From: Acidobacteriota bacterium
GTDB lineage: Bacteria; Acidobacteriota; Vicinamibacteria; Vicinamibacterales; CAVVIG01
Reading direction: 5' to 3'
Assembly: GCA_003223775.1 (NCBI GenBank)
Contig: QHWK01000167.1
Span: 1 to 34,484, forward strand
Length of the DNA stretch: 34,484 nt
A model generated the notes under the pieces. The model did not search any database, was not told the origin of the DNA, and saw only the letters and a list, made by a program, of their open reading frames with translations. Of the stretch, positions 1-34,484 are shown in pieces. Each line of letters opens with the position of its first letter. Positions within the stretch are counted from its first letter, which is position 1. Made by a program: the position numbers and the translations under genes.

Positions 1-589
1 TGAACTCGGGGAACGGAGGAAACTCCGCGTTCGCGTGCTCGAGATCGACCAGGTCGCGGTCGATCGCGAGAACGGCCGACGTCTCCGCGGCGTTCGCATG
101 CAGGCCGTTCTTCAGGCCCGAGAACTCGGCGACCTCGTCCGCGGTGAGCCCGTCCCAGTAGTTGATGGGAAACGCCTGGACGCCCTTCGGCATCCGGTCG
201 GCGGCGTCGGCGCAGGCGTATGCGATCGCGTACGTGTTGTCGTAGTGGCCGTTCAGGAAGATGATCCGCCGGAACCCTGACGCCGCGAATGACGCGCAGA
301 GATCGGCGATGAGCGCCATGAACGTCGGAATCCGGATGTGCACGAGCCCGGTGAAGCCGACGTGGGGATAGGACAGGGCGTAGCTGATCGGCGGCGCCAC
401 CACGGCGCCAATCTGCGGCGCGACACGGCGCGCGACTTCCTGCGGGATGAGGACGTCGGTGGCCAGCGGTCCGTGCGGGCCGTGCTGCTCGGTCGCGCCG
501 GTGGGAACGATGACCGTGTGATGCGACTCGAGGAACGCTTCGACTTCACGATTGGTCATCTCGCCGAGGAAGACGGTGGAACGTTTCAT
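1..589 (-). CDS. creatininase-fold amidohydrolase (creatinine amidohydrolase / ArfB-like family); 3' end lies beyond the left edge of the window
   Basis: Absent from the ORF track because it is open-ended. My translation from ATG 589..587 reads MKRSTVFLGEMTNREVEAFLESHHTVIVPTGATEQHGPHGPLATDVLIPQEVARRV...RRIIFLNGHYDNTYAIAYA... The (T/S)EQHGPH...TD and NGHxxN motifs are typical of the creatininase fold. There is no stop before position 1. Confidence 0.75.
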   Translation of the reverse strand, partial: MKRSTVFLGEMTNREVEAFLESHHTVIVPTGATEQHGPHGPLATDVLIPQEVARRVAPQIGAVVAPPISYALSYPHVGFTGLVHIRIPTFMALIADLCASFAASGFRRIIFLNGHYDNTYAIAYACADAADRMPKGVQAFPINYWDGLTADEVAEFSGLKNGLHANAAETSAVLAIDRDLVDLEHANAEFPPFPEF

Positions 590-692
590 AGCAGGTATTT
601 ATCGTATCCGGCCCTGACAAGTTCCTCGGACACGCGCCACACGTCGTCGGGTATGTCCTGATGGACCTGACAGCCTTTCGTGTCTTTGGTGG

Positions 693-1652
693 TTAGACGG
701 GCTGCTGTCCCGCCAGGAACCGGTCGACTCGGCCTGCCAGGTTCTTCAAGTACGCGGCATCTCCACCCTCGACTTCCGTCGTGAAATAACCGCGATACCC
801 GACCTCGTCGAACGCGCGGCGCACGTCGAGCCAGTCGATGTCGCCCTCGCCGATGTTGGTCCAGGCGAAGCGGCCGTTGATCCGATCGAGGTGAAAATCC
901 TTGAGGTGCACCTTCGCGATGCGGGTCCCCAGCGATCGAATCCAGTCCTGCGGGTAGCCGGAGAAGACGACGTTGCCGACGTCGAAATATGCCTTCAGCC
1001 ATGGCGAGTCGAGCTCGTCGACGTAACGGACGAACTCGAGCGGGCTCAGCAGAAACTTGTTCCACACCTCCTCGACGGCGACGATCACCTTCAGCTCTTT
1101 CGCCAGCGGCAGCAGCCGCTCTCGAATGACCTGCTGCGACCTCGTCCACGCGTCGCGGTACGAGGTGGTGGCGTCGACGACGGCGGGGACGAGCAGCACC
1201 GTGTCGGCGCCCCACAGCGCCGCGTTGCGCAGCGAGGTTTCCATGCCGGCCACGCTGCTGCTCACGGCAGTACGGTCGCTGCTCGACAGCGGGAATCGCC
1301 AGTGGTCGGCGTTCATCACGGAGTGAATCCGCAGCCCGGCCTTGGTGGCGGCGTCGCGGATTTCCGCCGCCTCGTCTCCGCGCGCGATCGTCTGCATTTC
1401 GATCGCGTCGAAGCCGTCGTCCCGCGCCGCCTTGAACCGCGCCGCGTAGGGGAGATCCTTCGGCAGCATCGAAATCAGGACGGCTTTGCGCGCGGCTGCC
1501 GACGGGACGGTCTGAAGGCCGTCCGCGACTCGTCGGCTGCGCTCCGCTGCGGCGGGACGGTCTGAAGACCGTCCTCTGGCGATGCTTCTGTTGAGCCCGT
1601 TCCACAGCGGGAGGGTCGAGAGCGACTGGAGAAATGCGCGGCGATCCATCAC
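693..1652 (-). CDS. xylose-isomerase-like TIM-barrel protein (sugar phosphate isomerase/epimerase family) with twin-arginine leader
   Basis: Track ORF of 319 aa. Leader MMDRRAFLQSLSTLPLW, then GFDAIEM...GLRIHSV...LWGADTVLLVP...VIVAVEEVWNKFL...YFDVGNV...KVHLKDF...GEGDIDW...GYRGYFTTEVEGG, the pattern of AP_endonuc_2 / TIM-barrel family members. The GTG/ATG start (1652/1649) overlaps the stop of the upstream GMC gene. Confidence 0.85.
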   Translation of the reverse strand: MMDRRAFLQSLSTLPLWNGLNRSIARGRSSDRPAAAERSRRVADGLQTVPSAAARKAVLISMLPKDLPYAARFKAARDDGFDAIEMQTIARGDEAAEIRDAATKAGLRIHSVMNADHWRFPLSSSDRTAVSSSVAGMETSLRNAALWGADTVLLVPAVVDATTSYRDAWTRSQQVIRERLLPLAKELKVIVAVEEVWNKFLLSPLEFVRYVDELDSPWLKAYFDVGNVVFSGYPQDWIRSLGTRIAKVHLKDFHLDRINGRFAWTNIGEGDIDWLDVRRAFDEVGYRGYFTTEVEGGDAAYLKNLAGRVDRFLAGQQPV

Positions 1653-3473
1653 ACGTCACCAGCGCGTAGACGATCTTTCAGATAGTCCATCGTGCGCCAC
1701 GCCATCGCCAGAATGGACCAGGTCGTGTTCTGCGTGCCGCCGCAGACGAACGGCGCCGCATCGGCGATGTACACGTTCTTGGCGTCGTGCAGGCGGCAGA
1801 AGCGATCGGTGACCGACGCCCGCGGATCGTCGCCCATGCGCGCGGTGCCGATCTCGTGGATCGACCAGCCGGGCGGCAGCGGCTCGCGCTTGATCTTGAT
1901 GTCCTCCGCGTGCGCGGCGATCAGCATCTCTTCGATTGAGTCGGCCATGTCCTTGGCCATCTTCAGCTCGTTGTCGCGGAATATGTAGTCGAACCGCAGG
2001 ACCGGGATGCCCCACGCGTCCTTCACCAACGGATCGAGCGTGACGCGGTTCTCCTTGCGCGGCAGCACCTCGCCAAAGCCGCCGAAGCCGATGTAGGCGG
2101 GATAGTATTTCCGCACGTTCGACTTGAACGCCTTCCCGTAACCGGTAAGCTCCTCCGCCACGTCCGGGTACTCGTAGCAGCCGCCGCCGCCCTGGAAATG
2201 GTAGCCGCGGATGAAGTCCGGATGCTTGTCGGTGATGTTGCGAAACCGCGGGATGTACGGCGATACCGCGCACCGCGCGCCCATCGTCGAGGGTTGATTC
2301 GGTCCCGATCCGCGCCGGGATGTAGCCGCTGCCCTGAATGCCCATGATGTGCTCGCTCAGGTAGCAGCCGAGGACGCCCGATGAATTGCCGAGGCCGGCC
2401 GGATGCGCGCTCGATCGTGAGTTGAGCAGAATGCGCGTCGTATCGAGCGCGCCTGCGCCGAGGATCACGACCGGCGCCTTGAAGTCCATCACCTCGCGCG
2501 TGTTGGCGTCGATGACGCGCACGCCGCTCGCGCGGTTCGACGGCTCGCCGACGAGCACTTCGGAGACGATCGAGTACGGCCGTACCGTCATGTGGCCGCT
2601 GTCGCGCGCCGGATAGATCAGCGACGCCGGCGAGTGGAACGCCGCCTGGATGTCGCAGCCGCGCCCGCACCGGCCGCGCCCGGCGCAGCGCGCCCGGTAC
2701 TTGTTGTTCAGGACGCCGTCGGTGGTGACGCCGGCGCGGCCTGGAATGTAGTGGCGCCCCATGGGCGCGATCGCGCGTTTGAACGCCACCTCGACGCAAT
2801 TGAGCTTCGACGGCCGCTGGAACACGCCATCGGGCACCTGCATCAGCCCTTCGGTGGTCCCGGAACATCCGAGCAATGTGTCGACCTTGTCGTAGTACGG
2901 CTTCACGTCATCGTACGAGATCGGCCAGTCGACGTCGAAGCCGTCGCGGCTCGCGGCGTTGAACTGGAGCGGCCCGTAGCGCAGCGCGCCACGCCCCCAG
3001 AAGTTCGTTTTGCCGCCGAGGACGCGCGCGCGCACCCACGAGTACGGCGTGCCCGTGGTCGGGTTCTGGCGCTCGTCCACCACCCAGTTGCGGGTGAACC
3101 GGTTCGCTGCGTACGACATCACCTTCTGGTGTTTCGCGAGCGCCGGATTGGAGCCGTACGGGCGATCCAGAAAGCTATACTCGGCGACGGCGATCGGGCG
3201 CTCGCCGGGCGGCAGCCGGTGCCGCCGCATCGACGCGTAGGGCCACTCCATCGTCTTGTACTCGGTGCGGACGTCGATCATCCGGCCGGCTTCGAGCAGC
3301 AGCACCTTGACACCGGCCATCGCAAGCTGAAACCCCGCCATGCCGCCCGCCGCTCCGCTGCCAACGACGATGACGTCCCAGCGATCGCTGCCGGGCGTAA
3401 TCGAGGCGGCGAGCCGCTGCGACTCCTCGAGCGCGCGTGTCAGGTTGACGTCGAGAGTGGGGTCGGCTTGCAT
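1649..3473 (-). pseudogene. GMC-family FAD-dependent oxidoreductase, interrupted by one frameshift (or an assembly error)
   Basis: Track ORFs 1656..3473 and 1649..2284 carry the two halves of one protein. The first has DVIVVGSGAAGGMAGFQLAMAGVKVLLLEAG (FAD Rossmann fold) and runs to ...GTESTLDDGR. The second continues YIPRFRNITDKHPDFIRGYHFQGG...GTARMGDDPRASVTDRFCRLHDAKNVYIADAAPF (GMC C-terminal domain). The frame changes between about 2255 and 2282. The true stop is TGA at 1649..1651. Confidence 0.8.
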
Positions 3474-3487
3474 CGGGCGGCCTCTCT

Positions 3488-3553
3488 GAGATTGCAGATT
3501 GCTATTTCAGATTGCAGATTGAATTTCAGATTGAATCTGAATCTGAAGTCTGA
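3488..3553. repeat. A/T-rich heptamer array: 5 direct (C/G)AGATTG copies followed by 3 copies in the complementary orientation
   Basis: GAGATTG starts at 3488. CAGATTG starts at 3495, 3508, 3515 and 3527. AATCTGA starts at 3534, ATCTGA at 3541 and AGTCTGA at 3547. TCAGATTGAATCTGA (3526..3540) is a perfect palindrome around a single G. Only 23 of the 66 positions are G or C. Confidence 0.9.
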
Positions 3554-3571
3554 AACATGAAATCCGAGATC

Positions 3572-4204
3572 TCATGGCAGATGTTTTTGCCCGCAGTACT
3601 GACAGTCCTTGCCGTCGACGGTCTGGCACCCGACGAACTCTTTGATGAACACATTGCCCTTGTAGCGCAACTCCTGGTGAATGCCGATGTTCGACGTGTA
3701 GTAGGCGTAGACGGTGGCCTGCTTGGCCATCACGAAGAACGTCTCGAGCGGCGTCTGTGGCGCGCGCTCGTTGCGGCTGATGGTCTGGAGGATCGCGTCG
3801 ACCTGACCGGCGCCGAGCCGGCTGAACGGCGTACGGAAGCGCGACATGGCTTCGGCGTCGAGCGCCGCGAGGCCGCCGAACCATTCCAGCGTCAGCTGAC
3901 GGTCGCTTTCGCTCAACAACAGGTCGATGTAATCGACCACGCGCGCCTGCTTCGCGCCAGGAGACCGGTCGTCGGTCGGAATGATCGCGTCCACGAGAAC
4001 CTCGAGGGTCGCGAACTGCGTCGGCGAGAGCACCTTGAGCTGCGGCGCGGCATTCGTCTCCTGGATGCGAACGAACGCGAGCATCCCTTGGTCGGACAGC
4101 CACGGCAGCGCCGCCACCGTGCCGATGCCGGCGCCGATGGCCTTGAGCGCCGCCCTCCTGCTGAGGTGTGAGGGTTCGGACCCGGCGGCTTTTTTCATGG
4201 CCAC
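3572..4204 (-). CDS. gluconate 2-dehydrogenase subunit 3 ('gamma', TAT hitch-hiker) family protein
   Basis: Track ORF of 210 aa. Twin-arginine leader SHLSRRAALKAIGAGIG, then LSPTQFATLEVLVDAIIPTDDRSPGAKQARVVDYIDLLL, typical of this family. It sits directly upstream of the GMC flavoprotein. Confidence 0.85.
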   Translation of the reverse strand: MAMKKAAGSEPSHLSRRAALKAIGAGIGTVAALPWLSDQGMLAFVRIQETNAAPQLKVLSPTQFATLEVLVDAIIPTDDRSPGAKQARVVDYIDLLLSESDRQLTLEWFGGLAALDAEAMSRFRTPFSRLGAGQVDAILQTISRNERAPQTPLETFFVMAKQATVYAYYTSNIGIHQELRYKGNVFIKEFVGCQTVDGKDCQYCGQKHLP

Positions 4205-4349
4205 ATCATGCGCCGAGGTATGGGCGCAATCAACTTTGAGAGCATGAGGTTCACGTTCGTGTCACCGGCGCGCGGGCGACGCCGACCGGGCTGTTGCCGA
4301 AGGTCCCGATCGGAGTTGAAACGCGTTGATGTCGAGCCACGTGTTGTGC

Positions 4350-5157
4350 TCACGCGAGCGCCTGCTTCGCGTAGGCGAAGCACTTCGCCACTTCCTCGAC
4401 CGGCGTGCCCCGCCCGCGATACTCGTACTCGATGTCGGCCGGAATCGGCCACCGCTCGCGCTTCAGCAGCTGCAGCACCTCGCGAATCGGCGTGTCGCCC
4501 CGGCCCCACGGCAGGTTGTCGCCCTGGTTCTTCTTCCGTCATCACGGCGGCGAAGCTGTCGGGGGTGGCGAGCTCGTTCGGGTCGCTGACGTTCGAGTGG
4601 CCGTGCATCCCGACGGTGATGTTGTGCTTGTCCGCGATCGGTGCCAGGCGCCTCGCGACGTCTAGCGTCGTCGACGCCGTCACGACATCGGTGCCGAGCG
4701 CCCGAGCGATTTCGAACCCGCGGTCGAGCTCGGCGTCGGTGAAGCTCGAGTTCATGTTGTAACAGTAGGCGTGAATCGTGATGCCGGCGGCGTCGAACTT
4801 CCTGCGGACGTTCCTGAAGTGATCGAGCGGGGTCTCGAGCCGCCACGTGCGGAGATCCTCGCGCGCCTTCACCGCCTCGGGCGACGGCGGCGCCCCACGC
4901 TGGCCGCGGCCCGCCGCGAACTGCGGCTCGAGATGCTCCCCGAGCAGTTCGCACTCACTGAGGCCGCTGTCGGTCAGCGCCTTGATGACCACGTCCACGG
5001 CGTCGGACGCGCCGGCCGGCCGCGGCATATCGCGGAAGCTGTAGGTCTGCGCTCCGAGCCGCACCCCGGCGACTTTCGAATCGATCGGCGCCTCGAGGAA
5101 TCGCGGCAACGCCACGGCGGCAAGAGTGATTGTTCCGAATTCGCGTCTTGTGATCAT
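4350..5157 (-). pseudogene. xylose-isomerase-like TIM-barrel protein with twin-arginine leader, core removed by an out-of-frame internal deletion
   Basis: The N-terminal part lies in the frame of track ORF 4195..5937: MITRREFGTITLAAVALP...GAQTYSFRD...ITVGMHGHSNVSDPNELATPDSFAAVM. At about 4536..4545 the sense jumps to another frame. My translation there reads [62 protein letters not shown], with the stop at 4350..4352. The strands that relatives carry between these two points are missing. Confidence 0.7.
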
Positions 5158-5195
5158 CAGCCCTCGCTCGGTGACAAAAGCCTGTGAAGACATCC

Positions 5196-6911
5196 TTATT
5201 GGTACAGCGCGAACGAATACAGCGTGTCGCCGGCCGCCACGAGAATCTGCTGGCGCCCGTCGACCATGTAGGTCTCCGGCGCGTTGGTCACCTCGCCGAT
5301 CCGCGTATGCCAGAGCGGCTTGCCGTTCGCCGGGTCGAACGCAATGAAATTCCCGGACAGATCGCCGCCGAACAGCAGCTTGCCGGCGGTCGTCAGCAAC
5401 CCCGGCGCGCCGCCGCGGGTCCCCGGCGTACGGAACTTGTGCTTCCAGACGGTCGCGCCCGTCTGATAGTCGATGGCGCTGATGTAGTGGCCCATCGCCG
5501 CGACGGTGACTTCGTCCTTTCCACCGAGGCCCATCGCCCCGCGCGGATCGGTTTCGGTGAGGTAATACATGGCGTAGGTCTCCTCGGTCGGCACGTACAG
5601 CAGGCCGGTATCCGGGTTGTAGGCGGTCGGCGGCCAGTTCGTCGCGCCGCCGTTCGCGGACGAGACGAGCGAGCCGCCGACGTGATGATCCTTGGCGGGA
5701 TCGCGCACCGGCTGCCCTTTCGCGTTCAGCGACTTTGCCCAGTTCACGGTGTCGGAAAATGTGCTGGTCACCAGGTGCTCGCCAGTCCGTCGGTCGAGCG
5801 TGAAGTAGTAGCCGTTGCGGCTCGCCGTCAGCACCATCTTCCGCGGCCCGCCGCCGCGGAAGCCGCCGTCCACGAGCACCGGCGTCTGCGCGGAATCCCA
5901 GTCGTGCGTGTCGTGAGGCGAGGTCTGGTAGTACCACACCATCTTGCCGGTATCGACGTTCACCGCCACGATCGCGCAGGTGAAGAGATTGTCCAGCCCT
6001 TCGCCCCGCGGTTTCGACATGTAGGCGGGCGTCGGATTACCGGTGCCGAAAATGTAGAGATGGGACTCGGGGTCGTAGACGCCGGGCAGCCACGGGTGGC
6101 CGCCCCCGTGCCGGGCCGCGTCGAGGTCCTTCCACGTCTCCAGCCCCGCGTCGCCGGGGTTCATCGGCACGGTGGAGAAGCGCCACTGGTCCGCGCCCGT
6201 TTCCGGATCGAACGACATCAGGAACCCCGGCGCGTCGAGATCGTTCCCCGTGCCGACGATGATGTGATTGCCGACCGTCATCGGCGCCGACGTCATGAAG
6301 TACTGCTGGCTGAAGGGTACCGCCTCCTTGTGCCACCGCTCTCTGCCCGTCCGCGCGTCGAGCGACACGAAGTAATCGTCGGGTGTGACGAAGTACAGAT
6401 AGTTCCCCCACATCGCGACGCCGCGGTTCCCGATGTGCGTGCCCCCCCTTGTCTTCCAGAAGTAATGCCAGATCTCGCTGCCGTCGCGCGCGTCGACCGC
6501 CCAGACGTTGTCGGGCGTCGTCACGTAGAGCACGCCGTTCACCGACAGGATCGCGCCCTTGACCGTCGTCGCGCCGCCGCCGCCGACGTCGCCGGTGCCC
6601 TCGCCGCCGATAATGGTCGGCGGCGGTCCGCCGGGACCGGCTCGTCCGCCGTCAGGGCCGTTGGACAGTTTCGCCGCAAACGCGAGCGACAGCTGCCTCA
6701 CGTTCGACTGGTTGACTTGCGTCAGGGCGCTGAAGCGACGGCCCGTGTAGTCGCCGGAGTACGACGGCCACGAGTCGGCGAGCGGCTTCAGGAGATCCGC
6801 CGGATTGAGGCCCGTGGACGCTTGCCCGACGACGAGCGCCCCCATCACGAGGAACGCAGCGCCCGCAAAGGCTGCAAAAAGAAACACACTCTTCGTCCTG
6901 ATCATCGTCAT
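5196..6911 (-). CDS. PQQ-dependent (quinoprotein) dehydrogenase, beta-propeller, with signal peptide
   Basis: Track ORF 5196..7058. The likely start is MTMIRTKSVFLFAAFAGAAFLV at 6911. Propeller motifs recur: AVDARDGSEIWHY, SLDARTGRERWHK, SFDPETGADQWRF, AVNVDTGKMVWYYQTSPHDTHDWDS, AIDYQTGATVWKH, AFDPANGKPLWHT. Confidence 0.85.
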   Translation of the reverse strand: MTMIRTKSVFLFAAFAGAAFLVMGALVVGQASTGLNPADLLKPLADSWPSYSGDYTGRRFSALTQVNQSNVRQLSLAFAAKLSNGPDGGRAGPGGPPPTIIGGEGTGDVGGGGATTVKGAILSVNGVLYVTTPDNVWAVDARDGSEIWHYFWKTRGGTHIGNRGVAMWGNYLYFVTPDDYFVSLDARTGRERWHKEAVPFSQQYFMTSAPMTVGNHIIVGTGNDLDAPGFLMSFDPETGADQWRFSTVPMNPGDAGLETWKDLDAARHGGGHPWLPGVYDPESHLYIFGTGNPTPAYMSKPRGEGLDNLFTCAIVAVNVDTGKMVWYYQTSPHDTHDWDSAQTPVLVDGGFRGGGPRKMVLTASRNGYYFTLDRRTGEHLVTSTFSDTVNWAKSLNAKGQPVRDPAKDHHVGGSLVSSANGGATNWPPTAYNPDTGLLYVPTEETYAMYYLTETDPRGAMGLGGKDEVTVAAMGHYISAIDYQTGATVWKHKFRTPGTRGGAPGLLTTAGKLLFGGDLSGNFIAFDPANGKPLWHTRIGEVTNAPETYMVDGRQQILVAAGDTLYSFALYQ

Positions 6912-7000
6912 TTCACTGTCACCAGAAACGCGGTCACGTTGTGGATGTCCGCGTCGGCCATGTTCGCACCGATGGCGGAAACGCGCGGCGAACCAGACCG
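6908..7000 (-). pseudogene. possible C-terminal relic of a class I c-type cytochrome (no CxxCH left)
   Basis: The frame of track ORF 6908..7429 ends ...SGSPRVSAIGANMADADIHNVTAFLVTVK*. This resembles the C-terminal 'G..M(P)xF...L(S)DxDIxNVxAYL' end of class I cytochromes c. Its TGA overlaps the PQQ gene ATG (ATGA at 6908..6911). Only 193 nt separate the PQQ gene from the upstream gene, which is too short for a complete cytochrome. Confidence 0.3.
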
Positions 7001-7104
7001 TAGTACTGCTACGAGATTGAGCGCCATCGCCATCGCTCGACGTGTCCATAGCCCGCACGAACGCCTGATCTCGCCGGTCGAGCGAGCGGATGGCGCGGTA
7101 CTGG

Positions 7105-10100
7105 TCAGCGCATCACAATTGTCGAGTCGTTCTTCGACGCGCCCGGCGAGACGGTCAGGTACCGGTCGGCGCTGAGCACGATCTGATCGAGTGACACGCC
7201 GTCTTCCCGCACCTGCACGCGAATGGTCTGCGTGCCGGTCGACGCGAAGTAGATCGGAGCGGCGAGGCCGCCGTACGAGTTGTCCGCCCAGCCCCACTCC
7301 GAAAGGCCGGCGCCAGTCGCTTCCTCGATGCTGACGGGCGCAGCGGCCGTCGATCCGATCCGGTTGGTGGGAAGGCCACTGACGTCCACGGAGCCCGAGA
7401 ACTGCACGTAGACCGAGTCGTTGCTCCACAAGTTTCTGGCAGCCTTCCCGCGCATCCAGAGGTGGTAGCCGACGCCGGCTTCAGCCGCGAACTTCAACTC
7501 GAAGTAGTTCTGCGGCGAAGCCAGCGGCGCCGCGAGCTTCGCCGCTCCCGCATCCGGATTCGCCACGAGATGGCCGCCCGCAGCCGTCGGATCGGCGACC
7601 AGCGACCAGGTGCCCTTCACCGCCGCGTCCGCCGTGTAGAGCACCACAGTCCGGGATGTTCCGCCTGTTCGTTCGAGAATCGTCGTGTCGTTTCTGGCCG
7701 CGCCTGGCGCGGCGGCCAGGTATGTCGCGCCGCCGAGCACGATCTGGTCGATCGACAGGCCGTCTTCGCGCACCTGCACGCGGATCGTCTGCGTTCCGGT
7801 CGTCTCGAAGTAGATCGGGCCCGCAAACCCGCCGTAGGCGTCGTCCGCCCATCCCCACCCTGAGAGGCCGGCGTTGCTGGCCTCCTCGATAGAGAGCGTC
7901 GTGCTCATCGCTGAACCGATCCGATGGATCGGCGCGCCAGTCACGTCCACCGACCCGGAGAACTGCACGTAGACCGAATCGTTGCCCCAGTAGTTGTTTT
8001 CGGCCTTGCCGCGCATCCACAGGTGATACGGGATGCCGGCGTCTGCCCGGAAGGTCAGCTCGAAGTAGTTCGCCGGCGACGCGAGCGCCGCCGGAACCTT
8101 CGCCGCCGACGCGTTGGGATTCGCGATGCGGCGGCCGCCGGCGGCGGTCGAATCGTCCACGAGCGACCAGGTGCCTTTGATCACCGTGGCGTCAGCCGCG
8201 TAGAGAACCCGGTCGCGGCCAGGGGTCGATGCCGGCAATCGGATTTCAAGGCTGAACGTTTTATCTGCGGCATTGGTCGGATCGTTCGGATCGTCGGCGT
8301 GCACGGTGACGGATCCGGTCTCTACGGCCGTCGGCGTACCGAACAACGTCGCGCTCGATGGATCGAACAGAATGCCGGCATCTTTACTGTCGCCACCGGG
8401 TTGCCGCCGCGTAACGCGATGCCGGTCATCGCGGTGAGCGTGGCGATGTCGGCACCGAGATCGAGGCCGTCGGTCGACGGGTACTTGCTCGCGAACCCCG
8501 GCAGCAGACGATAGTCGCCACCGGCATGGTCGACGAAGCCGGCGAGCCATTCGACCACCGTCGGGAAATAGTCGCAAGCGGGATACTTCGATGCGACGCC
8601 GCCGGCGAGAATGTTCGCGCAGACGTAGCCGTCGGGCGCATACGTCACGATCGCCGGCAGTCCCGGCGAAGAGTTCGACCCGTTAATCCCGTACAAGCTG
8701 TGCGGCGACATGTTGTTCGCGTACACGAATGTCATCGTCGGCGCTCCGTAGAAGGCGACGATCGTCGAATCGGTCGTGAACACGGTGTTGTGATCGATCG
8801 TCACGGCCTCGGGACCGTCACCGACCTGAAACACCTTCCCGCCGGATCCCCAGGTGGCGCTGGTGAGGTCGTCGAAGAGGTTGTTCCGCACGACGATGTC
8901 GTTGGTGCGCAGGCTGGTTGCGACGTTGTCCGTGCCCAGGATGTTCACGCCGCCGGCCGTGTGGCGGACGATATTGTGCCGGAACGTGACGTGCTGCACG
9001 ACCACCCATGGCGCAGTGCCGCCCTGGTTGCGCGGCGTGAGAACAATCGGGTAGCCGGGCTGATCGGCCATCCAGAGGTTCTCGAATACGTTGCCTTCGA
9101 CCAGGACGTCCTGAGCGTTTTTGAGCTCGAAGATGTTCTTCACCTGCCACTTGGTGGCGGTCCCCGGCTTGCCGGCCGCGCCTGCTGCGCCGGTATCCGT
9201 GAAGAACGGGTTCGGCGTCGTCCAGAACATGGTCGGGCCATTCGACGTGCGGCCGTACACCACGTACTCCTGCGAGCCCGCCACGGGCGTCCACGAGATG
9301 GTCACGGCCCCGTCGGCGACGAGGGTCGCCGTCCCTACAGCCGACGCGACCGACGTCGCGGTGCGATCCTGGTTACTGAGCTTGCGTGCGGCCACCTGGT
9401 AGAAGTATGTGCCGGCGGGTAGTGCACCGGCCGACGGTGTCGCGGCCGCGGTGACGTTCGTCGGCGCCGCGACGATCGGGTCGCGCCACGCGAGCTGCTT
9501 GCTGAGATGGTTGGAGCGGAAGACGACGTGCGTCGTGACCAGGTTCGGAATCGGCGGATCGGAGCCGCCGAGCAGAAAGTTCTGCGTCGCGGCCTCCAGA
9601 AAATTGTTCTCGATCAGGTAGTTGCCCGGGCCGTTGAAGCCGCTGATGGCCTGCGACTCCTGGTTGATGGCCTTGCAGTCGGACACCCACGAGTTCATGA
9701 CGGTGGTGTCGCGGCTGTGCAGCGCGATGCCGCGCTTCTGTCCGAGCTCGGGGTCGCCGTGGACGTACAGGCGATCGAGAATGAAGCCGTACGGCACTTG
9801 TGAGAGCTGCGTCTGAGTCGAATCGCCGGCGCCGATGGAGATGATGTCGCCAGCGCCACTCTCGTTGGCCTGGAACTCCAGCAACATCAGCTTGTAATGG
9901 TTCGCACCGGCGGCCGTCTGCAGCGCGGCCAGGACATTCGGCGACCTGATCTTCGGGAGGCGCGCCGCGTAGGCGCGCGTGATGCGCACGCCGGCCGGCG
10001 GCAACACCGTGGCGGGCGCGGCCGATCGGATCGTGATGTAGTCGTTAACCGTGCCCTTGTTCGGCAGCACGAAGTTGCCGATGTAGGTGGCATTCGGTTC

Positions 10101-10250
10101 GAGCGTAATCACGTCACCAGGCTGCGCTTGATTGAGCGCGGCCTGGAAATCGCCGCCGGCCGGGACGACGATTGTTGCGGCTCGCGCCGGGGATGCGGCA
10201 AGGACGCAGACGCAGATCGCCGATAGCCACACGGATATCCAAAACCGCAT
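7105..10250 (-). pseudogene. secreted right-handed beta-helix protein (paralog A) with Fn3-like insert, one partial Ig-like module and two CBM-like beta-sandwich modules; one frame break
   Basis: Track ORF 8322..10250 starts with signal peptide MRFWISVWLSAICVCVLAASPARA, then ATIVVPAGGDFQAALNQAQPGDVITLEP... Sense is lost after ...TGIALRGGNPV at about 8394. It resumes in the frame of ORF 7105..8577 at QPGGDSKDAGILFDPSSATLFGTP... and runs to STIVMR*. By eye, roughly three quarters of the first ~620 residues are identical to 16320..19988. Confidence 0.75.
7108..8211 (-). repeat. tandem duplication of a ~180-aa CBM-like module inside paralog A (7108..7647 and 7648..8211)
   Basis: Both copies share VLY(A/T)ADA.V.KGTWSLV.D.TAAGG...NYFEL.F.A.AG..YHLWMRGKA.N.W.NDSVYVQFSGSVDV.G.P..RIGS...SIEEA..AGLS.WGWAD..YGG.A.PIYF...GTQTIRVQVREDG.S.DQIVL. 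The DNA also aligns clearly by eye. Confidence 0.85.
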
Positions 10251-10545
10251 GTGAATCCTCTGGAACGCTTTCAGTTGTCGAAGGCGAGTTCCCTGAGCAC
10301 GCGGAGCTGATTTACAGTCAGTTGTGGATCAGACGAACGCCGTCACGACGTCGGATCCAGCATCACCTGCTCTCGCCAGCAACCTTGCCCGCGCGTTCAC
10401 ACACGCCGCCCTCGGTGTTTCTGCGTGGCCGCCAGCGAAGTGCAGGAGCGTCGTGCCTCCGGCTCGTTACTCTCTCTTGTGTGTGGGCAACATACGCCCT
10501 CTGAGAGTCGGCTTCAAGGCCAAACGACGTATCGATGAGCCGTGA

Positions 10546-10605
10546 TCATGGCTCGATCTTCTGATTCACGCGGAAGAGATTCGCAGGATCGTAGGTCGCC
10601 TTCAC
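10546..10605 (-). pseudogene. 20-codon relic of the C-terminus of a BBE-type FAD-linked oxidase
   Basis: My translation reads VKATYDPANLFRVNQKIEP*, with the stop at 10546..10548. It matches the conserved terminal '(I/V)Kx.YDPxNxFxxNQNIxP' of berberine-bridge-enzyme-like oxidases. An in-frame TAG sits at 10615..10617, so only the tail survives. Confidence 0.4.
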
Positions 10606-10627
10606 TATCGTGTTCTAACGAGCAGGC

Positions 10628-11956
10628 TCAGAGGCGTACCAAGTCGCCGATCCGGATCGGACGCTTTTCTTCGATGCTCTTCCGCGCGGCGATGCCCACC
10701 AGGCATGACATGGCGCCGGCGCGCGAGTCGGGGATGCGCATGTACTCGGGCACCTCGATGGTGCCGAACATCAGATCGCGCAGCCGATCGTCGCCGCCGC
10801 CATGCTCGCCTTGGGCCTTCGGCACGTCGATGATGCGCCGCTGGCCGAAGGACGTGGTCAGGTGGATGTCCGCCTCGTCCTGAACCGCCCAGGGCTGCGC
10901 CTGGTAGTCGCGCACCTCGAGGCGTCCACGCTCGCCGTTGAACGCCACGCGATAGCCTTCAAAGGGCATGAAGGCATTGAGCGAGTACGTCATCGTGACG
11001 TCGTTGGAGTATTTCACCAGCGCCGTCATCGTGTCGTAGATGTCCACGTCTTCCCGGAAGACACACCCGTCGCGATGGTAGCCGTCGGTGTCCTCGCAGC
11101 CCGCATACAGCTTCATTCGCGTCGTGTCGGGCGTCATGTCGTAGAAGAAGCGGCACTGTGACGTGTGGGGACAGGCGCGGCAATGCGTCGAGCGGAACGC
11201 CCCGTTCCGGCCGTAGCAGCCCAGTCTGCCGTCGGCGACGACCGACACCGGGTCGGCGCCGAGCCACCAGTTGATGAGGTCGAAGTGGTGCGTCGCCTTG
11301 TGGACCCAGAGGCTGCCGCTGCGCGACTTGAGGCGGTGCCAGCGCCGGAAGTAGTCGGCGCCGTGAGAGACGTCGAGATACCAGTTGAAATCGACCGAAA
11401 TCACGCGGCCGATCTCGCCGCTGAGCAGCAGCTCCTTGATCTTCTGGTGCTTCGGCGGATAGCGCAGGTTGAACGTCACGACGATCTTGCGATGGTTCCG
11501 CTTTTCCGCGTCCAGCACCGACTGGCACTGCGTCTCGTCGATCACCATGGGCTTTTCGGTAATCACGTCGATGCCGCGATCGAGCGCGTTCACGATGTAG
11601 CCGCTGTGGAAGGCGTCGACGGTCGTGACGATGACCACGTCAGGCTTGACGCGGTCGCACATCTCGTCGAAGCTCGTGAACGTGGGGCAGTCGACGCCCA
11701 TGATCGCCTTGGCCGCGCCGACGCGCTTCGGATTGATGTCGCACAACCCCGCGAACTCGACGACATCGCCGTAGCGTTTCACGAGATCGCCGCCCCACAT
11801 GAAGCAGGCGCGCTCTCCGGTCCCGACGACCGCATACCGGCGCCGGACGGGAGCCGCCGGCGCCGCCGCGGCGCCGAGGGCGAAGAGCGGCGTGGCGGCG
11901 GCGATCTGTCCGGCCTGCTTCACGAACTCGCGACGCGTGATCGACTTTTCGCGCAT
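10628..11956 (-). CDS. Gfo/Idh/MocA-family oxidoreductase with twin-arginine leader
   Basis: Track ORF of 442 aa. Leader MREKSITRREFVKQAGQIAAATPLFALGAAAA, then YAVVGTGERA...DVVIVTTVDAFHSGYIVNALDRGIDVITEKPM (NAD-binding Rossmann fold with EKP motif). GGGAG lies 7 nt upstream of the ATG, and the gap to the upstream gene is 11 nt. Confidence 0.9.
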   Translation of the reverse strand: MREKSITRREFVKQAGQIAAATPLFALGAAAAPAAPVRRRYAVVGTGERACFMWGGDLVKRYGDVVEFAGLCDINPKRVGAAKAIMGVDCPTFTSFDEMCDRVKPDVVIVTTVDAFHSGYIVNALDRGIDVITEKPMVIDETQCQSVLDAEKRNHRKIVVTFNLRYPPKHQKIKELLLSGEIGRVISVDFNWYLDVSHGADYFRRWHRLKSRSGSLWVHKATHHFDLINWWLGADPVSVVADGRLGCYGRNGAFRSTHCRACPHTSQCRFFYDMTPDTTRMKLYAGCEDTDGYHRDGCVFREDVDIYDTMTALVKYSNDVTMTYSLNAFMPFEGYRVAFNGERGRLEVRDYQAQPWAVQDEADIHLTTSFGQRRIIDVPKAQGEHGGGDDRLRDLMFGTIEVPEYMRIPDSRAGAMSCLVGIAARKSIEEKRPIRIGDLVRL

Positions 11957-11967
11957 GAACCGGCTCC

Positions 11968-13767
11968 CTATGACCCGTCGCGTTTTTTCAGCAGCTGAAG
12001 AATCTGTTCCGGCGTCAGCTTCGCGGCCTGCGTGACGAGGCCCTCGATGGCGAACCGGTCGCCCGCGTTGTGGACGAGGAAACTGCCCTTCGCCATGGCC
12101 GCTGCGGTCCGCAAATCGCCCGCGCGGCGAAGGCCGGGAATGTAGAGGCGATCGAGAAACGCCTCATCGTTCGAGAGGTCGAAGCGCCCCACGTCGAGAA
12201 TGGCGCGGGTCACCGGCACGACGGCCGCGGCCAGCAGACCGGCGAGGGCCGCATCGCCGTCGGCCACGAGAATCGCGTTCGGCTGGTCGGACAGCGCGGT
12301 CACCAGATCGGCGACCCGCTGGCTCGCCGCGGTGCGGTTATAGGTGTCGAACATCGAAATGGCCGCCGCCGCGTCCGCGTCGAACGACGTGAAGCTGACG
12401 CGATGCACGGCGAGCCCCGCGCGTGCCACCGCCTTCTCGACCTCGGCGTCCTCGGTCGCCAGCACGATCACAGGCTTGGACGAGGTCCGCGCCGCGGCCG
12501 TCTGCTGCCGCTCGAAGCCCAACGCGTGCAGCAGCGCGCGGCGCGCCGCCTGCGCGTCCGCGCCGGCGAGCTGGCGCCTGGCTGCCGAAATCCAGTTCTC
12601 CGTCAACTCGGCGACACTCACCACGCCATCCGGACGCGGCCGGTTCGCGAACACCATCAGCTCCGGCAGTGGGTCGACACGGAACTCCTGCTCCGTCACC
12701 TTGACGTCCGCCCGCGCGCCCTTGAGCCAGCGGGCCATCCACGCGTACACCGCTTCACGGCTCTCGCGGTTGTAATTGTGATCGGCGTTCACGCGCACGG
12801 CGTGCACGCGGTCCCTCGCGCCGAAGAGATCGTAGAACCGCTGCATTTCCGGGTATTCGAGCTCCAGCGTCTCGTTGGTCCAATCACCGGTGGCCGAGAC
12901 CATCAGGAGCGGGCGCGGCGCGAACAGCGCCGAGATCTCGACGTTGTCGGTGTCGAGCCGGAGGCCGGGGAGGTTCTCGCACAGGCAGCCACCCTGCATG
13001 TGCAGCGAGATCATGTTCACCGGCGCGGACGCCGCGATGCGTGCGTCGACCGCCGCGAGCAGGAAGGTCTGCGTGCCGCCACCGGAAGCGCCCGTCGCGC
13101 CGATGCGATCGCGCGCGACCATCGGGAGCGTCTCGAGAAAATCGACCGAACGGATGCTGTTCCACAGTTGCAGGCCCGCGAGGTTCAGTCCCCACAGGTT
13201 CTCACGCCTGCCGCCGAACTCACGATCGTGATACGTGTGACTGGGAGTGTGCGGGTACCACCGGCTGTCGTTGTACCCGATCATGTCGTAGGTGAAGACG
13301 ACGAAGCCCTGGCGTGCGAGGTTGATCGCACGACCGGGGACCGACGCAACCGCGCTGTTCTCGAGCCGCCCGTAGTTCCAATGGCCATGGGCCGACACGA
13401 TGGCGGGGAACGGCCCGCTGCCGAGAGGCTTGTAGAGATTCCCCGTGACCAGGAACCCGGGAAGGCTTTCGAAGTACACCTTCGAGACCGTGTAGTCGTC
13501 GTGCGTCCGCTCGTCGAACACGACGGGCTTCAGCGGTGTGCGCTCCGGCATCGGGACCAGGCCGGCCGATGCGAGGATATGCTCGCGGAGCCACGCCGCG
13601 CGCGTCTGCCATTCCTCGAGCGACTTGGGATGGCGGACGACGAAGCGATCCTCGAGCGTACGGTAGCGGTGCGTCCGCGCCGCGGGAGGCTGCGGCCGCG
13701 AGGAAACTGACGCCGCGCCCAGCGACAGCACGAGCGTAAACGCGGCAAGCGGCCACAGTCGGCGCAT
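11968..13767 (-). CDS. alpha/beta hydrolase, acetyl-xylan-esterase / dienelactone-hydrolase-like, with ~200-aa C-terminal extension
   Basis: Track ORF 11968..13875. The likely start is MRRLWPLAAFTLVLSLGAASVS (signal peptide) at 13767. Contains PAIVSAHGHWNYG and the nucleophile-elbow-like IGATGASGGG, plus ...NADHNYN. Confidence 0.8.
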   Translation of the reverse strand: MRRLWPLAAFTLVLSLGAASVSSRPQPPAARTHRYRTLEDRFVVRHPKSLEEWQTRAAWLREHILASAGLVPMPERTPLKPVVFDERTHDDYTVSKVYFESLPGFLVTGNLYKPLGSGPFPAIVSAHGHWNYGRLENSAVASVPGRAINLARQGFVVFTYDMIGYNDSRWYPHTPSHTYHDREFGGRRENLWGLNLAGLQLWNSIRSVDFLETLPMVARDRIGATGASGGGTQTFLLAAVDARIAASAPVNMISLHMQGGCLCENLPGLRLDTDNVEISALFAPRPLLMVSATGDWTNETLELEYPEMQRFYDLFGARDRVHAVRVNADHNYNRESREAVYAWMARWLKGARADVKVTEQEFRVDPLPELMVFANRPRPDGVVSVAELTENWISAARRQLAGADAQAARRALLHALGFERQQTAAARTSSKPVIVLATEDAEVEKAVARAGLAVHRVSFTSFDADAAAAISMFDTYNRTAASQRVADLVTALSDQPNAILVADGDAALAGLLAAAVVPVTRAILDVGRFDLSNDEAFLDRLYIPGLRRAGDLRTAAAMAKGSFLVHNAGDRFAIEGLVTQAAKLTPEQILQLLKKRDGS

Positions 13768-13942
13768 CAGGGTACCTCGCGGATGTATGAGCGTGTCGCG
13801 AAGATATATCACGAACGAATACGCCGCTCGCAATCGTAGAGACGATACAGCTCGACCATAACCAAGTTTTTTCACAGGCTCTTCAGCCGAGACTCAGAGG
13901 CACGCAGCCGTCCTGCTGCGATCGCGGTTCGACGAGCGCAAG

Positions 13943-15571
13943 TCACATCGCCAGGAATATCGCAGTTGCGCCGACGAGGACGATCACTATGAGCCATGCG
14001 GCCGCGAACCCGCTGAGATCCGCGCGAAAGGCTGCCAGCCCACCGGCGCGCCGCGGGTGCAGCAGGTGGACCAGGAGCAGCGGACGTTGGACATCGTCAT
14101 CACTTGACGTCTCCAGCCGACCGAACAACGACGCCATCGCGTTGGCCGGCTCGGGGGCGGTCGCCAGACTGACGATCACCAGCGAAGCAATCCCGACGAG
14201 GAGGGCCGCGAGAAACACGTTGGGGTCCCAGTAATCGAGCCGCTGGCCCGTGAGACGGTAAAGCGCGAAGTTCGTCGTCAGCGCCCCGAGCAGGCTCGCG
14301 AGGGCTCCCCACCGGTTCGCGCGCCGCCAGACAACGCCGCCAACGACGCTGACGCCGACAAACGTGGCCAACGTTTCGGTCAGCAGGAACGTATACAGCA
14401 CGCGCTCGACCAGGAAGAGCGCATACACGACACCAATCATGGTCACGGCCAGGCCGCTGATCCGCCCGACCCATAAGTAATGATGGTCCGGCCGGTTCGG
14501 CACCAGCCGTCGTCGATAGAGTCCTTCGGTGAACAGCGCGCCGCTGTCGACCAGGAAGGCAGAGCACGTCGACATGTTCGCGGCCAGCACCGACGCGATC
14601 AGCAACCCGAGGGCTCCCGGAAACAGGAGCTGTCGACAGGCGAAGCCGAACGCATTCTCCGGGTCCTGGAGCATCGCCGTGTCGCCGTGGCCCTGCGCAA
14701 TCATCGCGCCCACGATCAAGCCGACGAGCGCCCACCCCACGGTGCAGATGCGCTTGACGAAGTTGCCGTACAACATGCCGACCCGGCACGTGCGCTCGTT
14801 GCGCCCCGTTCCCACCGCCGCGAGCTGCTGCGGCTGCGCCATGATGCCGACGAGACCGTTGACGGTCAACATGATGATCACCCACGGTCCGATCCCCGAG
14901 GGCGTCGCGAGCGAGAAGCGGAACGGCTCCAGCGATGCCTTCATCCCATCGAGCCCGCCGACCACGTTCCAGCCGAGCGGAACGAGCATGAACGAGAGGA
15001 CGATGATGAGCACGCCCTGAAAGAGATCGGTCCAGGCGGCGGCGATCAGTCCGCCCACGAAGCTGTAGAGCATGAACATCACCGTCATGGCGACGACGAT
15101 CTCGTCGACGCCGACGGTACCGCCGGTCGCCTGGCTGATCACCTTGCCGGCGCCTTTCAACATGCTGCTGGTGTTGATGACGAAGAAGCAGAGCGCAAAC
15201 ACGATGTAGATCGCGCCCATCCACGGCCCGTAGCGGTCTTCGGTGAACTCCGCCATCGTCGTCCGGCGGATCCGGCGGAAGACCGGCGCCATGATCCAGT
15301 AGAAGGGCGTGATGAACAGGTTTTTCCACTGGAACCAGATGGCGGAGGCGCCGGCGCTGTAGACCGCCCCGGCCAGCGCCACGGGCATCTCCGCGTGCGT
15401 GCCGACGCCAAAGCTCTGGGCGATCATCAACCACGGACCGAATCGCCGCCCACCGAGAAAGTACTCGCCGCTGTGGCGCACGCGAAAGCCGACGATGAGG
15501 CCGATCGCCGTGACGATGACGAGATACCCAATGAGGACGGCCCAGTCGAGCGCGGTGATGTCCATCCTCAC
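13943..15571 (-). CDS. sodium:solute symporter (SSF) family transporter
   Basis: Track ORF of 542 aa, multi-pass hydrophobic. The N-terminus MDITALDWAVLIGYLVIVTAIGLIVGFRVRHSGEYFLGGRRFGPWLM is typical of SSF proteins. The GTG at 15571 overlaps the nagA stop (GTGA). An ATG at 15565 with GGAG 5 nt upstream is an equally good start. Confidence 0.9.
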   Translation of the reverse strand: MRMDITALDWAVLIGYLVIVTAIGLIVGFRVRHSGEYFLGGRRFGPWLMIAQSFGVGTHAEMPVALAGAVYSAGASAIWFQWKNLFITPFYWIMAPVFRRIRRTTMAEFTEDRYGPWMGAIYIVFALCFFVINTSSMLKGAGKVISQATGGTVGVDEIVVAMTVMFMLYSFVGGLIAAAWTDLFQGVLIIVLSFMLVPLGWNVVGGLDGMKASLEPFRFSLATPSGIGPWVIIMLTVNGLVGIMAQPQQLAAVGTGRNERTCRVGMLYGNFVKRICTVGWALVGLIVGAMIAQGHGDTAMLQDPENAFGFACRQLLFPGALGLLIASVLAANMSTCSAFLVDSGALFTEGLYRRRLVPNRPDHHYLWVGRISGLAVTMIGVVYALFLVERVLYTFLLTETLATFVGVSVVGGVVWRRANRWGALASLLGALTTNFALYRLTGQRLDYWDPNVFLAALLVGIASLVIVSLATAPEPANAMASLFGRLETSSDDDVQRPLLLVHLLHPRRAGGLAAFRADLSGFAAAWLIVIVLVGATAIFLAM

Positions 15572-16297
15572 TCCATGACACGCCGAACGTGCAACGCTGC
15601 CGTGTCCGGATCCCAGTCTGCGGTCACCGTGCCGCCAGTCGCGAGCCCAAGGTAGTCTGCAGGGATCGTCGACGCCGACGCCATCTTCATCACTTCGTCG
15701 ATCGGCAGTCCCGTGAACCGCACCGTATTCGCGATCGCGCGATCCATCGTCAGGGCCGAGCCCGCCAGATACGGCGTTCCCGGCAGCGAGACGCGGCCGT
15801 CCGCCGAGAGCTCAGATCTGACGCCGCCAATCGTGTAGGTTCCCGGCGCGCATCCGGCGGCGGCAACCGCATCGGTGACGAGAATCGTACGGCGTTCGCC
15901 TTTCGCACGCACCATCGCTTTCACCGTTGCCGGCGGAAGATGATGTCCATCGACGATCAGGCTGGCGAAGACCGCGTCGGCGGCGAGCAGCTCCCAGATC
16001 ACATTCGGATGTCGCGGCTGCATCTGCGCACAGCCGTTCCCGAGATGGGTCGCGAGCGTCGCGCCGGCGGCGATCGCCTCCGCGATCTGTCCCGGCGCCG
16101 CCGCGGTATGCCCGATCGCGACTCGCACGCCGGATGCGACGAGATGTTCGATGAGCCCCACGGCGCCGTCGACTTCGGGTGCCAGCGTGACGAGCACGAT
16201 CCGGCCGCCCGCAGCATCCTGTCGACGATTGAAGTCGTCGATGCTCGCCGTCCTCACGTGAGGGAGGAGCGCTGGATCTGATTAACCTGCGCGCGCC
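15568..16297 (-). pseudogene. nagA: N-acetylglucosamine-6-phosphate deacetylase, 5'-truncated (C-terminal ~60% only)
   Basis: The track ORF (229 aa) starts at a GTG. It reads ...GGRIVLVTLAPEVDGAVGLIEHLVASGVRVAIGHTAA...ATHLGNGC...IVDGHHL...ILVTDAVAAAG...LAGSALTMDRAI..., which aligns with the latter part of NagA. In-frame homology continues upstream of the GTG (SARAG-TAA-SDPALLPHV) through a TAA at 16282..16284, then stops. The N-terminal metal-binding part is absent. Confidence 0.75.
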
Positions 16298-16319
16298 GAG
16301 TCGGCCGACGCGGCCGGCG

Positions 16320-19300
16320 TTACGGGCACAGGGCAAATCGCGACGGGTCGAATCCGTCGCTTCTTGCGTCCGGCTCCGTCCCGAGCCTCATGGTGCATCG
16401 TGAGCCGTCGCGCAGAACGAGCGTCGTGTCGTTCTTCAGCGCGCCAGGCGCGACAGTGAGAAACTGCTCCGCGCTCAGCACGATCTGATCGATCGAGAAG
16501 CCGTCCTCTTTCACCTGCACGCGAATGGTCTGCGCCCCTGACTGCTCGAAATGGATGTTCGGACCCATTACGTTCACGCCCCAGCCGTTGTCCTGCCAGC
16601 CCCAGCCCGATAGGTGGCAGCCGTTGCAGTCCGCCAGGTTCACGTCGGTCGCCGAGGTCGTGCCGATACGATAATTCGGTGTGCCGGCCTCATCGACGCT
16701 GCCTGAGAACTGCACCATCACGGCATCGTTCACGCGCTTGTTCCTGTCGGCCTTGCCGCGCAGCCACAGGTGATAGGCGACGCCCGCTTCCGCCTGAAAC
16801 GGAATCTCGAAGTAATTCGCCGGGTTCGCCAACGGTTGGTCAATCTTCCCTGCGCTCTTGTTGGGATTCCACATGCGTGAACCGCCGGCGGCCGTTGCAT
16901 CCGGCACGATCGACCAGGTGCCCTTGACCATGTTGGCATCCGACGCGTAGAGCACTACTTCACGTTCGCGGATCGTTAGACTGAACGTGCGCCTGGCCAC
17001 GTTCCCGTCCCACCCCACGTCGCTTGCCTGCACGGTGAATGAGAACGCGCCCACGGCCTTGGGTTTGCCGCTGATGATGCCGTCTGGCGACAACTCGAGG
17101 CCTTTCGGCAGCTGACCCTCGACGAGACTCCACGTGGTCTGGCCGGTGCCGCCGGCGAACTCCAGTACCGCCCGATACGGCCTCGGAGCATCTCCTGACG
17201 GCAGCGTTGCGGTCGTGATTGCGATCGGCAGCGGAGCAATGACGAGGGTCGCCGTCCCGGAATCTGTGTAGCCCGGCCAATCGTCTTTCACCTGAACGGT
17301 AAAAGTGAACCGTCCGATGCTCTGCGGATCGCCGGTCACCGATCCGGTGGTGCCGAGCACGAGGCCAGGCGGCAAGAGACCGCCGATGAGCGACCAGGTC
17401 TGCAAGCCGGTGCCCCCCGTGGCGCTCAGTGCCGCGTCATAATGCGAACCGAGAACGCCCGCGGGGAGCGCCGAAGTGACGATCCGGATCGGAAGGGGAG
17501 CGACAGTGATCGTCACCGTGTCCAAGACGACGCGATTGAGCCCCCAGCGATCCGAATCCTTCGCCTGGATCACGGCGGTCTTGGTTCCCCACATCGTCGG
17601 CGTGCCGGCGATTTCACCCGAAAGGGGGTCGAGGCTGAGCCCGTCCGGCAGATTGCCGGACGCGACGCTCCACGCGACGGTTCCGAGCGCTCCACTCACG
17701 CTCGGTGCGAGATGAAACGGCTCTCCGACCTTTCCCGCCGGTATTTCCGGAATGCTGATCGCGTACGGCGGGGGATCCACCATGATCTCCAGGGTGATCG
17801 TCGCCTCGTTGAAATCCCACGCCGTATCGTAGGCACGAAGGATCAGCAGGCCGACGGTGGGCGCTGCCGGCGTTCCGGTGATCAGGCCCGACGCCGCATC
17901 GAACGCGAGGCCGTCCGGCAACGAGCTGTCCAGCACTTGAATCGCGCATCCCGCCAGACCACCGCTGCACGTCACGCGTTGCTCGTACGGAACGTTGAAC
18001 ATGCCCTTTGGCACGGTCGGCGGTCCAATATGGACCGGCGGCATCCCGGGCCGCAGCCTGATGTCGCCGGAGAGCGCGAGCGTGGTTTCGGCAAGGACGA
18101 CGTCTACCTCAGCTCCAAGGTCCTTCCCCTCCGGGCCGATCACTTGATGATTCTCGACCAGCACGCCCGCGTTCTTGTACGTGCTGTTCGACCGCAGGTG
18201 ATAATTGCCCGCTGCGAAGCCCTCGAACTCGAGCTGCCAGTTGGCGACGGTCGGAAGGTAATTGTCAAAACTGCTGCACGGCAAGCCCAGATAGACCTTG
18301 GCATTCCCTCCCGCCAGAACGTTTCGGCAGAAGATCCCGTTCGGCAGCATGTAGGCATTGAACGCGCCTAATCCCGACGAGAAGCGATCGCCGAAGAACC
18401 CGAACGAGTTGTGCGCCGACAGGTTGTTCGTGATCGTGAGATTCGTGATCGGCGTGGTAATACCGGCCAGCCGCCCGTAGAGGTAGTAGATCGCGGGTTG
18501 AGTGCTGATGACCGTGTTGTGATCGATCGTCACGTTGTCAGCGCCGTCGCCAATCAGAAATACCCGGCTCGAGCCCCAGATGCTCGCGGTCAGATCGTCG
18601 AACACATTGTCGACAATGGTGATGTCTCTCGTGCGCTGGCTCGGCGCAAGGTTGTCGGTGCCGAGAATGTTCACGCCGCCGGAGGTATGGCGGACGATAT
18701 TGTGCCGGAACATGACGCGTTGGACGACCACCCAGGGCGCCGTGCCGTTCTGATTGCGCGGCGTGAACAGGATGGGATAGCCGGGCTGATCCGCCACCCA
18801 CACATGCTCGAACACGTTGCCCTCGACGAGCACGTCCTGGGCGTTTTTCAGCTCGAAGCTGTTCTTCACCATCCACTTGGTGCCGCTCCCCGGCTTGCCG
18901 GCCGCGGCTGCCGCGCCGGTATCCGTGAAGAACGGGTCCGGCGTCGTCCAGAACATCGCCTGGCTGTTCGACGTGCGGCCGTACACCAGGTACTCCTGCG
19001 CAGTCGCCACGGGCGTCCATGAGATGGTCACAGCGCCGTCAGCGCCGAGTGTCGCCGTCACTTCAGCCGATGCGACCGACGCCGCAATGTTGTTCCGGTA
19101 ACTGAGCTTGCGTGCGACCACTTTGTAGTAATAGGTGCCGGCGGGCAGTGCGCCGGCGGCCGGCGTCGCGGCCGCGGCGACGTTCGCCGGCGCCGCGAGG
19201 ATCGGATTGCGCCACGCGAGCTGCTTGCTGAGATAGTTGTAGCGGAAGACGACGTCCGTGGTGACCAGATCTTTAATCGGCGGGTCGGCGCCACCGAGCA

Positions 19301-19988
19301 GAAAGCTCTGCGTCGCGGCCTCGAGATAATTGTTCTCGATCACATAGTGGCCCGGGCCGTTGAAGCCGCCGATGGCCTGCGACTCCTGGCCGATGGCCTT
19401 GCAGTCGGACACCCACGAGTTGATGATCGTGGTGTCGCGGCTGTGCAGCGCGATGCCGCGCTTCTGTCCGAACTCGGGGTCGCCGTGGACGTACAGTCGA
19501 TCCAGGATGAAGGCGTACGGCACTTGCGTCAGCTCGGTCTGCGTCGAATCGTTGGCGCCGAGAGTGATGATGTCGTTGGCGCCGCCCACATTGGCCTGGA
19601 ACTCCAGGAACATCAGCTTGTAATGGTGCGCGCTGGTCGCTGTCTGCAGCGCCCACAGGGCATTCGGCGATTTGATCTTCGGGAGATGCGCTGCGTACGC
19701 GGGCGTCATGCGCACGCCAAAGGGCGGAAACACATCGTCGGGCGCGGCCGACCGGATGGTGATGTACTCCGGCGTGTCGCCGTTGTCCGGCAATGCTTTG
19801 TTCGGCAAGATGAAGTTGCCGGTGTACGTGGCGTCGGGCTCGAGCGTAATGACATCGCCCGGCTGCGCCGCGTTCAATGCGGCCTGAAGGTCCCCGCCCG
19901 ACGGAACGGCAATTGTTGCCGCGTGTGCCGCTGAGGCTGCGAGAAAGTACACCACACCCGTGGCCCACGAAGGGATCCGGAAACCCAT
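16320..19988 (-). CDS. secreted right-handed beta-helix protein (paralog B) with Fn3-like insert, four Ig-like (He_PIG-type) repeats and one CBM-like module
   Basis: Intact track ORF of 1222 aa. Signal peptide MGFRIPSWATGVVYFLAASAAHA, then ATIAVPSGGDLQAALNAAQPGDVITLEP. AGGAG lies 9 nt upstream of the ATG. The Fn3-like insert is at about 18873..19205, the Ig-like repeats at 16971..18026 and the CBM-like module at 16413..16961. Confidence 0.85.
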   Translation of the reverse strand: MGFRIPSWATGVVYFLAASAAHAATIAVPSGGDLQAALNAAQPGDVITLEPDATYTGNFILPNKALPDNGDTPEYITIRSAAPDDVFPPFGVRMTPAYAAHLPKIKSPNALWALQTATSAHHYKLMFLEFQANVGGANDIITLGANDSTQTELTQVPYAFILDRLYVHGDPEFGQKRGIALHSRDTTIINSWVSDCKAIGQESQAIGGFNGPGHYVIENNYLEAATQSFLLGGADPPIKDLVTTDVVFRYNYLSKQLAWRNPILAAPANVAAAATPAAGALPAGTYYYKVVARKLSYRNNIAASVASAEVTATLGADGAVTISWTPVATAQEYLVYGRTSNSQAMFWTTPDPFFTDTGAAAAAGKPGSGTKWMVKNSFELKNAQDVLVEGNVFEHVWVADQPGYPILFTPRNQNGTAPWVVVQRVMFRHNIVRHTSGGVNILGTDNLAPSQRTRDITIVDNVFDDLTASIWGSSRVFLIGDGADNVTIDHNTVISTQPAIYYLYGRLAGITTPITNLTITNNLSAHNSFGFFGDRFSSGLGAFNAYMLPNGIFCRNVLAGGNAKVYLGLPCSSFDNYLPTVANWQLEFEGFAAGNYHLRSNSTYKNAGVLVENHQVIGPEGKDLGAEVDVVLAETTLALSGDIRLRPGMPPVHIGPPTVPKGMFNVPYEQRVTCSGGLAGCAIQVLDSSLPDGLAFDAASGLITGTPAAPTVGLLILRAYDTAWDFNEATITLEIMVDPPPYAISIPEIPAGKVGEPFHLAPSVSGALGTVAWSVASGNLPDGLSLDPLSGEIAGTPTMWGTKTAVIQAKDSDRWGLNRVVLDTVTITVAPLPIRIVTSALPAGVLGSHYDAALSATGGTGLQTWSLIGGLLPPGLVLGTTGSVTGDPQSIGRFTFTVQVKDDWPGYTDSGTATLVIAPLPIAITTATLPSGDAPRPYRAVLEFAGGTGQTTWSLVEGQLPKGLELSPDGIISGKPKAVGAFSFTVQASDVGWDGNVARRTFSLTIREREVVLYASDANMVKGTWSIVPDATAAGGSRMWNPNKSAGKIDQPLANPANYFEIPFQAEAGVAYHLWLRGKADRNKRVNDAVMVQFSGSVDEAGTPNYRIGTTSATDVNLADCNGCHLSGWGWQDNGWGVNVMGPNIHFEQSGAQTIRVQVKEDGFSIDQIVLSAEQFLTVAPGALKNDTTLVLRDGSRCTMRLGTEPDARSDGFDPSRFALCP
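16971..18026 (-). repeat. four tandem ~85-aa Ig-like repeats within paralog B
   Basis: A signature recurs four times: LPDGLAFDAASGLITGTP, LPDGLSLDPLSGEIAGTP, LPPGLVLGTTGSVTGDP, LPKGLELSPDGIISGKP. Each is followed by a ...(F/A)xxxVxxxD strand, as in He_PIG / cadherin-like putative Ig domains. Confidence 0.7.
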
Positions 19989-20089
19989 ATCGTCTTACTC
20001 CTGCGGTGTTGGAAAGTTTTGCGCGAGCCGCGCGCGTCGCGCGGAGGATTCTAGCGCGCGCGACAGAAATCGCGGAGCATAAACGACAA

Positions 20090-21051
20090 TATTGCTCAGT
20101 ATGATATCGATGACGTGCCGATCGAATCGGGTGGGCGGTGGTCCACTTCAATTTCAGCGGCGGCGATTCGCGGCGAACAAGGTTTGGAGTTCTCGGCGCT
20201 TCGACCCGTGGACGGTCTTCCAGCGTCGCAGCAACAGCCAGCGTTTCCCGCGACCGTGCTCGCGCATGACCGCGCCCGCCCGAAAGAATTCTTGGCGGCG
20301 CACGTCGTCGAGCGCGGCGCTGGCGTGCTGCAGCACGTGGAATTTGTCGAAGACGATCTCGGCCTTCGATAGCACCGTGCCCACCGCATTGAGATACGGC
20401 CGATGCATGTCGGTGCACACGGCGGTGATCGCCCCGCGTTGCCGAGCGGTCAGGTCCTCCGTCAGCAACGCCGTGGCCGTGGCCTCGCTCCGGTCCTGGC
20501 GCAGGCCGATCACCTCGCCGTGCACGACATCGGACAGGACCGTCCAGAAGCGTTGGCCTTTGCCGCGTTGGATCTCATCGAGGCCGATATGCCGCGGCTG
20601 GCGCTTCACGCGCGTGCGATCCCACTCCGCCAGGAAGGCTTTCTCTGCGCGACGCGCTTTGCCCCAGCTGACGCCATGCCGGACGGCTGCGTGACTGGTC
20701 GGCATCGATTGACAGTCCACGCCGATCTGCTGTCGCAAGCGTCGAGTGACGCGCGCTTTGGCGTCGGCGAACTCGATGCGCTCGGTGCGAATCCCGCAGG
20801 CCCGACACACGAGGCGGCACTGCGGATAGATGAGCGTGACATGATGCGACGCCCACGGCAGGTCGTCCCACGTCCGCTCTCGGCTCGATCGCACGCGACC
20901 CGCGCGTCGACCACAGCCACTACAGGTGTCACCGGCGCACGCCGCGACGTTCAATCCGAATCGTCAGCCGGCTGTCTTCCGCCTCGTCCATCGTCACGAC
21001 CCGAAACCCCGACAAGCCCAGAATCCACGTACAATCGCGGCGCGATCCCAC
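20090..21051 (-). mobile_element. ISL3-family transposase remnant (1-nt frameshift plus large internal deletion); element ends not identified
   Basis: GTG at 21051, preceded by AAGGGAGGA, opens MGSRRDCTWILGLSGFRVVTMDEAEDSRLTIRIERRGVRR*, with TGA at 20929..20931. One extra base separates this from track ORF 20154..20954, which reads ...CSGCGRRAGRVRSSRERTWDDLPW...DEIQRGKGQRFWTVLSDV...TAVCTDMHRPYLNAV...KFHVLQHA...LFAANRRR*. At about 20157..20165 the sense jumps to LKLKWTTAHPIRSAR, the conserved extreme C-terminus of ISL3 transposases. Confidence 0.75.
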
Positions 21052-21342
21052 CGGTCCTCCCTTGTTGGTTGCACATCAAGAGAGAACACCATCCCATTCA
21101 GGATGGCCACGTGGTATCGCTCTTCTTCGTCCAGGCCGCCGAGCAGACCGCCCACCCCAAGTGCGGTCCGCGCAGGTGGCCGGGTAATTACCATTTTAGT
21201 GGACCAGACCGGCGCCAGTTGGAGCCTAAACATTGCTCTGGCTCAGACACGTGGTGTAGTGGGAGCCACTGCGTTGTACCAGCTCACCATTTTGAACGTG
21301 TGCGCCAGATTGCTGCGACAATCTACCGACCTGGTGCTTGAT

Positions 21343-22020
21343 ATGGATCCGCTCCATCGGCAGGCGATCGTTAAAGGAGTGCTCGGGATCCTCCTCTTTG
21401 TCGTCCTCATCTTCTGGCCGGCCGGCACGTTCGACTACTGGCAAGGCTGGCTGTTCCTGGGGATCTTTGCCGCGTCGACCGTTGGCTTCACCGTGTACCT
21501 GGCGATCTACGACAGACCGCTTCTCGAGCGTCGGTTGAAGGCCGGGCCGCAACATGAGCGAGAGTGGTCCCAGAAAATCATCGTGTCGTTGGTCCTCCTC
21601 GCGTTTTTTGCGTTGATCGTCCTGTCCGTGCTCGATTACCGAAACGCGTGGTCGCCGGTTGCCCCGTGGGTGTCGATTCTTGGCGATGTGGTGGTCCTGC
21701 TGTCCTTCCTCTTCATCTTCACGGTGACCCGGGTCAACAGTTTCGCCGCGTCGAACATTCGCGTGGAGAAGGATCAAAAAGTGATCGACACGGGGCCGTA
21801 CGCGCGCGTGCGTCATCCGATGTACACCGGGGCCATTTGGCTTTTCGTCGGAATGCCGCTCGCGCTCGGTTCGTGGTGGTCGCTCGGCCTGATCGTGCCT
21901 TTCATGCCCGTACTTTTGTGGCGGCTTCTCGACGAGGAGAAAATCCTGCAGAGAGATTTGCCCGGGTATACAGAATACATGCGCAGAGTACGCTTTCGTC
22001 TGGTTCCGTTTGTGTGGTAG
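21343..22020 (+). CDS. isoprenylcysteine carboxyl methyltransferase (ICMT/PEMT-like) family membrane protein
   Basis: This is the sensible part of track ORF 20926..22020, beginning at MDPLHRQAIVKGVLGILLFVVLIFWP. Several TM segments are followed by VIDTGPYARVRHPMYTGAIWLFVGMPLALGSWWSL, the family signature. The first 139 codons of the track ORF are antisense to the IS remnant. Confidence 0.8.
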   Translation: MDPLHRQAIVKGVLGILLFVVLIFWPAGTFDYWQGWLFLGIFAASTVGFTVYLAIYDRPLLERRLKAGPQHEREWSQKIIVSLVLLAFFALIVLSVLDYRNAWSPVAPWVSILGDVVVLLSFLFIFTVTRVNSFAASNIRVEKDQKVIDTGPYARVRHPMYTGAIWLFVGMPLALGSWWSLGLIVPFMPVLLWRLLDEEKILQRDLPGYTEYMRRVRFRLVPFVW

Positions 22021-22352
22021 AGACGCGCCTTGCGCATCGCGATCTGAGGGCAAGCCACACGTTACGTGTTGCTCCATCTCACGAATTTCGACGATGGACG
22101 CGACCTGATGAAAGAATCGCTGTACTCAAATCGGTGAACAGCCTCAAAAAAGCGCTGATCAAAGCTGTCCCGTTTCACTCACAACCGTCTTCACATTCCC
22201 GCGGCTGGAGAGATACGTGCGTTAGCGGCGGTCATCTCAGCCGTTCTATCGCGCGAATTTGCGCGGTTATCCCGTGCTGAGCTTGACGCGCTGAGTCATG
22301 TCATGTATCTGTTCCTTCCGTTCCCTCAACTTTCCACGGTCAGGAGCGTTTC

Positions 22353-25300
22353 ATGCGCGTCGAACTCCGTACCCTCGCGGCGATGATGGTGTTCCTTCTC
22401 GCGTCTGCGTGGCCGGCTGCCGCGCAGACGACGTTCGCGACGATTACCGGCGCGGTCACCGACTCGAGCGGCGGCGTCATCCCCGGCGCGGAGGTTGCCG
22501 CCACGAACGTCGAAACGTCGATCGCGACGAAGACGACGACCAACCGCGAGGGCGTGTACACCGTCACCCAGCTGCGCGAAGGGCCGTACATGTTGAGCAT
22601 CACGGCGCCGGGCCTTCGCGAGTTCATCGTGACCAATATTCTCCTGGTGACTCGCGATGTGCGGCGCATCGCGGCAGAGCAGCTCCGGACGCTGCCGCTG
22701 AACGATCCCGGCGTGTGGTCGTTCCTGGCTGTGACGCCGACCTTGTCGTTGCGCGCCGGCACTTACTCGTTCGCCGGCAGCAAATACAACCAGTCGCAGT
22801 TCGCGATCGACGGAACGTCGATGAGCGACGGCGTCGGCGAGAGTCCGGTTGGCCCGCTCGCGAACTACATCGAGTCGTTCAAGGAAGTGAAGATCGATCT
22901 CGCGAACAACAGCGCCGAGTTTCCGAGCCTCGGCCAGGTGACGATCATCTCGAAGTCGGGCGCGAATCGTTTCAGCGGCTCCCTCTTCGATTACTACCAG
23001 GGACCCTCGTTTCGCGCGCGTAATCCGTTCTCAGGCCAGCGGCAGGCGGGCTGGGTGCACTTCCCGGGTGTCGCGGCGGGTGGACCGGTTGTGATTCCCA
23101 AGGTCTACAACGGCCACGCGCGGACGTTCTGGTTCGTCTCCGCCGAGACGGTCGACGGCAGCAATACCTCGGTCGACTTGAACCCGACGGTGCCCATCGA
23201 GCCGTGGCTCCGCGGCGATTTTTCCGCGTTGGGACGTCCGATTCGCAACCCATTCACCGGCGAGGTCTACGCCGACGGCCGCATTCCTGTCGCCGCGCTG
23301 AATCCGGTGGCGGTGAAGCTTCAGGATCGCTTCTTTCCGCTCCCCAACTCCGGCAACACCGCGGTGCTGCAGACCAACAACTTCCGCCAGACGCTGGAGA
23401 TCGATCGGGCGAAGCCGTACTACTGGACCGCGCGGATCGACCATGACTTCGACCCGGCGAATCGCCTGTTCGGACGGTTCACCCTGTCCGAGAGTACGAA
23501 TCCGGTATGGGAAGGCAATCTGCCGACGTTCGGCGTTCGCGATCAGCTGCGCCAGACCAGAGCGCTGACGCTGTCGTACACGCGCATTTTGGGTTCGTCG
23601 CTCGTCAGCGAATTTCGCGGCGGTTACACGTATAACAACAATCCGATCTCGGGTCCGGTGAGGGGGCTCGAGCTCGCCGATTCGCTCGGGCTCCGCGGAC
23701 TGGCGCCCGGCCTGCCCGATATCAGCGGCGTGCTGAAGGTCAGCTTCCCAGGTTCGGGGCTCACCGGACTGTCGCAAGTGGACTGGACGAATCCGGGATT
23801 CCTGAATCGGATTTATCAACTGCAGAACCAGACGACCTGGCAGCGCGGCACCCATACCGTCAAAGGCGGCGCGGAAATCCGGCGCATCGATAATGACGAG
23901 AGCGTGGCGTCACCGAATCTCTTCGGCGCGCTCGACTTCACGGGCCGGTTCACCGCCGTCCCGGGGATCGCTGCCAGCGGCAATCCCTACGCCGATTTCC
24001 TGTTCGGCGTGCCGAACACCGCGTCGCGAGCGTTTCCTCCGATTGCCGCGCAGCGGCGGCGCTGGACCTATGACTTCTTCGCGCAGGACGACTGGAAGGT
24101 CACGCGAAATCTCACGCTGAACCTCGGGCTGCGGTACGACCTGCATCCCGGCTGGTTCGAGCGCAACGATCGGCAGGCCATCTTCGACATCACCAGCGGC
24201 CGCATCGTCGTCCCCGACGGCGGTCGCGACGACGTGTCGCCGCTGATGCCGACAGGCTACGTCGACGTCGTGTCCGCCAGCAGTGTCGGGCTGCCCGCGC
24301 GCACGCTGCTCCGGACCGACCGCAACAACTTCGCGCCGCGCATCGGCGTCGCGTATCGTCCGTTCGGCGGCGCGCGCACCGTTCTCCGCGGCGGGTACGG
24401 CTTGTATTACGACATGACGCCGATCGATCTCCAGGCGGCGCGCGCGCCATTCGTGCTGTCGGAGACACCCTTCACCAATCCCACGGTGCCGGTGGTCGTC
24501 CTGCCGACGGTGTTTCCGACGGGTGGAACGTCAGGACCAGCGGCGATCGGTCTGCCGCTCGCGGTCAATCCGGACATCCGCATTCCGTACACGCATCAGT
24601 TCAACGTCACGGTCGAGCACGAGCGCTGGAATACGGGATTCCGTGTGTCGTACATCGCGACACTGGGCCGGGCGATGTGGTACGAGCGCGATGCCAACGC
24701 GCCGGTGGCAGACGGTCGCCTGTACATCGAGAAGCCGCGGCCGTTTCCGCAGTTTCCCGACATCACGTACGCCGACAACGGCGGATCGCACGACTATCAC
24801 GGGGTGACGGTCGAAGCGGAACGCCGCTTCTCGCAAGGATTGTTCTTTCAAGTGGCGTACACGGCCGCGCGGGATCTGGGCGACACCGGCGGGAACGCCC
24901 CGAACGGCGGCATTTACACCACGCCGATCGAGAACCCGTTCGACCTGGCGCGTGAGCGCGGCCCCGACGTGGCGACACCCCGGCATCGCGTGACGAGCGC
25001 GGTCATGTACGAACTGCCGTTCGGCCATGAGCGCCGGTGGCTCGCCAACGCTCCCGGCGCGGTCGATGCGGCGCTCGGCGGCTGGGAGCTTTCGCTGGTC
25101 TCGTATCTGCAGACCGGCGGCTATCTCACGCCGACGATCTCGGTGCCCGATCCAACTGGCACGCGGTTCACGAACACGGCGACGCGGCCGGTCGTCTCGA
25201 TTCGTCCGGATCTGCTCAACGATCCGAATCTCGACGGCCAGACCGTCCCTGGAGGGACACCGATCACGGCGTTCCCGTGGTACGACATCACCGCATTCGC

Positions 25301-25604
25301 GGCCCCGCCGATCGGACGATTCGGGACGGCGGGCCGCGGCGTGATTGAAGGTCCGGGCCTGAATCTCTGGCATTTCGGCGTGCACAAGCGATTCCGGTTG
25401 GCCGACCGCGCGGCGGGACCGGCGCTGCGCGTCGAGCTCACGACGACGAACCTCTTCAACACGCCGCAGTGGGCGAACCCGAACTTGAACGTCACACCGA
25501 CCAACGTGAGCGCCGGCCGCGTGACCGGCGTTGGCGGCAGCGCCGGATTCATTCAGCAGGCCGGCATGCGGAGCATGCGGCTGGGTATTCGAGCGGAGTG
25601 GTAG
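22353..25604 (+). CDS. TonB-dependent receptor with N-terminal carboxypeptidase-regulatory-like domain
   Basis: Track ORF of 1083 aa. Signal peptide ...LLASAWPAAAQ, then TTFATITGAVTDSSGGVIPGAEVAATNVETSIATKTTTNREGVYTVTQLREGPYMLSITAPGLREF. A long beta-barrel follows, ending MRSMRLGIRAEW* with a terminal aromatic residue. AGGAG lies 7 nt upstream of the ATG. Confidence 0.9.
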   Translation: MRVELRTLAAMMVFLLASAWPAAAQTTFATITGAVTDSSGGVIPGAEVAATNVETSIATKTTTNREGVYTVTQLREGPYMLSITAPGLREFIVTNILLVTRDVRRIAAEQLRTLPLNDPGVWSFLAVTPTLSLRAGTYSFAGSKYNQSQFAIDGTSMSDGVGESPVGPLANYIESFKEVKIDLANNSAEFPSLGQVTIISKSGANRFSGSLFDYYQGPSFRARNPFSGQRQAGWVHFPGVAAGGPVVIPKVYNGHARTFWFVSAETVDGSNTSVDLNPTVPIEPWLRGDFSALGRPIRNPFTGEVYADGRIPVAALNPVAVKLQDRFFPLPNSGNTAVLQTNNFRQTLEIDRAKPYYWTARIDHDFDPANRLFGRFTLSESTNPVWEGNLPTFGVRDQLRQTRALTLSYTRILGSSLVSEFRGGYTYNNNPISGPVRGLELADSLGLRGLAPGLPDISGVLKVSFPGSGLTGLSQVDWTNPGFLNRIYQLQNQTTWQRGTHTVKGGAEIRRIDNDESVASPNLFGALDFTGRFTAVPGIAASGNPYADFLFGVPNTASRAFPPIAAQRRRWTYDFFAQDDWKVTRNLTLNLGLRYDLHPGWFERNDRQAIFDITSGRIVVPDGGRDDVSPLMPTGYVDVVSASSVGLPARTLLRTDRNNFAPRIGVAYRPFGGARTVLRGGYGLYYDMTPIDLQAARAPFVLSETPFTNPTVPVVVLPTVFPTGGTSGPAAIGLPLAVNPDIRIPYTHQFNVTVEHERWNTGFRVSYIATLGRAMWYERDANAPVADGRLYIEKPRPFPQFPDITYADNGGSHDYHGVTVEAERRFSQGLFFQVAYTAARDLGDTGGNAPNGGIYTTPIENPFDLARERGPDVATPRHRVTSAVMYELPFGHERRWLANAPGAVDAALGGWELSLVSYLQTGGYLTPTISVPDPTGTRFTNTATRPVVSIRPDLLNDPNLDGQTVPGGTPITAFPWYDITAFAAPPIGRFGTAGRGVIEGPGLNLWHFGVHKRFRLADRAAGPALRVELTTTNLFNTPQWANPNLNVTPTNVSAGRVTGVGGSAGFIQQAGMRSMRLGIRAEW

Positions 25605-25679
25605 TTCGCGATCGCCTTTACGATATGCACGTGAAGGATCTCTAGACGAAGCTTCGCATCATACGCATGGCTGTCGCCG

Positions 25680-25911
25680 TTATGGACGAATCTTGATGTT
25701 GCGGAAGGCGACCTTGTCGCCGTGGTCCTGCAGCCCGATGTGTCCGCGCCGCGCCCGCGCGTACTGCGGGTAGTCCTTAGCCGGCTGTGGTCTTGCCGTC
25801 GAACAGCGCGCGCCAATCGTTCACTGCGGCTTTGGCGACGGCGATCGCGCCGGCCGACGCCGCCCCGGCCACCACCTGGAGAAACTCACGGCGCGACGGC
25901 GTGTTCGACAT
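25680..25911 (-). pseudogene. DUF1080 (3-keto-disaccharide-hydrolase family) relic: TAT leader and first strand fused out of frame to the last strands
   Basis: My translation from ATG 25911 reads MSNTPSRREFLQVVAGAASAGAIAVAKAAVNDWRALFDGKTTAG*, with TAA at 25777..25779. A second frame reads ...KDYPQYARARRGHIGLQDHGDKVAFRNIKIRP*, with the stop at 25680..25682. W..LFDGK...GW and G.IGLQDHG..V.FRNI.I are the two ends of a DUF1080 domain, so about 150 residues of core are missing. Confidence 0.6.
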
Positions 25912-25919
25912 CGGCGGCC

Positions 25920-27069
25920 TCAGTCATGAATTACAGACAGGGGAGGGTACTCCGTTGCCTCGATCAGCGGCAGCGAAACCGGCGTGCCGCCGAGCTCCGC
26001 CGATCGGTCGGCCGCGAGGCAGACCTCCATCGTCTTCTGCGCGTCGAAGACGTCGATCGTGGTGTGGCGCTTCTCGAGCACGCACGCCACGAGCTCATCG
26101 ATCTCGTCTTGAAACGGATGATGCGCCACGTCGGCCGAATCGGGCATCGTGCAGAGGATGCGGATGGCCGGCCGGCCGGCAGGATCGGTGGTCGCCGCGA
26201 GCCGGACGTCGGGGAGCGGGTTGGCGGCGGCGAGCCGCTCGGCATCGATCGGCGCATCGAGCGACTGCAGCAGATCCTGCCGCAGCGTCGCGCGATCGCC
26301 CATCAGCTCGACGAGAAACGAATAGGGCAGCATGAAATCGGTCGAGCTGGCGATGTGGCCGAGCGCCTTTCCCTCGAGCGTCATGTTGACGACGATCGAC
26401 GTGGGCCATTCGTAACCGCCGGTGAAGCGCGTGTGAAACGCGCTCACCGTCATCGGCTCGAGGCCGGAACACCAGCGCAGCGCGTCGACCGCGTGACAAC
26501 CGGCAGAAAGCAGGTGACTGCGGCCGCTCTCCTTGGTGCGGACCCACGCCCACCCGCTATACCAGTCGGTGACGCGCGACAGATACTGCGTGCGCGCGAA
26601 CCGGATCTCGCCGAGCCACCCGGCGCTCCGCAGCCAGCGAGCGCGCAAACTTCAGAAACGGGTTGTATCTCAGCTCGAAGGAGACGATCGTTCGGACGCC
26701 GGCCCGCCGCACCGCGTCGCGAATGCGCACGAGCTCTGCGACGTCGAGGCCGGTCGGCTTCTCGAGCAGCATGTGCTTGCCCGCCTGCGCCGCCGCGACC
26801 GCCTCCGTCGCGTGCAACTGGTTCGGCGTCGCGATCGACACGATGTCCACGTCCGAGGCGCGGAGGATGTCGTCGTAGCTGGTCGTGATCCGCGCATCGG
26901 GCAGCGCGATGCCGTACTTCGCGAGGCTGGCGCGGGCGCGATCCGCGTCGCGCGCGCACAGCCAGGTGACGGCCGTGCGCGGGTTGCGCTGAAACGCCGT
27001 GATGTGCTGCGACGCGCACCAGCCGACGCCGCAGACGGCCACTCCCAGTTTCCGATCCGCTGGGAGCAT
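25920..27069 (-). pseudogene. Gfo/Idh/MocA-family oxidoreductase with one frameshift (or an assembly error)
   Basis: Track ORF 26557..27069 reads MLPADRKLGVAVCGVGWCASQHITAF...HMLLEKP...IVSFELRYNPFLKFAR. Track ORF 25920..26648 reads (L)RARWLRSAGWLGEIRFARTQYLS... and continues to the stop. The frame changes at 26637..26646. Confidence 0.8.
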
Positions 27070-27090
27070 GCCGTTTCAGAGCTCCAGGGC

Positions 27091-27964
27091 CTACACCTGC
27101 GCCAGGACGTTTTCGAGGAACCGGCGATTGTCCCGCATGTGCCATCGTCTCGACGGCGGTTGCGCCGACCTTGCAGCACTCGACCATGATCGGTCCGGCG
27201 AATCCGGCGGTCTTCAGCGTGCCGAAGACGGCCGCGAAATCCACCTTGCCTGTGCCGAACTGAATCATCACGTCGCCTTTCAGCGCGCCGCAGTCCTTCG
27301 CGCAGAAGCCGCTGACGTGCCGCGCGATTGGTTTCAGCTCCTCGACCGGATTCTTGCCCGTGTAGTAAATGATGTTGCCGGCGTCATACCAGATCGTGAA
27401 ATTCGGATGCTGGACCGCTTTCATGGCTGCAACGATGTCGTCCGAGGTGCCGCTGCTGCCGCCGTGAGGTTTCATGACCAATTTGATGCGGCGTTCCTGC
27501 GCGTACGCCGCCGCATCGCTCATCACCTTGTAGTAGTGCTCGTACTCATCCGTGCTGTCGACGCCGAAGCTGAGCAGATAAGTCAGCGCGAGCGCATCGG
27601 CGTGGTCGATCTGCCGACGGACGTCGGCGATCGAATCGCGCAGAGGAATGTCGTGCCGCGAATGCAGCGCGGCCATGTTCGCCGTCAGGCCGCTGGCGGT
27701 AATCCGCTGTTTCAGCCTGACCAGGTATTCCGGCGTCGCCTCCGAGCCAATGAACGGCTCGTCTTTGGTGCGCGTGAGCAGGCCGGTCGTGCGGTATCCC
27801 GCCGCTGCAATCTGTGTCAGCGCTTCATCGAAGCTCCATGACGTCCATGGTCGATTGAAGCACCCGATCGGCCACTGGACGCTGGCGCTCAGCGCGGGCC
27901 ACTGTGACAGCCCCAACGCGGTCCCGCCGACAATCGCCCGCTGAAAGAATTCACGTCGCTTCAC
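27091..27964 (-). pseudogene. xylose-isomerase-like TIM-barrel protein with twin-arginine leader; frameshift 18 codons before the stop
   Basis: The frame of track ORF 26450..28060 reads (GTG 27964) VKRREFFQRAIVGGTALGL...WPIGCFNRPW...LVMKPHGG...IWYDAGNIIYY...GFCAKDC...IMVECCKVGATAVETMAH. At 27137..27145 the sense moves to MRDNRRFLENVLAQV*, with TAG at 27091..27093 (my translation). The start codon is uncertain. Confidence 0.7.
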
Positions 27965-28165
27965 CGGATCACCGCGATCTCGTCGATCTCGACCAGCGAG
28001 TGGCGCATGGAGGACTACTGTACACGGCGAGAGCCTATGCCGATCGTTTTTGTGTTTCAAGCACCAGTTGGCAGGCCAGTCGATATTCCTGGCGCCGGGA
28101 ACGGCGTGCAGGTGTATTGATTGGGGTGACGCGCTCGGATTCCTGAGAAGGAGCAGAAGACAGCC

Positions 28166-29281
28166 ATGGCTGGGGAAGAAGGTGTGCGAGTTTCACGACG
28201 GCAATTTCTGAACGCCGGTGGGATGACCATTCTGGCGGCCACGCCGATCATCGCCGCGACCGCAGGTCAGTCCGCACCGGTTCCCTCTGCCGGCTCCTTG
28301 ACCGACATCGGCGGCGTGCGCGTGGGGCACTTCACCGACACGCGCCGACCGACCGGTTGCACGGCTATCCTGTTCGACAATCCGGCGACGGCCGGAGTGG
28401 ACTACGACGGCTCGGCGCCTGGGGAATCGCTCGGAGTGATGCTGCAGCCCGTGAGTCCGCTGGATCACATTCACGGTGTCCTGCTGGCAGGCGGCGGCCC
28501 GATGGGACTCGGCGCGACCGCCGGGGTCGTTCGTTTCCTCGAGGAGCGGCGCGTGGGGTACGACTGGGGCGTGCCGAACGTCCGCGTGCCGATCGTTGTC
28601 GGCGCAGTCATCGATGACCTGGCGATCGGCGACGGCCGGATCCGCGTGGGTCCGGACGAGGCCCATCGCGCGTGTGAGGCAGCCACGAATGGCGCCGTGA
28701 CCGAAGGGAGCGTCGGCGCCGGTGCCGGCGCCACCGTGGGCAAGATGTTCGTCGCCCGCGGTATGCCTGGCATGAAGGGCGGCATCGGCACCGCCTCGGC
28801 TCGTCTCGGCGACGTCGTGATCGCGTCGCTCGTGGTCGTCAACAGCGCCGGCGACATCCTCGACTGGCGCCACGGAACCATCGTGGCGGGAGCGCGAACG
28901 GCCGATGGCCGCGGCTTTGCGCAGAGCGCCGACGTATTGCGCCACGATCTTGGGGTGGCGCCGGCGGCCAACGCGCCGCTTGCAGACGATCCGCTGCGCG
29001 CCACACTGCTTGCCGTCGTCGGCACGAACGTGACGCTCACCAAGTTGCAGCTCACGAAGCTCGCCATGATGGCGAATACCGGCGCCGCACGCGCGATTAA
29101 CCCGTACCACACCCAAGGCGATGGCGATCAGATCATTGCGGTCTCCACGGGCCTCTCGAACGTCTCGGTGTCGCTGACCGCGCTCGGCGCAATTGCGGCC
29201 GAGGTCTTGGCCGACGCAATCGTGCGCGCAGTGAGAACCGCAACCGGCGTCGCCGGGTGGACGGCCGTCAGAGATTTGTGA
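28166..29281 (+). CDS. P1/S58 (DmpA-type) aminopeptidase family protein with twin-arginine leader
   Basis: Track ORF of 371 aa. VSRRQFLNAGGMTILA, then GGVRVGHFTD...TGCTAILF, then ...LAVVGTNVTLTKLQLTKLAMMANTGAARAINPYHTQGDGDQIIAVSTG, the pattern typical of peptidase family S58. Confidence 0.85.
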   Translation: MAGEEGVRVSRRQFLNAGGMTILAATPIIAATAGQSAPVPSAGSLTDIGGVRVGHFTDTRRPTGCTAILFDNPATAGVDYDGSAPGESLGVMLQPVSPLDHIHGVLLAGGGPMGLGATAGVVRFLEERRVGYDWGVPNVRVPIVVGAVIDDLAIGDGRIRVGPDEAHRACEAATNGAVTEGSVGAGAGATVGKMFVARGMPGMKGGIGTASARLGDVVIASLVVVNSAGDILDWRHGTIVAGARTADGRGFAQSADVLRHDLGVAPAANAPLADDPLRATLLAVVGTNVTLTKLQLTKLAMMANTGAARAINPYHTQGDGDQIIAVSTGLSNVSVSLTALGAIAAEVLADAIVRAVRTATGVAGWTAVRDL

Positions 29282-29384
29282 GCCTTCGCGTCACGGCCGC
29301 GAGCACGCCGCGCGGATCCGCGACCCACTCGATCGTGCCAGGCAGGTTTTGGGCACAGCCGCAGAAACGCCTTATACCCTTTCT

Positions 29385-29980
29385 CGAGGAGGATGCGTAT
29401 GCGCAAGCTTGTCCTGGCGATCGTGTCTCGGGTGGCGTGAATGCCGGGGTGGCTGAACGCCGCGAGTGTGTTCGGGTCGCGCTCGCCGGAGAGCATCGCG
29501 CGGACGATTGTTCTTCGACTTTGGCACGCGCACAACCCGGTTCAACCAGTCCACTCACTCCCATTCCGCCCGAAACAGATTGCTGCGCCTGAGGCCGATG
29601 TTGCGAGCCAGAACCATCTTGTCGACCAGGTGAGGCGAGTGTGACTCGACTTGCAGACCGGATTCGTCGCCGCCATTCCGCGGTCGATGCACCAGCTAAA
29701 GAACGCTTTCAGGACGCCAAGATCTTTGTCGGCCGTGGTGCGCTCGACTTCCTTGGCGCGGCGCTGCTTGACCGCGTCGATCTGCCCGGGGTTTACGCGG
29801 GCGACGAGCTGGTTCTGTTTCGGGTCGAGCTCTCGCTCCCACATTTTCAATACCGGCTCGATGTAGGTGTTGTGTGAGCGATTCTGAACCTTGGAGTACT
29901 CGCGGTACTGCTCGATCGCCACGCGCAGGGCGACGACCTTGTCGGTCTGTTCGTGCCAGGTGCCATTTTCGATCTTCGAC
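29385..29980 (-). pseudogene. tyrosine recombinase (phage-type integrase) remnant: N-terminal SAM-like domain plus degenerate, frame-shifted C-terminal boxes
   Basis: The frame of track ORF 29542..29922, extended upstream, reads SKIENGTWHEQTDKVVALRVAIEQYREYSKVQNRSHNTYIEPVLKMW...TTADKDLGVLKAFFSWCIDRGMAATNPV. Other frames contain KSKNNRPR and CQSRRTIVRAMLSGERDPNTLAAFSHPGIHATRDTIA. These resemble the box I Arg and the HxLRxT...LGH...Y region but are degenerate, and they lie too close together for an intact catalytic domain. Confidence 0.5.
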
Positions 29981-30985
29981 TGGCATGACCGGACGGGGAA
30001 TCGGCGCGTCCTTGTCCAGCGCCAAGTGAGTCCGCGCTTTTTGGTAGTACGAACCGTACCGCGCCATCAACTTCCGAGCGCCGGCTTCGCTGAACACGAT
30101 CACGTGGTCGAAACATTCGCGACGCGCGGATCCCACAAATCGCTCGACGAATGGATTCTGCCAGGGTGCGTGTGGGGCGGTGAGCCTTTCCTCAATTCCC
30201 ATCGCCTTCGCGGTGGCCGCAAGCGCGTCGAACGCGTGGTCGCGATCATGGATCAGATACCGAGGCGCCTCGTCCCACGGAAACGCTTCGCGCACCTGCT
30301 GGGCCGTCCACGCCGCCGTCGGATGCGCGGTGACCGCCATGTGTCGGATGCGGCGCCGATCGTGGGCGAGCAGCACCAGCACGAACACGAGGCGGAACGT
30401 CACCGTCGGGACCACGAAGAAATCGGCGGCGACGATCTGGCCGACGTGATTGCTCAGGAACGTGCGCCACGTCTGCGAGGGCGGCTGGCGTCGACAGCCC
30501 ATGTATTTCGCGCCGGTCGCCTGACACACGTCGATGCCGAACTTCAGCAGTTCGCCGAGCATCCGCGGCGCGCCCCAGCGCGGGTTCGCCTCGGCCATGT
30601 CGCGAATCAGGGTGCGGATGTTGGCGGGCACAGTCGGTCGCCGGAGACGACGCCGACTTTTCCAGGTCCACCACATGCGGAAACCGCGTCGGTGCATGCG
30701 ACGACCGTCTCGGGCTTGACGAGACGAGTGCCGTCCGCCATCGGGTCCAGAGGCGCGAGAGCAGGACCCAGAGCCAGCGGTCCGCCTTCGCGAGCCGCAC
30801 CCGCCGGAGGCGGCTGCGCTGCAGCACCGCCAGCTGGCGCCGCAAGGCCAGGATTTCGAGTTGGAGGTCGGCGCGCGAACGTGTCAGCGTCCGCAGTCAA
30901 GAGGAGCGAGTGCAGCACCGAGATCAAGGCCGAGAAGCGTATCCACCGACGGCCGTAACATCAACTGCCGCCACGAACGGACTTT
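29981..30985 (-). mobile_element. rve (integrase-core) DDE transposase IS, copy A: near full length but with at least 3 frameshifts and a truncated 3' end
   Basis: Read across three frames: ...ISVLHSLLLTADADTFAR / ADLQLEILALRRQLAVLQRSRLRRVRLAKADRWLWVLLSRLWTRWRTALV / (I)VKPETVVA / (W)HRRGFRMWWTWKSRRRLRRPTVPANIRTLIRDMAEANPRWGAPRMLGELLKFG...DFFVVPTVTFRLVFVLVLLAHDRRRI...IHDRDHAF...WQNPFVERFVGSARRECFDHVIV...LALDKDAPIPRPV. Sense ends at about 29985, 30-40 residues short of relatives. Confidence 0.75.
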
Positions 30986-31354
30986 TCAGTAGGGACGGCT
31001 GGTCGACCTGCGCGATGACGGCTCTTCCAGGTCCAGAACAGTCGGAAGCCTTGGCGATGCCAAGCCATCACCGTCTCCGGTTTCACGATGACGAGTGCGC
31101 CGCGCCACCCGGTCCACACACGTGACAGGCAGACCCAAAGAATGCGATCAGCTCGTGAGAGTCTCAGCCGACGAGGGCGCGATCGCTCCAGGACTTTGCA
31201 GCTGGTGCCGCAGGCGAGCACCCCAAGCTGTAAAGCAGTGCGAGAGCGTGCCCACCCCCGCACGGACGCCAGGAATGAGAAGACGACGGACATCATCGCC
31301 GAGAAAGCCTATCCATCGTCGCCCGCAACATTAACAGAGACAACGGGAACGGAC
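30986..31354 (-). mobile_element. same IS family, copy B: leader plus the first ~105 codons only
   Basis: Track ORF 30961..31296 reads MMSVVFSFLASVRGWARSRTALQLGVLA...VLERSRPRRLRLSRADRILWVCLSRVWTGWRGALVIVKPETVMAWHRQGFRLFWTWKSRHRAGRPAVPTE. It then runs into the leader of copy A; the last 8 'codons' (KSVRGGS*) are copy A leader sequence. Confidence 0.7.
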
Positions 31355-31543
31355 TCTCCGGTAGGCACAGGCGATCTGATTCTGGCGAACGACACCGGTA
31401 CCTCAACGTGTAGCGCGGCGCGCGACCGCAGCAATCCCGGAAGCGTCGCCAAGACCGAGACGAGTACGGAAGTCATCCCGGCGAGAGCCTACCTGTCAGT
31501 GGCGGGAACTTCAACGGTTGCAGCAGAATCGGAGTTTCAGCAG
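31355..31543 (-). mobile_element. same IS family, copy C: leader plus ~35 codons, internally deleted, ending at the same junction
   Basis: My translation from ATG 31476 reads MTSVLVSVLATLPGLLRSRAALHVEV..., ending ...SPVPTGE just before the leader of copy B. The three leaders align with each other (GTTGATGTTACGGCCGTCGGTGGATACGCTTCTCGGCC / GTTAATGTTGCGGGCGACGATGGATAGGCTTTCTCGGCG / GTTGAAGTTCCCGCCACTGACAGGTAGGCTCTCGCCGG). Confidence 0.55.
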
Positions 31544-31564
31544 CCACACCCCCTTAACGACAGG

Positions 31565-34484
31565 TCACCAGTTGAAGCGCATGAACAGCTCGATCAGGCG
31601 GCTAGTGTTCGTCCCCGCCAGCTGCGTCACCTCGTAGTTGCTCAGGACATTCGTCGCGTTCGCGGCGCTGATGCTCGTGTTGCCTCCTACCTGCCCTACC
31701 GGGATGAAGTTCGGCTGGTTGAACAGGTTCAGAACGTTCACGCCGACCTGAACGTTCGTCCGCGACGTCACCTTCGTGCGCTTCGAGAAGAGAAGATCCG
31801 TCTGCCCGAACATCGGGCCCGTCACCACGAGCGACTGCGACGCGCAGGCGCCGTAGCGCTGCGCGCTGTCAAGCTCGATGCAGTCCGGACCGTTGGCCGG
31901 TGCGAAGTAGCGGCCGCTTGGCGGCGCGCCGGCGTACCCCGTCGGCGACGTCGCGTTCACGTTGAACGCGTTGATCGTCTGATCGATCACTTCCTGCGGG
32001 AGCATGTAGACGTGATTCCCCACGGCATCGAACCGCAGCTGGAACATCCCCTGCAAGTCGTCCTTCGTCATGCCGACCATCCTGACGTTGCCCAGATCGA
32101 TCAGCTCGCCGCTCCGGATGATCGACGCGACGCCCACCTGCCAGCCGCTCAGGAGGTGGCTGACGAAGCCGTTGCTGTCGCCGCCGACGCGGTGGCCTTC
32201 ACCGATCGGCAGGTCGTAGACCACGTTCAGCTTGAACGTGCTGGTAATGTCGCTCCCGACGGCGCCGCCGGCGTCGCCCGTAGCCCGCAGCGCCGGCGAC
32301 GGCGCCCGGAGCGTCAACAGGTTGCGGTTGGTGTCCGCGACGGTCCCGTACTGGCGTCCGAGCGTGTAACTAGCTTGTGCTTGCAGGCCCCCGGCCAATC
32401 GTCGCCGCATCTCGACCTGCAGGGCGTTGTACCGTGATACGCCGACGCCGTCGGTGATGAACGCACCAGAGAGCGCATCCGGATTGACGATGAAGAAGTT
32501 CGCGGGCAGCCCGGCCGCCGCCGCATTGGCGCGGAACGTCGCATTGCCAATGAAGCCGTTCTGCCGCGTCGTCGCGCTGCAGCCGGCCCCACTGCCTACC
32601 GGGTTGGAGGTTCCGGCGCTCAGACATGCGAACGCGAACGGGTTCGGGTTCCGGATGGCCAGGAATCCGAGATTGGTCGAGTTGGTCCAGTTGCTGCCGG
32701 TGTACTTCGCGGGATCGCCCGCCGAGACGCTGTTCACGCCGTTGAAGTACGCCAGAAAGATGGGCAGCGGCGACGTTCCGGGGACGCCGGTAAAGGCAAA
32801 CGTGTTGCCCCTGCCGGCGGCGATGTTCGCCTGCAGGTTGGCCTGGGCCTTGCGGAACTCGTCGACGAACCCGTTGTTGAAGATGTCGAACTCGTTGTAG
32901 TTCTGGTTCAGCCAGATGTCGTGGCCCCACGTGCCGACGTACCGGACTTCGATGGCCGTGTTGCGATCGAGCGCGCGTTGCACGCCGACGCTGACCGAAT
33001 CGGCCGACGGCACCTGGATGTTCGCGGCGAACCCGTTGATCGAGCTGGTGAGCGACGGCGCCAGCGGGTACGACGGCGTCGCGTCGAAAGAGGGCGGCGC
33101 CAGCGCGCCGGGATCGCGGAACAGGAAGACGGTCGAGGGCGTACGCGTCAGCGACTGCGTCAGCCCGGTGTTGTTGCTGAACGGCGTCGTGAAGTCGCTC
33201 AACCCTGCGCGGCTGTAGTTCCGCGCGTATCCGGCGCGGAGGACGAAATCGCCCGCGCGTCCCATCAGCTTCCCGAGCCAGTCGTCGCGGTGCTCCGGCA
33301 CCCACACGACGCCGAGGGTCGGCGCGAAGTTGTTCGTGTCCGTGTTGTACGCAAGCGTGCCTGACGTGTATTGCGGCAGCTTCGTCGGCTGACCCGTCTG
33401 TACGCCGGGCTGGAACAGATTGCACGTGCCGTTCGCACTCACGCCCGAGATGCCGCACACTTCGGTCATCCCCGCGTGCGTATAGGCGTTGTTGGTGGGG
33501 TAGAACGGCGACTGCCGCCCGTAGCGCAGCCCGAGGTTCAGGGTGAGATTCGAGCGGGGCTGCCACTGGTCCTGAACGTACAGGTCGAACTCCCGCATCC
33601 GCGCGCGCTGCATGCTCGCACCGAGAAACGCGTATGTCCCCGAGTTCTCGCGGACGCCCCCGGGAAGTTTCCGGTCGTGAACATCGCCGTGGCCGGATCG
33701 CTCGGCGCCGTGCCGATGTTCGCCGTCGGGATCAGCGTCTGGTTCTTCAGCCAGACCGTGTACTGCGTCGCAGAGCCGCCGAACGCGAAGCTGTGCGTGC
33801 CCTTGAGCCACGTCACGGCGTCTTCGAACAGCAACGCCGTGGCGTTGCGAGACGAAGGCGTCGGGTTGTTGAACGCGTTGGTGGTGGCGTTCGCTCCGCC
33901 GGGCGACGTGAGCTGGCTGCCGACCGAGGGAAACGCGACATTGAACCCGTTCGTGTTGGCCGTGCTGCCGGACCACAGGCTGGGATCGAGCTCGGGAAAG
34001 AACTGAACCGGCGCGCCGCTATAGCCGACGCGCGCCTCGTTGACGAGCCTGGGCGAGAAGAGCGAGCGGACCCAGTTGCTGAAGCCGATGCGCTGCGAGT
34101 ACTGGCCTCCGGTGACCGGGAACCCGGGGAACGCCGGGTCGCGGTTGTTCAGCGTGTCGGGGAACGATGAATAACGTTGGTAGTTCAGCGCGCTGCTGAA
34201 CCGGTGCTGCTCGGTTAGGTTCATGTCGACGCGGAAGGTCGGGAAACGGTTGGTCGACTCAACGTGGTTGTTGAACGTCAGCCGATCGAGGTTCGCATCG
34301 ATCGTCGTCACCCCGCCGGCCTGCGTCGTCGAATTCTGAATGTCCCGGAGCAATCTGGCGATCGTCGGATCCGCGGTCGCCGTCTGGCCGTTCGCCGCCG
34401 CGAGCTGGAGCAGGTTGATGGTCCGTGTCGCACCGCCCGAGGTGTATTTGTAGAGCCCCTGCTGCGCCTGCGGGTTGAGCAGGA
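31565..34484 (-). pseudogene. TonB-dependent receptor (same acidobacterial type), 5' end outside the window; one frameshift in a C5/G5 run
   Basis: The upstream part lies in the frame of track ORF 33538..34353 and is open to the window edge: LLNPQAQQGLYKYTSGGATRTINLLQLAAANGQTATADPTIARLLRDIQNS...MFTTGNFPGA. The downstream part lies in the frame of ORF 31565..33976: ...RENSGTYAFLGASMQRARMREFDLYVQDQWQ... ending LIELFMRFNW*. The frames switch at about 33650..33662. Confidence 0.8.

Follow-up and report, generated by a model that had tools for sequence, protein, structure and literature searches.

Gene content of the module

The window, that is, the whole stretch of DNA analysed, is a 34.5-kb contig of a soil Acidobacteria (Vicinamibacterales), and the module studied here lies on its minus strand. 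The gene catalogue (1..27970) contains the following features:

1..589, minus strand: creatininase-fold hydrolase gene, of which the contig end leaves the N-terminal 196 codons (PF02633, 179 bits)
693..1652, minus strand: TIM1, intact xylose-isomerase-like TIM barrel with a Tat leader (PF01261, 120 bits)
1649..2269, minus strand: C-terminal part of the GMC flavoprotein, about residues 400-605 of intact homologs (PF05199, 71.6 bits)
2265..2278, no strand: exact 7-nt tandem duplication (ACCGCGC twice on the plus strand, GCGCGGT twice on the coding strand)
2271..3473, minus strand: N-terminal part of the GMC flavoprotein, residues 1-401 (Pfam GMC_oxred_N and FAD_binding_2)
3474..3571, minus strand: gamma-GMC spacer, 98 nt, AT-rich, with CAGATT and AATCTG motifs in an array
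3572..4204, minus strand: gamma (hitch-hiker) subunit, intact, with a twin-arginine leader (PF13618 Gluconate_2-dh3, 91.5 bits; cutoff 23.4 bits)
4353..5157, minus strand: TIM2, second TIM-barrel gene with a Tat leader, adjoining gamma on its upstream side (tblastn with the L006 ortholog and DNA alignment)
8379/8380: further lesion junction
10628..11956, minus strand: GFO/IDH/MocA oxidoreductase, intact, with a Tat leader (Pfam)
11968..15571: esterase-like gene and a sodium:solute symporter gene, following the Tat-leader GFO gene (Pfam)
25962..27069, minus strand: GFO/IDH/MocA gene, frameshifted (two-frame tblastn; aligned at the DNA level with L005 and L083)
27134..27970, minus strand: TIM3, third xylose-isomerase-like TIM barrel, Tat motif KRREFFQ, start approximate (PF01261, 84.8 bits)

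Profile searches identified Gluconate_2-dh3, GMC, TIM-barrel and creatininase-fold proteins in the layout given by the initial annotation. The leaders, the length of the spacer, the overlap of the TIM1 start with the GMC stop, the creatininase start 103 nt beyond TIM1 (at 589) and the absence of a cytochrome c partner were also recovered; the description of GMC as a single intact frame was not.

The gamma subunit contains the twin-arginine motif SRRAALK, of which the RR is invariant across 74 homologs. It ends in a Cys-rich tail (GC-x7-C-x2-CGQ) that is clade-specific, with the three Cys conserved at 99%, 84% and 84% (invariant in alignment A3); the tail is absent from the gammas of other phyla and has no counterpart in characterised systems. 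The spacer motif occurs four times between gamma and GMC, against 0.43 copies expected across the whole window, and the array is predicted to form a long hairpin ending just ahead of the GMC ribosome-binding site (dG -30.9 kcal/mol, z -2.06). The array is kept in L092, and L013 has a related motif; in L001 and L005 the spacer is merely ~21-52 nt long.

As had been proposed, GMC is leaderless: it starts at ATG 3473 (MQADPTLDV), has no signal peptide, and its FAD Rossmann motif begins at residue 33, with GxGxxG at residues 38-43. The sequence CAGRGRCGRGC is a Cys-x5-Cys-x3-Cys 3Fe-4S motif that is invariant in alignment A1 and aligns with the 3Fe-4S ligands Cys212/218/222 of the Burkholderia cepacia FAD-glucose dehydrogenase, BcGDH (PMC6719666). 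The gamma/GMC pair carries all the sequence hallmarks expected of a Tat hitch-hiker flavoprotein dehydrogenase.

TIM1 starts at ATG 1649 or, alternatively, at GTG 1652, and this GTGATG (1652..1647) overlaps the TGA stop (1651..1649) of the C-terminal GMC frame. In the nearest relatives, such a TGATG couples the translation of TIM1 to that of the gamma/GMC pair. The MDRRxFLQ motif of TIM1 does not vary among 23 homologs and is followed by a variable, disordered linker. Judged from motifs only, the module proteins would be exported by the Tat system. In our reading of the alignment, the hydrophobic stretch after the RR of TIM1 looks weak in this subclade.

A frameshift in the catalytic gene and other lesions of the contig

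The GMC frame that starts at ATG 3473 agrees with homologs only up to residue ~401 (position 2271), and the remainder of the protein is located in another frame (2269..1649). Homolog P0001 is 91% identical to GMC residues 1-401, and its residues 400-605 match the window at 93% identity in frame -2 (tblastn). The GMC_oxred_C domain encoded by the 1649..2269 part contains the invariant His537 and Asn580 positions (alignment A1). The 7-nt duplication shifts the frame at codon ~402, and it is absent from the homologous loci L001, L002 and L005 and from L092, a metagenome contig 99.65% identical to the window in which GMC is unduplicated and intact. By chance, no stop interrupts the out-of-frame ORF before 1656 (605 aa), which hides the break, and the initial annotation evidently read across it. 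GMC in the window is therefore truncated after residue ~401, with loss of the whole C-terminal domain. Since the catalytic His/Asn positions are missing with it, the window copy cannot yield active enzyme, provided that the duplication is real and not an artefact of assembly.

At least three genes of the contig besides GMC are frameshifted. A 119-nt deletion in TIM2 (junction 4538/4539) drops 40 residues (KMSKYFKVNLDIGHF...HLKD) and shifts the frame; the 119 nt are retained in L090 and L092, and the intact TIM2 ortholog scores 60.5 bits against PF01261. The frameshift of the second GFO/IDH/MocA gene, which adjoins TIM3, is a 4-nt tandem duplication (CGCT twice, plus strand 26636..26643). Altogether, the lesions comprise exact tandem duplications (3, 4, 4 and 7 nt) and clean deletions (115 and 119 nt).

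It is quite conceivable, if not our preferred view, that these indels are assembly or consensus errors absent from the cells, and that the module is intact and functional in the organism. L092 comes from another metagenome and is free of all five indels that distinguish the two contigs; five indels, three of them disruptive, is a strikingly high number next to 33 SNPs over 13.7 kb. In addition, TIM2 is also intact in L090 (96.5-99% identical), and a junction scan of JGI metagenomes did not detect a second copy of the duplicated allele. Against this, none of the differences between the contig and L092 is a single-base or homopolymer indel, the usual mark of artefacts driven by read errors, and exact short tandem duplications and clean deletions fit replication slippage and deletion in vivo. 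Moreover, three of the four frameshifted genes share one theme (GMC, TIM, GFO), as relaxed selection on a pathway would give.

Relatives of the dehydrogenase and its probable electron acceptor

The intact module family is abundant in Vicinamibacterales. Gamma precedes GMC in 66 of 67 loci, and the two form an obligate core. TIM1 lies directly downstream of GMC in 13 of the 23 loci of the closest clade, and in 2 of 44 in more distant clades. This synteny recurs on many independent contigs with differing flanks, and the gamma-GMC(-TIM) arrangement therefore exceeds chance. GFO/IDH/MocA genes are present near ~48-50 of 79 related loci and DUF1080 genes near 26 of them, with other TIM barrels also nearby, so that the neighbourhoods of the clade are rich in families of the 3-keto-glycoside pathway.

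The creatininase gene, which had been considered a module partner, is a loosely linked neighbour outside the conserved core. No signal peptide was found in its product, and it adjoins TIM1 only in L001 and L006, being 2 kb off in L007. Across the surveyed loci it is rarely linked, with adjacency confined to the two or three closest contigs. Among creatininase-fold enzymes, IolN, a diketo-inositol hydrolase, has a keto-cyclitol substrate. The window protein belongs to neither NCBIfam family (creatininase, 119 bits, cutoff 235; IolN, 91 bits, cutoff 245).

The nearest solved relatives of GMC are catalytic subunits of hitch-hiker dehydrogenases, namely BcGDH alpha (E 7e-39) and Gluconobacter fructose dehydrogenase (E 3e-31), with only ~25-30% identity as estimated by eye from the alignment. 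These enzymes share the hitch-hiker gamma and the aligned 3Fe-4S ligands, but they also possess an adjacent membrane cytochrome c subunit with three haems, for which the window has no counterpart. In addition, BcGDH His105 (covalent FAD link) aligns with Phe158 of the window protein, and alpha Cys213 (disulfide to gamma) with an Ala. GMC is 35-38% identical to the GMCs of annotated TIM/GMC/gamma/DUF1080/GFO clusters in Xanthomonas, Pseudoalteromonas and Hymenobacter, and 28% identical to that of a Caballeronia gamma-GMC pair. Among the names that JGI gives to homologs of the two subunits are catalytic and hitch-hiker subunits of "glucoside 3-dehydrogenase (cytochrome c)", the latter for several gamma homologs. 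The kinship to LacA and to the Agrobacterium or Halomonas glucoside 3-dehydrogenases (G3DH) is drawn from annotated clusters, gene content and database names. Oxidation by GMC would most likely be at C3, though the nearest solved enzymes act at glucose C1 and fructose C5.

Pyranose oxidases and PDB chain 7qf8 also match GMC (E 1e-11 to 1e-12). This chain was deposited merely as "GMC oxidoreductase family protein". Together with the adjacent TIM barrel, these matches could point to an O2-using glycoside 3-oxidase of the CarA/PsG3Ox kind with a C-C or C-O cleaving TIM partner, as in CarBC/DgpBC-like C-glycoside pathways. We regard this as highly improbable: the matches cover only the C-terminal ~140 residues, whereas the full-length matches among solved structures are Fe-S-containing dehydrogenase subunits. 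CarA-type glycoside 3-oxidases are not known to have either a gamma subunit, which is obligate here, or the 3Fe-4S motif. Furthermore, no CarB, CarC or DgpB structure appears among the sequence or fold matches of TIM1, and a small CarC-like partner gene is not evident.

A six-frame scan for CxxCH revealed no cytochrome c gene on the contig, the sole motif being located within a 1,222-aa beta-helix protein. In ~84 loci, GMC has no multihaem cytochrome c gene beside it, and a monohaem one (PF13442) is present within 10 kb of 5 of 79 loci. The initial annotation took G3DH to be a gamma-flavoprotein-cytochrome c complex like gluconate and fructose dehydrogenase, which is imprecise, since G3DH reduces a separate monohaem cytochrome c (PMC9915066). 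The 3Fe-4S motif passes single electrons to a protein partner such as cytochrome c (PMC6719666). Because G3DH uses such a separate acceptor and GMC keeps this motif, an unlinked acceptor is ordinary and leaves no mechanistic gap; the "missing cytochrome" is thus normal for this enzyme type. Cytochrome c is the probable acceptor in the present module as well, with a linked gene near those five loci only.

The initial annotation had instead put the TIM gene in the place of the cytochrome c gene. It proposed a glycoside oxidase that is exported by hitch-hiking, works independently of cytochrome with another kind of acceptor, and is physically coupled to a keto-sugar lyase. The lack of cytochrome genes described above and the GMC-TIM1 TGATG are consistent with this proposal, and the three-Cys gamma tail could serve as an additional redox or metal site. 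Loci that have a cytochrome c nearby, L029 and L035 among them, also carry the tail, and TIM1 linkage is facultative and limited to one subclade. The Xanthomonas cluster holds both a TIM barrel and, beside it, a small cytochrome c. With the invariant 3Fe-4S motif, the free cytochrome c used by characterised G3DH and a TIM1 outside any known lyase branch (see below), we consider the proposal improbable.

The TIM barrel and the predicted pathway

TIM1 had been suggested to be a keto-sugar lyase/isomerase. Its closest PDB sequence is UlaE (profile E 2e-13), and a Foldseek search with the predicted fold (E 9e-18, TM 0.7-0.8) placed UlaE on top, followed by D-tagatose/psicose 3-epimerases. By sequence and modelled fold, TIM1 is therefore nearest to UlaE and the ketose 3-epimerases. 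Its Glu-Asp-His-Glu metal site is intact: the four ligand positions line up with UlaE and show no variation. The PDB sequence and fold matches of TIM1 include no C-glycoside deglycosidase, levoglucosan lyase or keto-glycoside lyase. Unlike the UlaE/SgbU L-xylulose-5-phosphate 3-epimerases and the D-tagatose/D-psicose 3-epimerases, TIM1 has a Tat leader and is coupled to a dehydrogenase gene; identity to the epimerases is ~20%, with 93 bits against an NCBIfam subfamily cutoff of 200. With its Tat leader, TIM1 would act in the periplasm, a compartment in which no sugar phosphates are expected.

These relationships raise the possibility that the dehydrogenase has a different kind of substrate, be it an aldose, ketose, polyol, sugar acid or cyclitol, or attacks another position, so that 2-keto or 5-keto products, for instance, could arise. 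TIM1 would in that case be a true 3-epimerase/isomerase of ketoses or keto acids that converts the product, outside any glycoside-cleaving route. The solved glucose and fructose dehydrogenases nearest to GMC, the weak similarity of the adjacent creatininase-fold protein to IolN, and the fact that no TIM1 ortholog was detectable among the TIM barrels of the LacABC-like Xanthomonas and Pseudoalteromonas clusters would agree with this reading. We nevertheless judge it unlikely, given that GMC is clearly nearer to GMCs from DUF1080/GFO/TIM clusters than to the one other gamma-linked GMC in the sample, that DUF1080 (a 3-keto-disaccharide hydrolase/lyase family) and GFO genes are enriched near the clade, that homolog names favour glucoside 3-dehydrogenase, and that TIM1 scores far under the epimerase family cutoffs.

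The module is a predicted periplasmic sugar dehydrogenase of a common kind, kin to glucoside 3-dehydrogenases, and an uncharacterised variant of a known system whose catalytic gene is broken in the present copy. On balance, we favour the view that it is the Vicinamibacterales version of a LacA/glucoside-3-dehydrogenase-type flavoprotein dehydrogenase with a keto-sugar-processing TIM barrel, inactivated in this contig. Of the earlier interpretation, the Tat hitch-hiker pair, the TIM coupling and the 3-keto-glycoside neighbourhoods are supported, whereas cytochrome replacement, a place of TIM1 among known lyases and the creatininase as a partner are not.

The periplasmic lactose/glycoside 3-dehydrogenase LacABC of Caulobacter (EC 1.1.99.13) is encoded in a cluster together with DUF1080, epimerase and reductase genes (PMC8121099, PMC9007349). 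Systems of this type share with the window the leaderless GMC with its Cys-x5-Cys-x3-Cys motif, the Tat-leader Gluconate_2-dh3 subunit, and TIM-barrel, DUF1080 and GFO/IDH/MocA neighbours; their acceptor is a separate small cytochrome c, unlinked or loosely linked (PMC9915066). They differ in lacking the gamma tail, and the LacABC-like clusters have the order GMC then gamma, opposite to that of the window. Secreted TIM barrels annotated as "sugar phosphate isomerase" are 3-keto-glucoside 1,2-lyases (10.1101/2024.03.25.586180). In their systems too, a xylose-isomerase-like TIM barrel is secreted and acts after a periplasmic enzyme that oxidises the sugar at position 3, and DUF1080 and GFO proteins are partners, but the oxidant is a Tat-exported GFO/IDH/MocA with bound NAD in place of the GMC/Fe-S dehydrogenase. 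The comparison of these lyases with TIM1 is one of labels among PDB matches, none of which is so labelled.

For an intact allele, we propose that the leaderless GMC would fold in the cytoplasm with FAD and 3Fe-4S and bind the Gluconate_2-dh3 subunit, whose twin-arginine leader would carry the pair through Tat. In the periplasm, the pair would oxidise a sugar or glycoside at a secondary hydroxyl, most likely that of C3, and electrons would pass from FAD via 3Fe-4S to a soluble monohaem cytochrome c that is encoded separately, usually by an unlinked gene. TIM1, coupled in translation to GMC and exported via its own Tat leader, may then take the proton beside the new carbonyl, leading to elimination of the aglycone (1,2-lyase) or to epimerisation/isomerisation of the keto-sugar. 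The GFO/IDH/MocA and DUF1080 enzymes frequent in the neighbourhoods would complete the pathway.

Gene layout and the GMC reading frame

The module is transcribed from the minus strand of the window, which is a complete contig, between a second TIM-barrel gene and the contig end. Its genes and their neighbours are listed here in order of transcription.

Features of the module region, in minus-strand order
5196..7058, minus strand: 'PQQ-like' beta-propeller gene, whose 712 bits pass the cutoff of 650 for full membership of NCBIfam TIGR04528 'acido-empty-quinoprotein group A'
5157..4353, minus strand: TIM2, a Tat-motif TIM-barrel gene
4204..3572, minus strand: gamma subunit gene, PF13618 (91.5 bits)
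3474..3571, minus strand: gamma-GMC spacer, 98 nt
from ATG 3473, minus strand: GMC flavoprotein gene
1652/1649..693, minus strand: TIM1, a TIM-barrel gene, PF01261 (120 bits)
from 589, minus strand: creatininase-fold gene, PF02633 (179 bits), 103 nt past TIM1 and running off the contig end

All coordinates and domains of the initial annotation proved correct, including the GTGATG start of TIM1 (1652..1647), which overlaps the TGA stop of the GMC gene (1651..1649), and profile-HMM searches matched the four module proteins to PF13618, GMC_oxred_N/C, PF01261 and PF02633. The gene order it described also stands, but the intact GMC frame that it assumed does not, owing to a 7-nt duplication. A simple promoter/terminator scan of the window gave nothing above shuffled sequences, and operon boundaries are therefore based on spacing and overlap only.

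When window 1..7058 was set against two ~91%-identical loci, L001 and L006, the gamma-GMC-TIM1-creatininase block was found to be inverted relative to TIM2 and the PQQ-like gene. Misassembly was considered and rejected, because two close contigs, L090 and L092, have the same arrangement as the window; the inversion is therefore a real lineage rearrangement. The PQQ-like gene is linked to TIM2 in L006 too. Elsewhere, the contig carries a GFO/IDH/MocA (GFO) gene with a Tat leader, an esterase, a sodium:solute symporter, TonB-receptor-like outer-membrane proteins and a second GFO+TIM pair, bringing its total to three Tat-motif TIM barrels and two GFO genes, whereas a search of the contig for DUF1080 found none. 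The region is one for the utilisation of glycans or sugars.

The GMC frame that starts at 3473 matches its homologs, with 91% identity, only up to residue 401 (window 2271), and residues 400-605 are read in another frame (2269..1649). Where the break occurs, uninterrupted homologs read ...TLDDGRAVSPYIPRFRN... On the coding strand the window has GGGC-GCGCGGT-GCGCGGT-ATCG, against a single heptamer in three related loci; in plus-strand form the tandem duplication is ACCGCGC x2, at 2265..2278. The shifted frame is open to 1656 and yields a 605-aa ORF of near-correct size whose last 200 residues are Arg-rich nonsense, so that the break is disguised by a frame that stays open in GC-rich DNA. The frameshift removes the entire GMC_oxred_C domain, including the invariant His537 and Asn580 columns, which align with the His and Asn of the C-terminal domain of the Burkholderia cepacia FAD-glucose dehydrogenase (BcGDH) and which we take to be the catalytic pair of GMC enzymes. 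An intact catalytic reading frame is absent from the window, the frame being shifted after residue ~401, and the module as written in the contig is non-functional.

Export and electron transfer

Among solved structures, the GMC protein is closest to the BcGDH alpha subunit (E 1e-39 to 7e-39) and the fructose dehydrogenase of Gluconobacter (E 3e-31). Matches to pyranose oxidases and to PDB 7qf8, which bears no deposited name beyond 'GMC oxidoreductase family protein', are confined to its C-terminal ~140 residues. The protein matches Pfam GMC_oxred_N, GMC_oxred_C and FAD_binding_2 from residue 33, and neither an RR motif nor a hydrophobic leader was found at its N-terminus. The gamma subunit, encoded beside this catalytic subunit, has a twin-arginine leader in which the RR is invariant. 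Together, these features support the proposed hitch-hiker route, by which the leaderless GMC would be exported with gamma. A PDB sequence search with gamma returned nothing relevant, and its AlphaFold model (pLDDT 61) gave only noise in Foldseek, with no match to the BcGDH gamma subunit.

The GMC motif CAGRGRCGRGC aligns with CCGNNNCMPIC of BcGDH, and its cysteines correspond to BcGDH Cys212, Cys218 and Cys222, which hold a surface 3Fe-4S cluster that passes electrons from FAD to the cytochrome (PMC6719666). These three cysteines are invariant in 22 homologs; the gamma-linked GMCs sampled from four further genera also have them, and a gamma-less Rhizobium GMC does not. The motif predicts a 3Fe-4S centre in the GMC protein. 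The module shares with glucose, fructose and 2-keto-gluconate dehydrogenases the leaderless GMC, the 3Fe-4S Cys motif and a twin-arginine Gluconate_2-dh3 neighbour, but differs from such complexes in that the window has no adjacent three-CxxCH cytochrome c gene.

The absence of a cytochrome c partner gene, noted initially, holds for the contig. A six-frame scan of the contig detected one CxxCH, within an unrelated 1,222-aa protein, and no three-haem cytochrome c ORF of ~450 aa lies beside the GMC gene in ~84 loci. The further proposal that the TIM gene replaces the cytochrome c gene was not borne out: a signal-peptide monohaem cytochrome c (PF13442) is encoded within 10 kb of gamma-GMC in 5/79 loci (0.8-1.7 kb away in L028 and L035), and a Xanthomonas sacchari cluster contains a 98-aa cytochrome c together with a TIM barrel. 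According to PMC9915066, which cites Miyazaki 2018, the acceptor of glucoside 3-dehydrogenase (G3DH) is a separate monohaem cytochrome c. Because the Cys cluster is kept, G3DH has such a monohaem acceptor and cytochromes are present at some loci, the cytochrome that seems to be missing is most plausibly a soluble partner encoded at an unlinked site.

As a separate observation, a protein of 830-960 aa with five CxxCH motifs is encoded near gamma-GMC in four loci (L005 11265-14090, L008 19320-21815, L024 158-2935 and L042 4846-7737). In the L005 copy Pfam finds TPR and, weakly, Cytochrome_C554, and the L042 copy begins 143 nt downstream of the GMC gene.

The gamma C-terminus, outside the Pfam domain (window 3572..~3650), has the form FVGC-x7-C-x2-CGQK, often with CPHC (CQYC in the window). 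Conservation of the three tail cysteines across 74 sequences is 99%, 84% and 84%, and in the gamma alignment A3 they are invariant. This tail is specific to the Vicinamibacterales clade, and gammas of other phyla are without it. Since the C-terminus of BcGDH gamma packs next to the Fe-S cluster (PMC6719666), the tail could be structural, through disulfides, or a further metal site. The idea that loci have the tail where a cytochrome c is lacking nearby was rejected, because L029 and L035 have both the tail and a cytochrome c in the vicinity. We regard as very improbable a more far-reaching scheme in which the tail would form an extra redox or metal centre at the GMC 3Fe-4S loop, the acceptor would be something other than a cytochrome, and gamma/GMC would dock to the co-translated TIM1, giving a self-contained, cytochrome-independent periplasmic machine that oxidises and then cleaves or epimerises soil glycans.

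The AT-rich spacer between gamma and GMC (3474..3571) is a palindromic array in which CAGATT repeats are followed by AATCTG repeats. Its predicted fold is a long hairpin (dG -30.9 kcal/mol, z -2.06), ending right before the GMC ribosome-binding site. The spacer is lineage-specific, being just 21-52 nt long in L001 and L005.

TIM1, gene neighbourhoods and known systems

TIM1 has an invariant MDRRxFLQ, then a low-complexity linker that varies between homologs and is disordered in the model, and then the barrel. The length of the linker between Tat motif and barrel is highly variable (TIM1 alignment A2, columns ~20-95); some homologs have tandem peptide repeats there (GRSLPDIGLWNGLK x3 in P0132), and others a plain hydrophobic leader. 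The Glu/Asp/His/Glu metal positions are invariant and align with those of UlaE (profile E 2e-13; Foldseek E 9e-18, TM 0.7-0.8), which together with D-tagatose/psicose 3-epimerases is the nearest relative, at ~20% identity. TIM1 nevertheless scores below the UlaE/SgbU family cutoffs (NF009689, 93.5 bits vs 200; TIGR00542, 59.7 vs 272).

The initial annotation had likened TIM1 to keto-sugar lyases. Its PDB and Foldseek matches are instead UlaE, ketose 3-epimerases and uncharacterised isomerases, and no deglycosidase, levoglucosan-enzyme or lyase entry was among them in PDB sequence and profile searches and the Foldseek top 50, a set from which AL1/BT2156 may be absent. With CarB/DgpB, LgdB and AL1/BT2156, TIM1 shares the xylose-isomerase-like barrel and an intact metal site, but these lyases are not its nearest relatives. 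In this superfamily, epimerases and 1,2-lyases begin with the same chemistry, the metal-assisted abstraction of a proton beside a carbonyl, so that sequence cannot tell whether TIM1 is a lyase or an epimerase. The broader idea of a keto-sugar TIM partner fared better: TIM1 has a Tat motif, a conserved metal site and TGATG coupling to the GMC gene. From this coupling and the common compartment we infer that TIM1 acts on the keto product of the dehydrogenase.

We surveyed related loci using small HMM-style searches and a GC-frame coding filter (GC3-based, with GC1 > GC2 required against antisense shadow ORFs). The 79 loci are from GTDB species representatives, nearly all of them MAGs of Vicinamibacterales or other Acidobacteriota. 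In the databases as a whole, the GMC protein has at least 7,800 relatives at E <= 1e-20 and TIM1 at least 7,800 significant matches, both counts exceeding that figure; the best 120 GMC matches listed are 77-91% identical, have both GMC domains and are 602-616 aa long, bar one 594-aa entry. The gamma gene is directly upstream of GMC in 66/67 loci with enough sequence. TIM1 directly follows GMC in 13 of the 23 closest-clade loci versus 2 of the 44 more distant ones, and lies within 10 kb in 27/67. Luteitalea-like and related loci (L046, L048, L049, L053-L055, L057, L058 and L065) have gamma and then two tandem GMC genes (about 880 and 1,000 bits), without the TIM1 order. L001 and L006 alone have the creatininase gene as a direct neighbour; in L007 it is 2 kb off. 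Of the four-gene order, then, the gamma-GMC pair recurs, TIM1 does so in part and the creatininase gene rarely: gamma and GMC make up the core, to which TIM1 is a frequent addition specific to the lineage, and the creatininase is incidental. The creatininase-fold protein itself matches the fold-level Pfam PF02633 and, as a 196-aa query cut by the contig end, scores below the cutoffs of TIGR04448 (119 bits vs 235) and NF041098 (IolN; 91 vs 245).

Unbiased clustering of neighbours within 6 kb, followed by Pfam confirmation, revealed enrichment of GFO/IDH/MocA genes (45/85 loci by clustering, about 50/79 by search), of DUF1080/PF06439 '3-keto-disaccharide hydrolase' genes (26-27 loci; 26/79) and of other TIM barrels. 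In plasmid and chromid records, the GMC protein is matched best, at 35-38% identity over the full length, by GMCs from clusters that were already annotated; a Caballeronia gamma-GMC pair has 28% identity to the window GMC.

Gene clusters with related GMC genes
Xanthomonas sacchari: TIM - GMC - gamma - DUF1080, followed by cytochrome c, sugar-phosphate isomerase, GFO, permease and isomerase genes in the opposite orientation
Pseudoalteromonas: GFO - isomerase - MFS - DUF1080 - GMC - gamma - isomerase
Hymenobacter: GMC - gamma, flanked by TonB receptors and a GH92

BLASTP at 1e-3 gave no match between TIM1 and the TIM barrels of the Xanthomonas or Pseudoalteromonas clusters, and orthology with them was rejected. 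The three clusters match the layout described for Caulobacter LacABC, a periplasmic, cytochrome c-dependent lactose/glycoside 3-dehydrogenase whose genes cluster with those for DUF1080, a reductase, a transporter and two epimerases (PMC8121099, PMC9007349). The window's clade resembles G3DH/LacABC in its association with DUF1080, GFO/IDH/MocA and TIM barrels, and JGI labels several homologs of both subunits as the catalytic or hitch-hiker subunit of 'glucoside 3-dehydrogenase (cytochrome c)'. That secreted 'sugar phosphate isomerase' TIM barrels act on periplasmic 3-keto-glycosides is established (10.1101/2024.03.25.586180). A full-text literature search combining the Pfam names retrieved nothing.

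Judged from sequence, the module is probably a version, particular to its lineage, of the LacA/G3DH type of periplasmic sugar oxidation; in Acidobacteriota it is abundant and uncharacterised. Few members of the Vicinamibacterales, an abundant group of soil Acidobacteriota, have been cultured, and gamma-GMC(-TIM1) occurs very commonly in metagenomes of the group. Should the intact enzyme be a glycoside 3-dehydrogenase that is coupled to a new branch of keto-sugar TIM barrels, the recently recognised route of oxidative, non-hydrolytic glycoside breakdown would reach a major soil phylum; TIM1 would be a new enzyme family to characterise, and the GMC a new flavoprotein of the direct-electron-transfer type with possible use in biosensors.

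Frame breaks relative to near-identical contigs

JGI metagenomes were scanned for the GMC junction with 0-7 extra bases. This retrieved one contig, L092 (Ga0209474_10001692), in the unduplicated form with an intact GMC gene, and the duplicated allele was not found a second time in these metagenomes. Window 1713..15427 is 99.6-99.7% identical to L092, and over these 13.7 kb there are 33 SNPs, zero 1-nt indels and five longer indels.

Indels of the window relative to L092
2265: +7 nt, GMC frameshift
between 4538 and 4539: -119 nt, TIM2 loses 40 residues including its DIGH...HLKD core, and the frame is shifted
7079: +4 nt (CGAG), apparently intergenic, between ORF limits 7058 and 7105
between 8379 and 8380: -115 nt, beta-helix/He_PIG gene, a single ORF of ~1,100 codons in L092, split into 8322..10250 and 7105..8577
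11894: +3 nt (GGC), in frame

TIM2 is intact in L006, L090 (96.5-99% identical) and L092. The beta-helix/He_PIG gene has a 1,222-aa paralog at 16320..19988, with 82% nucleotide identity over ~1.4 kb. Beyond the extent of L092, the GFO/IDH/MocA gene at 27069..25962 (minus strand) is frameshifted by CGCT x2 at 26636..26643 when compared with its homologs in L005 and L083; the Tat-motif TIM barrel TIM3 (~27134..27970) adjoins this broken gene.

As read from these alignments, at least four contig genes are frameshifted. Long-read noise was rejected as the cause, given the zero 1-nt indels relative to L092. The lesions would reflect either recent strain-level gene loss or an assembly artefact. Exact short tandem duplications and clean deletions resemble real slippage and deletion mutations, unlike read-error artefacts, and so favour gene loss, whereas the odd and unusually high ratio of five indels to 33 SNPs, and the fact that the mutant alleles have been observed once only, favour an artefact. 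With GMC and at least three other genes broken relative to a near-identical contig, the locus either offers a fresh case of a strain losing its sugar-oxidation pathway or cautions about the quality of the assembly, and under either reading it is from intact alleles that the module's biology must be deduced.

Broken frames in this gene family also occur in other public assemblies: gamma, GMC and TIM1 are each fragmented over several frames in L071, L073, L076 and L083 (MFD MAGs), which we suspect to be error-prone long-read assemblies.

Follow-up and report, generated by a model that had tools for sequence, protein, structure and literature searches.

We analysed a 34,484-nt stretch of DNA, hereafter the window, from a soil acidobacterium of subgroup 6 (Vicinamibacterales-like). 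The region is a locus for polysaccharide/amino-sugar use, in which two genes on one strand, A and B, lie ~6 kb apart and bracket a truncated nagA, a symporter, an esterase and an oxidoreductase (features are on the minus strand unless stated otherwise). From B towards A, the 5'-truncated nagA (GlcNAc-6-phosphate deacetylase; 15568..16257) is followed by a sodium:solute symporter (13943..15571; Pfam SSF E=7e-38, TIGR00813), a secreted alpha/beta-hydrolase esterase resembling AXE1 and glucuronoyl esterases (11968..13875; weak Pfam AXE1 and GCE_fung matches) that is kept in contigs L001, L002, L088 and L103, and a Gfo/Idh/MocA oxidoreductase with a twin-arginine signal (10628..11956; Pfam, with weak NCBIfam matches to inositol and glycoside 3-dehydrogenases). 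An acido-empty-quinoprotein group A gene, encoding a PQQ-dehydrogenase-like propeller, lies 3' of A (5196..6911; TIGR04528, 712 bits against a cut-off of 650), and a TonB-dependent receptor with CarboxypepD_reg and OMP_b-brl_4 domains is divergent from B (22353..25604, plus strand; Pfam). A GMC oxidoreductase in the window has lost its frame through a 7-nt tandem duplication. The sequences used for comparison are all metagenome contigs, whose assignment to genomes is uncertain.

Gene B (16320..19988) is a single intact ORF of 1222 aa, as initially annotated, and encodes a secreted, multi-modular protein; its orthologues P0001 and P0002 have the identical length. The signal peptide is followed by a beta-helix domain (residues ~24-641, 18066..19919; AF2 pLDDT 89.1) interrupted by an Fn3-like beta-sandwich of ~100 aa (residues ~262-369, ~18882-19205), so that the AF2 model bears out the proposed beta-helix core with its embedded insert. 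Four He_PIG (cadherin-like Ig) repeats occupy approximately 16971..18053 (Pfam PF05345 in four stretches, 94.6 bits), and the profile of this region matches the cadherin-like modules of the SraP adhesin. The C-terminal module (16410..16964; AF2 pLDDT 85.6) is a predicted jelly roll of the CBM6/CBM35/GH115-C kind: it reaches no Pfam family at threshold in a Pfam search and matches CBM35 2wz8, CBM6 2cdp and GH115 4zmh in Foldseek with probability 1.0. Both A and B are under purifying selection, with dN/dS of 0.29-0.39 against their orthologues.

Neither protein fits a curated family in Pfam and NCBIfam searches. Both belong, as old members, to an uncharacterised and very large family of secreted proteins of modular build, comprising 2,628 clusters at E<=1e-30, and both keep all 130 invariant columns of the beta-helix. 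The family architecture consists of a signal peptide, a right-handed beta-helix of ~620 residues with the Fn3-like insert, one to four He_PIG repeats and one or two CBM6/35-like modules. Many members lack the insert and match in two stretches, 20-261 and 370-641.

Gene A had been described as one gene at 7105..10250, which does not hold in the window, where it is split over two frames (8322..10250 and 7105..8577). Its 5' part (8380..10250; tblastn 65% to B over 641 aa) encodes the signal peptide and beta-helix, is 93% identical to the intact orthologue P0085, and reads on in the wrong frame until a stop codon at 8322. The 3' part, in the other frame (7105..8379; tblastn 54-59% to the C-terminal module of B), holds a partial He_PIG repeat (8245-8379; weak He_PIG match) and two tandem CBM6/35-like modules (~7663-8220 and ~7108-7653) that form a 561-nt direct repeat of 76-78% identity. 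At the junction between the parts (8379..8380), 115 nt are missing that are present in L083, L085, L084, L086, L001 and L082. The flanks of this gap are 99.6-100% identical to the window in L083 and L085, the junction has 0 nt of microhomology, and the intact gene in L083 is an ORF of 1086 aa. The gap is one of four found only in the window, each 99-135 nt long (the others are at 4538/4539, 20113/20114 and 22671/22672). We consider the four gaps to be probably assembly artefacts, and the frameshift of A, whose gap is peculiar to the window, most likely so. A less likely alternative, to which we still give some weight, is that A is a true pseudogene in this strain and that all four gaps are biological marks of ongoing decay. 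The locus does decay in relatives, where nagB/nagA were lost in three different ways, and the frameshifted GMC oxidoreductase of the window fits such decay. However, four gaps of this size within 34 kb all lack junction microhomology, every other assembly fills each of them while base divergence from the closest contigs is only 0-0.4%, and the remainder of A has no further lesions, being 100% identical to L085 over the 1,172 nt adjoining the gap.

The four gene remnants initially annotated around A and B proved to be real, as judged by profile matches or by comparison with relatives. The nagA fragment lacks about the first 148 model positions (TIGR00221 positions 149-363 of 380, E=1e-41) and is 91% identical to the intact NagA of L001. 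Next to it, at 16260..16271, comparison with L001 places the junction of a 1,086-nt deletion that extends over nagB into the 5' end of nagA. Nothing in the window corresponds to L001 positions 1165-2251, and three independent assemblies, L003, L004 and L005, have the same junction. Between B and the receptor lies an ISL3-family transposase remnant (20154..20954; Pfam) with a Zn ribbon, an HTH and a DDE domain truncated at 143/240. Part of this region (20434-21110) is absent from L003/L005; the remnant and a neighbouring ICMT-like gene (20113-22246) are absent from L002 and L103, in both of which B directly adjoins the same receptor gene with no ISL3 sequence between. The last 22 codons (10549-10614) and stop of a BBE-type FAD oxidase, together 10546..10614, lie beyond the Gfo stop and ahead of the sequence upstream of A. 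Their match covers positions 28-45 of the 45 in the Pfam BBE model and scores 25.5 bits (E=1.3e-5), above the cut-off of 20.6; L083/L085 also have this relic, and L082/L001 lack a 61-nt piece of it. Finally, 17 codons at 6911..6961, with a stop that overlaps the quinoprotein gene start, are what is left of the 3' end of a di-haem cytochrome c gene and share 82% identity with the C-terminal end of the intact protein in L103; the relic shows neither a CxxCH motif nor a Pfam match in the window itself. The remnant is longer in L084/L086 (43-89 codons), and in L105-L107 an intact cytochrome c precedes the orthologous quinoprotein. These comparisons indicate that at least the nagA and cytochrome c relics were genes in place.

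Related lineages suggest an order for these events. L001 and L082, at 88-95% nucleotide identity to the window, carry B-nagB-nagA-SSF-esterase-Gfo-A with every gene intact, including a nagA of 324 aa, so both copies predate the breakage of nagA. The older layout would thus have been the receptor divergent from B, then nagB, nagA, the Na+/solute symporter, the esterase, the TAT-exported Gfo/Idh/MocA protein and A, with a cytochrome c/quinoprotein operon 3' of A. The broken genes would represent separate, later events unrelated to any copying of A or B: the 1,086-nt deletion would have taken out nagB and the nagA 5' end, the ISL3 element would have landed in the interval between B and the receptor and degenerated afterwards, the cytochrome c gene 3' of A would have been truncated, and the BBE-oxidase tail would have been left at the Gfo/A junction. 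Elsewhere, nagB/nagA loss took the form of a larger deletion in L002 and of a different nagA loss in L103. Recombination blurs the order of events, since identity to the window varies by segment: the receptor gene is 95% identical to L103 and 75% to L002, and B is 85% identical to L103 and 97% to L002.

How A came to its slot is less certain, since in L103 an intact cytochrome c comes directly after Gfo and A is missing, so that A is not certainly ancestral there. A may have entered at the expense of the cytochrome c gene. One tentative scenario, which we favour less than its negation, is a non-duplicative import, in which a ready-made mosaic A with its upstream BBE-oxidase stub recombined between Gfo and cytochrome c in an original Gfo-cytochrome c-quinoprotein layout, taking the place of five-sixths of the cytochrome c gene from its 5' end. 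In L103 the intact 296-aa di-haem cytochrome c begins 40 nt after Gfo, and in L105-L107 a cytochrome c lies directly 5' of the orthologous quinoprotein; the window retains the last 17 cytochrome c codons alone (up to 89 in L084/L086), and the left junction of A is exactly where the foreign BBE tail is found. However, the more distant lineage L088 also has a family member directly after Gfo, L091 shows the order A-like gene, cytochrome c, quinoprotein-like gene, and A occupies the same left junction in L001/L082. L103, whose assembly is rich in errors and contains split genes, has a nagA loss of its own and may simply have lost A. A-type relatives in L108/L109 and the other loci retrieved have no BBE oxidase upstream of them.

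As initially proposed, A and B are diverged paralogues bracketing a sugar operon, with 81.6% DNA identity over 1.42 kb (8782-10202 versus 18511-19943); the ~100 nt from 9669 and 19395, noted as nearly alike, differ at 4 positions. The estimate that three quarters of the first ~620 residues are identical holds for the first 480 (76%) but not for residues 481-641 (37-45%), giving 65-68% over 641. Likewise, the upstream regions are indeed unrelated, but DNA similarity does not run up to the start codons, already fading within the first ~270 coding nt. The module counts differ as well: A has two C-terminal modules and one He_PIG repeat, B one and four. Over residues 1-480 both are closer to homologues elsewhere than to each other, B being 87, 84, 80 and 80% identical to P0080, P0061, P0003 and P0005, and A 93% to P0085 and 79, 78 and 78% to P0061, P0003 and P0005. 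Together with the presence of both at the same positions in L001/L082, where every neighbouring gene is intact, these identities mark A and B as two old paralogues and not as a recent duplicate within the locus. Identity between A and B is the same within the genome (81.6%) as between genomes (81.6% and 81.8%), with no concerted evolution since the lineages split.

Sliding-window identities further indicate that A is recombinant, with B-type sequence confined to codons ~100-440 and the remainder belonging to another subfamily. Codons 100-440 have their nearest neighbour in the B group in 100% of bootstraps, codons 460-615 in 0%. This resembles mosaic paralogues produced by recombination or gene conversion in multigene families, in that the tract is sharply bounded and its relatives differ from those of the rest; unlike in those cases, the donor is not identifiable as the neighbouring paralogue, and no homogenisation between A and B appears to be ongoing. 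Gene conversion, whereby B at 6 kb in direct orientation would have overwritten codons ~100-440 of an A originally of the other subfamily, seems rather unlikely to us. It would account for the sharp tract borders (DNA identity of 78-93% from coding nt ~270 to ~1350, and 60-66% or less outside), draws on the proximity and shared orientation of the genes, and agrees with a tract dS of 0.33, modestly above the B orthologue divergence of 0.23. Yet other B-group proteins are closer to the tract (P0039 85%, P0003 83%, P0061 82%) than B is (80%), and P0003 sits in a different locus. Within-genome identity shows no excess, so any conversion would be older than the split from the L001/L082 lineage.

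The initial annotation had explained the locus by duplicative, possibly IS-assisted spread of the beta-helix gene, breaking nagA, cytochrome c, the BBE oxidase and other flanking genes; for all that the ISL3 remnant lies immediately upstream of B, gene fragments occupy all four flanks and A and B share the 1.42-kb tract, we regard this as highly improbable, as the gene order of L001/L082 (A and B beside intact nagB-nagA) and of L002/L103 (B in the same position without ISL3) contradicts it, neither A nor B has the other as its closest homologue, the 3' two-thirds of the mosaic A derive from another subfamily, and no repeats flanking A were found.

The best Foldseek matches of the beta-helix are PL6 lyases (chondroitinase B and the alginate lyases AlyGC and BcAlyPL6) and the PL31 alginate lyase of Paenibacillus sp. 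FPU-7 (PDB 6kfn), likewise secreted, modular, single-chain right-handed parallel beta-helices. A profile of the family aligns with residues 26-79 of 6kfn, which form its N-terminal cap (E=1.4e-9), and weakly with BcAlyPL6. The A/B family differs from them in its longer helix with the Fn3-like insert, its low similarity (~10% identity, TM 0.3-0.45) and its neighbour genes, which point to amino sugars and not uronates; no lyase model in Pfam or NCBIfam matches the A/B helix, and the PL6 E-x-E...K...R arrangement is by eye not obvious in the family's invariant E218-N219-N220...E223...R249...K255. GH110 alpha-1,3-galactosidases, GH87, GH28, phage tailspike depolymerases and mannuronan C5-epimerases share the fold class without a sequence-level relationship, at comparable Foldseek scores that do not separate hydrolase, lyase and epimerase chemistries. 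The C-terminal module of ~190 residues is predicted to have the beta-jelly-roll of CBM6, CBM35 and the GH115 C-terminal domain (target-normalised TM 0.58-0.74), is ~60 residues larger than canonical CBM6/35, and matches GH115_C weakly, below every Pfam threshold. The locus shares with SusC/SusD-type PULs of Bacteroidota an outer-membrane TonB-dependent transporter beside secreted glycan-active proteins, an esterase, an inner-membrane transporter and cytoplasmic sugar catabolism. It differs in having an acidobacterial CarboxypepD_reg/OMP_b-brl_4 receptor and no SusD-like partner, and no hybrid two-component or ECF regulator was seen within the window.

The proposal that A and B are secreted glycan-binding or glycan-cleaving paralogues finds backing in their homology and in the fold matches, and the models suggest that they are probably secreted glycan depolymerases. 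Likeness to known lyases and hydrolases is confined to the fold level, which counts against cleavage. In favour of a role in glycan loci, other family members adjoin a TonB-dependent receptor, a CE4 deacetylase and sugar transporters; against it, some lie in unrelated gene contexts. The CBM-like modules would tether the secreted protein to a polymer, which the beta-helix would cleave; we infer both its activity and its substrate, whereas synteny, placement in the phylogeny, mosaicism and folds are results of the analysis. Fragments would then enter through the TonB-dependent receptor, be trimmed by the esterase and oxidoreductase, be taken up by the symporter and, where the genes persist, be catabolised by NagA/NagB. 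Taken together, we think it fairly likely that A and B are old, long-diverged paralogues, A being recombinant, that the flanking genes broke in later, separate events, and that the pair would function in glycan utilisation; the overall picture is one of ordinary locus decay.

The window has a G+C content of 65%, and its named homologues come from Vicinamibacterales and Acidobacteriota. The closest public match is contig QHWB01000034.1 from the grassland-soil MAG 'Acidobacteria bacterium gp6 AA54', which is 99.8% identical over positions 16146-20113, where that contig ends. Gene B is an intact ORF of 1222 aa (16320-19988, minus strand). On the same strand lie a 5'-truncated nagA (15568-16257; TIGR00221), a Na+/solute symporter (SSF, 13943-15571; Pfam and NCBIfam), an AXE1/glucuronoyl-esterase-like hydrolase (11968-13875; Pfam), a Gfo/Idh/MocA oxidoreductase with a TAT signal (Gfo, 10628-11956; Pfam and NCBIfam), gene A (7105-10250; ORFs and alignment with B) and a group A 'acido-empty-quinoprotein' (5196-6911; NCBIfam). 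A TonB-dependent receptor gene (22353-25604, plus strand; Pfam) is divergent from B, and the two are separated by an ICMT-like gene and an ISL3 transposase remnant (20154-20954, minus strand; Pfam).

The quinoprotein belongs to a minus-strand cluster (1649-7058) with a GMC oxidoreductase, a gluconate-2-dehydrogenase subunit-3-like protein and a TAT xylose-isomerase-like TIM-barrel protein, a set reminiscent of oxidative (3-keto) glycoside-cleavage gene sets; in relatives, a di-haem cytochrome c and a quinohaemoprotein precede the orthologous quinoprotein. Toward the other end, a second TonB-dependent-receptor-like gene (31565-34353, minus strand) is represented by ORFs of 271 and 803 aa that overlap and lie in different frames. 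A second mobile-element-related gene, an integrase-core (rve_3) ORF with HTH_32, lies at 29696-30697 (minus strand), and the related locus L002 has a 95-aa rve_3 gene at the corresponding place.

The initial annotation described A and B as diverged paralogues, and our alignments agree: blastn pairs 8782-10202 with 18511-19943 at 81.6% identity, a 100-nt stretch singled out in that annotation differs at 4 positions, and the regions upstream of the two genes do not align. The C-terminal module of B matches two tandem copies in A at 67-68% (blastn). The high protein identity proposed for the N-terminal ~620 residues holds for residues 1-480 (76%) and falls to only 37-45% for residues 481-641. Nor is A, annotated as one gene at 7105-10250, a single ORF in the window: its beta-helix part lies in ORF 8322-10250 and the rest in another frame (7105-8577). 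The two genes are also not each other's nearest relatives: among 120 homologues compared over residues 1-641, B ranks 15th for A and A ranks 18th for B, so the mutual closest relationship that would mark a recent tandem or segmental duplicate is absent. Over residues 1-480, closer relatives of B are found on other contigs (family members P0080 at 87%, P0061 at 84%, P0003 and P0005 at 80%), and A is 93% identical to its orthologue P0085.

Sliding-window identity places codons ~100-440 of A closest to the B group, and the remainder from codon ~450, including the C-terminal modules, closest to family members P0062, P0096, P0099 and P0110, with the B group at only 38-53%. The nearest neighbour falls within the B group in 100% of bootstraps for codons 100-440 and in 0% for codons 460-615. 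Candidate donors for this tract are P0039 (85%), P0003 (83%) and the neighbouring B (80%), which is not the closest. A-B DNA identity is 81.6% within the genome and 81.6% and 81.8% between genomes; this equality indicates no homogenisation since the lineages split and rules out ongoing concerted evolution. Between orthologues, dN/dS is 0.29-0.39 for both A and B, from which it follows that both are maintained. On these sequence comparisons, we regard A and B as old paralogues and A as a mosaic.

Gene A is frameshifted in the window, which lacks 115 nt at 8379/8380 that are present in every other assembly compared. One contig (L085) carries the 115 nt and matches the adjoining 1,172 nt of the window at 100%; another (L083), 99.6-99.7% identical, has an intact 1086-aa A ORF at 5175..8435. 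An exact look-up of the 642-aa ORF product of A found it not on record, and the frameshifted allele was found in no other assembly. Three further gaps are confined to the window: 119 nt at 4538/4539, which frameshifts a sugar-phosphate isomerase-like gene (TAT), 135 nt at 20113/20114 upstream of B, and 99 nt at 22671/22672, in frame within the TonB-dependent receptor gene. Microhomology is zero at all four junctions. Four gaps in 34 kb, where the closest contigs diverge by 0-0.4% at the base level, suggest that the assembly collapsed at these points, which is the probable origin of all four; real deletions are less likely. Long-read indel noise was ruled out as the source of the frameshift in A, the lesion being a clean 115-nt gap with no homopolymer error. 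Elsewhere, a 7-nt tandem duplication (GCGCGGT) at ~2271 divides the GMC oxidoreductase gene (1649-3473, minus strand) between an N-terminal and a C-terminal ORF; in L083, which does not have the duplication, a single ORF encodes 605 aa. Relative to L083, there is also a deletion of 1 nt at 633 and a duplication of 4 nt at 7082.

AF2 predicts residues 1-641 of B (pLDDT 89) to form a right-handed beta-helix that is interrupted at ~262-369 by a beta-sandwich, and Foldseek likewise supports the beta-helix fold. Its top matches are PL6 structures (E=3e-6 to 6e-4) with TM scores of only 0.3-0.53, and the likeness to PL6, GH110, tailspikes, C5-epimerases and GH28/87 is at the level of the fold only. 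By sequence, no Pfam or NCBIfam match to PL6/chondroitinase B was found at E<=0.01; the family profile searched against PDB sequences reached the N-terminal cap only, in BcAlyPL6 (E=0.038) and likewise in 6kfn, a PL31 alginate lyase. The invariant polar residues, retained in both A and B, are concentrated in strands 163-259 and 379-465, and charged residues are among the invariant positions.

Among the domain models tested on these proteins, only He_PIG, in the middle region, reaches its threshold (PF05345, 24 bits): B scores 94.6 bits over four stretches and the intact A orthologue P0085 31.4 bits. The A remnant of the window scores only 20.8 bits because the 115-nt gap removes the first half of the repeat. 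Beta_helix remains below its gathering threshold (PF13229, 25.9 bits) in both B (20.3 bits) and A (24.5 bits), and no CBM_6 or CBM35 Pfam match was found, only a weak GH115_C match at 18-20 versus 24.1 bits. The modelled C-terminal module (pLDDT 86) is a beta-jelly-roll that Foldseek matches to 2wz8, 2w1w, 2cdp and 5fui with a probability of 1.0 (TMt 0.58-0.74), and its predicted fold is CBM35/CBM6/GH115-C-like. NCBIfam has no family for A and B, neither the beta-helix nor the C-terminal module is covered at threshold by any Pfam or NCBIfam model, and a phmmer search of B against the PDB matched the He_PIG region only, to an adhesin. Relatives of the beta-helix domain form 2,628 clusters at 50% identity (E<=1e-30), many of them without the insert.

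The four broken genes reported beside A and B all survived testing. The nagA fragment scores 143 bits against the TIGR00221 cut-off of 225.65 and covers positions 149-363 of 380 only, its N-terminal third being missing. The ISL3 remnant retains only positions 1-143 of 240 of DDE_Tnp_ISL3. The BBE relic is the peptide NTIVKATYDPANLFRVNQKIEP followed by a stop at 10546-10614 (minus strand), which at 25.5 bits exceeds the Pfam threshold for BBE (PF08031) over positions 28-45 of 45 only, with no FAD_binding_4; upstream of it lies nothing except the end of the Gfo gene. BBE-like tails were sought in all fetched loci and found only in contigs of the window strain. The cytochrome c relic, MADADIHNVTAFLVTVK followed by a stop at 6911-6961 (minus strand), corresponds to the C-terminus of a di-haem cytochrome c, with two CxxCH motifs, that is intact in the related locus L103. 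Only its last 17 codons are left, identified solely by this comparison: no CxxCH haem-binding motif of a class I c-type cytochrome occurs in any frame of 4000-7300, and the relic peptides of the window and of locus L086 gave no Pfam match even at E<=10. In three further loci (L105-L107), the gene for the orthologous quinoprotein comes immediately after one for such a cytochrome c; the quinoprotein context in relatives was taken from these loci, the L103 copy not being among the matches listed.

The ISL3 remnant is polymorphic (window 20113-22246; L003 2458-2914; L005 9420-9876) and variably truncated in L003 and L005. The window keeps 676 nt (20434-21110, comprising the Zn ribbon, HTH and DDE start) that these two lack. 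Conversely, 135 nt at the end nearest B are retained in L003 and L005 and missing from the window; the final 57 of them are native sequence upstream of B, also found in L002.

The initial annotation attributed the broken genes to a duplicative, possibly IS-assisted insertion that destroyed residents. This is contradicted by the related loci L001 and L082 (JGI Ga0111539 and Ga0111538, 88-95% nucleotide identity), which hold B-nagB-nagA (324 aa)-SSF-esterase-Gfo-A (P0085, 1086 aa) with every gene intact. The window lacks 1,086 nt of this arrangement, containing nagB and the first third of nagA, at junction 16260/16271, and L003, L004 and L005 (99.7-99.8% identity) share the same junction. In L002, whose B orthologue is 96.7% identical at the nucleotide level, a larger deletion starts immediately downstream of B and extends to the esterase; in L103, whose B orthologue is P0080, nagB is still present, only the last ~105 nt of nagA remain and A is absent. 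Both have B beside the same TonB-dependent receptor gene without the ISL3/ICMT segment, 58-61 nt standing in place of window positions 20113-22246, which argues against IS-assisted spread. No repeats flanking A were found as marks of a mobile element. Taken together, the synteny of these relatives implies that the breakage of B's neighbours consists of events later than, and unrelated to, the presence of B.

Amino-sugar catabolic genes have been lost in three ways among these close relatives (window 15568-16271; L002 12665-12742; L103 15857-16053): nagB and the 5' end of nagA in the window clade, nagA only in L103, and nagB, nagA and the symporter in L002. B is intact in the window clade and L002 and is called as two ORFs in L103. 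The window's receptor gene is 95% identical to that of L103 and 75% to that of L002, and B is 97% identical to that of L002 and 85%, in its 5' part, to that of L103. Judged from the alignments, this segment-dependent identity indicates recombination among related strains.

The position of A after Gfo can be read in two ways. The slot may be an old one for beta-helix genes, with A secondarily lost in the error-rich L103 assembly and the cytochrome c truncated separately. In support, the more distant locus L088 (Gfo 88% identical in amino acids) has another family member, of the P0006 type, directly after Gfo, and in L091 an A-like gene precedes paralogues of the cytochrome c and the quinoprotein. 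Alternatively, and tentatively, a block containing A could have been inserted, replacing the 5' part of the cytochrome c gene: L103 has Gfo, 40 nt and then an intact 296-aa cytochrome c with no A, and the left junction of A coincides exactly with the BBE tail, whose core 61 nt are absent from L082. By either route, the arrival of A was not a duplication of B. No BBE oxidase or nag genes lie near P0091 and P0099, relatives of the 3' part of A. After Gfo, L088 (4493-8386) carries a P0006-type gene, the window and L082 carry an A-type gene, and L103 (21213-21254) has no gene of the beta-helix kind; these differing occupants suggest cassette turnover at that position.

The observations of the initial annotation are largely correct, with corrections, and its evolutionary interpretation is mostly wrong. 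This is an ordinary decaying utilisation locus with two old paralogues, one of them mosaic, of a large uncharacterised CAZyme-like family. The gene fragments beside the paralogues resembled scars of duplicative insertion, and the relatives show independent deletions, an unrelated IS insertion and probable assembly gaps, which calls for caution in reading such fragments.

A CE4 deacetylase and a sugar transporter adjoin P0061, a TonB-dependent receptor adjoins P0003, and other family members (P0091, P0099) sit in unrelated gene contexts. We infer from the context in the window and the neighbours of P0061 and P0003 that these proteins probably act as secreted glycan depolymerases, possibly on amino-sugar polymers. 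More speculatively, the beta-helix module of ~620 residues, in which the Fn3-like insert is optional, could define an undescribed glycan-cleaving family of soil Acidobacteriota, acting on amino-sugar-containing polymers (for example microbial exopolysaccharide or cell-wall material) and diversifying by segment and cassette exchange between paralogues at conserved slots such as the one after Gfo. The operon context (nagA/nagB, esterase, TAT oxidoreductase, TonB-dependent receptor) suggests candidate substrates. If the function is right, this family of over 2,600 clusters (50% identity) would be an extensive reservoir of secreted glycan-active enzymes that lack annotation, relevant to the turnover of microbial necromass and exopolysaccharide by abundant soil Acidobacteriota.
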